DNA of 64,000 bases, taken from the IMG/VR virus record IMGVR_UViG_2909435987_000002; one strand, 5' to 3'. Shown here in pieces: positions 1 to 64,000 of the stretch. Below the pieces are notes generated by a model. The model was not told the origin of the DNA, ran no database searches, and saw only the letters and a list, made by a program, of their open reading frames with translations. The stretch comes from a virus. The translations under genes were made by a program, and so were the position numbers. Numbering within the stretch: the stretch's first letter is position 1; every line of letters starts with the position of its first letter.

Positions 1-2060
1 ACTATAGGTGGAATAGGAGAACTAGATGAAGAAGATAATTGATATTTTATATCACCTTCTTTAGTTATATATATAACACCAGCTTTAGCTAAGTAGTAAC
101 TATAAGACACAGTAAAATTCTGATTAGTAGCTGGTGTAGTTCCTATAAATCTAATTGAGTCTGTACTTTTATCTAAAGTAAAATCTTTATCTATGACTAA
201 AGGTTGTGTATATAAAAAAGAAACAAAGTAAGTAGTACCTGGATCTGGTTCAATAGAGTTAGCTAAAGATAGAGACCAGTCAATTTCTGATTGGTTAATC
301 AGAATATAATCTCTTCCTTCTATGTAGGTAGTAGAACCTTGTACTACTTTAGTAATTCTAAATATAGAATCGTCACCTAAGAAATCAGATGTTCCTGGTG
401 TACTAGATCTTACTATAGGTTTTAATACTTCTTCTAATTCTGCTACTAGAGAGATAATTTCTGCTACAGGTTTAAACCCTAATTGAAATGAATTAAAAGA
501 GCCGCCACCAGAAAGATTAGAATTAGCTACATCTATTAATAAAGCTAATGAATCTCCTATAACAACATTTGAACTATTTCTTTGTTTAATAGCCGTAGCA
601 ATAGATATTTGATTTGCACTATTAGCAATAGATGTAGATCTAAAAACTAGACCGTTTGTAGCCTCTCTAGTAATCTCTAAATTACTTTTAATGATAGTTA
701 CTAGATCTTGAGTGGTAAGAGTATTGTTGCTAGAAGATAAGGAGAATACTGTATTAGTATCTCCTTTATTAATGTAATTAAATAATGCATCTAATAAAGA
801 TGAAATACTAGTAATAGTAGAACCAGCTAAATTAACTGTTAATGTAACAGCTATAAACTCTTGGTTATATATTAATTTATCTATAACTATAGTTATAAGT
901 GTTCTTTGATTAACTACATCAGTAAAAGTGTAGTTCTCTCCTAAAGAGAATACCCTTTTAGTACTAGCATTTCTACCAGAATAAGTAAATTGAGCGTTCT
1001 GTACTCTAGTTGTATCTAGAGATTTATCAACTACTAAAGTAGTAGGAGTATTCTTTGCTATCCTATATCCTTGAACATAAGCTATGCCTGCTGATATAGA
1101 GAATAAAACTTTATCAACTAAAAGATTCTTATTAGCATTAAGATTATCAAGAGAAGTTTGATATAAAGCTAGCTTAGAACTATATAAAGTTGATAGTCTG
1201 TTATAGAAAGTTTGTTCTCTATTAATCTGATCTTGTATATTTACAATAGCCGCATTATTAGCAGAAGTAGGAGATATCCTAGCATTCTCAATAGCATTAT
1301 TAAGTGAAGCTTTTAGTTGATTAAGTCTAACTAGCGAGGCATTACTATCTGATAAAGCTTGTTGGGCGGCAGAATTAGTATTATCTACTAATCTTTCTAA
1401 AGAATCATATTTCTTTCTATCTTCTATTACTCTAGACTCTCCAGGTAAAGAAGTAATAGAGAAACCATTTACACAAAAGTTACCAGATCTCTCATAAGTA
1501 TATTGTGCAAGTATATTCTCTATCTTAGTAAGAGTATTAGGTAAGTTCTGCGATAAATTTCCATCTGATAAGAGACCTATTGTATATCCATTACTATTAT
1601 TAACAGTAATAACAGGGTTCCACATTAATCTAGAAGCGCCTTCTAGACCATATATAGCTCCACCTTTAATTGGATCTCTTAAGATAGGATCATCGTCTTC
1701 AGTAATTATTAGTTCTTGAATAGCTACATCTATAGAATATTTACCAGTCTTAGGTAAGGTAATAGTATTAGAATCAATATCTATTACATAACCTTCTACA
1801 TATAATTTACCTGGAGATATATTTATCTCTATGTTGGTATCAGTAGAAGATACAATACTAAGTTTTAATCCTTCTAATATAGAACCATTATTGAATAAAG
1901 TGTCTATTCCTTGTTTAATCTGATCACTTAATAGTGATTGTATTTCTATAAGTTCAGCAGTTTGAATAGGTCTTCCAGGTACAGGTAATACTCTTACCCA
2001 ACGCTTATCTCTAGAATATCTATCTGGATATAGAGGATTATTTTTATAGTCAAAAGTCAT
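1..2060 (-). CDS. Virion structural protein, likely tail-fibre or baseplate-associated; only the N-terminal ~686 aa are in the window (start codon at 2058-2060, 3' end beyond the window start)
   Basis: The reverse-complement reading from the ATG at 2060 (MTFDYKNNPLYPDRYSRDKRW...) stays open to position 1 with coiled-coil/fibrous, N/S/T-rich composition. It is not in the ORF track, probably because no stop lies inside the window. It is the last gene seen of the minus-strand structural operon. Confidence 0.45.
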   Translation of the reverse strand, partial: MTFDYKNNPLYPDRYSRDKRWVRVLPVPGRPIQTAELIEIQSLLSDQIKQGIDTLFNNGSILEGLKLSIVSSTDTNIEINISPGKLYVEGYVIDIDSNTITLPKTGKYSIDVAIQELIITEDDDPILRDPIKGGAIYGLEGASRLMWNPVITVNNSNGYTIGLLSDGNLSQNLPNTLTKIENILAQYTYERSGNFCVNGFSITSLPGESRVIEDRKKYDSLERLVDNTNSAAQQALSDSNASLVRLNQLKASLNNAIENARISPTSANNAAIVNIQDQINREQTFYNRLSTLYSSKLALYQTSLDNLNANKNLLVDKVLFSISAGIAYVQGYRIAKNTPTTLVVDKSLDTTRVQNAQFTYSGRNASTKRVFSLGENYTFTDVVNQRTLITIVIDKLIYNQEFIAVTLTVNLAGSTITSISSLLDALFNYINKGDTNTVFSLSSSNNTLTTQDLVTIIKSNLEITREATNGLVFRSTSIANSANQISIATAIKQRNSSNVVIGDSLALLIDVANSNLSGGGSFNSFQLGFKPVAEIISLVAELEEVLKPIVRSSTPGTSDFLGDDSIFRITKVVQGSTTYIEGRDYILINQSEIDWSLSLANSIEPDPGTTYFVSFLYTQPLVIDKDFTLDKSTDSIRFIGTTPATNQNFTVSYSYYLAKAGVIYITKEGDIKYQLSSSSSSPIPPI

Positions 2061-2066
2061 AGTTAT

Positions 2067-2648
2067 TTAGATAGATAGTAATAAATCAAAAGTAGTTGTT
2101 TTATCTGTACTCCTTAATATAGGAGTAATATATCCAATCCAATGTAATATACCTGGATTATCTACTTCAGATGGTAGATAGATAACCTTATTAGTAGTTA
2201 CATTCTCTAATAAAGAAAGCTTGGAATATAATCCTATAATCCTAAAAGAAGGGGAACTATAATCACCACTATTAATAGATACTGAGAAATATATATTAGA
2301 GGGATTTAGTATATCTAAGGTATCTTTAGATAATTTTGTTTGGTCTAATCTAGTCCATAGTTTATTGTTATATGAAACTTCGCCGCAGCTTTCAAATTCA
2401 ATATTTCCACATTGACTTTCTACTATAGGATTGACTATAAAAGCTCTTTTATAAATAATTGGGTCAGTAATATATTTAGTAGAAGCTAATGGTATAGGAG
2501 GATTGGTATCATCAACTTCATCTCCCCATTGATTTGTCCAAGGAGTAGATTTACCTATTGCAAAAAAGAATTCATTAGAGTTTATAAAATCTAAAAGTCT
2601 ATCTACAGAACCAGTAGTAGATAGAGAGTAGTTAATTATAGATGTCAT
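2067..2648 (-). CDS. Hypothetical tail/baseplate-associated protein (193 aa)
   Basis: ORF in the structural operon whose start overlaps the upstream gene by 17 nt. No recognisable motif. Confidence 0.45.
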   Translation of the reverse strand: MTSIINYSLSTTGSVDRLLDFINSNEFFFAIGKSTPWTNQWGDEVDDTNPPIPLASTKYITDPIIYKRAFIVNPIVESQCGNIEFESCGEVSYNNKLWTRLDQTKLSKDTLDILNPSNIYFSVSINSGDYSSPSFRIIGLYSKLSLLENVTTNKVIYLPSEVDNPGILHWIGYITPILRSTDKTTTFDLLLSI

Positions 2649-3741
2649 TTATTATTCTCCTACTTGTAATACCTGCACTTATTAATGAGTTTTGTCTTGG
2701 GCCGTCATAAGCAAGAGCTAATAAACCAGTTATATAAACGTTATTAAATCCTTCTAGCTTAAACTCTCTATCTACACTAGGGTATTGTGGTAGATATTTA
2801 TTAGGCTTAATTTCTTCAATAGGAATTAAATTAATATCTAGAACTCTACCTGTCATTAAAACTAAATAATCTGAAGAATTAGCAATAGATAAATCTTTAT
2901 AATCCTTAGAACATACTTGATTATAAAAGATACTATCTAACTTACTTTTAATATAAGGAGTAATAGAAGGCTGCCAAGCTTTTATCTTCTCTAGATAATT
3001 CATTCTATCTAAAGGAGATATTAGATTTGAGTAATAAGAACCTAACGCAGACTTACTATACCAAGAAGAATAAGAAGGGGCAGGATATTGATTTATTTTA
3101 GGAATACTCTTTAGTAACCAATTAACTTTATTATCTAAAGAAGCTAATAAATAAACTAACTCGGCTGCTCCCTGCCCGCTACCTAATACAGTAATTCTTT
3201 TATCTCTAGGTTGAATACTTAATATATCTTTTAATGTAACTATATTCTCTTGAGGAAAAGCATAAGTTACCCAATGAGGTATATTTACCTTAGAATACTT
3301 ATTACCCGTTGCTATTACAACAGCTTTACCTATTAGCTCAGTGTTATCTAGAAGAGTGATAGATCCATCCTTTATCTCTTTTACTTCCTGTTGAATATAG
3401 TTGATCTTAGATAGAATATGTTCCCATATATAACTTAAGTAAGCGCAGAACTGATACCTAGTAACTTTAATATCATCTGTCTCTATTTCTTTTTGGGTTC
3501 TTAGTAATCTATCAGGATAATCTAGAAATCTTGCTAATGAGAAAGGATATAAGTCTTCTAAATAAGTAACAAGATCAAAAGAAAGAGGTGATCTCATTTC
3601 TATATTAGGAATAATATTAGGTTCCTTCCAAGAAGAAAAAGGGTCAGGATCTATTAGAGTAACAGGTATATCTCTATGAACTGCTTGTAGAGCTAAAGAT
3701 ATACCTCTAGGGCCGCCTCCTATTATTATTAAATCTTGCAT
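2632..3741 (-). CDS. FAD/NAD(P)-binding flavoprotein, class-B monooxygenase-like (lysine/ornithine N-hydroxylase-like)
   Basis: N-terminal IIIGGGPRGISLALQ (GxGxxG with a GP..LSLA K_oxygenase-like signature), a VVIATGNKY ATG motif, and a second dinucleotide motif VLGSGQGAAE. It is embedded among tail genes. Confidence 0.55.
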   Translation of the reverse strand: MQDLIIIGGGPRGISLALQAVHRDIPVTLIDPDPFSSWKEPNIIPNIEMRSPLSFDLVTYLEDLYPFSLARFLDYPDRLLRTQKEIETDDIKVTRYQFCAYLSYIWEHILSKINYIQQEVKEIKDGSITLLDNTELIGKAVVIATGNKYSKVNIPHWVTYAFPQENIVTLKDILSIQPRDKRITVLGSGQGAAELVYLLASLDNKVNWLLKSIPKINQYPAPSYSSWYSKSALGSYYSNLISPLDRMNYLEKIKAWQPSITPYIKSKLDSIFYNQVCSKDYKDLSIANSSDYLVLMTGRVLDINLIPIEEIKPNKYLPQYPSVDREFKLEGFNNVYITGLLALAYDGPRQNSLISAGITSRRIINDIYN

Positions 3742-4578
3742 CTATACTCTCACTGTCTTAATAGTAAATATTAAATCTTCTCCCTGAACTATACTAAGTA
3801 CTTTTAATACTAAATTATCTCCTACATCTAAACTATTATATAAAGAAGTATCTATTTCTAATAGATTATTACTAAGGGTTATACTAGATAAAGAATCTAT
3901 ACCTACATCATTTATAAATAAACCTACAGCCCCGCCCCCATTATTTAACTTAATAGATAATTTAGTAACCTTATATGCATAAGGAGCAGATACTTCTAAA
4001 TAATAACTTTGGACTAGAGGTAATTCTATATGTCCACTAATAGTCTCTACTAGGTTTGCTAAAGGATTTTTATATTCAAGTTGTGCTGTACTTGAGTTAT
4101 ATGTAAGAACTTTACCTTCACCTATATCTGAATAGTTAATTGTTGTTCCACCTAATTTACTTACAGAAGGTGAAGAAGCCGTACCTCCTAAATCTCCAGA
4201 TAATCTTAGAATACCTTTAATAGAAGTAGTAGCATCTACTAGAGTATTAGTTAAGAGATTGGTTACGTATTGAGTTGTAGCTATCTTAGTACTAGAGTCC
4301 GATGTAGAAGGAGTTGGTGCATTAGGTGTTCCTGTAAATGTAGGTGAATTAATATTAGCTTTAGTTAATAAACCTGGAACAGTAGGAGAATTATAAGTAC
4401 CTCCTAGATCTCCAGTAAGTAATATTCCCCCTTTGATAAGACTAGTGGCATTGGGAAATATTGCACCTATAGTAGCTTTTCTATTCTGAGAAGAAGTACT
4501 TACCAAAGGTAAAATAGAATCTTCATTTAATTCATTACCTGTAGCAGTAGTAAATTCTGATATTTTTTTATTAGTCAT
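3742..4578 (-). CDS. Tail fibre-like protein with Gly-rich repeats
   Basis: Repeated GDLGGTxxSP(S/T)V segments and a T/S/N-rich fibrous composition. Confidence 0.5.
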   Translation of the reverse strand: MTNKKISEFTTATGNELNEDSILPLVSTSSQNRKATIGAIFPNATSLIKGGILLTGDLGGTYNSPTVPGLLTKANINSPTFTGTPNAPTPSTSDSSTKIATTQYVTNLLTNTLVDATTSIKGILRLSGDLGGTASSPSVSKLGGTTINYSDIGEGKVLTYNSSTAQLEYKNPLANLVETISGHIELPLVQSYYLEVSAPYAYKVTKLSIKLNNGGGAVGLFINDVGIDSLSSITLSNNLLEIDTSLYNSLDVGDNLVLKVLSIVQGEDLIFTIKTVRV

Positions 4579-4579
4579 T

Positions 4580-7117
4580 TTAAATTTCCTGTTCTAAATA
4601 GTCGCCATCTTCAGTAAGAATTCTATCTCCATCTTCTTGGAGAATAAGTTTATCTTCTACTACATCTGATTCAATAATCCTAATACAACTATTCTTTACA
4701 TTAATACTCAAAGAAGATTTAATAATAATATTCTCGACATATCTAATAACTATTCCTAGAGGTAATATAGAACTTACTATTCTTCTAATAATAGAATCTA
4801 TAGGTTGATATATAGTAATCTCTACTAGAGAAGCTGTTGAGTATTGAGAACCAGAATAGTAACCTTCTCCTAAATAAGTAGAGAAAGTTTTATCATTGAA
4901 ACTATTGAAAGATAATATATCAGACCAAGTTTCTTTTACTTTTACATCAATAGAATATCTAGAAAGATAATTAATTACATTGTTCTTACTAATTCCTTTA
5001 GCCCTAACTTGAATATGGGTATTAACAAAAGTTAGAAAGTTAGAATAAGATTCTTGTCTGACTCTATATAGACCTAATTCCTTAGCTTTTATATCTAAAT
5101 CTCTAATAGAAATAAATGCAGGCGGAGCATATCTATTAGCTCCTATACTAACTCTAGAGACAGATAGAGCTTTAGATACTGAGAACAATAACTTACCTAG
5201 ATTGCCTTCTATAGATAATGCCTCTTTACTAAACCATGAAAAGTCTAAAGGAAGATTACTTAACTTACTGTATATATAATTTCTGTAGAAATTTAAAGAC
5301 TGTATAGATATAAGAGGTAATCTAATAACATCTTCATTACTAAATAGCTGATTAGTTAATAGAAAAGAACAAGAAGTAAAAGTATTAAAATACTTCTCAT
5401 TAGTAAGAAGAGAAGTAAAAGATTCAAAATTATCTTTAAATAGACTACTGAAAGAATAAGAATTGTTATCTAACTTAGATATTAAAGATCCTGTAATAAT
5501 TTGGTTATTAACTAGAGTCTGTAAATTAATTGAATTGCTTAATAGATTAATAAAAGATAAGAGAGAATTATTATTGGATACAGTTGTATAGGATATACCA
5601 GTAGTAGTTTCATATCTTATAGAGCCATCTAAATTATATTGATAGCCGCCAGTATTGTTAAATAATGGAATCTCTTTACTTAAGTTAAAGTCTTTATCTA
5701 ATAATACTTCTAGATTAGAAATAGAAGTTTCTACTAATTCACTTAGGTTAAATACAGTAGAGAATAATAACCCATAAGTAATAGTATCAAGGTGATTAGA
5801 TTGCGGGCTATCTGTAAAAGTTCTATCTCTATAAGAATAGAATTTATTGATAATTGAATTATATATATCAACGCCCTTATCTAGGTAATTATAATCAGAT
5901 GTATATTGAAATATCTTGAATAAAGCAATAACAGAAACAACAGAAGTAGATAAATTATATTCTTCTATAGAAGTAGAATCTGATAGTTTATTAGAATGAG
6001 TCCATCCTTTAGATACTAAATTGTTTGATGGACTTATCTGATTAATTAAATAAGTGATTAAAGAACTTAATAGATTATTAAACTTTTTAGACTGCCAATA
6101 TTCTGTATATAGAATTAAGGAAATAATTAACCAAGCTATAGCTCTTGTAGATACCTCCCTAGAATGTAGTAGTTTACTAGTATCTACTTTGAAACATCCT
6201 TCTTCAAAACAATCTTCTTCAAATACTCTAACTTCTGGGTTAGCAAATAAGTTATCAGATTTATCCCCATATAATAGTTCAGGTTCAGTAAAAGTAGCGG
6301 GCTTATAAGGAATAGAACCATATCTTTTATTACTAGAAGTAGTATCTATTAATCTAGATAGTCTACTAAAGTTAGATTCAACTAGACTAGTTATATAAGA
6401 TTCTATATAGCCAGCTAAGTAATAGATATTGCTATTAGGTTTTACATCAATAAAAGTATTAAATATAAGAGATATAATACCTAAAGCTATATCTTCAATA
6501 TTAGTAACTTGATCTTCATAAGAATACTCTAGAGTACTATTAAAAGTAGTTCTAATTAATGGATCATTGTTTAGATATTTTCCATATAGATAAGCTATTG
6601 TTTCTGCTGAAGATGATGTAACTCTTTTTAATTGAGCTATCTTTAGTCCAGATGGAATCTTACTAATAGTGTTTACTATACCTAAAGACGATATAGGTAA
6701 GTTCTTATCAATGAAATAGAACTCAGAAAAGTCTGGGCATATTACACCGATATCACAGAGCCATACATTTCCTAAACTATCAGTAGTTCCTTCTATCCAA
6801 TATTGAGTAACATTACTAACTGTTCTAGTAATAGAAGATTTAACAGCAGTAGTCCAAATGCCACCTCCTTCAAAACAGTCCCCTAAGAAACAGCCCCCTT
6901 CAAATACTGAATCAGAATTAAGTGAGATTCCATTTACTTTAAGTTGAATAGAGCCACTATAAGAATATGCAGCCCCTTTAATAAAATCTAAACTAATATC
7001 TGTACCATAAATGGAACTACCTGAAGGTTTATTTAATTCTTTTATTCTTTCTAAATGTATATTCATAGTTGCATTAAGACTGAATATTAATAGATAAATT
7101 ATTAATAGCAAATACAC
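4580..7117 (-). CDS. Large baseplate/tail structural protein (845 aa)
   Basis: Long ORF in the baseplate block. It has two internal CF-x3-CF cysteine motifs (VFEGGCFLGDCFEGG and VFEEDCFEEGCF). Confidence 0.45.
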   Translation of the reverse strand: MYLLLIIYLLIFSLNATMNIHLERIKELNKPSGSSIYGTDISLDFIKGAAYSYSGSIQLKVNGISLNSDSVFEGGCFLGDCFEGGGIWTTAVKSSITRTVSNVTQYWIEGTTDSLGNVWLCDIGVICPDFSEFYFIDKNLPISSLGIVNTISKIPSGLKIAQLKRVTSSSAETIAYLYGKYLNNDPLIRTTFNSTLEYSYEDQVTNIEDIALGIISLIFNTFIDVKPNSNIYYLAGYIESYITSLVESNFSRLSRLIDTTSSNKRYGSIPYKPATFTEPELLYGDKSDNLFANPEVRVFEEDCFEEGCFKVDTSKLLHSREVSTRAIAWLIISLILYTEYWQSKKFNNLLSSLITYLINQISPSNNLVSKGWTHSNKLSDSTSIEEYNLSTSVVSVIALFKIFQYTSDYNYLDKGVDIYNSIINKFYSYRDRTFTDSPQSNHLDTITYGLLFSTVFNLSELVETSISNLEVLLDKDFNLSKEIPLFNNTGGYQYNLDGSIRYETTTGISYTTVSNNNSLLSFINLLSNSINLQTLVNNQIITGSLISKLDNNSYSFSSLFKDNFESFTSLLTNEKYFNTFTSCSFLLTNQLFSNEDVIRLPLISIQSLNFYRNYIYSKLSNLPLDFSWFSKEALSIEGNLGKLLFSVSKALSVSRVSIGANRYAPPAFISIRDLDIKAKELGLYRVRQESYSNFLTFVNTHIQVRAKGISKNNVINYLSRYSIDVKVKETWSDILSFNSFNDKTFSTYLGEGYYSGSQYSTASLVEITIYQPIDSIIRRIVSSILPLGIVIRYVENIIIKSSLSINVKNSCIRIIESDVVEDKLILQEDGDRILTEDGDYLEQEI

Positions 7118-8126
7118 CTAAAGTATTTGGACTAATAACATTTGAAGGAGATTGAATACTACAAGCAGATACATTGGGTACTGATAAAGCTAAATTCTTA
7201 ATAGCTAATCTATCAACTGGCTGTCCTAAATCTAGATCATTGAAATACTGTATTATCTTTTCTCTAATAGCATTAACAGTAGAATTAATATTACTTGTAT
7301 TAATTAACTTAACTGTCAAAAGAACATCTAAGTATACTACTTCTAAAGGTCTAACTATAAAAGCCACACCCAAAGCTTTTACTGAATCAATAGCTTCTTC
7401 TATTTCCCTTAACTTACGTTCATTAGAAGTATTCACAAATACAGTAAAGTAACCTGTAACTGGTTGATGTTCTTTTATATAGAATCTATCTATACCAGAA
7501 TTTAGAATAGTTGAATAAACAGCAGTATAGGTACCCTTTTCTAAAGAGTTTAAGTAGAAAAGAATTCTCTGTCTAAAGGTATCATCTGACTCTTCTGGAT
7601 AAGCTCCAGATATACCTATTTGAGGTTTACCTTTAGAATCTCTATATTGACCTATGACAAATTTAATATTTGGGTAGAAAGTAGAATATAAAGAAGTGCC
7701 CGCAGAAAGATTAACAGAGTAATCTCTTTCTATAGAAGTAATAGGTAAAGCTACTTCGGAGTTATTAACAAAGTAATTATCATCTAAAGTAAACTGTACT
7801 AGACCATCAGCAGAGGATAGTATAAGTCCAGCACTTAATTGAGTAATCTCATTAGATGTAACTAATACAAAACCAGAGCCAGGAGTAGCTGGTCTTCTAA
7901 ATAAAGAATAGTCATAAGCTTTAACATCTAGATCATCTCTTTCAGCTAGAGTTATAGAAGTAGATCTACGATACTGATCTATAAGATATTCATGCTCAGA
8001 TATAACTGAAGCAATAGAACGAAAAAGAATATAGATATTACTATACTGACTGAATCTAGATAAAGGAGATCCTAATGAAGATAGGGCCTCTTTCATCCTA
8101 ATTATAATTTGGTTTATAGTTCTCAT
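7074..8126 (-). CDS. Putative baseplate wedge protein (gpJ/gp6-like by size and position)
   Basis: 350-aa ORF directly downstream of a gp25/gpW-like gene. Assigned by synteny only. Confidence 0.3.
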   Translation of the reverse strand: MRTINQIIIRMKEALSSLGSPLSRFSQYSNIYILFRSIASVISEHEYLIDQYRRSTSITLAERDDLDVKAYDYSLFRRPATPGSGFVLVTSNEITQLSAGLILSSADGLVQFTLDDNYFVNNSEVALPITSIERDYSVNLSAGTSLYSTFYPNIKFVIGQYRDSKGKPQIGISGAYPEESDDTFRQRILFYLNSLEKGTYTAVYSTILNSGIDRFYIKEHQPVTGYFTVFVNTSNERKLREIEEAIDSVKALGVAFIVRPLEVVYLDVLLTVKLINTSNINSTVNAIREKIIQYFNDLDLGQPVDRLAIKNLALSVPNVSACSIQSPSNVISPNTLGVFAINNLSINIQS

Positions 8127-8545
8127 ATACTGAAGGAAGTATTAATAGTTTCGGTATTGCCTTTAACAGAAGTATAGGTGATTCTAAAACTAATAGAATC
8201 AATAGTAGATTGATACATTTCTACAAAACTAATAGACACCACATCTTCTATAAAAGATAAAGCTTTCTTAAGATAATTATTAGAATCATTTATCCAAGAA
8301 GGAGTTAAAGGTTCTCCTAATATAGAATAGAGTTGATTACCGTATTCATCATCTAGATAATCAATACCTTCTTCATCTAAACCCCAAAGTGTTATATATC
8401 CATAAGGAGTTTGTAATACCCTTTTAAGTAATAAATCTTCAGTAGGTAGTGGTTGAGATAGTACTAGATCATATAAAGGTTCATCTTCTTCTGTATCTAT
8501 AGAAGATATTTGTAAATCTTGATTAAATATAGTTATATCTATCAT
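8123..8545 (-). CDS. Putative gp25/gpW-like baseplate wedge protein
   Basis: 140 aa. The weak pattern LKRVLQTPYGYITLWGLDEEG resembles the gp25 family; the size and position fit. Confidence 0.35.
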   Translation of the reverse strand: MIDITIFNQDLQISSIDTEEDEPLYDLVLSQPLPTEDLLLKRVLQTPYGYITLWGLDEEGIDYLDDEYGNQLYSILGEPLTPSWINDSNNYLKKALSFIEDVVSISFVEMYQSTIDSISFRITYTSVKGNTETINTSFSI

Positions 8546-8922
8546 TAAGTCAAAACAATAGGCGGATATACAGAGTATGGTAAGCCTATTATTAAGTATG
8601 GTGTAGGAGTCAATATAGCTACCCTGGTTTCACCACTAACTGGTAACATATTTACTTTAAAAAGAGATAGTTCTATTCTATAGAAACCTAATTCTAAATC
8701 ACTTTTGGGTTCATATAAGAATAGAGTTCCTTGTTTAGAGGGCGGGGAACTATTTTTCCATATTAAAGACTCAGTACTATCGCAACTTAACCAATTAAAT
8801 AAAGGATTAGTACTGCTGAAATAAATAGATATAGATAATAATCCAGGTATAGATCCTTCTAGATAAGGACTATAGATAGCTATACCTTTATTGATAATTT
8901 GAGGGGGCTGTATAGGTTTCAT
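8545..8922 (-). CDS. Hypothetical baseplate protein (125 aa)
   Basis: Start/stop-coupled ORF in the baseplate block. Confidence 0.4.
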   Translation of the reverse strand: MKPIQPPQIINKGIAIYSPYLEGSIPGLLSISIYFSSTNPLFNWLSCDSTESLIWKNSSPPSKQGTLFLYEPKSDLELGFYRIELSLFKVNMLPVSGETRVAILTPTPYLIIGLPYSVYPPIVLT

Positions 8923-11900
8923 GCTAATAAATAAGCTTCAGTAATAATAGGTTCTATATGAACACCTAAAGCTTGACTAGAATATTCATATAACAGTCCA
9001 TCATTATCTTCTAGAATAATAGAACCTACAGTAGGCTCATAATAAGCTATACCCTTATTTCTAACTACATCAAATGAATCAATAATAAATGTATGAACTG
9101 TTGCAGTATATTGGAACTCTGTTTGATAAGGAATTAATTTAGTGTTTGAATTAACTTTAGTATAAGAAGGTATAACTAATTGAACCCTATCTCCTCTTCT
9201 AGGAAGAGATGCATATTTACTAGAAAGAATATCTAAACTATTAAGAGAGAAAGTTACAATACCCATCTGTACATCTTCTACAGTTATATCTGCCTCAAAT
9301 AGAGATAAAACAGGAACTCTAAAACATGTATCAAGAGTTGCATTTATCTTAATATTCTTAAGAACTTCTATACTATTTAATTCGTCTTCATCTAAGTTAT
9401 CTTCTAATAGTTCATCATCTTCATTAATAGTATTAATAGTTTGTATTATTCTAGGACTATATTCTAATAGAGACATAGCAGATTGATTAGAACCTCTAGC
9501 TTTAGGAAATGCATCTATTAATCCTTTAACCTTATTAAATAAATCTAAACAAGATAGAGCTATATTAACCTGTTCTAATCCTGGAATCTTATAGCTATCC
9601 ATCAATTTAATAAGATCGGGAATTTTAGATATAGCTTCTACCGCCCCAATACCCTGTCGGATAAAATTAAAAGTCTGACCAATAAGACCGCTACTATCCC
9701 CAAATATAGTACTTACTAAAGTCTCTAAATTATTACCATTTAAAACATCCTTTAATATATTCCCTATATTCTTATTGGATACATCAGAGATAATTCCTTT
9801 TATAGAAGAGTATACTGTTCTAGCTTTATTAAGATCATTAGAGTTAACAATACCACTAGCAGAAAGTATATTAGATATTTGATTAGTTAAAGTCTGTTCA
9901 TCTAAAGGCTTACCAGATTCAATACTTATAATTAAATCTTTAATAGCGGGCACTACATTTCTTAAATCAGCAGGTAATAAATTAGTAATCTGTTTTTCTA
10001 CTTCTTTAGCTAATAGTTCTGAGAGATATTTATCTGCCTGCTCATTATTAACTAACTTTATTGCCAACTGAGATAAGTCATCATTGTTAAGTAATTCCTC
10101 TATAGCAGTACCTCTAAAAGCTTTTGATAATAAAGGTCTAGCAGCAGAATATAATTCTCCATATTGTCCAGTTTTAGTAGCAGAACTAATTAATTTGGGA
10201 AAGTTACTATACTCTGCAATCTCTTGAGTTATGTTATTTACATTAGAGATAAGACTAGATACAAATCCTAAGAAACCTATACCAATCATAGTTCTTAGTT
10301 CTGCTAGGATTTTATTTAAAGGGTTAGGATATAACTTATTAATATAGTATTTGTTTAGTACATATAAAATATCTACTCTTCTGAACTCATCTGGAAAAGT
10401 AGGCTTTAAGTCTATAGTTTCTAATGTTCTATTCTTAGAATCTTTACTTTTTAAAGATATCTGTAATTCTAAAGGAAGTTTGAGTAAGTCTCTAATAACT
10501 CCAGCACTTTCATCATCAAGAAAGTTATCATAATCAATAGTAGCTTTGCTAATTTTTCCTTTAATATATTTTAAAATTACCTTTTTAATAGTTTCATTAG
10601 ACAGATTAGATAGACTAGATTGAGCAGAAGGACTAATCTTAGTTATATCTTCTTTATAGATTCCAGATTCTTGAGAGATAACTTGAGTAGTACTATTATC
10701 TGTAGTAGGTACATCTGTCTTTGCAGGATTAGCTAAGGTACCTATAGTAAAGTTTCCTTCTTGAAGAGTCTTAAAGAAATCCTTATAGTATTCATTAGGT
10801 CTACCTTCTTCTCCTACTTTATCTGGATAAATATTAAGACCGCCGCCAGCTAAAGGAGATACTATAGGAGGAATAGGAGGAGTAGGGCTAGTACCAGATG
10901 TAGAGTTAGAATTAGGAGATGCTACAGGAGGTAGTTTATTATCTTGTTTAGTGGGATCTAAAGAACTAGTAGGTTTATTAGGTTTGACTTTAGAAGTAGG
11001 AGTATTCTTTTTATTAGAAGTATTAGATACTGAAGGCTTAGTAGGTTTATTAACTACTGGGGGTTTAGTATTAGGTTTATTAGAACTAAGAATATTAACT
11101 GGTTTACTATCTGTTTCTTTAGGAGTATCTACTGTTGTATCTGATGGACTTATAGTAGGACGGCTTAGGTCTAATTCTTTTTCCTTATAGATAGTATTAG
11201 GTAGATTATTACTAGGTTTATCACTAGCATGACCATCTATATCTTCTGTAATTGGTTGATCATCTACCCAGAAGTCTTCATAAAGAGGAGTTTGCTGTTT
11301 ATATTTATCTGGTATACAGTTATCTAACTTAGAAGGAAAGGAAGGAATACCTGGTAATCCAGGAAACTCAATAATATTATCAGTAGGAACTGGAGAGAAT
11401 ACTATTGGAATAGTATTAATAAATAATTTGCCGCCTTTATAAAGTATTCCTGATTCATTATTACCCATGTAAGTAGCCCCTTCAGATACCATATAGGTAG
11501 CTGTAGTACCACTAACTAAAGTAACCCCATTAGAAAGAACAGCTTGACTACCTGTAGAAGTAGATATAACTCCTGTATCTCCCATAACAATGGTATTAGT
11601 AGCTGTCTTACCTTTATTAGATATGAGAATAGAAGAAGAGGCGGCTTCAATAGCTCTTTTAGCTCCATCAGTTGTAGCAGCATCCTCAGTAGAAATATCA
11701 CTAGAAGGACTTGCTAATATACTAATATTCCTACCACTCTGTATACCTAAACTGTCATAGGATACAAATGAACTTCTACCTCCTGATATATTAATATGAG
11801 ATTTATCACTAATTAGTGATGTATCTTGTCCCATAATAGAGGCTTCTTTAGTCCCTATTAATCTAGTATTCTGACTAATATAATCAGAGTTGTTAGTAGA

Positions 11901-12587
11901 TATATTAATAGAGTTCTGACTTTGTTTTATTGAAGTGCCTTCAATAAACTTAGTATCATGTTTTAATTCTTGATATTTAACATCACTAATTAATGAATAA
12001 GAATTATTGGAATGAATAGTAAAATCCTGTGAATTCTGAAAGACAAAAGGACTACTTAGATTAAAGTTACTATTAGATAGAATACCTACTGTCTGGGCAC
12101 CTAAAGTATATCTTCCAAATGAAGATACTAATAAACCACCATTAGCTAGTTCACCAATATCAGCTTCAGACTTAGCAATAGTGGCACATTTCTTAGAGGC
12201 GTTCTTTAGACAGTTCTTAAGTTCTGGATTATTTATCTTAGTTGGATCGCCTGCTAGATTAGATACTTGAGTTATCTTCTCTTCTAATTGACTAAGAAAA
12301 GCATCAGCCATATTAGTTGAAGCGGCAATAATATTATTAACCAGCTCATCAGGTGAAACTGATTTAAGTGGTTCAGCTAATATCTGATAGGAAATATTTC
12401 TAGGTAAATTAGAGCCATCTTTTATAGAAGAAGCTGCTTGAGTAGTTTCTAATGTCTTATTAGCTGAATATTCTTGTCCTTCTTTATTAATCTTTGCTGC
12501 TTCTTTAACAGGCTTAGTAGTCTGAATTATCGACTTATCTTTAGCTATAGTAGAAGGACTTTTACTTTTAATTTCTTTTATAGTCAT
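8919..12587 (-). CDS. Tail hub / tape-measure-like structural protein (1222 aa)
   Basis: The N-terminal beta-rich S/T/G region looks spike- or hub-like. A central P/T/K-rich low-complexity linker (KPNTKPPVVNKPTKPS...) is followed by a C-terminal alpha-helical region with tape-measure character. Confidence 0.45.
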   Translation of the reverse strand: MTIKEIKSKSPSTIAKDKSIIQTTKPVKEAAKINKEGQEYSANKTLETTQAASSIKDGSNLPRNISYQILAEPLKSVSPDELVNNIIAASTNMADAFLSQLEEKITQVSNLAGDPTKINNPELKNCLKNASKKCATIAKSEADIGELANGGLLVSSFGRYTLGAQTVGILSNSNFNLSSPFVFQNSQDFTIHSNNSYSLISDVKYQELKHDTKFIEGTSIKQSQNSINISTNNSDYISQNTRLIGTKEASIMGQDTSLISDKSHINISGGRSSFVSYDSLGIQSGRNISILASPSSDISTEDAATTDGAKRAIEAASSSILISNKGKTATNTIVMGDTGVISTSTGSQAVLSNGVTLVSGTTATYMVSEGATYMGNNESGILYKGGKLFINTIPIVFSPVPTDNIIEFPGLPGIPSFPSKLDNCIPDKYKQQTPLYEDFWVDDQPITEDIDGHASDKPSNNLPNTIYKEKELDLSRPTISPSDTTVDTPKETDSKPVNILSSNKPNTKPPVVNKPTKPSVSNTSNKKNTPTSKVKPNKPTSSLDPTKQDNKLPPVASPNSNSTSGTSPTPPIPPIVSPLAGGGLNIYPDKVGEEGRPNEYYKDFFKTLQEGNFTIGTLANPAKTDVPTTDNSTTQVISQESGIYKEDITKISPSAQSSLSNLSNETIKKVILKYIKGKISKATIDYDNFLDDESAGVIRDLLKLPLELQISLKSKDSKNRTLETIDLKPTFPDEFRRVDILYVLNKYYINKLYPNPLNKILAELRTMIGIGFLGFVSSLISNVNNITQEIAEYSNFPKLISSATKTGQYGELYSAARPLLSKAFRGTAIEELLNNDDLSQLAIKLVNNEQADKYLSELLAKEVEKQITNLLPADLRNVVPAIKDLIISIESGKPLDEQTLTNQISNILSASGIVNSNDLNKARTVYSSIKGIISDVSNKNIGNILKDVLNGNNLETLVSTIFGDSSGLIGQTFNFIRQGIGAVEAISKIPDLIKLMDSYKIPGLEQVNIALSCLDLFNKVKGLIDAFPKARGSNQSAMSLLEYSPRIIQTINTINEDDELLEDNLDEDELNSIEVLKNIKINATLDTCFRVPVLSLFEADITVEDVQMGIVTFSLNSLDILSSKYASLPRRGDRVQLVIPSYTKVNSNTKLIPYQTEFQYTATVHTFIIDSFDVVRNKGIAYYEPTVGSIILEDNDGLLYEYSSQALGVHIEPIITEAYLLA

Positions 12588-12591
12588 TTAT

Positions 12592-13926
12592 CTATTCCAT
12601 TAAATTGTATATAGCATCACTACTATCATCTTCTATTGAAGACATAGTAATTAGGTTGCTACCTAGTATTTGAAGATGATCTAAATTACTCTTCTTCAAT
12701 AAATAACCAGCTAAATAAAATATCCTTTCAACTCTACCCAATAAATCTAGTGCAGGCTGATAGAAATCTTTAATAGGGCTAACAACAAAGTTCTTATAAA
12801 CATTATTAGAAGGAAATGTAATAATATAAGCCCTATTTAATAAAGATAAAGCTAGTATAAGTAAATATTGATTATATCCTCCTACTGGAAAGAACTCAGA
12901 TAATATATAGTAACTAGTTTCTTTTAGGGCACTGGAAGAAATATTTATATCTATATTCTTATATAAATCTTCAACTAATAATTCCAATGGAGTATTAGTA
13001 CTATCCTGAGATAAAGATAAAGTTTTTCTTATAAGAATAATCTCATCTATTAAGGAGATGAATATTGGATTAAGTTCTGAATGTATAAAAGAATAAATTA
13101 AATTAGTTTTACTAAGACTTGTAGAATCAATACCTAATTTATAAGAGTAAATAACTATTCTTTTTAATATAGTGGCAGCAAAGAAAACCGAAGAGTTAGG
13201 TAGATATTCATTTACATCTAAGTTATAGTAGTCATATGCTTTAGGTAACCACACTTGTAAATAAGTTAATATCTTTATAATTTTATCTAAATCGAATATC
13301 TTAAATATCTTGAAACTATAATCATATATATCTACATCTACAGTCTCTCTATCTTCAAGTAGAAGATTTATAAAATCTTTAGAGAATTTAGATACCTTAT
13401 CATTAGAGTTATTAGAATAAGAATTAATAATATAGTTAGTTATACTATTAACTAATTCAGAAGGATGATTATAGTGACTATAACTAGTTTGAATATATCT
13501 GTAATATAATAGAGAACCATATTTACCGCCCCATATTTTATTACCAGAATATAATAGATCTTCTAAGTATTCTTCTGATATAGGAGAGAAGTGATTAGGT
13601 ACTATTAACTTTCTCTTATAGTAATGAGAAGAATATTTACTATTATCTATATTTCCTATATATGTTGTGGATAGAAATAATATTAAATAACTTTCTATTA
13701 ATTTATTAAGGTCAGTAAAACTAATTACCTTATCTTTAATGCTTTCATATAGTATAGAAGATAACTCTCTTAATCTATTCTCTGAGTTAGAGGACACAAG
13801 AGATAAATTAAGCTGTCTTCTATATCCTAATATCTCAGTAGAATTCAAATCTCTCTTAAGAAGATCTTCTTGAATAGATGTAGAATCTAGGTAAAGGAAT
13901 TCGTTATTATCCATTTTTCTAGACAA
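12592..13926 (-). CDS. Hypothetical virion/tail protein (444 aa)
   Basis: ORF in the structural operon. Confidence 0.45.
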   Translation of the reverse strand: MSRKMDNNEFLYLDSTSIQEDLLKRDLNSTEILGYRRQLNLSLVSSNSENRLRELSSILYESIKDKVISFTDLNKLIESYLILFLSTTYIGNIDNSKYSSHYYKRKLIVPNHFSPISEEYLEDLLYSGNKIWGGKYGSLLYYRYIQTSYSHYNHPSELVNSITNYIINSYSNNSNDKVSKFSKDFINLLLEDRETVDVDIYDYSFKIFKIFDLDKIIKILTYLQVWLPKAYDYYNLDVNEYLPNSSVFFAATILKRIVIYSYKLGIDSTSLSKTNLIYSFIHSELNPIFISLIDEIILIRKTLSLSQDSTNTPLELLVEDLYKNIDINISSSALKETSYYILSEFFPVGGYNQYLLILALSLLNRAYIITFPSNNVYKNFVVSPIKDFYQPALDLLGRVERIFYLAGYLLKKSNLDHLQILGSNLITMSSIEDDSSDAIYNLME

Positions 13927-14564
13927 TCTCCTATAGTTTTAACTGAATCATTTTTATAATTAAACTTATTAGCTATATACATAGCTGCTTTATACCTATC
14001 ATTTGTCAATACTATATCTATATAGTCCTTAGAGAAATCATTTACATAATCCAAACTATTAAATAGATAATTTAGTTTGTTTATTAAATAGCTATCAGGA
14101 TTGAATAGATCAAACATATCTAAAGAAACATTAAAATATTTCAAGTAATCTTTAGAAGATATTTCTATATCCTTAGCTAGGTTATAAATAACAGATCCAT
14201 AGGTAGTAGGTATTACTCTCTCATTTATATTAAGTAACTGAGTTGGCTGCCATATATTATTAGAAAGCTGTTTATAATATCCAGAACTAGAAAAGTAATT
14301 ATAAGTATTTAGTTCTTCTGTATATAAAAGAATAGATAGTATTAATTGAATATAAGGGGGAAATAGAAATAGAATAGCTCCACCAGCTCTACTATCATGT
14401 AAAGTTATTTCTTCTCCTTCTAGAGATGTACCTACCATAGACCTACCTATTAAATATTCGTAGAGGGCTACTTGAGCAGGAGTTCCATTAGAATATGCTA
14501 CTGCTCTCTTAATAGTAGATATTAGATTATTGTTTAATGAATCGTTATTTAATATTGCTGGCAT
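13887..14564 (-). CDS. Hypothetical virion/tail protein (225 aa)
   Basis: ORF in the structural operon. Confidence 0.45.
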   Translation of the reverse strand: MPAILNNDSLNNNLISTIKRAVAYSNGTPAQVALYEYLIGRSMVGTSLEGEEITLHDSRAGGAILFLFPPYIQLILSILLYTEELNTYNYFSSSGYYKQLSNNIWQPTQLLNINERVIPTTYGSVIYNLAKDIEISSKDYLKYFNVSLDMFDLFNPDSYLINKLNYLFNSLDYVNDFSKDYIDIVLTNDRYKAAMYIANKFNYKNDSVKTIGDCLEKWIITNSFT

Positions 14565-14601
14565 TACTTAATTTAATGATTCTATATAACGTATTAACTA
14601 T

Positions 14602-15231
14602 ATGTCTAAGATTATTGATATAACTGGTCAAGTATTTGGTAGATTAACTGTTATTAAACAAATAGGATTTAATAAAGATAGAAGAGCATTATGGCTATGT
14701 AAATGCTCTTGTGGTAATGAAACTACTGTAACAGGTAAGGCTCTAAGGGCTGGTACTACTAGAAGCTGTGGCTGCTTAATAGTTAGAAATGGAGTAGAGA
14801 AAACTAAACATGGAATGACTGATACTAAAGAATGGAATGTATGGAGAGGGATGATGAAACGTTGTTATCAACCTACTCAAGATAAATATCCTTTATATGG
14901 AGGTAAAGGAATAATTGTATGTGAGAGATGGCATACATTTCAGAACTTCTATGAAGATATGGGAAATGTACCAGAAGGTATGACAATAGATAGAATTGAT
15001 AGTAGTAAAAATTATGAGCCTGAAAATTGCAGATGGGTAGATATATATGTTCAGAACAATAATAGAGGAGATTATAACGTTAGATGGAGTTATAAAGGTA
15101 AAGACCAAACAGTTAGTGAATGGGCTAGAGAATTAGGATGCAATAATACTACTTTATTTGAAAGGCAAAGAAGAGGATGGTCTATAGAAAAGATATTAAG
15201 TACTCCTACTAAACGTAAAAAGTCTGCTTAA
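14602..15231 (+). CDS. Free-standing homing-endonuclease-like DNA-binding protein
   Basis: N-terminal Cys4 zinc ribbon (CKCSCG...SCGC) and the block WRGMMKRCYQPTQDKYPLYGGKGIIVCERWHTFQNFYEDMG, typical of phage HNH/AP2-type homing endonuclease families. It is a lone plus-strand gene inside the minus-strand operon. Confidence 0.5.
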   Translation: MSKIIDITGQVFGRLTVIKQIGFNKDRRALWLCKCSCGNETTVTGKALRAGTTRSCGCLIVRNGVEKTKHGMTDTKEWNVWRGMMKRCYQPTQDKYPLYGGKGIIVCERWHTFQNFYEDMGNVPEGMTIDRIDSSKNYEPENCRWVDIYVQNNNRGDYNVRWSYKGKDQTVSEWARELGCNNTTLFERQRRGWSIEKILSTPTKRKKSA

Positions 15232-16670
15232 CCTTTAAGATACTTAGCTGGGTCTTGTGCTGCTCCGTTAAGTCTTATCTCTGTATGCACGTGACTACCA
15301 GTACTACTTCCAGTACTACCCATCTTACCTATTAATTCACCTTGTTTAACCTGCTGCCCTTCTCTAACTAATACTTCGCTAAGGTGTGCTGACATAGTAG
15401 ACATACTGCCACCGTGATCTATTATTATCTGATTACCATAAAAATCACCACAACTATCTCCTACACCTCTAGAAGGAGGACATCCTGTGACAGTTCTAGT
15501 AACAACTCCATTAGCCATAGCTACTATAGGAGTGCCTACTCCATTAGCTATATCCCAACCTCTATGCATCTTTCCCCATCTCATTCCCCATTTAGAAGTA
15601 ATAGTTCCTTTAGCAGGCATAATAAAGCCACCTGGACTAAGAGGCCCATCATATTTATAAGTACTAGTTGAAGTGCTGCCTGGAGTACCATTAACAGTAC
15701 CTACAGCAGGTGCAGGATAACCTAGAGAATTACCACCACTAGGAACTACAGAATTAATCTTAGGGCTACATCCTGTATAGATAATCCTATCTTGTTGAGT
15801 ATAAGGAGGAGGAGGACAGTTCTCTCCTTTTAGAAGAGCTGAATCTGCTACAAGATTAGGTAAGGCACCAGTAGGACTAGAATAATCTCCTGGTTGGGAA
15901 CCTATAGAATTAGGAATTGGGGAAGTAGTGCCCAATAAACTACTAAACTCGCTACCTAGAGTTTCTACTATTTTATAATTCAGACCCCTCTCTATAGAAT
16001 TAAGAGTTACATTACTGTTACCTGATTCTAAACGAGGACTATATTTCTTAACTGGGTCATAATCAGCATATAGTACCATTGCCTGTCTCCCCCATTCTGA
16101 AGGAGACACTACTTTAACTGGTGTATCTCTACCTAATTTACCTGAAGCTGCCTTAAGAAATGCTGCGGGGAATAGATTAATTATATATAACTCCGCATTA
16201 TCTTTAGGGGGGCGACTAGCTCGTTTAGTCCAGTAATCCATATGGTATTTATCCCATAATTGAAGCTGTTTAACTGGCCCTGCATTGGCTAATCCTTTAA
16301 GAGAACCTCCTACTTCTTTCAGTCCTCCTTGATCAACTACAGTACTGAAACTGCATACTTGAGTAATACCTGTACATCCAGTAGGAGATACTAATCTACT
16401 ATTGAATCCTTCTGCTTCTATCAATACCATCTTTACTATCATTTCTTCAGGTATTCTATATTTAGCTGCTATTCTATTTATCTCTTTAGTGATAGGTTCA
16501 AAGTCTGACTTTTGAATCCATCCTTTAGCTAGACTCCTTTCTAACGTCTTTTCTAATAAAACTCCCATAGATTTAACCTCCTGTAATTTAGGTGTATTTA
16601 TATTTGGTAAGACTACTTCTGGAACTATAAAATTACTAGTAACAGAAGCAGCGAATAATAAGTTAATCAA
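15228..16670 (-). CDS. Virion-associated peptidoglycan hydrolase: lytic transglycosylase (SLT) domain plus C-terminal M23 peptidase
   Basis: SLT motif EAEGFNSRLVSPTGCTGITQ, and M23 motifs HRGWDIANGVGTPIVAMANGVV and GSHVHTEIR. Confidence 0.75.
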   Translation of the reverse strand: MINLLFAASVTSNFIVPEVVLPNINTPKLQEVKSMGVLLEKTLERSLAKGWIQKSDFEPITKEINRIAAKYRIPEEMIVKMVLIEAEGFNSRLVSPTGCTGITQVCSFSTVVDQGGLKEVGGSLKGLANAGPVKQLQLWDKYHMDYWTKRASRPPKDNAELYIINLFPAAFLKAASGKLGRDTPVKVVSPSEWGRQAMVLYADYDPVKKYSPRLESGNSNVTLNSIERGLNYKIVETLGSEFSSLLGTTSPIPNSIGSQPGDYSSPTGALPNLVADSALLKGENCPPPPYTQQDRIIYTGCSPKINSVVPSGGNSLGYPAPAVGTVNGTPGSTSTSTYKYDGPLSPGGFIMPAKGTITSKWGMRWGKMHRGWDIANGVGTPIVAMANGVVTRTVTGCPPSRGVGDSCGDFYGNQIIIDHGGSMSTMSAHLSEVLVREGQQVKQGELIGKMGSTGSSTGSHVHTEIRLNGAAQDPAKYLKG

Positions 16671-16710
16671 TATATTTAATTGAACTCTACATATTACTAG
16701 TAACTAGAAG

Positions 16711-17187
16711 TTAGTAACCAGCAATACCAAAATAAATCTCTTTAGTCTTAGGGAATTTAGCTAAGACATTAAAGAAATATTCTTTGTCAAATTTATAAGG
16801 ATCTTTACTTTTCTTAGATAAATCTATCTCTGCATGTGTAACTATTCTAGTAGTAGGAACATTTGTTTTAGATATTAAGTAGCCAAGAGAATAATATTGA
16901 GATTCTGTATATCCAGTATGATAATCATTATCTAAATCTATATCTGGGGGGCTTTCTAGAACTACATGATAAGAGAAATCATCTACTGAGTTATCTACCT
17001 GCTCTCCATTAAAAGAACAGTTATATCCAGCAGAAGCTTTATTTCTAGAGTTAACTAAATAATTAATAGTACCGTCTCTAGAAATAAGAACGTGATAGCT
17101 ACTAGAAGTATTATTATTCTGAAGATTGGCTATAACTTTATCTCCTGGAGAAATAGTTTCATGAAGAACTATTAAAGGATCATACAT
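16711..17187 (-). CDS. N-acetylmuramoyl-L-alanine amidase (Amidase_2/PGRP, T7-lysozyme-like)
   Basis: HETISPG...YHVLISRDGTI...AGYN...HAEID...KDP pattern. Confidence 0.55.
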   Translation of the reverse strand: MYDPLIVLHETISPGDKVIANLQNNNTSSSYHVLISRDGTINYLVNSRNKASAGYNCSFNGEQVDNSVDDFSYHVVLESPPDIDLDNDYHTGYTESQYYSLGYLISKTNVPTTRIVTHAEIDLSKKSKDPYKFDKEYFFNVLAKFPKTKEIYFGIAGY

Positions 17188-17190
17188 ACA

Positions 17191-18726
17191 TTAACTTCCA
17201 TAAGCTTTAGAGAATATAGCTTTAGCATTAGCAGATCCTACATATCTCCAATGCCAAGGCTCATAAGTGACACCATCGAAATTAACTGGATTTGGATAAC
17301 TATTCTCAAATCCAAACCTGCCAGCATTCTTAGCTAACCATTTATAAGCAGGTGTTCCATTGAAACTAGCTTCTAAACCTGTATTAACAGTGCTATCTAG
17401 GATATCTGCTGCGTAACCAGTATGGTGTTCACTTCTACCAGGAACAGCATTAACTCTAGATATTTGTTCTCTAGATTGACCTGCTGCTAACTTGCTATCC
17501 CATATACTTTGTTGAGTAGCAATACTTCTATATCCAGATTTTATATACATAAAAACATTATCAGCTTTAGCAGCTTTCTTCATAGCTTGATATGCTGCTG
17601 CTGCTTCAGGATGTAATCTCTGACCATTATCAGCTATTACAGTACTAGAAGCATTACTAAATATCTGACCAAATCCTCTAGGCTTACCTAATATATCTCT
17701 ACCCTTCTCATTAGGTTTGTAATTAGGTGAAGTAGGAGTACCTCCTTGAACATCACTAGTACTACCTGGTACTTCTGTGCCATATTGCTGGGTTAGAGAT
17801 TGAGCGGCGGTTTGTCTTGCTGCTGTTAATTGACTTTGAACTTGAGCCGCCTGTGTATATAACTCAGCTAACTTCCTTTCTTGATTAGCTATATACTCAG
17901 GAGTAAATATTACATTAGGAGTAACTGTTTTATTATCAGGAACTACTGGTTTAGATAATAAAGATTTCAATCCAGTAGGACTCTTTTGATTAGTTGCTTC
18001 AGTAGGAGATATAGCATATTTACCTTCTACCATTTCTGCTTTCTTAAGATGCATAGCAGCTAATCTTAGTAACTTAGTAGTCTTCTCTTCTCTAGAACCG
18101 CTTGATACTTGTACTATATTACCATCTGAATATACTACATTAGTCCCCATAGAATATTGAACTATATCGCCACCTTGGTTTCTTAATTCAATAGAAGAGG
18201 GTACTGTTCTATTAGAATATTTATCTTTAGGATCTGTAAGTAATTCAGGAGAAGAGTAGGAAGAATTTATTACTTTACTACCTACTGCCTTAAAGTATGA
18301 TTCTTCTTGAGTAATTCTATTAGGATGTCCAGATACTTGGTTAAATTCTGAGCCTTCTACTAATTGATTAGGCTCTTGTAGTTTCCCTTCTTTATAGAAT
18401 TGTTTATATATACCTTCAGTAAAGAAGCAGCCAACTATATAGCCATCTTGCATTACACCATTCTTAAACTGGACTAATACTGGTGTACCTTCTTCTAAAG
18501 GTTGAATAGTACCTACTCCATTGAAACCACTATAAGAAGTAGCTACTCTACATCCTTCTATTAGAATCTCAGTTTCAAATAGTTCAACATCATAGGTATT
18601 AGATATATGACTTTGTTTAGTTACATTAACTATTCTTCCTTCTTTTAGATTAGTTTCTGCCTGATATACCTTTTGGAATCCATGACTCCATGTATATTGA
18701 TCGTTGTAATTAGATATAAAACTCAT
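17191..18726 (-). CDS. Baseplate spike/hub protein with gp5-like N-terminal OB domain fused to an M15 (VanY/L-Ala-D-Glu) peptidase
   Basis: N-terminal OB-like segment (VTKQSHISNTYDVELFETEILIEGCRVATS...), and C-terminal SEHHTGYAADILD and EPWHWRY zinc-peptidase motifs. Confidence 0.65.
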   Translation of the reverse strand: MSFISNYNDQYTWSHGFQKVYQAETNLKEGRIVNVTKQSHISNTYDVELFETEILIEGCRVATSYSGFNGVGTIQPLEEGTPVLVQFKNGVMQDGYIVGCFFTEGIYKQFYKEGKLQEPNQLVEGSEFNQVSGHPNRITQEESYFKAVGSKVINSSYSSPELLTDPKDKYSNRTVPSSIELRNQGGDIVQYSMGTNVVYSDGNIVQVSSGSREEKTTKLLRLAAMHLKKAEMVEGKYAISPTEATNQKSPTGLKSLLSKPVVPDNKTVTPNVIFTPEYIANQERKLAELYTQAAQVQSQLTAARQTAAQSLTQQYGTEVPGSTSDVQGGTPTSPNYKPNEKGRDILGKPRGFGQIFSNASSTVIADNGQRLHPEAAAAYQAMKKAAKADNVFMYIKSGYRSIATQQSIWDSKLAAGQSREQISRVNAVPGRSEHHTGYAADILDSTVNTGLEASFNGTPAYKWLAKNAGRFGFENSYPNPVNFDGVTYEPWHWRYVGSANAKAIFSKAYGS

Positions 18727-18729
18727 AAA

Positions 18730-19635
18730 TTATTGATTAGGAATATATTGCTGCTTTTGGATAATCCATCCTTTGTATTCTTTTAACTCAAAAGATTTAT
18801 TAGTAAGAGTTTTGTAGGAAAGTTCTTTATAGCGTCTACAGAATTCTTTAAGATTAATAGTCTGAAATACTTCTTTAGAGGGAGATATAAATGTATATAA
18901 GAATTTATTCTCATATGGTTTAATATTATTTACTATTTTTCCCTTAGAGTATTTAATAACTTTCCAGCCTATTGGAGATTCTCTACTACTTCCTCTAGCT
19001 AAATTAAATAAGCTATAAAAACTAATATTATGATCCTTAGAAAACCTTTTTAGGCTAAAAGTAGTATATTCCTCATTAGAAGGGCTTATTAATATATAAT
19101 AATTATTCATTTTTCTTTCTTTAGTAATAGGCCCAGGAGCTTCCTTCCAACATTTACCAGTGATAACTCTTGATATATGAGTAGGATTCATATTTAATGT
19201 TCTAGCTATGGAAGTACAAGATTCTCCTTTAGAAGCCCTAATTCTAATTTGATAAACTAACTCATCTGTTAATTTACTATTGGGATTACTAATACCTTTT
19301 AAACCTCTAAATAGTTTATATTCTGTAGCATGTTTAATATTATCTAAACAGGTTACCCATTCTAAATTAGAATAATGATTATTAACTTTATTCCCATCTT
19401 TATGATTTACTTGATATTCATCTCTTCTTTTACCTATAGGGCCAGGAGGATTGCCAAGAAAAGCTAATGCTACTAACTGATGAACACTTTTAATAGTTTG
19501 TTTACCTTTTATATTTACATTAACTTTCTTGTATCCCCTCTGATCTAAAGATTGAGAGACTATAATCTTTTCAGTTTTTACTACTGAACCATCTTCATTA
19601 ATAAAATATTTACTGTTAGGTACTGATTTAAACAT
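18730..19635 (-). CDS. HNH homing endonuclease (HNH_3) with C-terminal HTH
   Basis: VHQLVALAFLGNP...VNHKDGNKVNNHYSNLEWVTCLDNIKHA HNH motif, plus a sigma-70 region-4-like HTH (LTDELVYQIRIRASKGESCTSIARTLN). Confidence 0.75.
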   Translation of the reverse strand: MFKSVPNSKYFINEDGSVVKTEKIIVSQSLDQRGYKKVNVNIKGKQTIKSVHQLVALAFLGNPPGPIGKRRDEYQVNHKDGNKVNNHYSNLEWVTCLDNIKHATEYKLFRGLKGISNPNSKLTDELVYQIRIRASKGESCTSIARTLNMNPTHISRVITGKCWKEAPGPITKERKMNNYYILISPSNEEYTTFSLKRFSKDHNISFYSLFNLARGSSRESPIGWKVIKYSKGKIVNNIKPYENKFLYTFISPSKEVFQTINLKEFCRRYKELSYKTLTNKSFELKEYKGWIIQKQQYIPNQ

Positions 19636-21511
19636 AGTAGTGGGGGTTATATATCAATGTATATATAACGTACCATACTGAAGTTATTAAAAGTAGTATG
19701 CTGTAATCTGCGGTCGAACTTAAACTAGTTGTCCAACCCTTTTGTCCTTGTGCAACTATCTTATGTTGAACAGTTCTAATCTTATAGATAGGCAGCACTA
19801 ATTTAGATAAAGTAGTTTTAGATCTACCTGGATTAGTTATACCTACCATCTCATTAAATAATTCACTGGGTTTAGTATTAAGACAGGGATCTAACTTATC
19901 GTTGTTAGATAAATTTTCAGATTCCTTAGCTATACCTTCTACTCTAGATCTGATTTCTTTATCTTTATTATTAGCTTCAGTGTAGTCACTTATAATCAGA
20001 ATATTATTGTCATGAAGAAGGGTATTATAAACTCTTATAGCTTCTCCTGGATAAAATGTAGGGTCTCCTAATAATTTGACTTGGATACCATTTACATCTC
20101 TTGACCATATTCTAGCTGCTGACATACCTACAATAATGGCACCTTCATTCTCATTAGAATAAGTACCTATAGCTGCGTCATAACATATTTGTGTTCTACA
20201 TGGTGGAGATGGATTTCTACCTTCTAATTGCCAAGGCATAGAATAGATACCTTGTTTAACAGAATTCAAAAGAGATTTACCTTGAGATTTAGTCTTAGCA
20301 TCTATTACTACAAATTTATTAAAAGTAGCAATTGTGGAACTAAGAGTTTTAATGGATAGGATTATTTGATTAGGAGAAGGAGGGGCGGCATTTAATTCTT
20401 TAGGCCAAGTTCTAAAGAAATATGTTCTATATGATCTATCTTCATCTTCAAATCCTGAGAAGTCTATAGAACGGGGCCCAAATATAAAGTCTCCATTGAC
20501 ATGAGAAGCAAAGAAATCAGTTGGTCTCTCTTCTGATTTAGCCATATAATCTATGACTTCCATTGGAGTTTTATTAATAACTTGAATAGTAGAATTAGGA
20601 TTACCTTTTACTACTGGAGGTCTCTCAGCCCATACATTTAATCTAGGCTCTGCTTTATGTGCAAAAGGTCTAAGTGTAGAATATCTAAGCCATTCTGCTG
20701 GATTATCTGTAGGTGGTTTAATAATCACACTATTATCAACATCAAAAGCGAATCCTTGTACATTCTTAGGGCCTAGATTTACTGGTTTCCAACATCTACA
20801 TTCATCTTTAGATAGAGCCGTATAACCTGCCGCAGCATTTAATATTCCATGTAATAAAGGAATTCTATCTCCTTTAATAACACCTGTTGCATCTATTTCA
20901 TTACCAGTATTAGCAACTCCTTGAAACTGAGGTAAAGATAATATTCTTGTATCAGCTAATATTCTAGTTCTATCTCTACAAGAAAGAATAAGTTGTAATC
21001 CTTTAGTATCTCCTGAGAATTCTAATTTATCTATAAATCCCCAGAATATAGGAGCTAAAGGTTTTTTAGAATCTGGAGTATATTCTTTGCCATTATAATC
21101 ATTAAATCTAACTGGAGTCTCATCTAATAAATCTGCACTAATAGGTATAGTGGGTGAAGCTAAATAGCCCGCATATATTCTAATCTCATCTTCGTAAGTA
21201 AGATTAGGATAATTTCCTCCTCTATAAATGGATAAATCTGGTAGTGGAGGAACAGGTGTATTATGGTCTGGTAGATTACAAACAAGAATAACAAGAGCAG
21301 TAGAAGTTCCCCAATCTCTAACTAGTGTTACTTCTACTGATTTAATAGTCCATTCAAGGATTACTTCTTGAGTCTTCTTAGACTCAACATCTATATAAGT
21401 TCCTTTATGACTATGTTGAGTAGTAAATAGGATAGGTTGATTATTAGAATTACCTCCTGCATATGTTATGCAAGCAGCAGGAACATTCTCAGATTGAGAC
21501 CAAACTTTCAT
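19628..21511 (-). CDS. Tail/baseplate structural protein (627 aa)
   Basis: Large ORF immediately downstream of the tail tube gene, separated from it by a terminator-like hairpin. Confidence 0.45.
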   Translation of the reverse strand: MKVWSQSENVPAACITYAGGNSNNQPILFTTQHSHKGTYIDVESKKTQEVILEWTIKSVEVTLVRDWGTSTALVILVCNLPDHNTPVPPLPDLSIYRGGNYPNLTYEDEIRIYAGYLASPTIPISADLLDETPVRFNDYNGKEYTPDSKKPLAPIFWGFIDKLEFSGDTKGLQLILSCRDRTRILADTRILSLPQFQGVANTGNEIDATGVIKGDRIPLLHGILNAAAGYTALSKDECRCWKPVNLGPKNVQGFAFDVDNSVIIKPPTDNPAEWLRYSTLRPFAHKAEPRLNVWAERPPVVKGNPNSTIQVINKTPMEVIDYMAKSEERPTDFFASHVNGDFIFGPRSIDFSGFEDEDRSYRTYFFRTWPKELNAAPPSPNQIILSIKTLSSTIATFNKFVVIDAKTKSQGKSLLNSVKQGIYSMPWQLEGRNPSPPCRTQICYDAAIGTYSNENEGAIIVGMSAARIWSRDVNGIQVKLLGDPTFYPGEAIRVYNTLLHDNNILIISDYTEANNKDKEIRSRVEGIAKESENLSNNDKLDPCLNTKPSELFNEMVGITNPGRSKTTLSKLVLPIYKIRTVQHKIVAQGQKGWTTSLSSTADYSILLLITSVWYVIYTLIYNPHYYV

Positions 21512-21574
21512 TATATATATATACTAATTAAATATTACTAACTTTATATTTCATATTTGCTTAAGGAGTAAGCA

Positions 21575-21604
21575 TAAAAAAATCTACTATTAATAGTAGA
21601 TCTT
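21575..21604 (-). terminator. Rho-independent terminator after the tube-like gene
   Basis: A-run followed by ATCTACTA-TTAA-TAGTAGAT (8-bp stem). On the minus strand a T-run follows the hairpin. Confidence 0.5.
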
Positions 21605-21634
21605 AAATAAATATTTAATATAAATAGTTAACTA

Positions 21635-22324
21635 TTATCTACCAGCAGCATTATTAACAACACCAGTAGTATTATTTTCACTAGAAGTAGTAGTATTACT
21701 CTTAGCCTGTTGAACAGTTTGATTGGGAATATATCTAATACCTTCAGCTACACCTTCCCATCTAACGGCTGCGACTCTTCTACCAGGCATAATACCTAAA
21801 GATACAGAGTCAGGCTTACATCTTTGTAATTCGTATCTACCACTAGCTGCTCTATTAGCAGGAATAGTACCTAGTTTACTAGCATTGACTCTAGCAGGAA
21901 GAATACTAGCTGCACCTAATCTATTAATTTGATCATTTGATCTTTGTCCTAAAGAAGCATCATCAATGATTAGTCTAGTAGCTAGTGCATCAAAAGTAAT
22001 CTGGAATCTAGGCCCTCTAGTTAATTGAGAGTCTCTAGTAATAGTATCAGTACCAAAGGTTCTTTCGATAAAAGCCATATCAACTAAACCTTGTTCTAAT
22101 ACCCATGCTATTTGGATTTCACCGTCTAGATAGATAGGAACTCTTTGACCTAGCTCAAGATATGTTTCAGTTGCATTTCTTACTGAGAGAGTAAGAGATT
22201 GAAATTTACCAAACCAAGCAATCTTTCCACTAGAAGTATCTTGGCACCAAGTCTCAAAATCATATCCTTGAAGAGGATCTAAACCAAAGTTATTGACGGG
22301 AGCGTCATATAAATTTGATACCAT
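21635..22324 (-). CDS. Putative tail tube protein
   Basis: 229 aa, directly downstream of the sheath-like gene and flanked by hairpin terminators. Its GC-richer codon usage suggests high expression. Confidence 0.4.
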   Translation of the reverse strand: MVSNLYDAPVNNFGLDPLQGYDFETWCQDTSSGKIAWFGKFQSLTLSVRNATETYLELGQRVPIYLDGEIQIAWVLEQGLVDMAFIERTFGTDTITRDSQLTRGPRFQITFDALATRLIIDDASLGQRSNDQINRLGAASILPARVNASKLGTIPANRAASGRYELQRCKPDSVSLGIMPGRRVAAVRWEGVAEGIRYIPNQTVQQAKSNTTTSSENNTTGVVNNAAGR

Positions 22325-22404
22325 AATTTATTTTATTAACCAATATGATTCAATGCCCAAACTGTACATCAATCAACATAGTAAAAGATGGGAAAGATAA
22401 GTAT

Positions 22405-22440
22405 AAAAAAAGATGACTTAAATAAAGTAAGTCATCTTTT
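22405..22440. terminator. Bidirectional terminator between the sheath-like and tube-like genes
   Basis: AAAAAA-AAGATGACTTA-aataaag-TAAGTCATCTT-TT. Confidence 0.55.
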
Positions 22441-22460
22441 AAGTATTTATAAACTAATAA

Positions 22461-24755
22461 TTAATTACTAAAAGTAACTAGACCAGTACCACTGTCTCTA
22501 ATTAGAGTAATGTAGATTTCATCTACAGCATATAGAGGTAAGAAAGATAAAGAAATATTCAATCTACCATTGATATAATCATTAGCACTATTATTACTAT
22601 TATCTGCTACAGAAGGTGAGAAGTTAGCTATCTGTTGATTTCTAAGTCTTTCCCCCATATATGCGTTAATAGCAGAAGTTATTTGAGAACGTAATAGATT
22701 AGTATGTGGTTCAGCTTTGTATTGCTGAAGTAGATCATATATATCTTGTCTAATAATATCGTAAGTACGTCTAATAAATATCTTCTCCCAAGCAGGATCA
22801 GAAGAAAGAGTTCTACCATTAGTGAACACATAATTCTGAGTAGCTGGATCTAAAGCTAATATTTCTAATCGAGCATCAGTAAGTAATTGAAGAGCGCTCA
22901 TAGTAGAAACCTTTATAGTATCTACTTCAATAACATTAAATACAGGCCCGCTAGTTCTTCTAGCATTAGGCCCAGCAAAGAATGGAGTACTTGCTAACTT
23001 ACCTGCATAGATAGCATCAGGAGATAATCCAAATCTAGGTGCATTAGGTTGTCCCGCATAGGTAGACCAACCTGCTACTATAACAGCTCTTCTAGAATCA
23101 AATCCAATTGTTTCTTGAGAAGCTGCATTTACACTAACATTAGGTCTTGCATTAATAATAGCTACTCTAAGTCCTTCTAATTCCTTAGCTGACTCAGCAT
23201 GAGTTATTAAAGCAGCTTTGATATTAGGAGAATTATATTGACCAGCACAGAGTACTATATGAACTGGTTGACTTTCAAAAGATCCTAATGCTGCTATATA
23301 ATCACTTTCTGTTATAGGAGGGCCATCATATCCATTCTCTAAAGAGAGATTAGTTAGATAAGTGGGGCCATAATAATCAGGATGTCTAATATCTTCTAAA
23401 TCAGTAATAGAAGAATCAGGCGGCGCTAATCTTTGAGGAACTGTCTCTAATAGAGAAACTTCATAAGATAAGGGGCTATTAAACTTAGGTAGAAATATAC
23501 CTCTTACATAAATAGAATTCTTTAACTGATTAAGAAATCCATTAGCATCTACATCAGTGAAATCTAATATATAAGATTCAGGACTTAACTTAGGATTAAA
23601 ATTAGAAGAATTTAAATCTTCAATAGATAATCTGAATTTCTTATTAGAGAGGGGATAAACAGAAACTCTAAGTTGATTTCCCCAAGAGCCTTCACTGACA
23701 GCTAATAGTCTTAGTAAAGGAGCCCCAGTTTTAGAATATAAATCTAAGACTGCATTTCTAGGGCCTTCTACACCACCTTGAAAGAATTCCGAATCTTCAT
23801 CACCATAAGGAGTTATAGTAATACCTGGATCTTGATCATCTAATAGAGTAAAGTAATAACTAAATTTATTACCTAGTAATCCTGTATAGTTGGGATCTAC
23901 TTCAAATACTGCTCCATTATCTGCTGTATTTCTAGTAATCTCTCCAATAGGAGATCTACCAATAACAGTACTACTAAAATTAGTAACAATTTGGTTAGGT
24001 AAATCACCTTCATTAATAGGAATAGAGTAGATATAACTATCTGCTCGGACAGTGAACTGATCTCCTACTTTCAGAGATATATCAGTTGTTTGACCTGCAA
24101 TACCAAAAGTTAAAGATAATCCATCTGTTACTTCTACAGCAACACCCTTACCATTCTTTACATCTACAGTTATAGAATCAGTTATAGCTGACCAGTTTAT
24201 ATAGACTTTCTTAAGGGAGTTTTCTTCTTCTACTGTAATTAAAGTACCTGTAAGAGAATTAGTAGGTTCAGTTCCTAAAGGTAGGAATACATATTTAACA
24301 GTAGCATTGACACCAGATATCCCTGTAACTCTAAAGTAGAATCTTCCACTATTAGTTCCAACAAAGCTACCAGAGCTGGAAATAAAAGCAGTTATAGGTG
24401 TTGTGCTTCTATCTATTACTTCACCTAAAAACTTAATATGGAAAAGTAAAGTATTAACTTTCTCAGCAACTCCAGAGAAAGTAACATTACCTTTTGCTAA
24501 TTTAGAAGAACCTAGTACCCTAATTAGAGAAAAATCAACTGCACCTTGATCATAGGCAGCTTGGAAAGCTAACGATCCTTTCTTAATATCAGAACCATAT
24601 CTATTAGCAAAATCAGTAAAACCTGTAATAAAACTAGGAGTATTAGCTGGGCCTCTACTGAACTCCCCAACAATACCAATTCTATTTCTTATATTCTGGC
24701 TAATAGGCGTTCTACCTACATTAGCCTCATTAAATATTATATTTGGAACTTTCAT
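22461..24755 (-). CDS. Putative contractile tail sheath protein
   Basis: The N-terminus PNIIFNEANVGRTPISQNIRNRIGIVGEFSRGPANTPSFITGFTDFANRYG matches the conserved sheath N-terminal pattern (compare P2 FI). 764 aa, followed by a tube-sized gene. Confidence 0.55.
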   Translation of the reverse strand: MKVPNIIFNEANVGRTPISQNIRNRIGIVGEFSRGPANTPSFITGFTDFANRYGSDIKKGSLAFQAAYDQGAVDFSLIRVLGSSKLAKGNVTFSGVAEKVNTLLFHIKFLGEVIDRSTTPITAFISSSGSFVGTNSGRFYFRVTGISGVNATVKYVFLPLGTEPTNSLTGTLITVEEENSLKKVYINWSAITDSITVDVKNGKGVAVEVTDGLSLTFGIAGQTTDISLKVGDQFTVRADSYIYSIPINEGDLPNQIVTNFSSTVIGRSPIGEITRNTADNGAVFEVDPNYTGLLGNKFSYYFTLLDDQDPGITITPYGDEDSEFFQGGVEGPRNAVLDLYSKTGAPLLRLLAVSEGSWGNQLRVSVYPLSNKKFRLSIEDLNSSNFNPKLSPESYILDFTDVDANGFLNQLKNSIYVRGIFLPKFNSPLSYEVSLLETVPQRLAPPDSSITDLEDIRHPDYYGPTYLTNLSLENGYDGPPITESDYIAALGSFESQPVHIVLCAGQYNSPNIKAALITHAESAKELEGLRVAIINARPNVSVNAASQETIGFDSRRAVIVAGWSTYAGQPNAPRFGLSPDAIYAGKLASTPFFAGPNARRTSGPVFNVIEVDTIKVSTMSALQLLTDARLEILALDPATQNYVFTNGRTLSSDPAWEKIFIRRTYDIIRQDIYDLLQQYKAEPHTNLLRSQITSAINAYMGERLRNQQIANFSPSVADNSNNSANDYINGRLNISLSFLPLYAVDEIYITLIRDSGTGLVTFSN

Positions 24756-24769
24756 GCGAGTAATTAAAA

Positions 24770-24822
24770 AACGTTTACCTATAGGTCATACTCATTACGA
24801 GAGTAATTGATAGGTAAACGTT
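24770..24822 (-). promoter_or_regulatory. Long-stem hairpin in the sheath-gene 5' leader / after the upstream gene
   Basis: AACGTTTACCTAT ... ATAGGTAAACGTT, a 13-bp perfect stem with a ~27-nt loop. Confidence 0.4.
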
Positions 24823-24838
24823 CTTAGTAAGCAGTTAT

Positions 24839-25186
24839 TTAAAAGGGTATAATTCGCTTACTTCTATATGTTCCTTTTAGAGATAGTATACCCTTTCTAT
24901 TTCCAGGCATAGATATTAGCTCTATAGAAGGTAATTGAACTTCTAGGAGGAGAAAATAAAAAGGTTTATAATCATTCTCTATTATTAATCTTTTAGGTCT
25001 CTGTAAATTAATCTTAGTTTGATTAACTATACCTCTTTCTATTTCAAACTCTCTATCTAAATAATTTATAGATACATCAGTAAAGTGACCAACCTGCTCC
25101 CATTTATTATCTATAAAGTATTCAAGTTTAGCAGGAAACCAACAACAAGGATCTAGAGTAGTTTTACTAGAGCTTAGATAATCCAT
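24839..25186 (-). CDS. Hypothetical neck/tail-completion protein (115 aa)
   Basis: ORF between the fibre gene and the sheath. Confidence 0.4.
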   Translation of the reverse strand: MDYLSSSKTTLDPCCWFPAKLEYFIDNKWEQVGHFTDVSINYLDREFEIERGIVNQTKINLQRPKRLIIENDYKPFYFLLLEVQLPSIELISMPGNRKGILSLKGTYRSKRIIPF

Positions 25187-25188
25187 TT

Positions 25189-28100
25189 CTAATAAACAGT
25201 ATATATACTATTTAATTCATCTTCTACTAACTTTACTTCAGGAATAGTTAATTGATTATATATCCCTAAGAAAGCTATATCTGCATTAATGGCGTTACTA
25301 GTAGAAGGAGTAGCTTCTAATGGGGCACCAATTCTACAATTAAATATCGCATTCTCTGGATTAAAAGCAGCAGTAGCAGTTGTTAAAGTAGATCCATTAT
25401 TCCTAAATACTAGAGTATTATCTGATCTGTAATAAGTTAAAGAAATAAGACTCCAAGTATTATTAGTTAAGAAAGCTGAACTACTTCTTATCTGAGGACT
25501 AAACCATGTATAGTTATATCCTCTCAAATATAAACTTAATTGATTACTAGAATTCTGCTCTAGGTATAATCCAGTATTATATCTTTCACTATTTCCAGTA
25601 TCATTAATCTTGGGATTAAATAGATTGAGGATACATGCATTTATTCCTACACTGTTAGGTTTATATATAAGGAATATAGTAAAGCCTTTATCAAAATTAA
25701 AGAGTCCATTACTAGCAGTAGCTAAGTCTAAATACTCTACATTGGCTCTAGTGAATCTCATTACATCAATAGAACCTTTAACAGTCATACTAGGTCTATT
25801 AGATGAATTAGTTTGCTGGAATAATCTATTGTATCCAGAAGAAGTATCTAACCATTCAGATACTTTACTACTTACTAAAGTAACTCCTAATTCTCCTCTT
25901 AATATTAAAGTAGGACTATTAATTTTATTTAGTGGATTAGGTAGAGTATTAGTTGGTATTGCTCTAGAAGTATCACCTTTAACTATTAAATAACTACCTG
26001 TTACAGTCTTACCAGCATCTCCTGAGTTAAAGATTAAAGTACCTGTTACTGGATTAATAAGAACTTCATTTAACCCTAATACATCAGTAGGATTAGTTCT
26101 AATAATAGCAGGATTACTATAACCAGATATAGAAAAAGACATTTTAGTAGTATCTACATGTTCCATAGCAGTAAATGTAGATATGGGACTTGTACCCCCA
26201 TAAGGAGATTCAGGTATAAGTAAACTATAAGGGGCGCTATTAGGAATACTAGTAGAACTTAAATTAATAGTTTCTGTAGGGGCACCATACCAAGTAGAAG
26301 AGAAAGATAAGTTATTAGTCATATCCTTAATCTCTCCTTCACATACTACTTGAGTATAATATTCATTAATAACTCCCCCTGAACTACCTAACTCTTCCCA
26401 AGCTAAGGTTAATCCATCATCTATACCTATTAGATTATCTACAGTAGTATGGGTAGGTTTAGCAGCAGTAGAGGGTACTACCCAATTAGTTCCATTCCAT
26501 GTAGGTGTATCTAATACCCAAGTAGAATTAATATTATCCCAAGAATAATAATCCCACGCTAATGGATTAGGTATTGCACCTACTGTATTAGCTGCTGTAG
26601 TTACACCTGCTGTAGTAATAAATGAGGGTAATGGAGTAAATACTGTATTAGGGGAATAGAACACACCCTTTTCTAATTCAATAGAACCTCCATATAAAGT
26701 ATTATCTGTATTAATACTTCCTAATAAAAAGCTATCTTGAGTAGAACTATTAACTGTTACATCAGTAGAGTCCATTAAATAATTTTTAGCTACTACATAC
26801 TTCCCGTTTATAAGACGAGGAAATATATGACCGTCATAAGTAGTATTACCTGTATTAGCTATACCTCCGCTTATATAGTTAGTAAGAGCTGTAGTACTAG
26901 CAAAATTAAAAGAATAGAGATATACATATGTTCCAGAAAAAGGATAGAGTACTCTTACAGAAATATACCATCTACTATCTACAGAACATACCAGTATATT
27001 AGGATTACTAAACTGAAAAGCTAAAGCGTTATAAGTATTAGTTGTCCATATAGAGTTAGCAGCTATACCCCCATAAAAATCTATCCAATTATTATTTACT
27101 GGCCCCGCACTAACTGTTGAACTATCAGAAGCCCACCACCATATAGCTAACTCTCCAGCAGATCTAACTCCACATAATGCTAATCTATCCAATCCACCAG
27201 AAGGAGAAGGATTAGGATCTGCTTTGATAAAGAATACTGAGTCATAAGTAGAGCTATATAGATTACTAGCAGCAAAGGTGAATGCTAAAGAAGTATTCCA
27301 ATTATCAGAGTTATATAACTCTGCACTTCCTGAGTTATTAAAAAGAGCATAAACTTTAGTTCCATAATCTACACCATGACAGGGTAGATTCTTAATCTGA
27401 GTAACTGTATCATTATCAGGATCTACACTCCATAATCCAGTAGAAGCGCAAGCTATATAAACAATACCTGTAGTTGTATCTACAGTACATTGCCTAATAT
27501 CTATTGCATCTAAATCAAAGTTATTAGTGTCGTAGGATTTATACTCTCCATTTAGAACTTGGAATAAAGTAATACCATTCTTATCCCAACAAAGAATCTT
27601 CCTCTCTGAATATTTAACAAATCTACATTTACCATTAGGTTCTAAATGAAAATTATTGTGAGGTAAATAAATAGAGTTATCTGCTTGAACAGGCATACTT
27701 CCTAAATAAGAAGCTACTTGATTATAAACATTACCATTAAACCCTGTAGTCTTTCTTTTATATATCTTATAAGTAGAAGTTCCTATTACCCCTCCAGTAA
27801 TTAACTTAAACATATAAAGTTCAGGAAAAGAATTACCATTTAATCCTGACCAAGTACCGTCTAAATTAGGCTTAATAGAACCAGTAGCTAAATTATTAGC
27901 ATCCTGAAAAGGTAGAGTAGCGTTAGCTGAGTGAGAAAAAAGGGATTTAAATACAGAATTAAATGTAATGTTTCTGGCAGAATAACTATTTGAATACTGA
28001 CCCGTATAAATACTTCTAACTATTCTCCCTAAAAAGCTTGTATTAGTACTTAATAATGTACTAGTAAAAGTAACTTTTCTAAGTAATTTATCTATAGTAC

Positions 28101-28923
28101 TGGATGAGGAACTAGCACTAGCTTGGAAATGTGTCCCACGATTATAAAAAGTAGGTCTAGTGTAATTACTACTAGGAATATTAGATAGACTAGGCATATG
28201 AGTACCTACATATAATCTTCCATTAGGAGATCTATTAGTAGGAGTACTACCTCCAGTGTTATGGTTAGTAAAAGGAGTATTACTAGTTATAGTATCTCCT
28301 ACATCTTTAGCATAATCTAGAAATACAGAATCAAAAGGCACTCTTAATCTATATACAAAATCTATTATTTCTGTAGCATTCTGTGTACATGGAGTATCTA
28401 GTACTACATAAGCCATAGCTTGAGTAGATAAAGAGTTAGCAGGATAGTTAGCTTGACTACCACAATGGTCTATAGAAGAAGATAGTTTAGTTAAAGCTAT
28501 AGTTTTAAATGTTCTAGAGTAACCATTACCTACCCCATATAAAGATTCAGTAGAACCTAATCTCTGTCTTATTTCAATAATGTAATCTGTATTAGCAGTA
28601 GATGGGATAATAGATATATAAGGGCCAGCATTAGCGACATTAGTTATTGCAGTAGCAATGAATCCATCTAAGAATAATATTGATCTACCATAATCAATAG
28701 TATTAGTAGAAATAGAAATATTACTAAGAAATATACTGCCTCTCTCTTCTATAAGAGTAGGGAAGGAAATACTATCTGAATAGTTAACTATTCTATTAAT
28801 AAAACTATTAGTAATATTATTCTTATATCTCTTATTAAATCTTTCTACTAAAGTGTTCTCATCTTTAATAGATATTTCAAATTCACCTTGTAAAAGATTA
28901 TCCAATCTGATATCCTCCAGCAT
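25189..28923 (-). CDS. Large fibre/whisker-like virion protein (1244 aa), possibly with a C-terminal lectin-like domain
   Basis: N/S/T/G-rich beta composition with a LamG/ConA-like C-terminal segment. This is inference only. Confidence 0.45.
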   Translation of the reverse strand: MLEDIRLDNLLQGEFEISIKDENTLVERFNKRYKNNITNSFINRIVNYSDSISFPTLIEERGSIFLSNISISTNTIDYGRSILFLDGFIATAITNVANAGPYISIIPSTANTDYIIEIRQRLGSTESLYGVGNGYSRTFKTIALTKLSSSIDHCGSQANYPANSLSTQAMAYVVLDTPCTQNATEIIDFVYRLRVPFDSVFLDYAKDVGDTITSNTPFTNHNTGGSTPTNRSPNGRLYVGTHMPSLSNIPSSNYTRPTFYNRGTHFQASASSSSSTIDKLLRKVTFTSTLLSTNTSFLGRIVRSIYTGQYSNSYSARNITFNSVFKSLFSHSANATLPFQDANNLATGSIKPNLDGTWSGLNGNSFPELYMFKLITGGVIGTSTYKIYKRKTTGFNGNVYNQVASYLGSMPVQADNSIYLPHNNFHLEPNGKCRFVKYSERKILCWDKNGITLFQVLNGEYKSYDTNNFDLDAIDIRQCTVDTTTGIVYIACASTGLWSVDPDNDTVTQIKNLPCHGVDYGTKVYALFNNSGSAELYNSDNWNTSLAFTFAASNLYSSTYDSVFFIKADPNPSPSGGLDRLALCGVRSAGELAIWWWASDSSTVSAGPVNNNWIDFYGGIAANSIWTTNTYNALAFQFSNPNILVCSVDSRWYISVRVLYPFSGTYVYLYSFNFASTTALTNYISGGIANTGNTTYDGHIFPRLINGKYVVAKNYLMDSTDVTVNSSTQDSFLLGSINTDNTLYGGSIELEKGVFYSPNTVFTPLPSFITTAGVTTAANTVGAIPNPLAWDYYSWDNINSTWVLDTPTWNGTNWVVPSTAAKPTHTTVDNLIGIDDGLTLAWEELGSSGGVINEYYTQVVCEGEIKDMTNNLSFSSTWYGAPTETINLSSTSIPNSAPYSLLIPESPYGGTSPISTFTAMEHVDTTKMSFSISGYSNPAIIRTNPTDVLGLNEVLINPVTGTLIFNSGDAGKTVTGSYLIVKGDTSRAIPTNTLPNPLNKINSPTLILRGELGVTLVSSKVSEWLDTSSGYNRLFQQTNSSNRPSMTVKGSIDVMRFTRANVEYLDLATASNGLFNFDKGFTIFLIYKPNSVGINACILNLFNPKINDTGNSERYNTGLYLEQNSSNQLSLYLRGYNYTWFSPQIRSSSAFLTNNTWSLISLTYYRSDNTLVFRNNGSTLTTATAAFNPENAIFNCRIGAPLEATPSTSNAINADIAFLGIYNQLTIPEVKLVEDELNSIYTVY

Positions 28924-29872
28924 TAAATTGATATGGCTGATTAGTTATAGTGTTTGTAGAACCATAACTAGTATTAGTTAATAAATAGCTAGTTCCTTCT
29001 TGATAAATTAAAGGAGCATTAAAAGAGTATGAAACATTATTTATACTATTTGATGAGCCATAACTAAAATGATTAACTAAGTAACTAGTTACTTGTTGAT
29101 TAATAATTGGTGAGTTAAAAGAATAAGAAATATTGCTTTTAGTATTACTAGAACCATAAGAAATACTATTAGATATAAACTCTTCTACAACACCAAAGTT
29201 AGAATTAGATTTAAAGTAAAAGGGTTTAGTTCTCTTTACTTCTACATTACCTAACTCATCTTTATAATAAATAGCTAATAAATGATTATACCCCTGAATA
29301 GTAGATATAGCTGATGTTTCACTAGCTAATACCTGATCAACAAGAGTATAGTTACCAGTAGTATTTATATATAGTTCAGCTTTATATACCTTACTAATAT
29401 TAAAACTAGAATAATCCCAACTTAGTATTGCTTCAGGAGTTAGATTACTTAAATAGTAACTATTCTCTATTCCTAAAGGCCCTAATACACCTGCTTTAAT
29501 ATCAAGGGGTAATAAATCATCAGCTACATAGTTCTCAGATACCCTACTAATAGAAAGAGGTAAGGTTGAGAACAAAGAGGTATTAAGAGTTAAGTCTTTA
29601 AACTTAGAGCTATCAAAGCTAGAAGTTATTCTTAGTACTATTGGTTGATTACCAGCTACAAAGTTATTAGGAAATACTATTGTAGGAGTAATAGAATTTG
29701 GGTTCTCTATAGTTATAGAGGGGCCGCTAACTTGAGTCCATTCAAATCCTATAGAAGAAGAAGAAGTAGCTACAGTTATAAGTAAAGGCTGATTAAAACA
29801 AACATAATATATCTGCTCAGGTATTACATTAAACTCTAAAGGAGGAGCTGGAAAGAATAGAAACCTTTTCAT
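28898..29872 (-). CDS. Hypothetical virion protein (324 aa)
   Basis: ORF in the structural operon. Confidence 0.45.
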   Translation of the reverse strand: MKRFLFFPAPPLEFNVIPEQIYYVCFNQPLLITVATSSSSIGFEWTQVSGPSITIENPNSITPTIVFPNNFVAGNQPIVLRITSSFDSSKFKDLTLNTSLFSTLPLSISRVSENYVADDLLPLDIKAGVLGPLGIENSYYLSNLTPEAILSWDYSSFNISKVYKAELYINTTGNYTLVDQVLASETSAISTIQGYNHLLAIYYKDELGNVEVKRTKPFYFKSNSNFGVVEEFISNSISYGSSNTKSNISYSFNSPIINQQVTSYLVNHFSYGSSNSINNVSYSFNAPLIYQEGTSYLLTNTSYGSTNTITNQPYQFNAGGYQIG

Positions 29873-30636
29873 GCTTTTATATCTTCTCCATCTACTAATT
29901 CAATAGAAGTGTTTATCTCTTCTATTAGAGGAATAAATCTATCTCTCCAACCCATATCTATATAAGCATTTATTCTGAATAGAATATGTCCCATATGGAA
30001 ATATGAATTAGCCCCAGTACTCCATTTAAAACTAGAGTAGTTAGTATGAATAATATCTAATCCTTCTAACTGTCCTGGGAATTCAGGATTAAGAGGAAAT
30101 TTCTTATGGTGAGATATATCATATAGAGCTAATCTAGTTAATTCTAAATAGTCACTGATAATATCAAAAGGAGGATTAATAGAAAGTTCTACTTGAGTAG
30201 TTTGAGGACTAGTTGAGTAATAATCTAAAGGACTCATTACTACTTCTTTAGGTATAGTAATTAAATCTCTATCATCACTTATATCTAACCCATCAATAGA
30301 GACTTCCCTATAAGAATAAGAGACTATGAAATGATACATAGCCTCTTCTATATTACGTCCCATATTATAAGCTTTATATAAAACTGAAGGGTTAACTGCA
30401 CTAGGTAAAGGGAAGTTACCATCTTCAGTTACTTGAGCAAATCCAGGAAATATAGAACAAGTTAATCCTTCATTTAAAGGAATACCTGACATAAATCTAA
30501 AATTAGATATAGGTATAACTTCTTTAGATATAGGATGAAGAACTAAAGGAGCAATTAATAAAGGATGATTCGATAAGAATTTAAATATTGAATAAGATAA
30601 TTGAGATAACGAAGGAACTACAGATTTATAAAGCAT
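29869..30636 (-). CDS. Hypothetical virion protein (255 aa)
   Basis: ORF in the structural operon. Confidence 0.45.
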   Translation of the reverse strand: MLYKSVVPSLSQLSYSIFKFLSNHPLLIAPLVLHPISKEVIPISNFRFMSGIPLNEGLTCSIFPGFAQVTEDGNFPLPSAVNPSVLYKAYNMGRNIEEAMYHFIVSYSYREVSIDGLDISDDRDLITIPKEVVMSPLDYYSTSPQTTQVELSINPPFDIISDYLELTRLALYDISHHKKFPLNPEFPGQLEGLDIIHTNYSSFKWSTGANSYFHMGHILFRINAYIDMGWRDRFIPLIEEINTSIELVDGEDIKA

Positions 30637-32818
30637 GATTAGGGTTCTCTCTATTATTAACCCTTCTTAAAAAGTCTATTTTATCGTATACATTCTGTAT
30701 TCTAGGAGAGTGGGATGACTTTACAGAACGGGCTACACCATAATCTTTATTATCTACTATATAAGTAGAAGAGTTACTTAAAGAAGAATCAGACATAGAA
30801 GTTGCATCAATAATTAAAGATCGGGGCTTAACTCTAAATTCAGTTTTTATAGCTAGAGATCTACCAGTAGCTATCTCTAATCCTGGTATCTCTGTAAGAA
30901 TATCTATTACTTCTTTTATTTCTAGTTTAGTTTTCTTAAAAGCCGTAAATTGTAAACCATAACATATCTTACTATCCTGAATTAAAGTAGAAACTAATCC
31001 TGCTAATACATCAGTATATTGAGATATAGGATATATAGCTTTAAGTATCTCTATCAGAGAATCTTCTACTGATAATGAGTTAAGGTTTATAGATAAACTA
31101 TTATCATTATTTAGATATTTCTTAGTTTGAGGAAATAATTTAGGATCAAAAGAACTTAATCTAAGTCTTAATTCCCCACTAACTGAAGTATAACCATCAG
31201 CTAATCTAAACCAGAAGGTATCTAAGATATAGTCTTGTTTAGCAGTACTAGTAGAACTACTAGATACATTCTTAAGAAGAGCTTTAACATCTCCATTCTG
31301 AACTAATAGAGTAATAGACTTAGGCCCCCTTTTATCTAGATAAGAATAAGAAGGATTAAGTCCATATACTAGACCATCTATATAAGGTATGGAGTAACTA
31401 GTATTGTTTCTAATAGAGGGATTAATAAAATCAGAAGAATCAGAATATAAACTATCCCAATAGATTGTATTAGTTAAAGATTGACCAGTATTATCAGCAA
31501 CACATATATAAGAGATACCAGCCGCATCTACTATATCACCAGCAACATAAGCAGTAATATTATCCCAGTTACCTTTATAAGCAATAGAAGTTATAAGATT
31601 AGGTTTGACCGCTTTAGCATATTCAATCTTATCTATAGTATAGAACTTTAGTATTATTAATTCTCTACTAACAATATTGCTGTGTCTTCTAGCATTGAAT
31701 GTTAATGAGTTAACTTGCTGAACCATTCTAAAGGCTAATACCTTTCTTTCATGTTCATCATTATCTATTTCATATAACTTCTTTTTAACTAGTACTATAT
31801 TTGCTAAAGAAGCACTTCCTTTATTAGGAGAGGCTAGGATATTAGTTAATGCGCCGCCAGTTAAGGAATTATTCTCCAAACAAGCAGTATTAAAAGTATC
31901 TGCTAGTGTATCTATAACTTCATCAGCAGTCCATCCATCTCTAATAAAGAAAGAACCTTCAATAGGAGGATTCACTTGTAAGGTAGGATGTATCTGAGTT
32001 ACTGCCTGTGTAAGTTGTTCAGCATCAGCTATTATTAAAGGTTCTCCTTCCATTGAAGATATATAATACCAACCTAATGCTATCTTAGTAGATGGTATAG
32101 ATAGACTACTTAGAGTTCTAACAGTCATCTCTACATCTAAATCTTCTAGTCTTAAAGGTTCTTTAATAGGAACCTGATTAAATAAACTTTCAGGAAGAGT
32201 AGTTTTATCTATATCTAAAGCTATATAAATAGTTTCATTAGAATTATTAGCACTAGGTAATGTAATAGAAGAAGATTCTACTTTTCTACCAGTCTCATAT
32301 AGTTTAATTATCCTATCTAAATCAACAATAGCTTGTTCTTCTATCTTATTACCTAGATCTATATTCTTAATATCTGAATTAATAGGTAATTGTCTTATAA
32401 GGATAGAAGCCGTTAGAGCAGCAGCTATACTAGTTATACCTTCACTGAAAGGACTGGTTCCTAAAGTCATAAAGTTAACTACGTTCTGAATTAACTCAGA
32501 GAAGTTACTTTCATTAGTGGAATATCCAGGAGCAGTATATCCAGTACCAGAAGTTAATTGTCCTACTGGATTGTTGTTAAATAAGAAAGTATTATCTAAG
32601 TTTTTAGAGGCAGCTAATATAAGACCTATTCTAGGATATACCTGTACTTGAGCTACTCTAATAACTTCAGTTGGTTTCCTCTCGTAAGGTTTTATTAAAG
32701 AGGAATAAGAGATTACCATATCAGTAAAATCTATCTGATTTACTTCAAGGAACTCTTTAATAATAGAATTCCCAGAGAAGAATCCTTCTCCGGGACTAGC
32801 TCCACCAAAATTAGACAT
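30626..32818 (-). CDS. Hypothetical virion protein (730 aa)
   Basis: ORF in the structural operon. Confidence 0.45.
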   Translation of the reverse strand: MSNFGGASPGEGFFSGNSIIKEFLEVNQIDFTDMVISYSSLIKPYERKPTEVIRVAQVQVYPRIGLILAASKNLDNTFLFNNNPVGQLTSGTGYTAPGYSTNESNFSELIQNVVNFMTLGTSPFSEGITSIAAALTASILIRQLPINSDIKNIDLGNKIEEQAIVDLDRIIKLYETGRKVESSSITLPSANNSNETIYIALDIDKTTLPESLFNQVPIKEPLRLEDLDVEMTVRTLSSLSIPSTKIALGWYYISSMEGEPLIIADAEQLTQAVTQIHPTLQVNPPIEGSFFIRDGWTADEVIDTLADTFNTACLENNSLTGGALTNILASPNKGSASLANIVLVKKKLYEIDNDEHERKVLAFRMVQQVNSLTFNARRHSNIVSRELIILKFYTIDKIEYAKAVKPNLITSIAYKGNWDNITAYVAGDIVDAAGISYICVADNTGQSLTNTIYWDSLYSDSSDFINPSIRNNTSYSIPYIDGLVYGLNPSYSYLDKRGPKSITLLVQNGDVKALLKNVSSSSTSTAKQDYILDTFWFRLADGYTSVSGELRLRLSSFDPKLFPQTKKYLNNDNSLSINLNSLSVEDSLIEILKAIYPISQYTDVLAGLVSTLIQDSKICYGLQFTAFKKTKLEIKEVIDILTEIPGLEIATGRSLAIKTEFRVKPRSLIIDATSMSDSSLSNSSTYIVDNKDYGVARSVKSSHSPRIQNVYDKIDFLRRVNNRENPNHAL

Positions 32819-32830
32819 ATTAGTTTTATT

Positions 32831-33352
32831 TTATTCGGCAGTTTTCTGAATTGTATATTCTTGATCCAGAATGTCTTGGATGACTTTAGATTTAGTACTA
32901 TATGTAATATTATAAGATTTACAAATAACTTCTAAATCTTTTCTAATCTTTCCTAATAACTCTCTTTCTCTTTCGTCTCTTAAAGGAGTTGAAGGTTTAT
33001 TCTCTTGTTCTAATATACTAGCTACTAAATGACTAACATTAGAATCTAAAAGGGGAACTTCCCCCTTAGATTCTAATATCATTTCTTCTCCAATAATAAC
33101 TGGAGGCTGAGTATAATTCAAATCTGGAATAGCTTCCCCTTTATTAGTATTTAGAGATAGTTGAGCTAGTACTTCCTTTTCTATATGTACCATTTGAGAA
33201 TAATCATTGAAGGAAGAAGATAGAAAAAGTAATTCTTTATATTCTTCTTCTTTATCTGTATCTAAATAGAAGTCTTCACCAGTAGTAACAAAATGATTCT
33301 TACTACCATATACATATCTAAAAGGAGCTAATACCAATACTCTGACTTTCAT
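32831..33352 (-). CDS. Hypothetical head/neck protein (173 aa)
   Basis: ORF in the structural operon. Confidence 0.45.
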   Translation of the reverse strand: MKVRVLVLAPFRYVYGSKNHFVTTGEDFYLDTDKEEEYKELLFLSSSFNDYSQMVHIEKEVLAQLSLNTNKGEAIPDLNYTQPPVIIGEEMILESKGEVPLLDSNVSHLVASILEQENKPSTPLRDERERELLGKIRKDLEVICKSYNITYSTKSKVIQDILDQEYTIQKTAE

Positions 33353-33361
33353 AAATCTAAA

Positions 33362-34453
33362 TTATTTAGCAAACATTTCAACTACTGATTCTACAGCTAA
33401 ACTAGCCCCTAATGTCAACTTTACTAAAGGTTCTGGATCACCATAACGTGTTAGTTTACTAACAGGTAATTGATTACCAAATCTTAAAGTAAAAGGAGCA
33501 GGACTCATATATATAGGATCAATACGACCTAAAGAAGCTGCATCTTTCTTAGTAAGATATCTAGTAACACCATAGTTCTTTACTACTTGACCAATAGGCA
33601 TATTAGAAGCATATTCATACTCAAATACAGCTACATGAGTTTTACCTGAAGCAGTAAACGTACTAGCAGTTGTTAAATCAACAACTGTACCATTAATATC
33701 TGCAATAGCATCTGATTGGCTAGCATAATTCTTAGCAGATTTTAATAGATACTTTCTGCTAGGCATAAAAGCTGTGTTAGCCGCAGCTATAGCATATACT
33801 CTTCTCTGTGCTGGAATTAGACCAACTTTAGACTTGAAATCTAAAAACTGATCTCTAGACATTACTGAGAGAGCATTTCTCTTAGGAGAGTTATCTACTG
33901 TAGCTACTTCTGCTAGAACTAGATCAAATCCAATAGGTGCAAAAGGTTGTAGTTGATATAATGGATCCCACTGTCTACGTTCTGCTTCATAATAAGCATT
34001 GAAGATTGTGATTTCATCAGTAGTAGCAGTGCCGTTATAAACTTTTTTAGATAAAGCTTGTAAGCCACCTTTAGCTAATACACCTTGTTCTACATCACTA
34101 GGAAAGAAAGTATGAGCAATAGCTTCAGCAGTTTGTGGATCAGCAGCTACATAATAAGAATTACCCGCAGCTTCAGCAGCAGAACGACTAGAAGGTTCTA
34201 GATATTTAGGTACTGCACCAATAATAAAAGATTGACCTTGAGCAACTAAAGAAGATAAAGTACTAAAGTCAATTGATTTACCTGTGAAACTATAATCAGT
34301 ACCTTCTACTTCAAGCAAACCCCCATCAAATTCAATAAGATCATCAGTAATAGTATATGTTGGAGATTTCTTTAGGTAGCATTGAGCGTAAGTTTTATCT
34401 CCACCTTGAGTTCTAGCTCCGGGAAATATTTGGTTTAAGAAAAGTAAACCCAT
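33362..34453 (-). CDS. Abundant virion protein (auxiliary/decoration capsid or major tail protein candidate)
   Basis: Directly downstream of the MCP gene and shares its GC-richer codon usage. Confidence 0.45.
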   Translation of the reverse strand: MGLLFLNQIFPGARTQGGDKTYAQCYLKKSPTYTITDDLIEFDGGLLEVEGTDYSFTGKSIDFSTLSSLVAQGQSFIIGAVPKYLEPSSRSAAEAAGNSYYVAADPQTAEAIAHTFFPSDVEQGVLAKGGLQALSKKVYNGTATTDEITIFNAYYEAERRQWDPLYQLQPFAPIGFDLVLAEVATVDNSPKRNALSVMSRDQFLDFKSKVGLIPAQRRVYAIAAANTAFMPSRKYLLKSAKNYASQSDAIADINGTVVDLTTASTFTASGKTHVAVFEYEYASNMPIGQVVKNYGVTRYLTKKDAASLGRIDPIYMSPAPFTLRFGNQLPVSKLTRYGDPEPLVKLTLGASLAVESVVEMFAK

Positions 34454-34501
34454 TGTTAATTATTAATTCCTGTATAAATTTTGATTAATATAAGATTCAA
34501 C

Positions 34502-34536
34502 TCTCAGTTAATCGCAGATATAACAATTAACTGAGA
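34502..34536 (-). promoter_or_regulatory. Hairpin after the MCP stop (attenuator or RNA-stability element; no U-tract)
   Basis: TCTCAGTTAAT-cgcagatataaca-ATTAACTGAGA (11-bp stem). Confidence 0.4.
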
Positions 34537-34570
34537 TATATAAAATTGAATCAATATAGTATATATATAA

Positions 34571-35884
34571 TTAGAAAAGTAAGTGGAAAAGATCTCCAAG
34601 TACACCAAGACGTTGTTCAATTTGATCAACAGTACATACTGTCATATGAGCAACTCTATCTGGATACTTGAGATATGGCATACCTGCATTACCCATTTGT
34701 ACATACATACCAGGAGCAGCAGGGATTTGTGTTTCAGTTTGTACTCTAGTCCACAGACCAGGAGCTCCACCAGATTCTTCAGATACACAATATTGTGTTC
34801 TACCTGGAGCTTCACTAGCACCTTGACTATCTTGTTCTGCTACAAAGACAATTTTATTCTTAGGCCAAATTCTCTTAACAAGACCATCAGTAGGATCTTT
34901 ATAGATAGTATCTACTATACGAATAGGAATACCTGCAATAGTGGCTAATTTACCTTCACCATCAAGTGTGATAGAACCATTACGCATTGGCACTCCACCA
35001 TTAGGAACTAATAGACCCACACCAGCAGCAGTAGTATTCTGACCAGCAGTTACACCAAAACGAGGAATCCATCCACCCATAGCTATCTTAATCTCATTGT
35101 TCATTGAGATAATATCTCTAAGCTCTGGGCCCATATACATGGCAGTTAGCTTAACTTTATTAGTATCTCTAAACCAATTAGAGAATCTAGTAACACAATC
35201 AATAATAGCTGCATCTGGTTCTGTCCAAGGAACTCCGGCACCACTAGCTGCTGGATCAGCAACGTTAGCATCTACTAGAGTTCTAAATAGAGAATGTTCT
35301 GCTCTACCTCTAAAACCTGAAGTAACATTATAAGCCCACATGTTATGAGCAGGTATTCTACTAGATACAGCAGCGCCTACTTGAGTACGAGGATCAGTAT
35401 AGTTAATACCACCTAGTAACATCATAGCTCTATAGATATTCCAAGTCTGGTTATGTTGATTAACCATTCTTGTCATCTTAGTTTGAATCTGTTCTGCTGG
35501 AGACCATCTTTCATTTAAGGTACCAGGTCTAACTCTACTATTAATTTCTCCATAAGAGATAAAAGTAGAACGTCTAATATAAAGAGGTTGAACAACTCTA
35601 CGAGTCATCGTACCTTCGTTATCAGAAAGAATAACGTCAGGCTTACCCATTTCTACCATTGGGAAAATGGTATCAATACCTTGGAAATTCTGTTCTATAA
35701 CTACATGTCTCTCTAGAATATTTTCTTCTGGAAACAATTCTGTTAGAGGAGTATTACCTACTAAAGGAACTATAGATTTAGCTAGTTCAGTAAACGTAGG
35801 TTCTCCAGGCAACGAATGGTTAGCAACAGTAATCTGTTCACTAACATAAGGGCCAAAATTAGGAGTCGCTAAAATAGGATTCAT
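34571..35884 (-). CDS. Major capsid protein (HK97-fold-like)
   Basis: 437 aa, between the scaffold-like and downstream genes. Its composition and position are typical of an MCP, it has GC-richer codons, and a hairpin follows the stop. Confidence 0.6.
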   Translation of the reverse strand: MNPILATPNFGPYVSEQITVANHSLPGEPTFTELAKSIVPLVGNTPLTELFPEENILERHVVIEQNFQGIDTIFPMVEMGKPDVILSDNEGTMTRRVVQPLYIRRSTFISYGEINSRVRPGTLNERWSPAEQIQTKMTRMVNQHNQTWNIYRAMMLLGGINYTDPRTQVGAAVSSRIPAHNMWAYNVTSGFRGRAEHSLFRTLVDANVADPAASGAGVPWTEPDAAIIDCVTRFSNWFRDTNKVKLTAMYMGPELRDIISMNNEIKIAMGGWIPRFGVTAGQNTTAAGVGLLVPNGGVPMRNGSITLDGEGKLATIAGIPIRIVDTIYKDPTDGLVKRIWPKNKIVFVAEQDSQGASEAPGRTQYCVSEESGGAPGLWTRVQTETQIPAAPGMYVQMGNAGMPYLKYPDRVAHMTVCTVDQIEQRLGVLGDLFHLLF

Positions 35885-35908
35885 TATAAATTAATTACCT
35901 TAAAAGTA

Positions 35909-37453
35909 TTATTGACCCAGCTTTAATTTAGTAGCTTTGTCTTTATTAGATTGAATAATCTCTTTCATGCTGGCTTCTAAACCAGTTGGAGAGCTGATAG
36001 ATTGACCAAACTGTTCATAAGTAACAGGCTCAGTTTTAATAGCATCCATTACTAATGAAGTGATTACTTCCAATACTGATTTAGATTCTTCGTTACCCGC
36101 AGCAGTAGATAGTTTAATAACATTACTATTACTATCTAAAGCAGATTCAATTTGACTAAATCTTTCAATAAAAGAAGCTGGCATTCCTTGATCTACTAGC
36201 TTTGAGTATCTAGCAGTTCTTTCTGCTTTAGCTACAGAAGTAGAGAATGCTTGAGAGATTTCTTGCTGCTTATTTAAAGCATTACTTAAATCAGCTATCT
36301 TACTATTAAGACCTTCAATAAGTTGACTATTCTGAGCCTTCATAGCTTCTAGTTGCTTTTCGTAAGCAATAGAAAGATTATCTGTAACCTGTTTAATAAG
36401 AGCTGCTACATCTAACTTAGCTTGGGGCTCTTCAACTACAGATGTCGAAGAAGTAGTAACAATAGCAGGCTGAATAGGTTGTTCTAAAATTGGAGTTGGA
36501 ATAGTTGCTGTAGGAGCTATTCCTGTAACTGTATTACCTGTAGCTTCTAGTACAGCATTAACAGCTTCAGTAACAGTTTCTACATTATTGTTTTGTTGTG
36601 ACATTTCAATATCTGAACTAGTTAAATTAGTATCATCTATTGATAGTTTAATCATGAATACAGATCTGCTTTGTGGGCAGTCATTCTGCTTACTATTATC
36701 TATTTCTTCAGAAGCATTAACAGATAATGCTTGAACTTTTAAATCCCTAAAAGGAATAAAAGGAGAATTAGTTAAAGCAACTCTAGTTAATACAACTCCT
36801 AAATTCTCACCAGTTTCTTTACTTTTAAAATTCCTTATAAGTTCAGGAGATACATATTCATACTCTCCATTAAGAACTAATTTATAAGTATCTTCAGGAC
36901 AAGAATATAAACCATATAGAATATTATCTTCTATAGATAACTTTTGTAGTTCACCTTTCTTAAGTTCAGCGTCTACCGCTTCATATTCAGGATCAGTAGA
37001 GTGACCATAAGTAATATAAGAAGTAAAACCTAAAGCGTCATTCTCAAAGTTAGATAGTACTGAATTGAATTCATAGTCATCAAACTTAACTTGTCCATAT
37101 TTCTCATGGTAGAAATTTCCTTTCTTAGCAATAGGTATCTTTAACATACCTTGTGAAAAGTAAAGGCGGCTTTCTAATATATCTTCATATACTTCTTCTT
37201 TAGGAGAAATATCTTCTATCTCCTTCTTAATCCATAATCTACAATAACCTTGAGGACTGATAGAACCTTCTACTACTGAACAAGCATTCTCGTAGTAATA
37301 GCTACATGTTTCACATTTAATACTTCTATTAGATAGATAGAGAGGAGACTCATTAGTATATAGAGCTTCTTCTTGAGAGAAAGAACCAGTCTGAGATATT
37401 ACCTGATCTATGCTATCTTCAAGTAATTCTTCTTTAGATATATCTGTATCCAT
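35909..37453 (-). CDS. Scaffold-like protein (possibly a protease/scaffold fusion)
   Basis: The C-terminal half is a Q/A/L-rich coiled coil (KQLEAMKAQNSQLIEGLNSKIADLSNALNKQQ). The N-terminal half is Cys-containing and globular. It lies between the portal and the MCP. Confidence 0.4.
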   Translation of the reverse strand: MDTDISKEELLEDSIDQVISQTGSFSQEEALYTNESPLYLSNRSIKCETCSYYYENACSVVEGSISPQGYCRLWIKKEIEDISPKEEVYEDILESRLYFSQGMLKIPIAKKGNFYHEKYGQVKFDDYEFNSVLSNFENDALGFTSYITYGHSTDPEYEAVDAELKKGELQKLSIEDNILYGLYSCPEDTYKLVLNGEYEYVSPELIRNFKSKETGENLGVVLTRVALTNSPFIPFRDLKVQALSVNASEEIDNSKQNDCPQSRSVFMIKLSIDDTNLTSSDIEMSQQNNNVETVTEAVNAVLEATGNTVTGIAPTATIPTPILEQPIQPAIVTTSSTSVVEEPQAKLDVAALIKQVTDNLSIAYEKQLEAMKAQNSQLIEGLNSKIADLSNALNKQQEISQAFSTSVAKAERTARYSKLVDQGMPASFIERFSQIESALDSNSNVIKLSTAAGNEESKSVLEVITSLVMDAIKTEPVTYEQFGQSISSPTGLEASMKEIIQSNKDKATKLKLGQ

Positions 37454-37543
37454 ATATTGCTTTTGATATTATCAATCTAAATAATATCTATATATGCAAT
37501 AGTAAGTGGTAGGAAGGATTGCCTATTTAGTTTATGAGTAGAT

Positions 37544-37587
37544 TATCTAATATCTATATTGAAATATTTCAATATAGATATTAGATA
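37544..37587. promoter_or_regulatory. 44-bp perfect palindrome overlapping the RBS and start codon of the Dps-like gene
   Basis: Perfect 22+22 inverted repeat centred at 37565/37566 (...tctatattgaaata|tatttcaatataga...). Verified base by base. Confidence 0.6.
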
Positions 37588-38066
37588 TGAATCCAACAAT
37601 AATAGATATTCCACAAGGTATAAGAAGTGATGCAGTTGATAAATTAAACTATTTACTAGCTCTTATGGCTGATCTTTATTCTCAATTTAAAACTGCTCAT
37701 TGGAATGTAAAAGGTATGAACTTTATATCTTTACATAAGATGTTTGATGACTTAGCAGGGGAAGTGGATGGGCATGTAGATAGTATTGCTGAAAGATTAG
37801 TAGCTTTAGGGGGAATAGCTTATGGAACTATAAAGATGGCAGCTTCTAGTAGTACTCTAAGTGAGTTATCTATCGAACAGTTTAATGGAGCTAGTTACTT
37901 AAAAAGTCTAGCTATTAATATAGTTAAGATTACTTCTCTATTAAGAGAATATAGCGGCGCATTAGATTCTAGTGGAGATATAACAACAGCTAACTTTTTG
38001 CTAGAATTAGCATATTCGTTAGACAAAATGTTGTATTTTATAGAGTCTCACTTATCTAATGCTTAA
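37587..38066 (+). CDS. Dps-like ferritin-superfamily protein
   Basis: AHWNVKGMNFISLHKMFDDLAGEVDGHVDSIAERLVALGG matches the Dps signature. Confidence 0.75.
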   Translation: MNPTIIDIPQGIRSDAVDKLNYLLALMADLYSQFKTAHWNVKGMNFISLHKMFDDLAGEVDGHVDSIAERLVALGGIAYGTIKMAASSSTLSELSIEQFNGASYLKSLAINIVKITSLLREYSGALDSSGDITTANFLLELAYSLDKMLYFIESHLSNA

Positions 38067-38994
38067 ACTAATTAATTCTATTCTTTCTGAGAATCCTACT
38101 GCTGATATAACCTTAATCAACAAACTACAGCTTCTAGTAGATAAATATAATCTTAAATGGGTTCCTTCTAAATTAGGTAAGGGGGCCTATTTTATTATGC
38201 ACACCCTTAGTACTAGTAAAGAACTGAGTTATGAAAACTATAGAAGGAATTGGAGTAAATCTAATAAACTTCAAGGTAAAGGAATGTTATTGAAAGGAGA
38301 TAATCTCAAATCATTTAAAAAGATATATAAAGATATTCATAAGGTTAATTTAGGTGCTAATTTAAATAGCTTATGGATAGGTGATTGGTTACATGCTTAT
38401 GATTATTTAACTAAGATAGTAAATAATGCGGCTGGTAAAACTTCTAAAGTTCAAAAGCCTAAACTTAAATTAGTTAATGGAGGAAAGACTAGTTGGGCTA
38501 GTGAATTTGATATTCAAGAAGAGTTAGTAAAACTAGCTTCTTACTCTAATCTTAATTTAAGAAGAGAATATGTAATTGATAATCTTCTAAAGAATAAGAC
38601 TAACAATCTAGCTAGAACAAGAAGATATGATTTAGTTCATATATCAGATAAGAGAGTAGTTATATATGAATTAAAGAAAGGACTTCTAACAATAGAAGAT
38701 GTATCTACTTCTTTAGGGGAGAAAGGATATATGAATCTAGCTAGGAGCCACTTTGGTAAAGAAGTAAAGTTAGTATTTCTTAGTCCTATAGGGATACAAG
38801 AAGAAGCTAAGAGATTAATAGATGAGATGTCAAATATAGGATTCTTAAAAGTAAATGATTTTGCTAAAGCTATATATTTATCTATTGAAGAAGAGATGAA
38901 GAAAAAAGATTCTTTATGGTTTGCTAGAGAGAGAATCTTACCTCAATTTCCTAGATTACTAAAAGAGTTAATAGTTAAAAGAGAGGCGGCATGA
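38059..38994 (+). CDS. Hypothetical protein (311 aa), possible PD-(D/E)xK-like C-terminal region
   Basis: Translationally coupled to the Dps-like gene (ATGCTTAA overlap). Weak D...ELK motif (HISDKRVVIYELKKG). Confidence 0.45.
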   Translation: MLKLINSILSENPTADITLINKLQLLVDKYNLKWVPSKLGKGAYFIMHTLSTSKELSYENYRRNWSKSNKLQGKGMLLKGDNLKSFKKIYKDIHKVNLGANLNSLWIGDWLHAYDYLTKIVNNAAGKTSKVQKPKLKLVNGGKTSWASEFDIQEELVKLASYSNLNLRREYVIDNLLKNKTNNLARTRRYDLVHISDKRVVIYELKKGLLTIEDVSTSLGEKGYMNLARSHFGKEVKLVFLSPIGIQEEAKRLIDEMSNIGFLKVNDFAKAIYLSIEEEMKKKDSLWFARERILPQFPRLLKELIVKREAA

Positions 38995-39410
38995 AATCAT
39001 TAGAGAGAATATTATCTACTAAAGCTCTACTAGAAATATTAGAAAAGAATGTTAGTGAGCCAGAGATAGATAAAGAAGAAGGTAAATTAAGATTTAAGAT
39101 AGCTAAGTTAACGAGAGATAGATCAGTATCTATTGATCTAGATAAGATAGCTTGGGGCCCATTAGAAACTGTATATGAATCTAATGTAGCGGCTCTAATG
39201 ATAATGAGAGGCTACTTAATATTTCCTATAGAAGGAGGATGGATAGTAGTTAATCCTGAAGGAGAAGAATATCAAATAGATGGAAATAGTTGTACTTGTA
39301 AAGGTAATAGTTATAATCCATCTAGTAGATGTAGTCATTTAATATTAAGAGATTGGATGCTCAATTATAGAGCTAGAGGAAATGAATATAGATTAGATAA
39401 AGGATATTAA
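38991..39410 (+). CDS. SWIM zinc-finger protein
   Basis: CTCKGNSYNPSSRCSH fits CxCx(n)CxH. ATGA overlap with the upstream gene. Confidence 0.5.
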   Translation: MKSLERILSTKALLEILEKNVSEPEIDKEEGKLRFKIAKLTRDRSVSIDLDKIAWGPLETVYESNVAALMIMRGYLIFPIEGGWIVVNPEGEEYQIDGNSCTCKGNSYNPSSRCSHLILRDWMLNYRARGNEYRLDKGY

Positions 39411-39444
39411 AATAGGCGGCTAGATTAGCCGCCTATTTTATTTA
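39410..39444. terminator. Bidirectional terminator between the convergent SWIM and portal genes
   Basis: AGGCGGC-tagatta-GCCGCCT flanked by A/T runs. Confidence 0.65.
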
Positions 39445-41015
39445 CTTGTTACTTTTTTCTTATCTTTAATAGGTGATGCCTTAGGTATAGAGGGCATAAC
39501 TTTAGAATCTTTCTTAGCTTTAGAAGCGGTAGAAGAATTAGAACTATCTCCATCAATATTAGTATTCTGATTGATATTAATACGTTCTTGTCTTCTATCT
39601 GGGAAGATAACAGTAAAGTCATCTTTATCAATTTCTCTATCTGGGAATTCAACTAACTCTCTAACATGTTTGAAATCTATTTCATTAGAAGGATTAATAA
39701 ACCCTAGATTAGATAACGAATCAATAGCTTCTATAAGAGTCTTCAGTTCACTATTTCTAGTCGGTCTCTTTTGTATAGATCCACTTAAATAGGCTTTTGG
39801 GTTTCTTCTAGGATCAAAATTATATTGAATTAACTGTGCGCATAGCTGATTAGTAAAAGGCTGAACTATGCTATCAAATAGAGAAGATACAAATGTATTA
39901 AATAATTCTAACTGTCTTTCAGATGCGCCTCCACTTCCTAATCTATTAGAATTATCTCTCATAAGAAGATTAGGTATTCCCAATCCCATCATCATATTAT
40001 TATCACAAAGTTCTATAGCTTGATTGAAACTATCAGAGAAATTGTTTCCAGTAGTAATGGCTTCTACTTTAATAGGTTGATCTTTACTTATCTGTGTGAA
40101 CACTAATGCAGTTTCACCAGATAGATTCTGCATCTCTTCTGTTGTAACTTCATGTAGAGTCTTAGGTCTTATAGTTCCATCTGGCTCCTCTACTGTTTCT
40201 CTAGTATCTACTGGAGGTACGACAACATATATAAGAGGAGTGCCATATCTATCAAGAGCTACAGTTAACATATCTCTATAAGCTTCTTTAAAATAATGAT
40301 AAGGAAGCACGGGTTCTAGAATAGACTTTCCATATGGATTATTTCCTTCTCCATTAAGAGTTATATATACTCTTTTACTTTTAGGTAGTCTGACTAGGTT
40401 ACCTAAGATCTCTCTTTTAGAGGAGTAATATCTACTATTGAGTAAAGGATAAGGAGCTGGTACCCATACACCAGATTTGAAGGGACTATGTGTTACCTTA
40501 TCTCCATCTTTAACTACACCGAAATCATTTAAGTGTAAATATACTTGCAGTGGATGATAATTAATTAGACTATCTACCCATACCTGAGGAGTTTCATTAG
40601 GGCCTATCTTCTTCTGCCAATTTATTTCTGATACTCCATAACCACACCATAAAGAAGGAGTAGCTATTTCTATAATCCACTTCTTAATATTATCTTGAAT
40701 ATTAGCTTGTACAAAGTCATCTATTTCAGGATCAGGATGTGAATAGGAACCAATTCGAGCTATTAAAGCTTGAATAATATATTCTAAACCTTGTTTAATA
40801 ATAGGTTCTTTTCTTCTAACTGAATCCCAAGCAGCAAGTTGATAATAGGAAGGCTTGGTACTAAAAGAAAACTCCTCACCATTAGAATTATATGAAGTTG
40901 CTCTTCCTAACTGACTATATACTAAAGGCTGCTTTCTAAATATTGCAGTAGTATTAGATGGGGGATCTGTAGGAATTACTGATATATTGCCTTCTGTAGG
41001 ATGTAAATCAGCCAT
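39438..41015 (-). CDS. Putative portal protein
   Basis: 525 aa, immediately upstream (in transcription order) of the scaffold/MCP genes, with a basic K-rich C-terminal tail. Confidence 0.45.
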   Translation of the reverse strand: MADLHPTEGNISVIPTDPPSNTTAIFRKQPLVYSQLGRATSYNSNGEEFSFSTKPSYYQLAAWDSVRRKEPIIKQGLEYIIQALIARIGSYSHPDPEIDDFVQANIQDNIKKWIIEIATPSLWCGYGVSEINWQKKIGPNETPQVWVDSLINYHPLQVYLHLNDFGVVKDGDKVTHSPFKSGVWVPAPYPLLNSRYYSSKREILGNLVRLPKSKRVYITLNGEGNNPYGKSILEPVLPYHYFKEAYRDMLTVALDRYGTPLIYVVVPPVDTRETVEEPDGTIRPKTLHEVTTEEMQNLSGETALVFTQISKDQPIKVEAITTGNNFSDSFNQAIELCDNNMMMGLGIPNLLMRDNSNRLGSGGASERQLELFNTFVSSLFDSIVQPFTNQLCAQLIQYNFDPRRNPKAYLSGSIQKRPTRNSELKTLIEAIDSLSNLGFINPSNEIDFKHVRELVEFPDREIDKDDFTVIFPDRRQERININQNTNIDGDSSNSSTASKAKKDSKVMPSIPKASPIKDKKKVTSK

Positions 41016-41088
41016 TTAGATAAATAAATATATAAATTAATAAGTACTTATCTAACTTTACATAGATAAGTACTTATTAAGTAAGTAG

Positions 41089-41906
41089 TTAAGGTAGATG
41101 AAAAGTAGGTCTATTTATTGAAGCCATATGATTAGCAGGAGCTAAGTCTTCTATCTTTTTAGACATCTCATCAAAAGTCTTCTTCTGTTCTTTATTCTGC
41201 TCATCTACAAAATTACTTACTGAAGAATAAACAGCTTCTTGCCAAAACTCATCTAAAGCTAAATACTCTTCTAATGACATGTGAGTAATATTAGCTATTA
41301 TTATCCATTTATCTAAAGATGCCGCCTTCCTAATATTATTACCAACTCTTTCTACATAAGAATGTTTAATAAATATTAAATCTTCATCAATAGGATAAGG
41401 TTGATTTATAAACCTATTTGATAGAGTTAGAGAACCATCCCAATAAGCATGTCTATCTATATGATTAGGAATAATAGAACTAAATCTAGAGTATTGAACT
41501 AATACAGAATCTTCAGAGAAATAATATATTAGTTTAAATGGTTCTAGGCTGGTAGCTTGGCTGCTTTTGGTTTCTGCGTAGTATCTCCAGTCACTCCCAT
41601 TAACTTTTTTGCCTGGTCTTCAGCAGCTTTTCTAGCTTTCTCATCAAGAGAAAACATATTCATAAATACTTCCATATAGAAAGATTGGTCTCTTAAGTCC
41701 CAACTATCAAATATAGTAATAGGTTCTGCTTCCCAATATTGTTCTACTGCAATATTATCTACGTGGGTTAAACACTTTACTGCTAGTAAATCTTCTGCTA
41801 AATATCCTGCTGTTTTATCAAACTCTCTTAGAATATCTCTTCTATCTTTAAATGATGGAGCTCTAAAAGAAATGTCTTTACCACTAGGTAATTTAATATT
41901 ATACAT
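41089..41906 (-). CDS. Predicted -1 frameshift fusion product (~272 aa)
   Basis: The downstream frame is open from 41619 to 41089 but has no ATG/GTG/TTG start before 41280. It overlaps the upstream ORF by ~75 nt. The slippery heptamer A_AAA_AAG (mRNA GCA AAA AAG UUA) joins the two frames. Confidence 0.5.
41544..41906 (-). CDS. Short (0-frame) product of a frameshift gene pair (120 aa)
   Basis: ORF ending in TAG at 41544-41546. It contains the in-frame A_AAA_AAG at 41604-41610. Confidence 0.5.
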   Translation of the reverse strand: MYNIKLPSGKDISFRAPSFKDRRDILREFDKTAGYLAEDLLAVKCLTHVDNIAVEQYWEAEPITIFDSWDLRDQSFYMEVFMNMFSLDEKARKAAEDQAKKLMGVTGDTTQKPKAAKLPA

Positions 41907-42023
41907 AAACTCAATATGTCAGTTCTAATCTTCAATACTAGAGACTGTAGTTGCTAGAAAGTGGGCACTATTTAAATAGTCTTATTAGTTATATAGAAGA
42001 GATAGCATTAGGTATCTTTTCCC

Positions 42024-45000
42024 TTGAGTAAATATAATTATCGTTCTCTTTTCAGAAGAAGAAGAAGTAGAAGCTATAAATCCAATCCTCTACTTAATAC
42101 AGCTAGATTTAATCTATTGTTTAGAAGTAGTACTCCCTATGAGTATCAATCTCAAGAAGATTTATATAGGGGATTTCTTAATAATGAATATATGGAGATG
42201 GCTGAAAGAAGAGCCGAAGAATCTAATGCTGAAGCTGAATTAGCTGTTAAAAGAGCAGTATTAGATAGAGCAATAGATATATTTGATGCTTCTTTAGAAG
42301 AAGATGGATTAGATTCTAATGCTGTATATAAAAGATTATTTGGAGCTTTTGAGACTAGAAATCTATTTGATGATAATGACTTAGATAGAGAATTCTCTAG
42401 AGATTTACTTCATGACTTAAGTAAGTTTATGAGAGGAGAAGAAGTAGATAATAAAGAACTTATTCCTCAATATAACTATATAAGAGAAAGAGAAAGGGAA
42501 TTATTAGATAGAGAATTATTGGCGGCTCCTAATGCTAGTAAAGCCATCAATGATGATATAGAAAGATTTAAAGAAAGGGCTCATGGTACTAGTTCTAGTA
42601 TTAATACTATTACTGGAGGAGGATTAAATAGAAGTAAAAGTTTACTAGAAGATATTAACTTTGTTAATAGACCAGGTATCTTACCAGCAGTAGCTATGTT
42701 AGCTGAAGCTAATAAAGAATTCTTTATAGATATCTTCCAACTACAGAATAGAACAATACAAGACTACTACATAACTAATATTATCAATAGAGCTACTGCT
42801 TATAGAGAATCAATAGCTAGAGGAGAAAACCCAGATAAGTTTAGTTTTAATATAAGGATGGCATTCAATTTAGAAGCGCCTCATGATGTTGGTTCTATGG
42901 CAGGCATTCTAGGATCTAACTTGGGCTTCTATAACAAACTAATGAGATTAAAAGATTTATATAAAGATGATATAGATATTAATGTTCTATTCGCTGATAA
43001 GAAAAGCCACCCTAAATTTATAGTAACTGATAATTACGCCATATTAGGATCTCAAAACCTTACTGCTCCTGTTGGTAAATCTGTTTATCAAGCAGGATCT
43101 AACTATGAAATTATTAAAGTTCTTCATTATAAACAAGAAGGATATACCCCAGATGAATTAATAGAAGAGATTAGAGCTGGTAGAAAGAGTGCTAAAGATA
43201 TAGATGCTCAATCTCTTTTATATCTGCAAGCTAGACAAGTAATGAAAAGAACGTTTAATAAACCCAATGAAAAGAATCTTTCTAGTGAAGTGAGTAATAT
43301 AGGGGGCCCTGTAGAAAACTTTAATTTTCTTAAAGGAACTCTTGAGTATATAGATGGGGCTGGTAGAAGAAATGATGCCCGTATGTCTATGATTCTAAAC
43401 CAAGTATTCTTACTTCAATATGAAAAAGATTTAATGTTTGGTAATAAAGGTCTTATTAAAGGTGAAATGGGGCCTCATTCTCAACAATTATTTGATAGTA
43501 GAAATCAATATATTAATCAGAAAGCTCAAGTCTTTCAGAAGATGCAGAGACAATTCTTAGAGATGGTTATTGAAGGAAGAGGAGTAGCCTATGTAGATAT
43601 CAGAACTTATAGAGATAAAGTTCAAGATCCAGTAATGGATAAGTTAAGTGAAGTTGGATTATTAAAAAACTATAATTATGATCTAACAAAGTTAGTAGGT
43701 GACTTAGCAGTAGGTAATACTACTAAAGAAAGAATTAACTCTTTAACGGCTGAACTAAAGAAGTATAGCTATAAAGGACAGGCATTAGATGAATCTATGG
43801 CTGTTCAAATTATGGCTATGGCTAGTGGAAATATACAGTCTGTTAATGTAGCAATGCAGCATGGTAAAGAGTGGTTAGCAGAAGAAAGAGATAAGAGTGG
43901 TAAATGGGTTCCTATTGCTGCTAAGAGTGGATCATCTAACCCTAATATGTACTCTGGAGCTTTAGCAAATAATGAGTTTGAAAAAGATTTAACTAACTGG
44001 GAAATAGATTTTATTACTGCTAACGATAAGGTTAGAAAGCTGGCTAATGTACAGAGAGATAGAGGTACTTTTGGATTTGGTTTAAGTAGAAACCAAGAAG
44101 AAGAAATGATGAGAGATCAGGCTAATGCTTTTCATGAGAAGGTCAATGATATAAGAGTTAGAAGAATAGGTCAGATTGAATATAGTGATGTTTATCAAGG
44201 GGGAGAATGGGAAAAGCAAGTAGATAGAAGTAGATTGATGGAGCTACATGATAGGTTAAAGAATCTAACTAGTGATCTAGGTGTAGATAATATTATGTCT
44301 GTTGGAATTAATAGAGATAATCATAGTAGAGCTATATCTTTATCTGTTAGGTTAGATCCCTCTAGATTAGGAGTTAGTGGATTAGGGCCTATTAGTTATA
44401 AATTCACTACGTTATTAAATGGAGCAGGTAGAGATGAAGGTTATGTAATGGAACTTAATAAATCTAAGATGATTGGTAGAACAGAAGTAGTTAATACATC
44501 AGGAGTCAATCTAGTTACTGGATTTGAAAGGGATGGTAAACAATTAATAGTTCAACATGGACAAAGAGTAGGATTATCTCCTATAGAAAGTACTATTGCA
44601 TTACTTAGTTCAGTAGCGATAGAGGTAGGTAATCAAGCACTTATTAATAAACCTAGAGAAGAGTTTGATAAATATAGAGGTAATTATGATGCTATAGGAA
44701 GTATGGTAGTTAATTACCTATTAAAGATGAGTGGGGTTAATAGAAAAGATATATCTTCTCTATTAGATATGGATGGAGGAGATTTGTTATATGGGATTAT
44801 TACTAAGTTTGAGAATAGATTTACGGGTAGAGATGGCGGCGTATTAGATAAGGTTAGGAGTTTAAGTAATATTTCTTTAAACGATAGTAATAGAAATGTT
44901 CAGATAAGAAATCTAATTAATACGATGAAGTTAATGGCTCTTAATAGTGGTACTAGCAGAGCTGGAGTTCTAGTAGGAGGAAGTAATTTTGATAGCAGTA

Positions 45001-48000
45001 ATTCTATTATTAGTCAATTCATAGCTCTTATGGGTATGGATGAGTTTGCTGATTTAAGATATGACGTTATTAACGCTAACTCTAATAGCTTTTATAGAAA
45101 AGGAATTGAGCAGGGTATAAAAGAAGTTAGTAATAGTAAGTTTGAGGATAGATATTTATATGGACAAATAAATACTTATAGTGGATCTCAAGGAAGTAGA
45201 AAAGTTCCTATATATGGTTTTGATAGAGGAAGAGAAAGAGATGTTCGTATTATTAATAGTCAAGGAGGGCTAGCTAGTTTAGCTTTACTTAATTCTCCAT
45301 ATGCTTTTGGGCCTTCTAGTGATTTAGGTAGAGGAGACTTAGCTTTCTTCTCTGTAGCTGAAGGAGGTGGATCTAGAGAAATAGGTAATATTGGAGATGA
45401 TCTAACTAATGAAGCTTTACTTCCTTTCCATAGACATGCTGGTGTGGGTCATTTAACTCTTATGGATACTATAGAAGATAGTGGAGTTGGTGCCATATTG
45501 AAAGTTAGTGAAGCGGCTGATTATGCTAAAACTATTCAACATTTAGGTGGTGGTTTTGCTAGTAAGACTGGAGAGGATTATGTTGAAAGATTGAGAGAGA
45601 TGAGTGGAGAGGATGATACTTTCCTTATGTTTTACTTTGACAGAATTGGTAAGGCTTCTCAAATTAACCAAAGATTAAAGAATGTTGGTGGTACTAGACC
45701 TCTTATGGATCTAACTATGGAATACCAACAGCTTATAGATACTATGAAGGCTGTTAAGTATAAGAATAAATTTAGTAAGGGTTCAGTTAATGTGGCTACC
45801 AGTGATCAATTAAGAGCAGCTTATCTAGATGATCTAAGAACAGGATTAAAAAGTATTGGTAAGAGTAGTGATTTAATAACTAGCGATTATGCAATAGGAG
45901 CAGAGATAGGACAACAGTTAGCTCCAGTATTAAGCGCTCAATTAAGTAAGGTAGTAGAAGATATTAGATCACAAGTAATGAGTGAATTTAATTTCTCTAA
46001 AGAAGAAACTTATGGTGGTATAGGTGCAGAAATATTTAGGGCTAAGTTATTAAATGTTAATACCCATGCTTCTATGGATAGAGGAATGATGGCTTCTTCT
46101 AGAAGACATGGTTCTCCTATTATGCTTATGCAATTAAGCGGTGCTTATTCAGATTGGTATTATGCTAATCCAGAATATGGTGGTGAAGATGGCATGAGAC
46201 AGACTTTTATAGATAGAAGTGTTAAGACTGTTCAAGGAAGTAAGTTAAGAGCAACTATTTCTTCTAGTGATCTTATAGATGCATTAGGTATAGATAGCTG
46301 GAATATAATGAATAATGTAATGAGAGAAAGTGGTGAAATTATAGCTTTTGATAATGAGGATAGAAAAACTTGGGTATATAGATATGATGAGAGTAAGAAA
46401 GAATACATAAAAAAGAATGTAGTTGATAGTAGGAAACAGTTTCCCCTTATCAAAGATACTATTGAGAAAGTAGTAGAGAAACCCAGCTTTAGTTATGTTA
46501 GTGCTACTAGTAGTACTGCTTCTTTCTTCGAGGAGAATGCTAGAGAGGTATTAAAAGATATTAGGATATTAAGTGCCAACTTAGATAGTAATGAGATTCT
46601 AGTAGAAGTTAATTATATGAGAACTCTAGTACAAGGAGGAGGTAGAAGAACTGAATCTAGTGCTGGTGGTTTATTTAAAGGTGTTCCAATATTCACTAAT
46701 ATGAATGGAGTATTAGATGAATGGATAGGACAAAGGGGTGGCTCGTTAACTGGAGCTAATATAAGAAGGGAACAGATACAAGGTATAGCTAACCCTAAGA
46801 ACTTTAAGAGTTATTTCTTCTCTCATGGTGCAGAGATATTAACACAAGAAAGAGATAGTAAAGGTAATAGTAAATATTTAAAAGCATTACTTAATACAGA
46901 TACTAGAGTATTAGCCGCCTCATTATTGATGAGTATGGGTAATAGATTTGGTGGTGGAGGTAGTGATGAGGCTATGGTTGCATTAGCTGAATCTGCTAGA
47001 AGAGGAGATTTAGGAGAGTACTTTAAAAATAGATATCAATATATAGCACTTAATTCTGGTAGTACTAATGCCTTAGATATAGCTAAGGCGTTTCTTAAGG
47101 GTATTAATGCAGATCCTACTGGTGAGTCACTAAAAGTATTAAGTGGTAAAGATTCATTAACTGGTGACTTAGGTGATCTAAACGTTAAGTCTATTGGGTT
47201 TATTGAATATGATGATATAGCTAGATCTCTTAAAGGAGAAAGAGGGGCGGCTAATAATCTTAGAGATAAGTTGAAGTTATTATTATCAGATCCTACTAAA
47301 GGAATTATTAACCAAGAATATCTAGCAATGGATAAGAGTGGTAGAGGTAGAGAGTTGAGTATTATAGCTGGGGGAATAGATTTAATGGCGCAGCTTATTA
47401 CTTCTAAGGCTATTACTATTCCTGTAGCAGATGTATTAGGAGATGAGAATACTTTTAGAGAACTAGCTGCTATTGATGGTCAAGCTTATAGAAAGATTAT
47501 CGAGTCTGATAGGAAAGATGAATATGCTCAACTATTAAATTACTTAGCTAATACAAGTCATATAGTAGGTCTATTAGCTCCTACTGCTGCTTCTCAATTG
47601 AAAGTACCTGTTAGTAGTAAAAGTAAAGCCTATTTAGAAGCTCAATATCTAGTACCAGAGGCTTTCAGCGCTCAAGCTAATGTATTTAAGGATAGTGGTA
47701 ATGTAGCTAAGTTAAGAGATCTAGTATCTACCCTATTAGGTGCAATGATGGGCGGCACTGGAGATGAGTTTGTAGGGGCTACTAATAAGCTACAAGTATT
47801 TGATTTAATGGATGTCTATTCTAGAAGTCCATTATTCAAGAGTAAGATGCTAGGTTTCTATCATAGTGCGATAGGTAGTACAGGTCAGTTTGATTCTTTA
47901 AGAAGAAGATATGAACTATTTGGTACTATTCAAGTGATGATGGGATCTACTAGTTTTAATTACACAGAACAAGATAAACAAATGATTGCAAATCTTATTA

Positions 48001-51000
48001 AGAGTAGTAAGGTTGGCAGTATGGAAGATGTTAAAGGATTGTTAGGAGTTCTAGAAAAGAATCAATCAAGAGGTCAGTTTGAAACTACTCTTAGTTTAGG
48101 TATAGAAGGAGTAATGAAAGAGTTTGAAGCTGTATCTACTGAATATAAATTACTTAGTGATAAAGCAGAAGGTATTAGTCACGCTTATTCAGTGATAGAA
48201 GGGATGAGTAAGAGTGGAATGCAGAGAATGGGGTTCTCTTTCCCTCTACTAGAAATAGAAGGAGGTAAGGTCAGATTTAATAAAGCTGTTAAAGTATATA
48301 GTTTTGCCCCTTCTGCTGAAGATACTCGTATTGTAGGAGAACAATATGGGGATCAGATGAGTGAAGAAATAAAAATAATTATGGATGTTTGGGAAGGTTT
48401 AGCAGTAGGGACTCATGTTAATAAATTACTAGACAAGATAGCTGTCATGGGAGATGAGGGAGAAGTAGAAGTGGGATTGGAAGCAGCTAGAGATATTATT
48501 AGGTGGCAAGATAGCGCTATGAATATATTTCCTCTATTACATGGAGGAATAGCTGGTACTAGATTGCAACAGGTAATGGGTAATAAGACTCCTATGGAGG
48601 GAGCTAACTTTACTGCTGCTGGTTCTCTATTAGTTCCTAATGGAGTGTTGGTAGGAATGGATGCTATTCAGAATAAGTTTGGTGGTAAAGCAGCAGAAGA
48701 TAGAAAGAAAGCTTTAGTTATTCTAGAAGATAGAATAGGTAAGAATACTAATAGAATAATTAAAACTAAAAGACAGTTAGCTGAGTTAGAGGCGGCTAAT
48801 CCTTCTATTCCTTGGAAAGGTAAAGACTTTAGGGAGTATATGAAGAATGCTACTAAAGGTGAATTAGAAGCTGCTAGTAGAAGAAATGATTTACTTAAAG
48901 ATTTAGGTTATTATAACGACCATAGAAGATTACTTAGCGCTCAACATGTAATGTTGCATGATGGATTAGGGCCTAAAGGAACAAAACAAATAACAAGATT
49001 AATAGAAGAGTCTACTAAGATTAGAGAAGCTCTTAGTGCAGCTACTAATAATGATGATAAGGAAAGGATACTACTTCATATAGAAGATAGATTAGGTCAC
49101 TATCAAGATTTGAAAGTGGAGAGTTCTATTAGAGAAGGAGATTACTTTGCTAGATTAGCTGCTATTGCAGAGATGCAGATTCTTCAAGTGGAAGCTTTAG
49201 GTAGATTAGGTAGGAATAGTGGTAAGTACGGTGATACTACTATTGAAAAGATGAAAGCTAATACATTGGGTTTAATTAATGCTCCTTCAGTAATAGAAGG
49301 TCTTAGGTTAGGTAGTGGTAGAAAAGGTATGTACATGCCTAAGATGAGAGCTGAATCTCTAGCAGGTGAGATTAGAAAGGGGACTATGAATGTAATAGAT
49401 AGATTTAATGATGATAAGAGAAGTTTGAATGCTCAAGTTATACAAGAGAATATAGATATTGTTAGAGAACAGATTAAGCAGTACCAAACAGATTTAGAAA
49501 CTAAACATGGAGAGTTCTTCTTAAAGAGTCAGCTTAATCAAAAGATACAAGATATGTATTCTAGATTAGATGGATTCCAATCTAGATTAAGCAAGAGTAG
49601 TAGTCCAGAAGAGTTAGCAGATATTAAACATTTATTAAATAGTGATTTATCTAGAAACTTTGTAGAGCTAGATCTAGTTAGGATGAATTCATTTAGAGCT
49701 TCACCTATAGGTAATGAATTTATTACTTATAGTAAATATGATGTATTCTCACTTGAAGATTTAAATAATAGACTTCAAGAGAAAGGTTTTACTATGAGTT
49801 TTAATATAGATAGAAATAAGACTTTAGGTTTATTTCATCCTATAGGATTCTATACTAGTCAAGGCGGTGACTTTGATGGAGATAGTGCGGCGGCTATATT
49901 TGAACATAGTAGAAGATTAGATCTACAAAGAGAACATAACTCTGTAATTATTAGAAATATAGAAGAAAGTATTATTGATGTAACAAATAAGATTAGTAAC
50001 GAAACTGATCCTACTAAATTAGCAGATTTAAATAAAGCTTTAGATAAGTTAGAAAGTAGAAAAAATAAATATATTAATGAGAATAGAGACTTAAGTGTTA
50101 CTCTTCAACAGGTAGAGAAGACTAATAGTATTACTGAATTTAAAGATAAAGCTGCTAGTTGGGTAAGTAATTATCTAAAGATAGATAAGGCTTTTCTAGA
50201 AGGAAAAGATACTAATGTAATATTTAGCTTCTTAGAACATGCCAGAGATTTATTTGATGGTATGAAGAATATAGTTAATAAGCCTATGTTAGAAGGTCTT
50301 ATGGCTATAGGAAGAGATGAGAAAGTAGTTCAAGATAAAGGTGCATTTGAAAGATTAATTATAAGTCATAGTACAGGTAGTGATAATAATTTATATGAAC
50401 TATTAAAAACTGATAATGGATTAAGAGAAGATATTAGACAGAATTTAGTAAAAGCACATCAGAATAAAGATGGGTTTGATAAAGGTTTAACAGAGTATTT
50501 AGGTTCGTTGACTCAAGCTCAAGTAGGCAGTGATGCAATTCAAAAGTATCAGTCTAGAGGGTTAATGGGTGCGGGCATGAATACAGAGAATATGGAGATG
50601 ATGAATAAAGCATTAGCTCAAGCAGGTAGTGTGATATTAGGTAAGACTTATAACACTATGGCTGGGTTATTATATGCTGAATCTCCTATGTTAGCTATGG
50701 CTCATGCATTAGAGAATGATGATCCTGAAGGTACTCTAGGTAATCTAGTAAAGAGAAATATAGGAGATCAGGGATATCAGGATTTAATGCAGAGTGCTAA
50801 ATATGCTAGAGGATACTCCCAAGAAATGGGGGGATTTCTACAAACTGTTAATCAGATTATGAGAGATTCTATTAAACCTAAAGATGCTGCTGGATTCTTC
50901 AGAGAATTAAATGATAAGTTAGATGCCTATAGAAAAGCTAATGAGAAGGATAAAGATAGAATTATACAAGAGTTAGTAGAAGACTTCGGGCCTGGATCTG

Positions 51001-53135
51001 GATTAAAGGCTTTAGTTCAATTAGATAATTTAGTAAGACATATAGAAGGACTAAGAAGAGAAGAGAATGATACTAATGAGAAATTAGCTAATCAAGAGTT
51101 ATTAAGAAAGTTTGGTATTAATGAAGAAAGTCCAGAGTATAAAGAATACTTAAGAAGATTGGGGTATGTAAATCCTAATGGAACAATAAATGCCAGTAGT
51201 TCAGAGGGATTAGAAAAACATGGTAATAAGAATGTAGTACTAGCAGCTTACAAAACTAAGATGGATTTAGTAAGTGTAACTAGTGCATATGCTTTTGAGA
51301 AAGGAAGAGGAAAAGAATTATTATATAAGGGCGGTAGATGGAACAGTCCAGATAGTACTGGTAATACTTTATATAGTATCTTTAAGGAAGATTTAGAATC
51401 AGGATTACCTCAATTTAAAGCAATAGATGAAGCCATTACACCATTAATAGATATAGCTGGTAGACATCTAGCTAACCCTAGTCTAATACCTATTAATACT
51501 CTTAATAGAGACGAAGCTGAATATGTTGATTATATTAAGTCTATGATTCCTGCTCAACATGTTAGTAAGTATGAAGAGATGGATGAGATAGATAAGAAAT
51601 ATCATGCTCATGTTTTCTTAAAGACTAAAGGACAAACAAGCCACTTTGCTGGAGACTTTGGAGAAAAGCTAATTAGCTTTGCTAAGTTCAATGCTAATAG
51701 AGCTGAAGCTTATGGTGGTAACTTTATGGCAGGCGGTAAGAATTTATTATTAAGTAAAGATAGTAGTTTCTTTAATCATCTAATGGCAGCAACTTCAGGG
51801 AAAATAGATAATGAGACTCTAGCATTCTTTATGAATGCTAACGTAGCTACTTTTAGAAGACATACTGGTAAGAGTAATGCTTCAATAGAAGATGTTCTTA
51901 GTGCAATGAATAGTATGGGTAATCTTAATACTAGTGAAGAGAGTGCTAGGATGGCTGAGTTATTAGCCCCAGCATTAAAAGATAAAGAAGTAGCTGAGTT
52001 AATGATGGCTAGAGTTAGACAAACTCAATATGGAATGATGTCTCAAACTGTATTAGAAATGCAAAGAGGCGCAAGTACTGATAATTTATCTGAGATTAAT
52101 GAAGATGATTTAGTTAAACATGTACAGAAATTAGGCGCTAGTAAAGAAACAGCTAGAGAATTTGTACAAAGACATTTAAGTTATTTATTAACTAAGTCTA
52201 TAGCTAATCCAGATAGTAATGGCAGTGAACTAAGTCAAGCAGAAGCAGATTTAAGACAGAAGATGGGGAGAGGATATATAGCACCTAATGTAAGAAATCA
52301 AGGTAGTAATATAAACTTAGGTCAGCATTTAAAACAGACTACTTCAGGTCTAATTAATAAGAATTCTGATATAGGTTTAGAAATATTTGCTTTACCTTTA
52401 TTAGCAATAGCAGGTCAAGCTATTGCCAGTGGGGAAGTTAATCCAGAAATATTCCAACAAGCAATAGGAAATAGTATTACAGCTCTTGCCTATACAAGAC
52501 CTTATCAATTCTCAGGGAAGACTGATTTAGGAAAAGGTATTACTGCTGCTTCTAGTATTGCTGCTGGTACGGCATTTAAAGCTAGGATGGCTATTCAGAA
52601 TCAGGAAGATGGAGATATTGGTAAAGCTCTTACAGGTTTGGCAGTTAGAGAAATAGCTATGAATGCGACTATAGGACTCGTATCAGAAAAGTTTACTAAT
52701 GTGGCTGCTAGAGCATTAGGAAGAGAGAAACATACATTAGATATCAACACATATGAAGGGATAAGGGGTGTGGCTGCTACTGCTTTAGGCGGTATAGCTA
52801 GTGCTGTATTAGGTATGTTAGTAGGTGAAGGGGCTAAACAAATAGTTAATCCTAGTAATCCTAGTGTATTAGAACAGACTCTAAAAAGTGCAAAAGAATA
52901 TCTAAATAGAGTAAAACAAGTATCTAATGAAGAATTACTAGACGATAACTCTAATTTAGAAAGTAGTAATGGAATAGTAGAATATATAACTTATAGAAGT
53001 TATAGTGGTGATCCTGAGATTAATACTGCTACCCAACAAGGTCTATATGCAGAAGATTTAGATAACGAAGGGGTTAGTGAAACATTTCAAACTGATAATA
53101 CCTATGATGGATATCAAACTGAATTAAGTCCTTAA
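42024..53135 (+). CDS. Giant single-polypeptide RNA polymerase-like protein (3703 aa) with a beta-prime-type DPBB aspartate triad
   Basis: Uninterrupted 11.1-kb ORF with a TTG start and an Arg-rich N-terminus (RSLFRRRRSRSYKS). The motif FYTSQGGDFDGDSAAAIFEH (DNA 49869-49883) resembles the universal NADFDGD metal-binding motif. No T7-like HDS motif is present. Confidence 0.55.
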   Translation: MSKYNYRSLFRRRRSRSYKSNPLLNTARFNLLFRSSTPYEYQSQEDLYRGFLNNEYMEMAERRAEESNAEAELAVKRAVLDRAIDIFDASLEEDGLDSNAVYKRLFGAFETRNLFDDNDLDREFSRDLLHDLSKFMRGEEVDNKELIPQYNYIRERERELLDRELLAAPNASKAINDDIERFKERAHGTSSSINTITGGGLNRSKSLLEDINFVNRPGILPAVAMLAEANKEFFIDIFQLQNRTIQDYYITNIINRATAYRESIARGENPDKFSFNIRMAFNLEAPHDVGSMAGILGSNLGFYNKLMRLKDLYKDDIDINVLFADKKSHPKFIVTDNYAILGSQNLTAPVGKSVYQAGSNYEIIKVLHYKQEGYTPDELIEEIRAGRKSAKDIDAQSLLYLQARQVMKRTFNKPNEKNLSSEVSNIGGPVENFNFLKGTLEYIDGAGRRNDARMSMILNQVFLLQYEKDLMFGNKGLIKGEMGPHSQQLFDSRNQYINQKAQVFQKMQRQFLEMVIEGRGVAYVDIRTYRDKVQDPVMDKLSEVGLLKNYNYDLTKLVGDLAVGNTTKERINSLTAELKKYSYKGQALDESMAVQIMAMASGNIQSVNVAMQHGKEWLAEERDKSGKWVPIAAKSGSSNPNMYSGALANNEFEKDLTNWEIDFITANDKVRKLANVQRDRGTFGFGLSRNQEEEMMRDQANAFHEKVNDIRVRRIGQIEYSDVYQGGEWEKQVDRSRLMELHDRLKNLTSDLGVDNIMSVGINRDNHSRAISLSVRLDPSRLGVSGLGPISYKFTTLLNGAGRDEGYVMELNKSKMIGRTEVVNTSGVNLVTGFERDGKQLIVQHGQRVGLSPIESTIALLSSVAIEVGNQALINKPREEFDKYRGNYDAIGSMVVNYLLKMSGVNRKDISSLLDMDGGDLLYGIITKFENRFTGRDGGVLDKVRSLSNISLNDSNRNVQIRNLINTMKLMALNSGTSRAGVLVGGSNFDSSNSIISQFIALMGMDEFADLRYDVINANSNSFYRKGIEQGIKEVSNSKFEDRYLYGQINTYSGSQGSRKVPIYGFDRGRERDVRIINSQGGLASLALLNSPYAFGPSSDLGRGDLAFFSVAEGGGSREIGNIGDDLTNEALLPFHRHAGVGHLTLMDTIEDSGVGAILKVSEAADYAKTIQHLGGGFASKTGEDYVERLREMSGEDDTFLMFYFDRIGKASQINQRLKNVGGTRPLMDLTMEYQQLIDTMKAVKYKNKFSKGSVNVATSDQLRAAYLDDLRTGLKSIGKSSDLITSDYAIGAEIGQQLAPVLSAQLSKVVEDIRSQVMSEFNFSKEETYGGIGAEIFRAKLLNVNTHASMDRGMMASSRRHGSPIMLMQLSGAYSDWYYANPEYGGEDGMRQTFIDRSVKTVQGSKLRATISSSDLIDALGIDSWNIMNNVMRESGEIIAFDNEDRKTWVYRYDESKKEYIKKNVVDSRKQFPLIKDTIEKVVEKPSFSYVSATSSTASFFEENAREVLKDIRILSANLDSNEILVEVNYMRTLVQGGGRRTESSAGGLFKGVPIFTNMNGVLDEWIGQRGGSLTGANIRREQIQGIANPKNFKSYFFSHGAEILTQERDSKGNSKYLKALLNTDTRVLAASLLMSMGNRFGGGGSDEAMVALAESARRGDLGEYFKNRYQYIALNSGSTNALDIAKAFLKGINADPTGESLKVLSGKDSLTGDLGDLNVKSIGFIEYDDIARSLKGERGAANNLRDKLKLLLSDPTKGIINQEYLAMDKSGRGRELSIIAGGIDLMAQLITSKAITIPVADVLGDENTFRELAAIDGQAYRKIIESDRKDEYAQLLNYLANTSHIVGLLAPTAASQLKVPVSSKSKAYLEAQYLVPEAFSAQANVFKDSGNVAKLRDLVSTLLGAMMGGTGDEFVGATNKLQVFDLMDVYSRSPLFKSKMLGFYHSAIGSTGQFDSLRRRYELFGTIQVMMGSTSFNYTEQDKQMIANLIKSSKVGSMEDVKGLLGVLEKNQSRGQFETTLSLGIEGVMKEFEAVSTEYKLLSDKAEGISHAYSVIEGMSKSGMQRMGFSFPLLEIEGGKVRFNKAVKVYSFAPSAEDTRIVGEQYGDQMSEEIKIIMDVWEGLAVGTHVNKLLDKIAVMGDEGEVEVGLEAARDIIRWQDSAMNIFPLLHGGIAGTRLQQVMGNKTPMEGANFTAAGSLLVPNGVLVGMDAIQNKFGGKAAEDRKKALVILEDRIGKNTNRIIKTKRQLAELEAANPSIPWKGKDFREYMKNATKGELEAASRRNDLLKDLGYYNDHRRLLSAQHVMLHDGLGPKGTKQITRLIEESTKIREALSAATNNDDKERILLHIEDRLGHYQDLKVESSIREGDYFARLAAIAEMQILQVEALGRLGRNSGKYGDTTIEKMKANTLGLINAPSVIEGLRLGSGRKGMYMPKMRAESLAGEIRKGTMNVIDRFNDDKRSLNAQVIQENIDIVREQIKQYQTDLETKHGEFFLKSQLNQKIQDMYSRLDGFQSRLSKSSSPEELADIKHLLNSDLSRNFVELDLVRMNSFRASPIGNEFITYSKYDVFSLEDLNNRLQEKGFTMSFNIDRNKTLGLFHPIGFYTSQGGDFDGDSAAAIFEHSRRLDLQREHNSVIIRNIEESIIDVTNKISNETDPTKLADLNKALDKLESRKNKYINENRDLSVTLQQVEKTNSITEFKDKAASWVSNYLKIDKAFLEGKDTNVIFSFLEHARDLFDGMKNIVNKPMLEGLMAIGRDEKVVQDKGAFERLIISHSTGSDNNLYELLKTDNGLREDIRQNLVKAHQNKDGFDKGLTEYLGSLTQAQVGSDAIQKYQSRGLMGAGMNTENMEMMNKALAQAGSVILGKTYNTMAGLLYAESPMLAMAHALENDDPEGTLGNLVKRNIGDQGYQDLMQSAKYARGYSQEMGGFLQTVNQIMRDSIKPKDAAGFFRELNDKLDAYRKANEKDKDRIIQELVEDFGPGSGLKALVQLDNLVRHIEGLRREENDTNEKLANQELLRKFGINEESPEYKEYLRRLGYVNPNGTINASSSEGLEKHGNKNVVLAAYKTKMDLVSVTSAYAFEKGRGKELLYKGGRWNSPDSTGNTLYSIFKEDLESGLPQFKAIDEAITPLIDIAGRHLANPSLIPINTLNRDEAEYVDYIKSMIPAQHVSKYEEMDEIDKKYHAHVFLKTKGQTSHFAGDFGEKLISFAKFNANRAEAYGGNFMAGGKNLLLSKDSSFFNHLMAATSGKIDNETLAFFMNANVATFRRHTGKSNASIEDVLSAMNSMGNLNTSEESARMAELLAPALKDKEVAELMMARVRQTQYGMMSQTVLEMQRGASTDNLSEINEDDLVKHVQKLGASKETAREFVQRHLSYLLTKSIANPDSNGSELSQAEADLRQKMGRGYIAPNVRNQGSNINLGQHLKQTTSGLINKNSDIGLEIFALPLLAIAGQAIASGEVNPEIFQQAIGNSITALAYTRPYQFSGKTDLGKGITAASSIAAGTAFKARMAIQNQEDGDIGKALTGLAVREIAMNATIGLVSEKFTNVAARALGREKHTLDINTYEGIRGVAATALGGIASAVLGMLVGEGAKQIVNPSNPSVLEQTLKSAKEYLNRVKQVSNEELLDDNSNLESSNGIVEYITYRSYSGDPEINTATQQGLYAEDLDNEGVSETFQTDNTYDGYQTELSP

Positions 53136-53408
53136 ATAATTATGGATTATCTTAAGGGGTAAAATATTTAATTCTGAAGTAACTGTTTTATAGTGAACTA
53201 ACTTATTAGCTAATTCAATTAATCTTCCTTCAGGTGAATATAAACCTACTCTAAGATCAATAGAAAAGTGTTGAAGTTCAGTAGGTACTTCAAGAGGCTT
53301 AGAAAAATAAAGAGGCTCATCAGCATTAGTTAATTGAGCAAATAATATATGAGGTAAGATAGTTATCTCATATACCAATTTATATTCAGATAGATTTATC
53401 TTCTTCAT
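53124..53408 (-). CDS. Hypothetical protein (94 aa)
   Basis: ORF whose 3' end overlaps the giant gene's 3' end by 12 nt in convergent orientation. Confidence 0.4.
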   Translation of the reverse strand: MKKINLSEYKLVYEITILPHILFAQLTNADEPLYFSKPLEVPTELQHFSIDLRVGLYSPEGRLIELANKLVHYKTVTSELNILPLKIIHNYLRT

Positions 53409-53665
53409 AAATTCTCTTCTAGAGAAGAACTAAGATTAAAAGTAAAGTTAATTAAACCAGAAGATATTAATATATAACATATAGAAGCAGCTTGTTCTAT
53501 TATCTCTTCTTCTGTTTCTGCACTAATAGAAAGGACTAGGTAAGTATCTTCTATACACTCAAGTACTACATACTCTGATTCTATTTCTTCAGGAAGAAAG
53601 GGATATATAGAATTAATACTAGCGTTTATTTTATCTTGAATAGTTAAATAGTTAGTGAATATCAT
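53405..53665 (-). CDS. Hypothetical acidic protein (86 aa)
   Basis: Coupled ORF in the small minus operon. Confidence 0.4.
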   Translation of the reverse strand: MIFTNYLTIQDKINASINSIYPFLPEEIESEYVVLECIEDTYLVLSISAETEEEIIEQAASICYILISSGLINFTFNLSSSLEENL

Positions 53666-54027
53666 AAGTATCTTGCCCTTTTAAGAAAATGACCAAGGGC
53701 GGTATATAGTAATTTAATCTGAGTAATATATCTTATATCAACTCCTTTATATATAGTCTTAAGTATATTTCTTCTAGCTTCCATAACATGACTATATTCA
53801 GTTTGATAATAGAAATTAATTAAATAAATTAAAGTTTCCTTCTTACTTAGAGAAAGATAATCTTGTAAAGCTAGAAACTTTGGTATAGCTTCATCTTCTA
53901 TTGGTATCCTAATATCTGTCTTACCTATATTAAAATCTATTACTAACTTATCTTTATCCCCATAAGGTATTTCAACTCTTCTTTCAGAGATAGTTAATCT
54001 TCTATAATCTAATACTTCTAAATCCAT
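53662..54027 (-). CDS. Hypothetical protein (121 aa)
   Basis: Coupled ORF. Confidence 0.4.
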   Translation of the reverse strand: MDLEVLDYRRLTISERRVEIPYGDKDKLVIDFNIGKTDIRIPIEDEAIPKFLALQDYLSLSKKETLIYLINFYYQTEYSHVMEARRNILKTIYKGVDIRYITQIKLLYTALGHFLKRARYL

Positions 54028-54863
54028 ACTGGAGAATTAGTCCTATTATTAAAATCGGATATTATATTGAAAGTAGTATTACTATTCCAAAAGTTATCTA
54101 ATAAATTAGGTAATCCTGGCGGCTTTAATCTATTAGATAATAGAGTATTACTAGGATGAATAAGGTTTTCCTCACTCTCAGTATTCATAGGAACAAAACT
54201 TCTCCATTTATATTCTCCAAAGAAATCTACTCTCACAGAAGTATGAGAAGTATCAGTCACATCTATTAGTCTTATCTCTAAATATCTACTAGTTAAAAGA
54301 ATAAAAGTAGGATCTACTAATGTACCTTCTTCATTGACAGTATTCTTTAATCTAATCTCTATAGGATATTGACATGTGACTACTGCTCCTAAGGCTTTAC
54401 CAACATCAATAATAGGAAGAGTATAAGGATTTGTTAAAGGACTATATATTACTGGCAGCACATTAGGTTGGGATAAAAGTGGTCTAGACCACTCAACATT
54501 TCCTATGTTCTTATGAGCATATACAATCTCCTGTCTAATCCTAGAAGTGGTTTTCTTCCATCTGAGAAAGTCTTGATTAGGATTACCTACTACAAAAGAA
54601 GAGTAAATAGATTCTAGAAAGTAGTTACTTACTTGATAATAGAAAGTACCTTCATATTCTTCTAGATAAGTTCCTAATTGAATAATATCTAGAGTTGAAT
54701 CAACATTAGGAAAAGATAGAACGTTATATGTTCTACTATATGGATTCCTATCTAGTGTTGTTAATTGAGTTCCATAATCCCAAGTGGTATCTATCTCCGA
54801 GTAATACTTAGAGATAGATGCCGATAATATTTCTGGTATATTAACTTCTTTAATATCTGTCAT
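54018..54863 (-). CDS. Hypothetical protein (281 aa), possibly virion-associated
   Basis: Start coupled to the PAAR gene's stop. Confidence 0.4.
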   Translation of the reverse strand: MTDIKEVNIPEILSASISKYYSEIDTTWDYGTQLTTLDRNPYSRTYNVLSFPNVDSTLDIIQLGTYLEEYEGTFYYQVSNYFLESIYSSFVVGNPNQDFLRWKKTTSRIRQEIVYAHKNIGNVEWSRPLLSQPNVLPVIYSPLTNPYTLPIIDVGKALGAVVTCQYPIEIRLKNTVNEEGTLVDPTFILLTSRYLEIRLIDVTDTSHTSVRVDFFGEYKWRSFVPMNTESEENLIHPSNTLLSNRLKPPGLPNLLDNFWNSNTTFNIISDFNNRTNSPVWI

Positions 54864-55120
54864 TAGCCTATAAAAGTATCACTAGAAGAAGTTTGAATAA
54901 TTCCACATATAACTCTATCTTTGATACGAACTGCGGGTCTTCCATCTACAAAAGTAGTACGAGATCCAGTAACAGCAATTCCAGGTAGGGAACTATCAAA
55001 TAATCTAACTTGTCCTCTACCATTTACAAAAGTTGTTCTAGAAGCAGATATAAAAGGCCCGCTAACTCTACCTCTACATATCTTCCTAACAAAGTCTCCT
55101 AATCTAACTGCTGATTGCAT
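54863..55120 (-). CDS. PAAR-repeat spike-tip protein
   Basis: Three PAAR-like repeats: AVRLGD, QVRLFD, and GSRTTFVDGRPAVRIKDRVICG. Confidence 0.65.
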   Translation of the reverse strand: MQSAVRLGDFVRKICRGRVSGPFISASRTTFVNGRGQVRLFDSSLPGIAVTGSRTTFVDGRPAVRIKDRVICGIIQTSSSDTFIG

Positions 55121-55368
55121 TCTTCTTCCTCTTGGAAATAACCTTCTTCTATACCATCAATAAAATTTATAAATTCATTCTTACAATTAAGAAATCCTTT
55201 ATCATAATCAACTACTAAATATCTAGTGGATTTAATTAATAAACTGCCATCTTCTCTAAATAAGACAGAACTATTATTTAAGGAAATAACTAGTCCCTCT
55301 GAGGTAGATGAAATAGAGCTTAGAAATTTAATAATACTAACTAATCTATTCAAAGGATTCCATATCAT
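55099..55368 (-). CDS. Hypothetical protein (89 aa)
   Basis: Coupled ORF. Confidence 0.35.
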   Translation of the reverse strand: MIWNPLNRLVSIIKFLSSISSTSEGLVISLNNSSVLFREDGSLLIKSTRYLVVDYDKGFLNCKNEFINFIDGIEEGYFQEEEECNQQLD

Positions 55369-55723
55369 AATAATTACTTAGCTTTTCTTTAGCTGTATTG
55401 TTAAGATGTATAACTTCATTAGATATAGTATAATCAATTCCTTCTTTTAATCCTTCATCAAGAAGAACATGTTCTAAATCTTTAAACGAAGGAAAGTATT
55501 CTATATCATCTGCTCCTATATCATTAATAGTATCTACTAACCATATACAAAGATCAGGATTGTTAGTATTAAGATAATCAGCCGCCTCTCCTAATATAAA
55601 GTGCATCTGTTTCTCTTGAGTTACTTGAGATATAGATTCAATAAATAAATCTACAGCGTCTATATTCTTTGTGTAAGCTAACTCTACAAGTAGATTAATA
55701 GCATAAAAATTAAAATCTTCCAT
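55346..55723 (-). CDS. Hypothetical acidic protein (125 aa)
   Basis: First gene of the small minus operon, divergent from 55787. Confidence 0.4.
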   Translation of the reverse strand: MEDFNFYAINLLVELAYTKNIDAVDLFIESISQVTQEKQMHFILGEAADYLNTNNPDLCIWLVDTINDIGADDIEYFPSFKDLEHVLLDEGLKEGIDYTISNEVIHLNNTAKEKLSNYYDMESFE

Positions 55724-55786
55724 AGATCTATTTGTTAATAGTTGATTAATAATATATATTATACTAATTGATTAATTAACTATTGA

Positions 55787-56299
55787 GTGGGAAGTATGCA
55801 TCCTATTGAAGAGAGCAGTTTATTACAAGATGTCGATTCCTTAAAGAGACAAGTTAAGTTACTTGAAACTAGAGTACAAAGATTATCAGAAGAGAAAGAA
55901 GCTTTAGGTAAATCTATTCAATGCTTAATAGATAATAGTCATGAAATAGTAGTAGAGAAAATTAACTTAGCTAGAGAAGTAAATATTCTTAAAGAAGATA
56001 AGAACTATATATATAGAGAAAGAAATATACTTCTAGCTTTCTTGTGTAATATTCTATATTCAGCAGATCCATCTATAGTTGAAAGATGGTTACATCCTGT
56101 TGAAGATAAAGATTGGGAGGAAGATTGGAGAAATATTATTGTTATTCAATTAAATGAAGAGGAACAATATAGTTGGCATATCCATGATAGTGAACTATAT
56201 CTATTCCATTGGTTACCTCTTAGAGAGAATAAATGGAATGGGCATACAACTGAAGATAAGTATAGAAGAATAATAAACTATGTAATGAATATAGAATAA
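55787..56299 (+). CDS. Hypothetical protein with N-terminal coiled coil (170 aa)
   Basis: ORF followed by the hairpin CCGTA-N7-TACGG plus TTTCTT. Confidence 0.45.
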   Translation: MGSMHPIEESSLLQDVDSLKRQVKLLETRVQRLSEEKEALGKSIQCLIDNSHEIVVEKINLAREVNILKEDKNYIYRERNILLAFLCNILYSADPSIVERWLHPVEDKDWEEDWRNIIVIQLNEEEQYSWHIHDSELYLFHWLPLRENKWNGHTTEDKYRRIINYVMNIE

Positions 56300-56326
56300 T
56301 CCGTAAATTATATACGGGTTTCTTAC
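56300..56326 (+). terminator. Rho-independent terminator after gene 55787..56299
   Basis: CCGTA-aattata-TACGG followed by GTTTCTT. Confidence 0.5.
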
Positions 56327-56519
56327 ATTAACAATTTAATAGAAATAAGTTAGATTACTTTTATACTTAACTAATATCTGTTACGCCTATGAGAAATATC
56401 ACTAACTATATTGATAAAGAGCTATTACTTAAAGGACATCCTCCTTAAATTATAAATCGAATACATATTAATGCGTGGCGCTTTCTAAATTATTAGGAGG
56501 CGCTTTTATTTTTTTATAG

Positions 56520-57317
56520 GTGATTAAAAGAGTTATGTTCCGTTTAAGTAAAGTGAATTTGTTTGGTTTAGATATCTATGCTGGTAATAAGGACGATTTA
56601 TTAATTCAAATAGAAGAATGGATTAATAATAATAATCGATATACAAATATCTTTACACCCAATGTAGATCATATCTGCAAACTAGAAGATGAATCTTTAG
56701 AGTCTTTTAATAGATTACCTTTGAAATGGACTTATAGAGAAGCTTTCCTTATTCCAGATGGTATGCCTTTAGTATGGGCTAGTAGATTATTAGGTACTCC
56801 TCTTAAAGAAAGAATACCAGGAAGTGACTTGCTTTCTGACTTGCTTTGGTTAGCTAATAGTAATCAATGGAGTATGGTATTTGTCCTTCCAAATAAAGAA
56901 GTAAAGGTAAAGCTAAAAGAATACATAACAGATTACTACCCTAATATCAATCTGTATGATAGTTCTATAGCTTCTTTCCCATTCGAGGGTAGAGGAAATA
57001 ATAGAGAGCAGATAGCTAATGATATCTGGGAACTAGAAGTAGATATAGTACTAGTCTGTTTAGGATTCCCTAGACAAGAAAGATGGTTAATAGAATATGG
57101 TCATGGTCTTAGAGCTAAGTTGGGTATTGGTTTAGGTGCTTCTCCTGAATTCTTAGTAGGTATGAAAAAGAGGGCTCCTAAATGGATAGGTAGAATTGGT
57201 ATGGAGTGGCTACATCGGGCTCTTACTGATAGAAGATTAATACCTAGATATCTAAGCAATGTCTACTTTCTATGGTTAGTGATGAGAGAATTGTTAAATA
57301 AGTGGCGGGGTAAATAA
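56520..57317 (+). CDS. WecG/TagA-family (WecB/TagA/CpsF) glycosyltransferase
   Basis: DGMPLVWASRLLG...VCLGFPRQERWLIEYG...GIGLGASPEFLVGMKKRAPKWIGRIGMEWLHRALTDRRLIPRY matches the Glyco_tran_WecB core. The start codon is uncertain (GTG at 56520 or ATG at 56535). Confidence 0.75.
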   Translation: MIKRVMFRLSKVNLFGLDIYAGNKDDLLIQIEEWINNNNRYTNIFTPNVDHICKLEDESLESFNRLPLKWTYREAFLIPDGMPLVWASRLLGTPLKERIPGSDLLSDLLWLANSNQWSMVFVLPNKEVKVKLKEYITDYYPNINLYDSSIASFPFEGRGNNREQIANDIWELEVDIVLVCLGFPRQERWLIEYGHGLRAKLGIGLGASPEFLVGMKKRAPKWIGRIGMEWLHRALTDRRLIPRYLSNVYFLWLVMRELLNKWRGK

Positions 57318-57600
57318 ATGTTTAGGTGGCTGGCTAGATTATTAAAGTTAGATACTTTTACTGAAAGAACAAAAGTATCTACTGATAGAATGGGTGACTT
57401 GATAGATTACTATAGGGAAGATAATGATAACTATAGATATAAGTCTTATCTATAGGGAAGATAATGATAACTATAGATATAAGTCTTATCTATATGAAGA
57501 TGTAAATAATGAAGGCGGGCACATTAGACTTACTATAGTAGAGACTATAGATGATGATGGAGAAATTGTTGATAGAGAAAGTACTTTAACTGAAGAATAA
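57318..57600 (+). pseudogene. Small acidic paralog-family member disrupted by a 40-bp tandem duplication (premature TAG at 57453-57455)
   Basis: Removing one 40-bp copy restores an 81-codon ORF (MFRWLARLL...YLYEDVNNEGGHIRLTIVETIDDDGEIVDRESTLTEE) that ends at the TAA at 57598-57600. Confidence 0.55.
57411..57490 (+). repeat. Perfect 2 x 40-bp direct tandem repeat (tatagggaagataatgataactatagatataagtcttatc)
   Basis: Copy 1 is 57411-57450 and copy 2 is 57451-57490, identical by eye. Confidence 0.85.
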
Positions 57601-57607
57601 ATAGAGT

Positions 57608-57637
57608 GGGCGGCTAGTTATGCCGCCTGTTTTATTA
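57608..57637 (+). terminator. GC-hairpin terminator (GGGCGGC-tagttat-GCCGCC + TGTTTTATT)
   Basis: Perfect 6-7 bp GC stem followed by a T-tract. Confidence 0.65.
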
Positions 57638-57666
57638 AATTGCAAAAGTAGAATTTAAGGCAGTGT

Positions 57667-57873
57667 ATGTTCAAAGCAGTAGGTAGAATGTTTATGTATC
57701 TGCTAATTAATAGAACTCAAGATACTCATGAAGTTGGAAGTGAACATGAATCCGTAGCAGACGCAATAATTGAAGGCGTTCAATACTACAGTTATGTAAC
57801 TGAAACACATAAAGATGAAGCTGAGTTAACTATTATGGAAGGTATTTATTTTATACCAGAGGAGCAAGAGTAA
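57667..57873 (+). CDS. Small acidic protein, paralog family (68 aa)
   Basis: Shares the S/N-x-ADA(I/L/M)I-E/D...Y...E...(I/V)xEE pattern with 60979, 63579 and 63776. Confidence 0.5.
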   Translation: MFKAVGRMFMYLLINRTQDTHEVGSEHESVADAIIEGVQYYSYVTETHKDEAELTIMEGIYFIPEEQE

Positions 57874-57874
57874 T

Positions 57875-58459
57875 ATGCAAGTATCAGTTAGAGCAGATTC
57901 TATTCTAATAGACGAAGATAAAAGACTATCTAATTTAGAAATACTAGATTATATATTCTCTTTAAAGTTCTATAAAGCTCCTAAGTTTGAGAGAGGACTT
58001 TATGTTCCTTTTTCTACTAGAGAAGTAGAACAACATTTAAGTAATAAATTTAGTAAATATATATTTGGTATTGAGTTAGCTTATGGCAAAAGAGATAGGA
58101 CTAAATATATAACTAGACTTCCATTAGATAGTTATACATTCACAGAACCTTATAGCGAGTGTGATGTAGATAAAGATAATATCTACTATAAGAATATAGA
58201 AGTTATTAGACAGCCTAATCAGAGTCTACTAACTGTTAGTGGCGTTAAACAACTCATAGTTGGCGGCAATAGTTATACTAACCTAACTCAATATATGGCT
58301 CTTAGAGTAGTTAGAGCAGGAGATGGATTATTTAGATATGAAGAGATAGAAGAAGCCTATCAAACCTCACAGTATATAAAAGATATGTGCTACGGGAGGA
58401 TTAATGAACAACGTAATAATATGCCTAGTAGTAGTGACAGTAGGGATGGTGTTAACTAG
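57875..58459 (+). CDS. Hypothetical protein (194 aa)
   Basis: ORF. Confidence 0.45.
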   Translation: MQVSVRADSILIDEDKRLSNLEILDYIFSLKFYKAPKFERGLYVPFSTREVEQHLSNKFSKYIFGIELAYGKRDRTKYITRLPLDSYTFTEPYSECDVDKDNIYYKNIEVIRQPNQSLLTVSGVKQLIVGGNSYTNLTQYMALRVVRAGDGLFRYEEIEEAYQTSQYIKDMCYGRINEQRNNMPSSSDSRDGVN

Positions 58460-58763
58460 AAAAGGTACTAATGAGAGTTATAGAAAAGCACACACAGCTC
58501 ACAGAATGTTTAAGTTCAGATTAAATACATCTACATTATCTTGGGAGGATAGACAGACCCTCTTAGAAGAGAAAACTAGAGAAAGATTAAGTTATCTAGA
58601 AAAAGAAGGGAAGACAATAGAGAGATTATTTATCCAAGTTCTTAATGATAATGAAGATGAATATGATGAATTAATTGACTTTCTAGATGAAGACTCTCCT
58701 AATAATAGTGTTCTACTAGGTATAGATCCTATGTGGGATGTCTATGGTAAAGAAGAAGATTAG
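58404..58763 (+). CDS. Hypothetical protein (119 aa; the start may instead be the ATG at 58446)
   Basis: GGGAGGA RBS 4 nt before the ATG at 58404. Overlaps the upstream gene by 56 nt in another frame. Confidence 0.4.
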   Translation: MNNVIICLVVVTVGMVLTRKGTNESYRKAHTAHRMFKFRLNTSTLSWEDRQTLLEEKTRERLSYLEKEGKTIERLFIQVLNDNEDEYDELIDFLDEDSPNNSVLLGIDPMWDVYGKEED

Positions 58764-58769
58764 TGATTA

Positions 58770-58797
58770 GGGCGGCATAACTAGCCGCCTATTTTAG
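58770..58797 (+). terminator. GC-hairpin terminator (GGGCGGC-ataacta-GCCGCC + TATTTTAG)
   Basis: Same stem as the 57608 terminator. Its loop is the exact reverse complement of that one. Confidence 0.65.
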
Positions 58798-58820
58798 TTA
58801 AATAGACTAGTGAGGTATAT

Positions 58821-58973
58821 ATGATTGATCCAGATAGACCTAGTGATCCAATAGTAATAATAGATGATCCTAACTATTGGACTCTACCTAACTTACTAGG
58901 AAACTTATTAGCAGCAGCTCAAGAAGATCATCCAGAACAATTTCCTAGAGATGAAGATAGTCCAGAGTATTAA
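58821..58973 (+). CDS. Small acidic ORF (50 aa), not in the ORF track
   Basis: ATG preceded by TGAGGT. Encodes MIDPDRPSDPIVIIDDPNYWTLPNLLGNLLAAAQEDHPEQFPRDEDSPEY. Confidence 0.3.
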   Translation: MIDPDRPSDPIVIIDDPNYWTLPNLLGNLLAAAQEDHPEQFPRDEDSPEY

Positions 58974-58983
58974 GGTAAGTTAA

Positions 58984-59013
58984 TATATTTCTATTGAATT
59001 CAATAGAAATATA
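58984..59013. promoter_or_regulatory. 30-bp perfect palindrome overlapping the RBS and start of gene 59013
   Basis: ATATATTTCTATTGA|ATTCAATAGAAATATAT, centred on GAATTC. Related half-site to the 37544 palindrome (TCTAT(AT)TGAA). Confidence 0.6.
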
Positions 59014-59390
59014 TGTACTGTGGTCTTATGATTCTCTCTTCTCAAGAGATTAAGTGCCCTTTTATAGATTTAACTTTCTATAGAAAGGGACTTATTAATG
59101 AAGGATTCAAAGGAAAGTTTGAAGTAGTACAGAGAATTAGAAAAGGTAAATTTCATTTCACTGGCTGCTTCTGTGAAGAATTATTTGAATACTTTGATTC
59201 TAGTGAACACTGGGGACTAATAGAAATGCAAGATGAGGTAGAAGAAATAACAGCTATATATCTTAGAACTAATAGATTTATGACGGGGGTAGAAGTTAGT
59301 TCTACTAGAGAACATAATATCTACTTTCTAAAAGAAGAAAGAATCAACAGTGACTCTATTGTTAATGAAGTAATAATTGTGAGGGATTAA
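59013..59390 (+). CDS. Hypothetical protein (125 aa)
   Basis: ORF whose start codon overlaps a 30-bp perfect palindrome. Confidence 0.45.
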   Translation: MYCGLMILSSQEIKCPFIDLTFYRKGLINEGFKGKFEVVQRIRKGKFHFTGCFCEELFEYFDSSEHWGLIEMQDEVEEITAIYLRTNRFMTGVEVSSTREHNIYFLKEERINSDSIVNEVIIVRD

Positions 59391-59396
59391 ATAAGT

Positions 59397-59876
59397 ATGA
59401 GGTTGTATAGATTGAGAAGTTTAGTTAGATATATAGCTGCAATATTTCTGTCTTGCTTATCTTCTGGATTAATTGAGATTCTTCACACATTACTCATAGA
59501 CTCCCATTATCTAAAAACAGAGACTAATTTGCTTACAAATATATTTTACGGTCTGATTATAGGAGGCATCAAAGGATATTTAGTTTGCTATGCTTTCATG
59601 CTTACGTATGTAAGAGTATGTGGTACTATGACCAGATTTTCAAAGAATATATTAGTTTTTGTCTTAGCATTTATGGGTACTACTGATATATTAGCTATTG
59701 CCTACACGATATTTAATAAGTATCACGATTCAACTTGGATATGGATAGATATCAACAATATTATTGGAGCTTTGATAATGGTATACACATCTATTGAAAT
59801 TTGCAAATATAGTCATAAAGAGTTGCCTAATAAAATAAATAGTATGTGGTGGGATCTATTTAATACCCTTAGTTAA
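59397..59876 (+). CDS. Polytopic membrane protein (about 4 TM)
   Basis: Four hydrophobic segments. Immediately upstream of the SPFH gene. Confidence 0.5.
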   Translation: MRLYRLRSLVRYIAAIFLSCLSSGLIEILHTLLIDSHYLKTETNLLTNIFYGLIIGGIKGYLVCYAFMLTYVRVCGTMTRFSKNILVFVLAFMGTTDILAIAYTIFNKYHDSTWIWIDINNIIGALIMVYTSIEICKYSHKELPNKINSMWWDLFNTLS

Positions 59877-59938
59877 TTTGTTTAGTGGTTCACACTCATC
59901 CATAAAAAGTGTAGTACACATTTCTAAAGAGCAATAAG

Positions 59939-60694
59939 ATGAAAGTATTTCAGTTAATTAGTTTGTTAGTAGGTTCTATTCTGGCTTTATTGATTTGGTT
60001 TGGTTCTGTAATAATCGTTCAGAGCGGTGAGGTTGGAGTTGTATATCACTTTGGTAAGGTTAGTCAAGAGACTCTTAGCCCCGGATTAAACTTTGCAATA
60101 CCCTTTATCACTAGTGTTAAAAGCTTAGATGTTAAGACACAAGCTGATGAAGAATTGTTCGTTACTTTATCTAAAGATGGTCAAGAGATAAAGGTAGCTG
60201 CTACAGCAACTTATAATAATAATCCTTTAGTTGCCGCAGATACAGCTATTCATATTGGTCTAGAGAATAGTTTGATTAAGAAGATAGCTCTCCAGCCTAA
60301 ACTTCTTTCTACTGTAAAGACAGTAATAGCTGAATACACTATGAATGACATAATTTCTAACCAAGCTGGTATCTCTGAAGAGATTGAGCAAAGGATTATT
60401 AAAGAGCTAGAAAGTCAGCCAAATATAATATTGACTGCTATTAATGTTACAGGAATTAGCTTAGATCCCCAAGTACAACAGTCAATAGAAAATAAAGTAA
60501 TAGCTTCTCAGAAGAAAGAACAGGCTAAGATTGATAATGAGACAGCTCAGATTACAGCCCAGACTAATAAAGTGTTAGCTGATAGTCTATCTCCAATCCT
60601 AGTTCAACAGCAGGCTATTGAGAAATGGAGCGGTCAATCTAGTGTATTTAGTTTAGGAGATAATAAACAACCTGTAATTGTTCAAAGTAAATAA
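59939..60694 (+). CDS. SPFH/band-7 (stomatin/prohibitin/HflC-like) protein with N-terminal TM anchor
   Basis: N-terminal TM helix followed by VQSGEVGVVYHFGKVSQETLSPGLNFAIPFITSVKSLDVKTQ, typical of the SPFH domain. Confidence 0.65.
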   Translation: MKVFQLISLLVGSILALLIWFGSVIIVQSGEVGVVYHFGKVSQETLSPGLNFAIPFITSVKSLDVKTQADEELFVTLSKDGQEIKVAATATYNNNPLVAADTAIHIGLENSLIKKIALQPKLLSTVKTVIAEYTMNDIISNQAGISEEIEQRIIKELESQPNIILTAINVTGISLDPQVQQSIENKVIASQKKEQAKIDNETAQITAQTNKVLADSLSPILVQQQAIEKWSGQSSVFSLGDNKQPVIVQSK

Positions 60695-60716
60695 TCCCAC
60701 TTGATTCATTAATACA

Positions 60717-60741
60717 TTAGCTATATAGTTCTTATAGCTAG
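60717..60741 (+). promoter_or_regulatory. Hairpin 23 nt after the SPFH gene stop
   Basis: TAGCTATA-tagttct-TATAGCTA. Confidence 0.35.
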
Positions 60742-60978
60742 TGTATTCTAGAAGGTAGTAACACAGAGGAATATTATTCCTTTAGACTCTAGTATTAAGA
60801 TTAGGGAGTATTAGGTTTACTACCACATGGCAGATATTAAGCTACAGTGCGCTTACCTGGCTCATAACCAGAGTTCTTTACTAGGTGCAACTCCTAGGTC
60901 TGCTTTTAAATATTGAATATTACTTTCTCATATATTTCTTCATTAATAAGGTAGTAAGTAGTTACCTTATAGAAGAAT

Positions 60979-61176
60979 ATGAATAAGTGGTTTAGGATTT
61001 TATTTATCAATAGAAAGAATAGAAATCTAGATTGCTATAGTGGATTATATAGTGAGCCTAGTGATGCTCTTATTGATGCCGCCCTCTATAGAGAGAATCT
61101 AGAGGGTGAAGTAGATTGTTATTTAGTAGAAGAAGATCTAGAAATAGAAGGAGAAATTAATGTCTATCAAAATTAG
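60979..61176 (+). CDS. Small acidic protein, paralog family (65 aa)
   Basis: YSEPSDALIDAALYRENLEGEVDCYLVEEDLEIEGE. Confidence 0.5.
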   Translation: MNKWFRILFINRKNRNLDCYSGLYSEPSDALIDAALYRENLEGEVDCYLVEEDLEIEGEINVYQN

Positions 61177-61494
61177 AAAGTCTGTATTTGAAACTAATTC
61201 CTTAATATTGGGGCGTTAACTTAGTGATAAGTTAAATGAATTGGATAAATTGCTGGAAGGCCTTCATATATGTACGGTTAATCAGCAGCCAAGATAGTCT
61301 TAGGTTAAAAGAGACTATAGGGTTCAGAGCATAGAGGTTGAGCCTAACAATAATACCTCCACGAACATCCAACATCTTTATAAGATGATGATATATGCCG
61401 AACTTACAAGATGATAAATTGTAAGAAGTAAAGATAAAAAGCTTTACGATAACAGAACGCAAGTAGCCATAGTCTAGCTATTAATACTACAGAC

Positions 61495-62220
61495 ATGTTA
61501 CTAGATACTATTATTCCAGATAAGAATGGAAGAGTAATTATTAATAGCGGCAAGTTTGGTTGGGAATGGAATAAGTTTAATGATGCATATACTAAAGCTA
61601 GTTATGCTCTTACTGCTCTTTTATATGTTGATTTACCTCTTATAGAAGAAGCTACTCAGAATCTACATGACGTTATTAAAGAGCAGACTCTAAGTGAAGA
61701 AGTAGTACTTAATCTACCTAGTGAAGATTGGGATAGTCGTAACTATGGTTATATAGATCATCAATCAGTAGAGAGGGGTCAGATGAATGCAGTTCTATTA
61801 GATAAGAGTAAACTGCATAACTTTATCTTCAATAAGAAGAGTTGGTTATTTCTAGGTAATGATAATGAAGAGGCCCCCAATAAATTCTATGATACTGAGG
61901 ATAAAGTATATAATTGGAAATTAGTCTTTACTAATTATCCTAGTATTACTCAATGGGAGTTTGAAGAATTTCCTGATAGAGATAAACTAATAGAAGCTAT
62001 TGAGGGATTATGTTTAAGGTTTACTAGAAAGGGCAATCAATATATTCCTGAAGAAAGACCTTATTACTATAGTAGCGATGAAGAGTATTATGAGTTTCCT
62101 TATAACGAAGATAAAAGGAAGGTAACTGATACTACTATTGAGTTTGTAGAAGATATTTGGAGTAGGGATATAGAACCTAGAAAGTTAGTTGTTAACTATA
62201 CCATAGAAAAGATTAAATAG
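61495..62220 (+). CDS. Hypothetical acidic protein (241 aa)
   Basis: ORF. Confidence 0.45.
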   Translation: MLLDTIIPDKNGRVIINSGKFGWEWNKFNDAYTKASYALTALLYVDLPLIEEATQNLHDVIKEQTLSEEVVLNLPSEDWDSRNYGYIDHQSVERGQMNAVLLDKSKLHNFIFNKKSWLFLGNDNEEAPNKFYDTEDKVYNWKLVFTNYPSITQWEFEEFPDRDKLIEAIEGLCLRFTRKGNQYIPEERPYYYSSDEEYYEFPYNEDKRKVTDTTIEFVEDIWSRDIEPRKLVVNYTIEKIK

Positions 62221-62228
62221 ATAGAACA

Positions 62229-63119
62229 ATGGAATTACTAAAGAGATACCAGAATGGAAACGTTCTGGTTTCTTTGTATAAAGATGGCACTCGTCATCTT
62301 GAATATGAAGGAACCCTAGAACTTGAATATCCTTTAAATATTGACATAACTGTTTCTAGTAGATGTAGTAATGGTATAGATCCTAGAACTGGTAAAGCTA
62401 TCTGTTCTTATTGCCATGTAAGTGCTAGAAGGGATGGAGTAGAAGGTGACTATAAAGTCCTTAAGAAAAGGTTATTACCTTTACCTAGAGGAATAGAGTT
62501 AGCTATAGCTGTCAATGAGTTTACTAAGAGACTAATGGAATTCTTAGAGTGGGCTAATGAAATAGGATTTGTAGTTAACTTAACAGTTAATCAGATACAT
62601 TTACCTAAATATAAGGGATATATTAACTGGTTAATTAACCAGGATATAGTTAAGGGATTAGGTATCTCTTATAGAAAAGGATATGAATCTAATAATGTTC
62701 TTTTTCTATTAGAGTATGAGAATACTGTACTGCATTGTATTGCTGGACTAGATAATATAAATACTATTCTAGAAAGTCCCTACAATAAGGTACTAATACT
62801 TGGCTATAAAAATCTAGGTCTAGGTAAAGAGTTCTATGACTTAGATCCTCTTTCTATTGAGAGGAATATAAGAGAGTGGCAAATGTGGTTACCTAAGCTA
62901 TTTGGTAAGAAGATAGTTAGCTTTGATAATTTAGCCATTGAACAACTGAACGTTAAGAGATTCTTTAGTAAAAGAAGCTGGGAAGTATTTTACCAAATGG
63001 AAGAAAGTATCTACATAGATACTGTAGAAGGGATATATAGTCCTTCAAGTAGAGATGTAGATAAGAAAGTTAGTTGGAATGATCTAGAGATTAAAGATTA
63101 CTTTAGGAGTTTGAAATGA
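62229..63119 (+). CDS. Hypothetical protein with a radical-SAM-like Cys motif of non-canonical spacing (C-x12-C-x2-C)
   Basis: ITVSSRCSNGIDPRTGKAICSYCH near the N-terminus, in the position where radical SAM enzymes carry CxxxCxxC. QueE-type enzymes tolerate insertions here. Confidence 0.3.
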   Translation: MELLKRYQNGNVLVSLYKDGTRHLEYEGTLELEYPLNIDITVSSRCSNGIDPRTGKAICSYCHVSARRDGVEGDYKVLKKRLLPLPRGIELAIAVNEFTKRLMEFLEWANEIGFVVNLTVNQIHLPKYKGYINWLINQDIVKGLGISYRKGYESNNVLFLLEYENTVLHCIAGLDNINTILESPYNKVLILGYKNLGLGKEFYDLDPLSIERNIREWQMWLPKLFGKKIVSFDNLAIEQLNVKRFFSKRSWEVFYQMEESIYIDTVEGIYSPSSRDVDKKVSWNDLEIKDYFRSLK

Positions 63120-63565
63120 ATTTAAAGGTTATTAGTTTTGGGGCCTTACTTTTTATTGCATCTATAGCAGTCAATAAATGTAGTATGCCTATAAAGAATT
63201 TAACTGTTTTAAATAATGAAATAGTTTATTCGATAGATAGTAATCAGAACTACTCTATTAGAGATTTAACTGATCAGGTAGCTATATGTTATTACTCTAA
63301 AGATGTATTAAATGTTAGTAGTCTAGGGCCTATCTTAAATTGGGATATTGTTAATAAAATATCCATGTTTCTAGAAGGTCAGAAAGATGCTAGTAAAGTA
63401 GGGGTTACTGTTAAACCTTGGGTTAATACTCTAACTATTCCTGAATGTTTGGCTTCTTTAGAAGAAGAAAAGAATAGACAAGATATTAATCATATCTACT
63501 TAGTAGAGAAAGATAACTTTAGTTGGAAGGAGAGTCTAATAAGACCTCTAGAAAGGAAAGAATAA
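63116..63565 (+). CDS. Secreted/periplasmic protein with signal peptide (149 aa)
   Basis: MNLKVISFGALLFIASIAVNKCS hydrophobic N-terminus. Confidence 0.45.
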   Translation: MNLKVISFGALLFIASIAVNKCSMPIKNLTVLNNEIVYSIDSNQNYSIRDLTDQVAICYYSKDVLNVSSLGPILNWDIVNKISMFLEGQKDASKVGVTVKPWVNTLTIPECLASLEEEKNRQDINHIYLVEKDNFSWKESLIRPLERKE

Positions 63566-63578
63566 AGGGAGTTTAAAT

Positions 63579-63785
63579 ATGAGTGTAAAACTATTTAAAC
63601 CAATGTATACCAATGTAAAAGATGGAAGAATGCATTCTGGTAGAAATTGGTATCAGAATATAGCTGATTGTTTAATAGAAGCCTCTCATTACTGTGATGA
63701 ATTTAGGAAGTATAGAGGCATTTTATTAGAATGTCATTTAATAGAAACTGAGTTATTTACAGATGAGGAAAAGACATGGGAGTAA
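63579..63785 (+). CDS. Small acidic protein, paralog family (68 aa)
   Basis: YQNIADCLIEASHYCDEF...LIETELF. RBS AAGGGAG. Confidence 0.5.
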   Translation: MSVKLFKPMYTNVKDGRMHSGRNWYQNIADCLIEASHYCDEFRKYRGILLECHLIETELFTDEEKTWE

Positions 63786-64000
63786 TCTATAGCTTATTCA
63801 GAGCTGTATTTAGAGTTAAGGGAGAAGAAGACGTATCTAGAACTAGTGAATACTTTTCTAATCCTGCTGACGCTATGATATTTGGTGCTGAATATGCTAC
63901 TGAATGTCAAGAAGAAGATAATGAAGAACTAGAAGTATACATTGTTGAAGAAAGAGATAGCTGGTATCCAATATCAGAGGAAGATGAAGAAGTAGAGTGA
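63776..64000 (+). CDS. Small acidic protein, paralog family (74 aa)
   Basis: FSNPADAMIFGAEYATECQEEDNEELEVYIVEERD. Overlaps the previous paralog. Confidence 0.5.
   Translation: MGVIYSLFRAVFRVKGEEDVSRTSEYFSNPADAMIFGAEYATECQEEDNEELEVYIVEERDSWYPISEEDEEVE

Follow-up and report, generated by a model that had tools for sequence, protein, structure and literature searches.

Two perfect AT-rich palindromes at or near gene starts in a predicted Ma-LMM01-like jumbo cyanophage

Results

Two loopless palindromes at predicted gene starts

Two perfect, AT-rich palindromes without a spacer, 44 and 32 bp long, stand far beyond chance in the window, the 64,000-nucleotide stretch of viral DNA analysed here. 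Our best reading, which we hold tentatively and with less than even confidence, is that they are young inverted duplications of leader sequence acting as start-occluding mRNA hairpins. We infer that the full palindromes are transcribed, that translation is controlled and that the arms arose by inverted duplication. The sequence oddity itself is real and statistically solid, and a cis-regulatory role of a known kind is plausible. As found, the palindromes are lineage-specific and singular, and they bear on a conserved, unexplained phage Dps/ferritin gene located beside the head module. The features of the first site are as follows.

37544..37587, plus strand: palindrome 1, 44 bp, perfect, AT-rich, no spacer; 22-nt arms TATCTAATATCTATATTGAAAT and ATTTCAATATAGATATTAGATA
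37587..38066, plus strand: Dps/ferritin-like gene, 159 aa (Pfam Ferritin, E 1.1e-21; PHROG 3636)
37587-39410, plus strand: three-gene unit, Dps first, ending at the GC-rich terminator 39408-39440
37482..37493, plus strand: third exact copy of TAATATCTATAT, within the 133-bp divergent spacer of palindrome 1
37534..37584, plus strand: possible 16-codon leader ORF (MSRLSNIYIEIFQYRY, then stop), open across all of palindrome 1, with its end 2 nt short of the Dps ATG
37540..37545, plus strand: TAGATT at the left edge of palindrome 1, a -10-like hexamer of the TANNNT type and a putative promoter element only

The preliminary description had placed a 44-bp perfect inverted repeat with its end on the A of the ATG of a Dps-like gene, and this is exactly what the sequence holds: the last base of palindrome 1 is the A of ATG 37587, the start of the Dps/ferritin gene. 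This start agrees with that of an identical NCBI protein, named Dps, from a Calothrix sp. FACHB-1219 assembly. The palindrome is followed by TGAATCC; the stem covers positions -43..+1 of the Dps ATG, and no SD is present. The nearest genes upstream of the 133-bp divergent spacer all lie on the minus strand and, with no plus-strand gene upstream of it, no same-strand transcription is expected to enter site 1. The TAATATCTATAT copy within the spacer has the same orientation as the left arm, and 28 nt separate it from the ATG of the 514-aa head-module gene, which runs leftward; just two more exact copies exist across the 64 kb, both in coding DNA. The leader ORF lacks an SD and could be accidental, as we estimate that chance alone leaves a frame open over this length in ~27% of cases. 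The TAGATT hexamer is part of GAGTAGATTATC (37537-37548), which resembles GTAGGCTAT found upstream of Dps in five relatives.

A distant relative of Ma-LMM01

The window corresponds to ~11.3-75.3 kb of contig JACJQF010000002.1 (359,493 bp), and has a GC content of ~31%. Among its genes are those of a Mu-type portal and a capsid protein, along with a 3703-aa ORF. The head-module protein encoded at 35909-37453 (514 aa) matches Microcystis phage Ma-LMM01, MaMV relatives and a Microcoleus phage at ~27-42% identity, and the gene order is that of the Ma-LMM01 group: giant ORF, portal, short divergent unit, 514-aa protein and major head protein. Based on these head-protein matches and on the same gene order, we assign the element to the Ma-LMM01-like cyanophage group as a predicted jumbo member and distant relative. 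No nucleotide match was obtained among GenBank phages, and no close relative in IMG/VR (single-protein and exact-pattern searches) or in GTDB genomes. The best protein relative is 40% identical, and the gene at site 2 is an orphan. As the collections searched hold no close relative, covariation analysis was ruled out.

Alignment of the 514-aa protein retrieved 46 related loci, and exact protein look-up a further three. In six relatives (L007/L008, L009, L010, L012/L029, L017 and L032), Dps lies divergent from the gene of the 514-aa protein. More generally, Ma-LMM01-like phages that differ widely in GC content conserve a Dps/ferritin gene divergent from, and adjacent to, the head-module gene. 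None of the six relatives has a palindrome at the Dps ATG, and their Dps leaders are not unusually structured (folding z -1.6 to +0.7). The TANNNT-type word GTAGGCT(A/T)T is present upstream of Dps in L009, L010, L012, L017 and L032, in spacers that are otherwise unalignable. In two of these relatives, L010 and L012, it is located just 5-7 nt before the ATG, a position that may reflect very short leaders. GTAGGCT was not enriched beyond the Dps upstream regions of the relatives. A strong hairpin lies directly 3' of Dps in L007 and L009.

Both palindromes exceed chance

Palindromes 1 and 2 are the two longest loopless palindromes of the window, where the next have 10-nt arms. When the window was simulated 200 times with a second-order Markov model, the longest arm measured 7-13 nt and never reached 16, compared with the observed 22 and 16 nt. 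The earlier judgement that palindromes of this length are unlikely to arise by chance is therefore upheld. Adding 10 kb on each side of the window extended the reading to 81.7 kb of the contig, or 23% of the genome, over which the two remain the longest and no further long loopless palindrome was found. One shorter loopless case lies ~490 bp past the window end.

L057 10914-10934 (equivalent to window positions 64492-64512): third loopless, AT-only palindrome, TAATATCTAAGTTAGATATTA

This third palindrome ends 1 nt before the ATG of a GH5/cellulase gene, the first of a polysaccharide-synthesis cluster. A 13-mer, TATCTAATATCTA, is common to the left arm of palindrome 1 and to the third palindrome taken with its 5' flank, for 0.15 copies expected.

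Within 82 kb of this phage, seven perfect hairpins have their end between -80 and +9 relative to an ATG: at -1, 0 and +1 for the three that are loopless and AT-only, and at -10 to -22 for the looped ones. The end-at-ATG placement of the loopless palindromes has a binomial P of ~0.001, a post hoc value that counts ATG 59013 as a start. Among 281 starts, relatives included, a single extra case was found, in L010, 4 nt before the sheath gene.

The symmetry of palindromes 1 and 2 is without a mismatch over 38 arm pairs and continues through the centre. The joint chance that both four-base centres are self-complementary is ~0.007 (our estimate), which points to an origin or a constraint at the DNA level. 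However, long, nearly loopless perfect palindromes exist in the relatives downstream of Dps or of the capsid gene, as terminators, so that in this group central symmetry alone does not argue against a role at the RNA level. Arms that are fully complementary over 22 and 16 consecutive positions bear the mark of arm-to-arm pairing or of recent inverted duplication, not of protein read-out. An insertion of the MITE type with target-site duplication was rejected at site 1, where no flanking direct repeats exist beyond those that the symmetry itself creates.

The ordinary terminators of this genome form another class. Near-identical GGCGGC-loop-GCCGCC stems followed by T-runs are found at 39408-39440, 57609-57627 and 58770-58790, and also at L057 ~11975 and 17844 (window-equivalent ~65553 and 71422). 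These recurring GC-rich stem-loops recall the repeated promoter/stem-loop cassettes of T4-type phages. An intrinsic terminator was rejected at both palindromes, where the stems are AT-only and loopless, no U-tract is present and a terminator scan reports none. A looped AT-rich hairpin lies elsewhere in the window.

41037-41080, minus strand: AT-rich hairpin of 44 nt with 18-nt perfect arms and an 8-nt loop, located between a 63-aa ORF, whose stop is 8 nt away, and the portal ATG, 21 nt away

A T-rich run follows this hairpin on the minus strand and its layout resembles that of site 2; it is probably an AU-rich terminator or attenuator.

The second palindrome and its gene start

58983..59014, plus strand: palindrome 2, 32 bp, perfect, AT-rich, no loop; 16-nt arms ATATATTTCTATTGAA and TTCAATAGAAATATAT
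58770..58790, plus strand: GC-rich intrinsic terminator GGGCGGCATAACTAGCCGCCT then ATTTTAG, preceding the small ORF 58821-58973
59013..59390, plus strand: ORF 3' of palindrome 2, 125 aa from ATG 59013 or 120 aa from ATG 59028

At the second site, the preliminary description had reported a 30-bp perfect repeat ending on the A of ATG 59013. The palindrome is real and is one base longer on each side, at 32 bp, so that it covers the AT of this ATG and not just its A; it is followed by GTACTGTGG. The claim that it is positioned over a start codon stands in part: palindrome 2 does overlap ATG 59013, but a better-supported start, ATG 59028, lies 13 nt beyond its end. The protein deposited at NCBI for this ORF has 120 aa and starts at ATG 59028, and the 16 nt 5' of this codon pair with the anti-SD (16S 3' end) at -7.5 kcal/mol. 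No SD-like element was detected by anti-SD pairing 5' of ATG 59013. SD-like words (GAGT, GAGG, GGAG and GGGA) are enriched 5' of gene starts in this genome. Given the deposited start and its better SD match, it is doubtful that site 2 coincides with a start codon in use, the second gene probably starting elsewhere than at ATG 59013. The ORF is without homologues or domains in Pfam, PHROG and NCBI searches.

Palindrome 2 begins 9 nt past the stop of a 50-aa ORF (58821-58973) and occupies 30 of the 39 nt of the spacer. It more likely fills the gap between this stop, 9 nt on its 5' side, and a start 13 nt on its 3' side. Site 2 could receive read-through transcription from ORF 58821-58973, and all three reading frames through the palindrome are closed.

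The shared half-site is at chance level

A half-site, TCTAT(AT)TGAA, had been proposed to be common to the two palindromes. It is literally present in both, but the exact common word is just the 7-mer TATTGAA, which is at chance level: a common word of at least 7 nt arose in 18% of controls made by shuffling the arms and in 9% of those drawn at random from spacers. TATTGAA lies 2 nt further from the dyad in site 1 than in site 2, so that the half-site spacing differs by 4 bp; 4 bp separate the TGAA/TTCA cores of site 1, whereas those of site 2 adjoin (0 bp). One dimer could therefore not fit both sites. With up to one mismatch allowed, TCTATWTTGAA was not enriched in the window (12 matches for 12.8 expected), and TTTCTATTGAA was in excess (22 for 5.4 expected). 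Among the 18 extra TTTCTATTGAA copies, 17 are in coding DNA and half are in one sense frame, TCT-ATT-GAA, for which reason the excess looks like a codon effect.

Over the 23% of the genome that was read, the half-site scan that had been suggested genome-wide returned no copies beyond expectation; the exception within these 82 kb is the partial third site sharing the 13-mer, a weak loopless palindrome outside the window. Pfam and PHROG searches found no HTH, RHH or zinc-finger DNA-binding domain in the 19 neighbouring ORFs, many of which are orphans. Known phage operators measure 14-24 bp, are usually imperfect and occur several per genome, with one half-site at a fixed spacing. The operators of P22 Mnt and Arc and of 434 and lambda, as well as the conserved inverted repeats of phiC31, resemble the present sites by their dyad symmetry near a gene start and by the promoter-sized spacer. 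By contrast, each sequence here occurs once, is far longer and has no mismatch, and the half-sites match no better than by chance and differ in spacing. Moreover, 44 perfectly symmetric positions far exceed what a dimer constrains. With chance-level similarity, a 4-bp difference in spacing, no excess copies in the 82 kb read and no regulator domain found in the neighbouring ORFs, the suggestion that the palindromes are operators for one dimeric regulator is not supported. A host FurA box at Dps was likewise rejected: the best manual alignment to the Anabaena FurA consensus, AAATAAATTCTCAATAAAT (PMC4005646), gave ~10/19 identities (~53%), which does not exceed the AT-rich background.

Folding depends on the transcription start

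Folded alone as RNA, the hairpin of site 1 has a 20-bp stem and reaches -23.2 kcal/mol (z -8.6), and that of site 2 has a 14-bp stem and reaches -13.7 kcal/mol (z -6.5); as DNA hairpins, the values are -15.1 and -9.1 kcal/mol. When positions -45..+5 of 79 predicted gene starts were folded (median -4.2 kcal/mol), the two sites ranked 1st and 4th, against a background whose first percentile is -14.8 kcal/mol. Ranks 2 and 3 are GC-rich terminators that stop short of the ATG, and, counting ATG 59013 as a start, sites 1 and 2 are the only two of the 79 whose stem reaches the ATG. RNAs beginning at the dyad fold at only -2.0 and -3.7 kcal/mol, with z ~0, and are hence unstructured. Since such dyad-started RNAs are unstructured, the relevance of the stems depends wholly on where transcription starts. 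No Rfam family matches at either palindrome. The mRNA hairpin sequestering the start region, one of the two options that had been put forward, is therefore energetically sound and an extreme outlier among the 79 starts, but at site 2 the stem probably misses the true start and its SD.

A giant protein with a conserved GDFDGD motif

42024-53135, plus strand: 3703-aa ORF of the Ma-LMM01 gp080 family (phrog_31006, 'unknown function'), with a single GDFDGD at residue 2616

No Pfam or PDB match was obtained for the 3703-aa ORF. An exhaustive HMMER search retrieved 36 homologues of 600-4400 aa, 33 of which carry G-D-[FYWL]-D-G-D, and one further homologue has A-D-F-D-G-D. An invariant R..P.G is found ~58 residues upstream of the motif and (H/N)P 10 residues upstream. 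The motif resembles the beta-prime catalytic loop of two-barrel RNA polymerases, which suggests that the protein may contain a two-barrel RNAP domain like that of crAss-like gp66 or of the P23-45 tape-measure RNAP, and that it may be a virion RNAP. The other comparisons gave little: hhalign of the motif segment to an E. coli beta-prime sequence entered by hand gave E 0.004 and a probability of just 8.6%, a profile search of the DFDGD region against PDB returned coiled-coil noise only, and the AlphaFold model is unreliable at the motif. In the literature, we found no paper linking the motif of the giant protein to a two-barrel RNAP for Ma-LMM01. The published view is that Ma-LMM01 relies wholly on the host sigma-70 RNA polymerase (PMC5780444). 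The GD(F/Y/W)DGD motif of the gp080 family conflicts with this view of host-only transcription (PMC5780444), and is a more consequential lead than the palindromes.

Proposed start-occluding hairpins and rival readings

In the reading that we tentatively favour, the final 16-22 nt of the leader before a cistron would have been duplicated in inverted orientation to give each palindrome. A transcript containing both arms would form a long, perfect AU-rich stem, of 20 bp and -23 kcal/mol before Dps and of 14 bp and -14 kcal/mol at site 2, and this stem would bury the ribosome landing region up to the AUG. Relief could come by three routes: an mRNA beginning at or after the dyad would be unstructured; a ribosome could read through the stem, as the 16-codon leader ORF would allow by coupling at site 1; or the stem could be cleaved or unwound. 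Coupling to a leader peptide was rejected as a mechanism common to both sites, an ORF crossing the stem at site 1 only. Studied precedents exist. In T4 gene e (lysozyme), I-TevI, Aeh1 mobE and the fold-back inhibition of IS10, the 3' strand of a stem serves as the initiation region for translation; an RNA that also carries the 5' strand cannot be translated, and one begun inside the stem is translated (PMC3014915). The energies computed here, -23 or -14 kcal/mol for the full RNA versus -2 to -4 without the 5' arm, recall the T4 e, I-TevI and IS10 cases. The T4 e-type stems are, however, short, imperfect, looped and conserved in related phages, with a late promoter in the 5' strand and upstream read-through, whereas those described here are perfect, loopless, 32-44 bp long, absent from relatives and without an identifiable promoter, and site 1 has no same-strand upstream gene. 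As in T4 genes 25 and 38, the stem base is directly followed by a start codon and a purine-rich word precedes the stem, here by 4-6 nt; the split-RBS stems of those genes are short, unlike the present ones. A split RBS bridged by the hairpin was rejected, as the anti-SD pairing of GAGT (37536-37539) and AAGGT (58972-58976), at -3.5 and -4.0 kcal/mol, is at background level, with 21-31% of random windows pairing at least as strongly. Should translation be gated by the stems, a distant relative of Ma-LMM01 would use a T4-style coupling of a gene's translation to its own promoter, which would be useful for reading the expression programme of an unstudied group of jumbo cyanophages.

Several observations argue for start-occluding hairpins: the palindromes far exceed chance and are outliers in folding energy among gene starts, arm-to-arm pairing demands perfect complementarity over 22 and 16 positions and a dimeric protein does not impose it, the ordinary terminators are of another class (GC-rich stem, 3-8-nt loop and T-run), the three loopless AT-only palindromes end within a nucleotide of an ATG, and the leader ORF of site 1 crosses the stem to stop 2 nt before Dps. 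Other points weigh against this reading. Site 1 lies in a divergent spacer, where silencing of read-through is not obviously applicable; at site 2 the SD-like element of ATG 59028 is free of the stem; six relatives keep Dps with neither palindrome nor structured leader; the four central bases are self-complementary although an RNA hairpin needs none such; and a permanent -23 kcal/mol block before a conserved gene requires a relief mechanism. A rival reading is that the palindromes are young and selectively neutral inverted duplications, produced by fold-back or template-switch errors of phage DNA replication and tolerated in short spacers without a selected role, which we regard as somewhat unlikely. 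A recent duplication gives precisely a symmetry that is perfect through the centre and free of mismatch over all arm pairs, and it would explain why the orthologous Dps starts of the six relatives have no equivalent and why the two sequences are unrelated beyond chance and do not recur elsewhere. At site 2, the palindrome fills so much of the spacer (30 of 39 nt) that proximity to the ATG is nearly forced. Random duplication nevertheless fixes no such boundary as the -1, 0 and +1 ends (P ~0.001, post hoc), and a -23 kcal/mol stem on a conserved gene start should be counter-selected unless it is used or never transcribed. Long perfect palindromes are, in addition, normally unstable in replicating DNA, which also counts against neutrality.

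No full RNA hairpin would form if the palindromes were DNA elements of the promoter region, either an operator for a symmetric oligomeric repressor, with the transcription start at its centre, or a symmetric pair of back-to-back promoters, from which the transcript would begin at the dyad or, if leaderless, at the A of the ATG. This is unlikely in our view, despite a TANNNT hexamer in each left arm (TATATT at 37555-37560 and 58984-58989) that would place the start within ~2 nt of the dyad. A boundary at the ATG would be natural if the ATG were the transcript 5' end, TAGGCT at 5-7 nt before the Dps ATG in L010 and L012 is compatible with very short or no leaders, and site 1 occupies a divergent spacer with the third TAATATCTATAT copy near the leftward gene. 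But roughly every second arm this AT-rich should contain a TANNNT by chance (our estimate), a sigma-70 scan gave nothing above shuffles, TAGATA and WTAGAWAT were not enriched 5' of genes or in spacers, and k-mer enrichment upstream of the 79 starts yielded no specific word. The chance-level half-site similarity with its differing spacing counts against a shared operator as well, 44 bp of perfect symmetry exceed any ordinary operator, and no regulator gene was identified nearby. A role in RNA processing or stability, as an RNase III target or a terminal protective stem and, at site 2, as an intercistronic hairpin guarding the 3' end of the message of the 50-aa ORF, appears quite unlikely. RNase III acts on double-stranded RNA such as the T7 R sites and the lambda N leader, and its minimal substrate is ~20 bp, about two helical turns. 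The stem of site 1 is perfect over 20 bp, and that of site 2 has just 14 bp. The layout of site 2 (9 nt after a stop and 13 nt before the SD-bearing ATG 59028) is the same as that of the hairpin at 41037-41080, and a transcript from ~37552, 7 nt after TAGATT, would carry a flush 5' hairpin of -11.8 kcal/mol. On the other side, neither palindrome has a U-tract 3' of it and neither is thus an intrinsic terminator, nothing is transcribed into site 1 from upstream, which cannot therefore be a 3'-end element, and Rfam gave no match. The least probable reading, a very unlikely one drawn by analogy with N4, is that the palindromes are structure-borne (cruciform or hairpin) promoters or entry sites for the giant DFDGD-motif protein, which would act as an injected two-barrel virion RNAP with transcripts from the palindrome edge at the ATG. 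In its favour, no sequences extrude cruciforms more readily than loopless AT-rich palindromes, and the conserved motif (33/36 homologues) is like the two-barrel catalytic loop. N4 likewise has inverted repeats directly 5' of a few genes and encodes a giant virion-type protein (~3500 aa). N4 virion-RNAP promoters, however, have 5-7-bp GC-containing stems, a 3-nt loop and conserved bases, whereas the stems here are of 14-20 bp and AT-only, with self-complementary centres; N4 gp50 is a T7-like polymerase, as opposed to a giant protein with a two-barrel-type DFDGD motif of putative function. The polymerase assignment comes from the motif only, with no Pfam or PDB match and a poor AlphaFold model, the dyad-to-ATG distance varies (22, 15 and 11 nt), and neither Dps nor the polysaccharide cluster, the genes served, is obviously early. 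Also in favour of this reading, the crAss-like virion RNAP works preferentially on single-stranded templates and has no known promoter motif (bioRxiv 10.1101/2020.03.07.982082). Were such promoters to operate here, they would be a functional analogue of the N4 hairpin promoters in a Ma-LMM01-like jumbo cyanophage.

Other features of the contig

At L057 10935-20165, the same 31%-GC contig encodes GH5, a Wzy-like polymerase, a flippase, a pyruvyl transferase, several GT2 and a sugar transferase. Such a polysaccharide cluster is unusual phage cargo, raising the question of whether the whole 359-kb contig is viral. ARAGORN reported a 95-nt tRNA-Ser(tga) at 33798-33892 (plus strand) inside the minus-strand ORF 33362-34453, which is probably a false positive. 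Finally, Rfam identified a group I intron (RF00028; 61.8 bits, E 2.9e-13) at 61193-61425 on the plus strand, between ORFs 60979-61176 and 61495-62220, which may be two exons of one gene.

Follow-up and report, generated by a model that had tools for sequence, protein, structure and literature searches.

The DNA analysed here is a 64,000-nt stretch (the window) that belongs to a 359-kb contig in the assembly of its source, Calothrix sp. FACHB-1219, a strain on which we found no literature. The window encodes a myoviral relative of Microcystis phage Ma-LMM01: it matched PHROGs for the major head, sheath, portal and baseplate proteins, and its capsid protein is 49% identical to the counterparts in the Ma-LMM01 group. 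The virus is a Ma-LMM01-like cyanomyovirus, phage or prophage, within the Calothrix assembly; its genome has a GC content of 31%, and this low-GC contig of the assembly is now recognisable as phage-derived.

Five small ORFs, f1 to f5, were located on the plus strand where a preliminary description of this DNA had placed them (Table 1). All five encode acidic proteins, as that description had noted, with pI values of 4.05-5.55 and net charges of -3 to -17. The product of f4 is the least acidic (net charge -3, pI 5.55) and that of f5 the most acidic (-17), the charges of f2, f3 and f5 lying between -8 and -17; the first 20 residues are basic in four of the five ORFs.

Table 1. Positions of the five small acidic ORFs and profile statistics for f2 to f5
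ORF	Position	Strand	Product	Leave-one-out E-value	Profile score (bits)	Shuffles reaching the real score
f1	57318-57455 and 57424-57600	+	45 aa and 58 aa (split)			
f2	57667-57873	+	68 aa	1.2e-4	25.0	0/3000
f3	60979-61176	+	65 aa	3.8e-6	23.1	0/3000
f4	63579-63785	+	68 aa	4.4e-3	24.9	0/3000
f5	63776-64000	+	74 aa	2.8e-10	35.0	0/3000

Gene arrangement and the intron beside f3

The codon usage of all five ORFs, read in frame, resembles that of their neighbours: the in-frame codon scores were 0.16-0.40 bits/codon (+0.32 for f2), like those of known neighbouring genes, and the other frames all scored negatively. A GC-rich, terminator-like hairpin followed by a run of T residues lies between f1 and f2 on the plus strand (57607-57627); its 19-mer recurs in inverted orientation at 58771-58789, and a diverged copy is present at 39415-39433. 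f2 is the first gene past this hairpin, and the ATG of a 194-aa ORF lies 1 nt beyond its stop codon. The last 17 nt of f3 are shared with exon 1 of the next, intron-containing gene, and f4 and f5 are arranged in tandem with a 10-nt overlap. f2 to f5 are free-standing coding genes, packed tightly against their neighbours or overlapping them. We also sought a promoter shared by the members and dropped this idea, as sigma-70 patterns occurred at the shuffle expectation (43 versus 43.8).

The block around f2 to f5 is mixed in content, with glycosyltransferase, SPFH, Fe-S-oxidoreductase-like and polysaccharide genes. The preliminary description had assigned it to an early region, which was not borne out: in Ma-LMM01, gp054-gp063 alone are early genes (PMC5780444), and a six-frame translation of the Ma-LMM01 locus that holds them (L002) gave no match to the profile of the f2-f5 family.

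Directly past f3 lies a group I intron that splits the next gene (267 aa) and not f3. It scored 61.8 bits against Rfam RF00028 (gathering score, 50), starting 17 nt downstream of the f3 stop codon, and the predicted splice features include a U61202.G61211 pair in P1, G61459 as the terminal G and a P10 of 3 bp. The predicted spliced product reads FETNSSSSHSL, in agreement with 17 uninterrupted homologues; the element thus read has the features of a group I intron, and its splicing is predicted to restore the conserved reading frame. Several in-frame fusions could be drawn in which f3 would be exon 1 of the split gene. However, homologues of the downstream protein begin with MKKIRxGVFETNSSSxHSL, and an N-terminus of this type is encoded at 61160-61202 in a frame other than that of f3. 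Because the N-terminus of the downstream gene comes from another frame, f3 is free-standing, and the annotation of the adjoining gene can be corrected to a 267-aa gene split by an intron.

Paralogy of f2 to f5 and the disruption of f1

The five ORFs had been described as one paralog family with a common core and an acidic tail, and the proposed check was whether an alignment and HMM would reveal anything beyond a compositional likeness. Pairwise BLAST comparisons were weak (E-values of 1e-3 for f3-f5, 0.015 for f3-f4 and 1.7 for f2-f4), and D and E are abundant in all members, both of which speak for a resemblance due only to acidic low complexity. Leave-one-out profile searches covering every six-frame ORF of the window (518 in total) nevertheless returned the omitted member as the best non-training match every time for f2 to f5. 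Profiles built from three sequences scored the omitted member at 23-35 bits (z of 14-19 relative to shuffles), whereas composition-preserving shuffles of the same sequences scored 0 +/- 1.6 bits, with maxima of 9-14. Since the shuffles never reached the real profile scores, the similarity is positional and not compositional; a merely compositional resemblance is refuted for f2 to f5 and possible for f1, and as an account of the ORFs it has almost no chance of being right.

The alignment contained conserved positions, with invariant columns at M1, F8, D32, I35, Y40, E58 and E69 (f5 numbering) and pairwise identities to f5 of 22-31%. Both parts of the proposed signature were recovered, the core as (S/N)xxADAxIxxxxY and the tail as xEE. 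Profile scores and shuffles together establish f2, f3, f4 and f5 as four old, highly diverged paralogs of one lineage-restricted gene family.

Membership of the fifth ORF was not supported. The preliminary description had called f1 disrupted, and we found the cause: its reading frame is shifted because of an exact 40-nt tandem duplication at 57410-57489, in which 57410-57449 is identical to 57450-57489. TRF reported this repeat with a period of 40, 2.3 copies and 96% matches, and as a repeat family (D1) it has two copies with 100% identity. Removal of one copy gave an 80-aa ORF, which scored 3.4-4.0 bits against the family profile, a value equalled by 104 of 3000 shuffles (p about 0.035). A single-sequence AlphaFold model of f1 had a helix at residues 9-18 and three C-terminal strands, a topology different from that of f5, although at a pLDDT of 63.5 (low confidence) this is weak evidence on the fold. 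The family was therefore taken to comprise four members, not five, given the profile score and the model topology of f1. The split f1 proteins recur identically in two NCBI Calothrix assemblies. f1 may be a small acidic gene that is either separate from the family or has diverged from it beyond recognition, inactivated by a 40-nt slippage duplication.

Predicted fold and search for relatives

AlphaFold modelling of f5 from an alignment of four sequences gave five concordant models (pLDDT 78.9, pTM 0.62), with strands at residues 5-14 and 20-23, a helix at 30-48, a strand at 52-61 and a disordered tail at 62-74. On this model, each member is predicted to be a soluble beta-beta-alpha-beta domain of ~60 residues, followed by a tail (8-14 residues) that is acidic and disordered and carries the conserved x-E-E. 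The conserved residues are predicted to be determinants of the fold, namely core hydrophobics, an S-x-x-D helix cap and Tyr40, and the surfaces and tails are predicted to have diverged among members. What had been described as a hydrophobic N-terminus corresponds to a beta strand in the model.

Structure-search matches were generic in fold, and no Ocr/ArdA/Arn-type protein was among them. T7 Ocr, ArdA and T4 Arn resemble the family in being small, acidic, phage-encoded and non-enzymatic; however, the predicted family fold is a compact alpha/beta domain, in contrast to an elongated surface lined with acidic side chains, and the charge of f4 is only mildly negative. The earlier suggestion of a DNA mimic was not supported. 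Uncharacterised BFVD phage proteins of 55-80 aa, including A0A482MKE4 (Nodularia phage vB_NspS-kac68v162), A0A6J5LHX8 and A0A6J5T4K3 (a DUF7336 protein), share the size, the phage origin and the predicted strand-strand-helix-strand topology, with TM-scores of 0.5-0.8, Foldseek E-values of 0.015-0.2 and identities of 8-19%; the family had no match to DUF7336 in Pfam. The anti-CRISPR AcrIC8 (PDB 8G9S) was counted among the closest known systems. The ClpS adaptor (PDB 4YJM, 3O2O), with 11-13% identity and no sequence-profile match, is alike at the level of the generic fold only.

In keeping with the statement that the family resembles no well-known one, Pfam, PHROGs, NCBIfam, PADLOC and PDB sequences contained no relative. 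Collections of 5.8 billion and 1.84 billion proteins likewise yielded none, at a sensitivity that paralog-level divergence would escape, and in word-indexed protein searches the sole matches were proteins of the window itself. A HMMER match among the 1.84 billion representatives, the 1183-aa repeat protein P0007, was a false positive that shares only the short motif NVADA. A megablast search of the block against phages matched nothing. With f5 and f3 as tblastn queries, 50,697 phage records gave matches only at E-values of 4-9 (Vibrio phage V-YDF132, uncultured phage LR745208 and Synechococcus phage S-H34); the family profile confirmed neither the LR745208 nor the S-H34 locus. We also scanned DNA of related phages, about 0.9 Mb in total, with the family profile, comprising 112 kb of Ma-LMM01, eight metagenomic loci with the syntenic 267-aa/296-aa gene pair, and 48 IMG/VR loci (763 kb), and found no relative, relatives as diverged as f2 to f5 themselves being undetectable in such a scan; the best E-values, 0.04-1.6, all fell on unrelated ORFs. 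ORFs of 58 aa in locus L005 and 72 aa in locus L007 are positional counterparts of f3 and proved unrelated to the family (hhalign probability 0.06). L007 has a small two-member paralog family of its own (MNLYA...ANS(S/T)EEA), which is unrelated to f2 to f5.

Candidate functions

No enzyme or known-domain signature was found in the family by the Pfam, PHROGs and NCBIfam searches. As a tentative best explanation, we propose that f2 to f5 encode putative stoichiometric binders of host proteins, serving as inhibitors or modulators in takeover or counter-defence. Proteins of this kind, having no catalytic features, would work in stoichiometric amounts. They would contact other proteins through the exposed face of their three-stranded sheet and through the acidic helix and tail; the most plausible partners would be host proteins that are basic or bind nucleic acids, and the paralogs would have diversified toward different targets. 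Consistent with this proposal are the reality of the family, its coding character, its fold, its acidity combined with a basic N-terminal strand, and the phage context, to be set against the mild acidity of f4 and a model built on four sequences only. The lineage restriction of f2 to f5 is compatible with fast-evolving host-interaction genes.

The close packing of the genes raises a different possibility, that f2 to f5 are adaptors, chaperones or regulatory subunits of the phage's accessory enzymes, translationally coupled to their neighbours. Candidate partners are a WecG glycosyltransferase, the 194-aa ORF, the pair formed by the 267-aa and Fe-S-oxidoreductase-like genes, and the polysaccharide cluster. 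Each member abuts or overlaps a neighbour, and two contigs of related phages also have a small ORF that runs 14 nt into the start of the 267-aa homologue; however, these small ORFs share no homology with the family, many phages without the family conserve the 267-aa/296-aa pair, and the neighbours of the four members are unrelated to each other, so that we consider such a role unlikely. Improbably, the ORFs could lack any current function, either as duplicates that are dispensable or decaying or because they are not expressed. A duplication has visibly inactivated f1, and the searches gave no orthologue in another genome by which purifying selection could be measured; yet four ORFs of 65-74 codons have stayed intact at the low GC content of this genome despite their divergence, their conserved positions fall on a coherent predicted fold, and their codon usage is like that of real genes.

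Two more specific roles were weighed. The strand-strand-helix-strand order of f2 to f5 is presumably like that of the HicB N-domain, and f2 marginally matched the antitoxin-annotated phrog_36746 (E-value of 0.06), which would suit antitoxin-like proteins that neutralise toxin-antitoxin abortive-infection systems of the host. We regard this as quite improbable: f2 was the sole matching member and fell below significance, the family had no HicB match in Pfam or NCBIfam, and a toxin family was absent among the neighbouring genes. RiPP precursor peptides, matured by the Fe-S (radical-SAM-like) protein encoded at 62229-63119, are suggested by small peptides in multiple copies, by C-terminal tails that vary more than the body, and by a PHROG 'Fe-S oxidoreductase' one gene away from each of f3, f4 and f5. 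But many phages without the peptides, Ma-LMM01 (gp128) among them, conserve the pair formed by the Fe-S protein and the 267-aa product, and the Fe-S protein has no Pfam radical-SAM match. Moreover, the conserved part of the peptides is predicted to form a globular domain and not a leader, the tails have neither Cys/Ser/Thr-rich cores nor a GG cleavage motif, and no peptidase or exporter is nearby, leaving this role highly improbable.

It is plausible that f2 to f5 are small proteins that bind host proteins. A function in anti-defence or host takeover, as the preliminary description had proposed, remains a guess to which no finding points specifically and which none contradicts. No aca-like HTH gene was detected by Pfam in ten neighbouring ORFs, and no other anti-defence markers were found among the neighbouring ORFs. 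The early proteins gp054-gp063 of Ma-LMM01, small and of unknown function, have been proposed to repress host responses (PMC5780444), and f2 to f5 are alike in being small proteins without an assigned role in a related cyanophage.

On present evidence, f2 to f5 form an ordinary lineage-specific ORFan family of a large phage. Such phages commonly carry paralog families of small ORFans, and for many of these no role in evading defences is known. The family opens no long-standing question; the annotation gains four paralogs and one pseudogene. Filamentous cyanobacteria carry a great wealth of restriction, CRISPR and toxin-antitoxin systems, and it is conceivable, though doubtful, that f2 to f5 represent a previously unseen cyanophage counter-defence family of small beta-beta-alpha-beta binders with acidic tails, in which the paralogs would each disable a different immune protein that binds nucleic acids in such hosts. 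If they are inhibitors of host proteins, f2 to f5 would add a compact new inhibitor scaffold and would offer an initial way to study how cyanophages of the Ma-LMM01 type cope with the unusually dense defences of bloom-forming and filamentous cyanobacteria.

Four paralogous ORFs and a disrupted fifth

All five small acidic ORFs named in the preliminary description (f1 to f5) are present where it placed them, and in each of them in-frame codon usage resembles that of the neighbouring genes while every other frame scores negative. Pairwise BLAST among the five revealed weak similarity (best E 1e-3 for f3-f5, then 0.015 for f3-f4) and no match for f1. Leave-one-out profile searches across the window's 518 six-frame ORFs ranked the omitted member first among non-training matches every time (E-values of 2.8e-10 for f5, 3.8e-6 for f3, 1.2e-4 for f2 and 4.4e-3 for f4). 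With composition correction off, the omitted members among f2-f5 scored 23-35 bits against the three-sequence profile, and 3000 shuffles of each omitted sequence scored 0 +/- 1.6 bits (maximum <=14). These ranks and shuffle scores indicate that the similarity of f2-f5 is not purely compositional. The invariant columns (f5 numbering) are M1, F8, D32, I35, Y40, E58 and E69; identity of the other members to f5 is 22-31%.

f1 is disrupted, as had been described; the cause is an exact 40-nt tandem duplication, which shifts the frame since its length is not divisible by three. Removal of one copy restored an acidic ORF of 80 aa; however, its score against the family profile (3.4-4.0 bits) was equalled by approximately 3.5% of shuffles. 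A single-sequence AlphaFold model of restored f1 consisted of a helix and a three-stranded meander and did not reproduce the family topology, although this model was of low confidence (pLDDT 63.5). The ORF adjoins f2 and has the size and charge pattern of the family, but its homology to f2-f5 is not demonstrated. The proposed five-member family with a positional motif is, in our count, a family of four in which the motif is real; the fifth, a small acidic ORF that has been pseudogenised, is uncertainly related to it.

Features of the window and of related contigs (window numbering unless a locus is named)
Feature	Position	Strand	Remarks
f1	from 57318	+	tandem copies 57410-57449 and 57450-57489
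f2	from 57667	+
f3	from 60979	+
f4	from 63579	+
f5	from 63776	+
GC-rich terminator-like hairpins	57598-57627, 58771-58800, 39415-39433		GGCGGCATAACTAGCCGCC; chance expectation 0 matches
ORF-free stretch	60695-60978	+	no Rfam match
Weak sigma-70-like site	60701-60729		inside ORF-free stretch
Intron-split gene	61160-62220	+	exon 1 61160-61202, intron 61203-61459, exon 2 61460-62220
Rfam RF00028 match	61193-61425
267-aa/296-aa gene pair	61460-63119	+	also in related contigs L005, L007, L009, L011, L012
3703-aa single ORF	42024-53135	+	GC skew 0.33-0.42
PAAR-motif protein, 85 aa	54863-55120	-
Divergent intergenic region	55724-55786
tRNA-Ser(tga), 95 nt	33798-33892	+	ARAGORN call
Gene antisense to tRNA call	33362-34453	-	PHROG E 4e-56
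Three small hydrophobic ORFs, 57-62 aa	L001 10226-19968 region, before GH5 cellulase	
Polysaccharide cluster	L001 10226-19968		Wzy-like, Wzx flippase, pyruvyl transferase, two GT2 glycosyltransferases, initiating sugar transferase
Small paralog pair of L007	3515-3733, 9796-10014

Genomic setting and the intron beside f3

The window DNA is phage-like. It has a GC content of about 31% throughout, matches the PHROGs major head protein (E 9e-143), tail sheath (7e-197), portal and baseplate, and encodes a capsid protein with 46-49% identity to those of the Microcystis phages Ma-LMM01 and MaMV-DC and the Microcoleus phage My-WqHQDG; no deposited phage matches at the nucleotide level. The window corresponds to bases 11319-75318 of JACJQF010000002.1 (a 359,493-bp contig of assembly GCA_014696495.1), and the family proteins exactly match hypothetical proteins annotated in Calothrix sp. 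FACHB-1219 (H6G33_09470 to H6G33_09530); a second Calothrix assembly encodes identical proteins. Low-GC (~31%), Ma-LMM01-like phage DNA makes up at least 82 kb of this "Calothrix" contig (bases 3385-85318). The 3703-aa ORF, in which GC skew is strongly positive, is positioned as the giant Ma-LMM01 gene gp120. The PAAR-motif gene ends the minus-strand structural block and adjoins the divergent intergenic region. The tRNA called by ARAGORN, antisense inside a well-supported gene, is probably a false positive.

The family is located in a plus-strand block beginning at 55787, which also encodes a WDGH-domain protein, a WecG/TagA glycosyltransferase, an SPFH/Band-7 protein, a PHROG "Fe-S oxidoreductase" (corresponding to Ma-LMM01 gp128) and several uncharacterised ORFs. 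Directly beyond the window end lie a GH5 cellulase and a Wzy/Wzx/pyruvyl-transferase/glycosyltransferase cluster, cargo that is unusual for a cyanophage or prophage. On L001, the locus running past that end (10226-19968, contig bases ~75,319-85,061), the hydrophobic ORFs, cellulase and polysaccharide genes share one low-GC, phage-like strand.

Within the block, f4 and f5 share 10 nt. The first gene past a terminator-like hairpin is f2, which stops 1 nt before the next ORF; two exact, mutually inverted hairpin copies bracket f2 and ORFs of 194 and 119 aa, and are probably operon terminators rather than mobile-element ends. f3, preceded by a 285-nt gap without an ORF, shares 17 nt with the next gene.

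That next gene is split by a group I intron (61.8 bits; gathering score 50). GenBank annotates a truncated 241-aa protein only (H6G33_09510), whose homologues have 258-268 aa and start with MKKIRxGVFETNSSSxHSL. Splicing at 61202/61460 in silico removes 257 nt and would yield a 267-aa protein reading ...FETNSSSSHSLAINTTDM..., gapless against the homologues; the intron falls within the most conserved motif of the gene, FETN/SSSSHSL. In P1, UAAUUCCU/U is paired with GGGGCGUUA, placing the splice site at U61202.G61211; the terminal intron base is G61459, and CAA of exon 2 is pairable with UUG beside the guide sequence. Judged from the sequence, these RNA features fit the proposed bounds. The 3' half has 73-80% identity to introns of Staphylococcus, Bacillus and Clostridioides phages, and the BLAST similarity reaches 61454-61457, past the Rfam end. 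The possibility that f3 is exon 1 of the split gene was rejected; f3 is a free-standing gene, since the N-terminus of the 267-aa protein is encoded by exon 1 in another frame and five related contigs carry the homologous gene without an interruption.

The 267-aa gene (motifs ETNSSSxH, IDHQS and GNDN), present in 48 IMG/VR loci, and the 296-aa "Fe-S oxidoreductase" gene form an adjacent pair kept in many large phage contigs. The 296-aa protein has the Cys pattern C-x12-C-x2-C and no radical-SAM match in Pfam.

Relatives and predicted fold

f2-f5 had no match in the Pfam, PHROGs, NCBIfam and PADLOC libraries and no meaningful match among PDB sequences. A word-indexed search of 5.8 billion proteins returned the window's own proteins only, even at E <= 10, and when 1.84 billion representatives were scanned exhaustively with HMMER, the four members came back together with a single artefact, a repeat protein. 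The family profile was also run against DNA of related phages (112 kb from Ma-LMM01, eight metagenomic loci that contain the syntenic gene pair, and 763 kb from 48 IMG/VR loci); no match had an E-value under 0.04, and inspection showed the top-scoring ORFs to be unrelated; ~82 kb of the 359-kb contig was covered. Since the paralogs score 12-35 bits against each other's profiles and the whole-library threshold is ~35 bits, the large searches would miss any relative that has diverged as far as the paralogs have. The impression that the family resembles no known one was borne out, and f2-f5 form a lineage-specific ORFan family, which is new but of an ordinary kind. L007, a 262-kb related phage contig, has its own small paralog pair (MNLYA...ANS(S/T)EEA..., 28% identical to each other), one of which is positioned as f3, with a 14-nt overlap into the start of the homologue of the 267-aa gene; these were rejected as relatives, being not homologous to f2-f5.

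AlphaFold on the four-sequence alignment confidently predicted a small domain (mean pLDDT 78.9, 34 residues >=90, five models concordant) comprising strand 5-14, strand 20-23, helix 30-48, strand 52-61 and a disordered tail. In this model, the reported hydrophobic N-terminus is not a signal or membrane segment but the first beta strand, which also contains scattered basic residues, and the (S/N)xxADA motif forms the helix N-cap and first turn. The conserved residues look like fold determinants, with surfaces and tails varying among the paralogs. Foldseek found no PDB match below E 1; in BFVD it found many uncharacterised phage proteins of 55-80 aa (E 0.015-0.2, TM 0.5-0.8), including a Nodularia phage protein. 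The predicted fold would be a common phage mini-domain that gives no pointer to function.

Possible roles of the family

Two premises of the proposed anti-defence or host-takeover role found no support. The suggested early region was not substantiated: the Ma-LMM01 early class is limited to gp054-gp063 (PMC5780444), and the block holds metabolic and envelope-type genes. Our profile scan found no family member in the Ma-LMM01 region containing gp054-gp063. The DNA-mimic proposal lacks structural support; net charge is -8 to -17 for f2, f3 and f5 and only -3 for f4.

Several other roles can be considered. The proteins might be precursors of RiPPs matured by the nearby Fe-S protein, which we regard as very improbable because many phages retain the Fe-S/267-aa pair but have no such peptides, and because the conserved portion of the peptides is predicted to be a folded domain. 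An antitoxin-like function is improbable; the best marginal library value was that of f2 against an "antitoxin" PHROG (E 0.06). That f2-f5 are non-functional duplicates is slightly less improbable, and a role as adaptor subunits for neighbouring phage enzymes, though still unlikely, deserves somewhat more weight. Small, non-enzymatic, acidic, lineage-restricted and duplicated proteins of large phages mostly bind other proteins, frequently those of the host. On this general argument, our tentative best explanation is that f2-f5 may work in this way.

Follow-up and report, generated by a model that had tools for sequence, protein, structure and literature searches.

Slipped-strand mispairing between short direct repeats is an established mechanism by which DNA segments are duplicated. 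The frameshifts that result from such misalignments, known as Streisinger-type mutations, have their classical examples in the rII and lysozyme mutants of phage T4 and in lacI of E. coli. Perfect tandem copies, once formed, can expand or contract via slippage or recombination. Known contingency loci consist of many copies of units of 1–9 nt.

Two translational systems also invite comparison with a gene interrupted by a short, non-triplet block. In T4 gene 60, the ribosome takes off at codon 46, a UAG codon comes next, the take-off and landing codons are matched, and a hairpin is present at the take-off site (PMC5462505). That hairpin is compact, with C-G pairs and a UUCG loop (PMC5462505). The second system comprises the “Byp” insertions in the mitochondrial genes of Magnusiomyces capitatus, which are accommodated by translational jumping (PMC5009743, PMC5462505).

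Here, we describe a perfect 40-nt tandem duplication in a small ORF of a cyanobacterial phage-like region. The closest match is to the Streisinger-type duplications: the locus shares with them exact head-to-tail copies, a short parental direct repeat, a length not divisible by 3, and the possibility of precise reversion. Nothing essential differs, save that the parental single-copy allele is a reconstruction in our case. The kind of mutation is well known: it is an ordinary, recent frameshift.

Source and phage setting of the sequence

The stretch of DNA that was analyzed (64 kb; hereafter, “the window”) derives from a cyanobacterial assembly. Both fragments of the interrupted ORF match proteins of Calothrix sp. 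FACHB-1219 exactly (GCA_014696495.1, contig JACJQF010000002.1; 359,493 bp). The window is identical to this contig over the overlap that was checked, with the position in the record equal to the window position plus 11318. The G+C content is about 31% throughout. A myovirus structural module is present (major head protein, portal, tail sheath, and baseplate), and a single 3703-aa ORF occupies 42024–53135 on the + strand; residues 202–966 of its product are ~28% identical to a hypothetical protein of the Microcystis phage Ma-LMM01 and its relatives. The window belongs to a myovirus region in Calothrix sp. FACHB-1219 that is distantly similar to Ma-LMM01. The presence of such a module in a Calothrix contig could reflect a prophage, a co-cultured phage, or a very large phage. 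No nucleotide-level match was present in 50,697 phage records, and a literature search under the strain name found no papers.

Several other features of the region were recorded. The 3703-aa ORF has a strongly positive GC skew (0.33–0.42) and no Pfam domain on record. Many of the genes near the duplication are orphans; the neighbors also include genes for WecG, SPFH/Band 7, PAAR, cellulase, Wzy_C-like, and WDGH-domain proteins. Near the start of the contig, the G+C content rises to 0.47 (positions 20001–20582 of the additional segment L002; ~3385–3966 of the record) vs. 0.27–0.34 elsewhere, and this jump may mark a boundary of the phage-like region. A look-up of JACJQF010000002.1 returned “8 samples with this contig”, a count whose meaning is ambiguous.

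Downstream of the duplication, the Rfam model for group I catalytic introns (RF00028) is matched along its full length at 61193–61425 (+; 61.8 bits vs. a gathering score of 50, E = 2.9e-13). This match sits between a 65-aa ORF (60979–61176) and a 241-aa ORF (61495–62220), the frame of which is closed by stops just upstream. At 33798–33892 (+), ARAGORN called a 95-nt tRNA-Ser(tga) within an ORF of 363 aa that is encoded on the other strand (33362–34453); the locus falls below the gathering score of the Rfam tRNA model, and the call is probably a false positive. Finally, a tandem repeat with a 96-nt period (2.3 copies, 72% matches, TRF score 214) is found at 28940–29159, at the junction of two long ORFs on the - strand (25189–28923 and 28898–29872).

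A perfect 40-nt tandem duplication

Two 40-nt units (CTATAGGGAAGATAATGATAACTATAGATATAAGTCTTAT) lie head to tail at 57410–57449 and 57450–57489 on the + strand. They are identical at all 40 positions, a result obtained by direct read-out, TRF (score 170), a repeat finder, and string comparison. The initial annotation had reported a perfect 40-bp duplication at 57411–57490; the duplication is confirmed, and that placement is a one-base rotation of ours and equally valid. The period-40 identity continues for five bases past copy 2, to 57494, and the whole structure covers 85 nt (57410–57494). An exact period-40 run of 45 bases rules out a chance origin. The five additional bases, CTATA (57490–57494, +), repeat the first 5 nt of the unit; together with 57410–57414, they constitute a 5-nt direct repeat that bounds the single-copy unit.

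We scanned for perfect tandem duplications with periods of 12–200 nt in the window and in 11.5 kb more of the same contig (~75 kb in all). The duplication at 57410–57489 was the only one in the 64-kb window, and none was detected in the additional 11.5 kb (segments L001 and L002).

Effect on the reading frame

The ORF that begins at ATG 57318 (57318–57455, +) comprises 45 sense codons and ends at a TAG (57453–57455; codon 46), three bases into copy 2. Copy 1 encodes (Y)YREDNDNYRYKSY in the frame of the gene. Because 40 is 39 + 1, a ribosome initiating at ATG 57318 is shifted by one base when it reaches copy 2 and meets the TAG at once. The frame that it enters there contains 21 stops per 80 codons of the restored gene. 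The frameshift proposed in the initial annotation is thus correct, as is the prediction that deletion of one copy would yield an 81-codon frame. With one 40-nt copy removed, the single-copy (restored) product, MFRWLARLLKLDTFTERTKVSTDRMGDLIDYYREDNDNYRYKSYLYEDVNNEGGHIRLTIVETIDDDGEIVDRESTLTEE, corresponds to 243 nt (80 aa plus the stop, TAA 57598–57600), and it has the codon statistics of a real gene.

The C-terminal remainder of the original gene occupies 57490–57600 (+; 36 codons plus the TAA). A junction-spanning ORF of 58 aa (57424–57600, +), listed in GenBank as the hypothetical protein H6G33_09470, starts inside copy 1 in another frame. Residues 10–58 of this ORF are residues 32–80 of the restored protein, and its first nine residues derive from copy 1 read out of frame.

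Evidence that the restored frame was a gene

The coding potential of the two halves was assessed using codon-position frequencies learned from 24 long ORFs in the window. The N-terminal part (57318–57449) favors its own frame by +14.9 log units, and the C-terminal part (57490–57597) does so by +18.7. For calibration, true in-frame pieces of 36 codons score 19.4 on average (sd 6.4), and off-frame pieces average -29. Both halves therefore score as in-frame sequence, which indicates that both are coding, in frames that are joined only after 40 nt are removed. It is from the reading frames and these codon statistics alone that we infer the ancestral single-copy state.

The surroundings of the restored ORF are also instructive: it occupies the gap between an upstream stop (TAAATG) and a terminator hairpin. 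The upstream gene (56520–57317, +) encodes a glycosyltransferase of the WecG/TagA/CpsF family (PF03808, E = 2.9e-41), and its TAA abuts ATG 57318. On the other side, 8 nt past the restored stop, lies a GC-rich hairpin with a T-run (GGCGGC-TAGTTAT-GCCGCC; 57609–57636, +). The hairpin has a folding energy of -7.8 kcal/mol (z = -3.7), and none of 200 shuffled sequences was as stable. It is likely an intrinsic terminator that closes the transcription unit.

This GC-rich hairpin recurs in the window. In the orientation GGCGGC-ATAACTA-GCCGCC, it is found at 57609–57627 (-), 58771–58789 (+), and 39415–39433 (-, three mismatches). These intergenic sites, which represent both orientations, compare with zero expected by chance. 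The hairpins probably act as terminators, or else they belong to a small intergenic element that is repeated in the phage.

A single-sequence AF2 model of the restored protein had a modest overall pLDDT of 63.5. The model features a three-stranded C-terminal sheet (pLDDT 74–82), and the break introduced by the duplication falls inside the first β-strand (residues 39–48). As modeled, then, the 45-aa stub would be deprived of the β-sheet half of the protein, which is the better-predicted one. A Foldseek comparison of the model to viral structures, conducted in search of a function by fold, returned nothing below E = 0.07.

Homologues, paralogues, and single-copy alleles

Searches of large collections with the restored 80-aa protein found essentially itself. 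Among 5.8 billion clustered proteins, the only matches were the two fragments from its own contig. HMMER searches of 1.84 billion representatives returned the same self fragments and three spurious matches: two to tandem-repeat proteins and one to a short motif in a multi-repeat protein of 1338 aa. Neither a homologue nor a single-copy allele was detected in IMG/VR, the GTDB representative genomes, JGI metagenomes, or (by tblastn) INPHARED, and a megablast search with the 2-kb region had no match in phages.

Flanking genes were also used as anchors for synteny. The downstream ORF of 194 aa had no matches and is equally an orphan. The WecG gene had no close relative in genome contigs; its only matches in the phage collection were to distant homologues from phages (26–35% identity), located in unannotated records.

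The initial annotation had also described the interrupted ORF as a paralog and the restored one as a family member. This description found no support. In a tblastn search of the window, the best match other than the gene itself had an E value of 0.28. The adjacent 68-aa ORF aligned to the restored protein with a pairwise E value of 0.067. Local-alignment z scores vs. shuffled sequences were ≤ 1.5. As far as sequence comparison can discern, the broken gene is an orphan, with no homologue or paralogue in any collection searched.

Origin of the duplication

From these data, we conclude that a recent, spontaneous tandem duplication probably inactivated a small phage orphan gene. Three origins had been offered in the initial annotation, namely replication slippage, an assembly artefact, or a switchable gene, and slippage fits best: a 5-nt direct repeat delimits the unit. 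In the reconstructed single-copy sequence, CTATA opens the unit and recurs immediately past its end. Such flank identity, of at least 5 nt, occurs in only 0.77% of arbitrary 40-nt units of the window. That there are zero differences between the copies implies that the event is young.

The sequence of events may be envisioned as follows. The ancestral gene would have run from ATG 57318 to the TAA, with 80 codons and with CTATA present twice, 40 nt apart. It would have been the last gene of a + strand operon, located after the WecG-type glycosyltransferase gene and before the terminator hairpin. Most likely, the nascent strand slipped from the second CTATA back onto the first, and the 40 nt were recopied. 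The remaining products would be the 45-aa N-terminal stub and a C-terminal part that is presumably untranslated or, at best, re-initiated. As for any perfect tandem duplication, precise reversion by a reverse slip or by recombination should be possible; it would not be programmed. A variant of this scheme, in which a hairpin assists the slippage, was rejected: the hairpin of the ancestral DNA is no more stable than those of shuffled sequences (z = 0.2).

Real duplication or assembly artefact

Could the second copy be a product of the assembly? According to this explanation, there is one true copy, and the other stems from an untrimmed 40-base overlap at a join made by an assembler or gap closer (e.g. 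k-1, where k = 41). A length of 40 nt is k-1 for a k-mer size that is commonly used in de Bruijn assemblers. The identity of the copies is perfect, the source is a short-read draft assembly, and the collections that we searched hold no independent sequence of a relative, all of which are compatible with an artefact.

Four observations, all of them indirect, weigh on the other side. First, the 58-aa junction-spanning ORF is present under two GenBank accessions (MBD2201575.1 and MBD2217261.1), from two Calothrix assemblies, as well as in a MULTISPECIES WP_ RefSeq record for unclassified Calothrix. Because this ORF requires the junction, the second deposited assembly must also be in the two-copy state. 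Second, an untrimmed overlap would land anywhere, and the 5-nt microhomology at the endpoints is to be expected in only 0.77% of arbitrary placements. Third, there is no second such duplication in ~75 kb of the contig, which argues against a systematic joining error. Fourth, the 85-nt structure should be shorter than the usual Illumina read. The two assemblies are not fully independent: they probably share a project and pipeline, and they may represent the same or sister strains. Owing to this probable common provenance, we still allow the artefact a small chance. The initial annotation was right to name it as a candidate origin, but the two accessions and the microhomology make it less likely than was supposed there; we regard it as improbable.

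Phase variation

Were the gene switchable, as the initial annotation also suggested, the copy number would alternate between one and two often enough to be useful, such that genomes with the gene ON would coexist with genomes in which it is OFF. The locus has some of the attributes of a simple-sequence contingency locus: the repeat lies within an ORF, the unit is not a multiple of 3 in length, and gain or loss of a copy would switch the frame. Also, the gene is situated among accessory genes and adjoins a glycosyltransferase gene of the surface-polysaccharide type. However, contingency loci feature long tracts of 1–9-nt units, whereas the present unit is long (40 nt) and occurs just twice. No other such locus exists in the window, and both deposited assemblies are in the same two-copy state. 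Any newly formed duplication is reversible, and this property does not speak for design. We found no support for the suggestion of a switchable gene, and we consider it very unlikely.

Translational rescue

Another explanation leaves the duplication in place and supposes that the ribosome circumvents it. Two routes can be conceived. In the first, which resembles that of gene 60, the ribosome would take off at CUA 57450–57452 beside the UAG, slide 40 nt, and land at CUA 57490–57492, making exactly the 80-aa protein. In the second, a +1 shift at CUA-UAG-G would give rise to a 93-aa protein with a 13-aa repeat.

The layout has a superficial likeness to that of T4 gene 60. The take-off and landing codons are matched (CUA, 40 nt apart), UAG 57453–57455 is directly 3' of the first, and take-off would occur after ~45 codons, an echo of gene 60 (PMC5462505). 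In addition, a 9-bp hairpin (57447–57455 paired with 57471–57479; -8.4 kcal/mol) encloses both the take-off codon and the stop, and an alternative 5' hairpin has a score of -9.5. But matched codons arise automatically from any out-of-frame tandem duplication, and an early stop is expected, given the density of stops in the +1 frame (21 in 80 codons). Because the duplicated sequence contains a quasi-palindrome (CTATAGATA/TATCTATAG), all of the gene 60-like features come about automatically.

There are differences from gene 60 as well. The gap here, 37/40 nt, exactly replicates the coding sequence before it and is not a distinct inserted element. The hairpin appears weak, is AU-rich, and has a loop of 15 nt; it is no better than shuffled sequences in its 49-nt context (z = -0.64), and its 31-nt core has a z score of -3.0. 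By eye, there is no SD-like element before the landing codon to aid landing, and residues 1–45 bear no recognizable resemblance to the nascent-peptide signal of gene 60. As for the +1 route, a shift from CUA to UAU would not appear to be a slippery one.

The Byps provide a second comparison. Like them, the present block is short (Byps are 27–55 nt), is not a multiple of 3, interrupts a coding sequence in an AT-rich genome, and would have to be skipped for the protein to be made. Byps, in contrast, are foreign, mobile, present in many copies, and unlike the coding sequence that surrounds them, while the duplication is a single exact copy of neighboring codons. We accord rescue of either type very little credence, and it is correspondingly doubtful that the two-copy allele still yields the full-length protein by a CUA-to-CUA hop, i.e. 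that it is a newly born, natural bypass of the gene 60 kind.

Gene fission and other readings

A further alternative, which we view as just as improbable as rescue, holds that the duplication split one gene into two: the 45-aa and 58-aa ORFs would now each encode a small protein with its own function, and translation of the 58-aa one would begin at ATG 57424. The two reading frames are open, and their overlap is compatible with re-initiation; moreover, a weak purine-rich stretch (AGGGAAG) lies ahead of ATG 57424, and NCBI annotates the 58-aa ORF. Yet the first nine codons of that ORF are nothing other than out-of-frame copy 1, the break would fall within a β-strand in the predicted structure, and the copies are undiverged, leaving no time for selection to have acted on the new arrangement.

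The remaining candidates can be dismissed briefly: a T7-like promoter reading of CTATAGGGAAGA was rejected, as the motif is confined to the two copies and found nowhere else in the window, and the presence of just two copies, adjacent and identical, disposes of readings as a diversity-generating retroelement (DGR), CRISPR, att site, or target-site duplication. A search of Rfam for a known RNA family at the duplication site yielded nothing near significance.

Implications

The duplication carries a caution for annotation: GenBank lists the 58-aa fragment as a gene. Two of the alternatives, if true, would have further consequences. A population in which one- and two-copy alleles are mixed would mean that the gene has a reversible on/off state. 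Likewise, production of the full-length protein from the two-copy allele would constitute natural, newly arisen bypassing, a phenomenon otherwise known from very few systems. On the reading that we favor, that of a recent slipped-strand duplication, the significance is small: the event would mark one orphan gene of a Ma-LMM01-like Calothrix phage region as recently inactivated, and it matters little beyond that.
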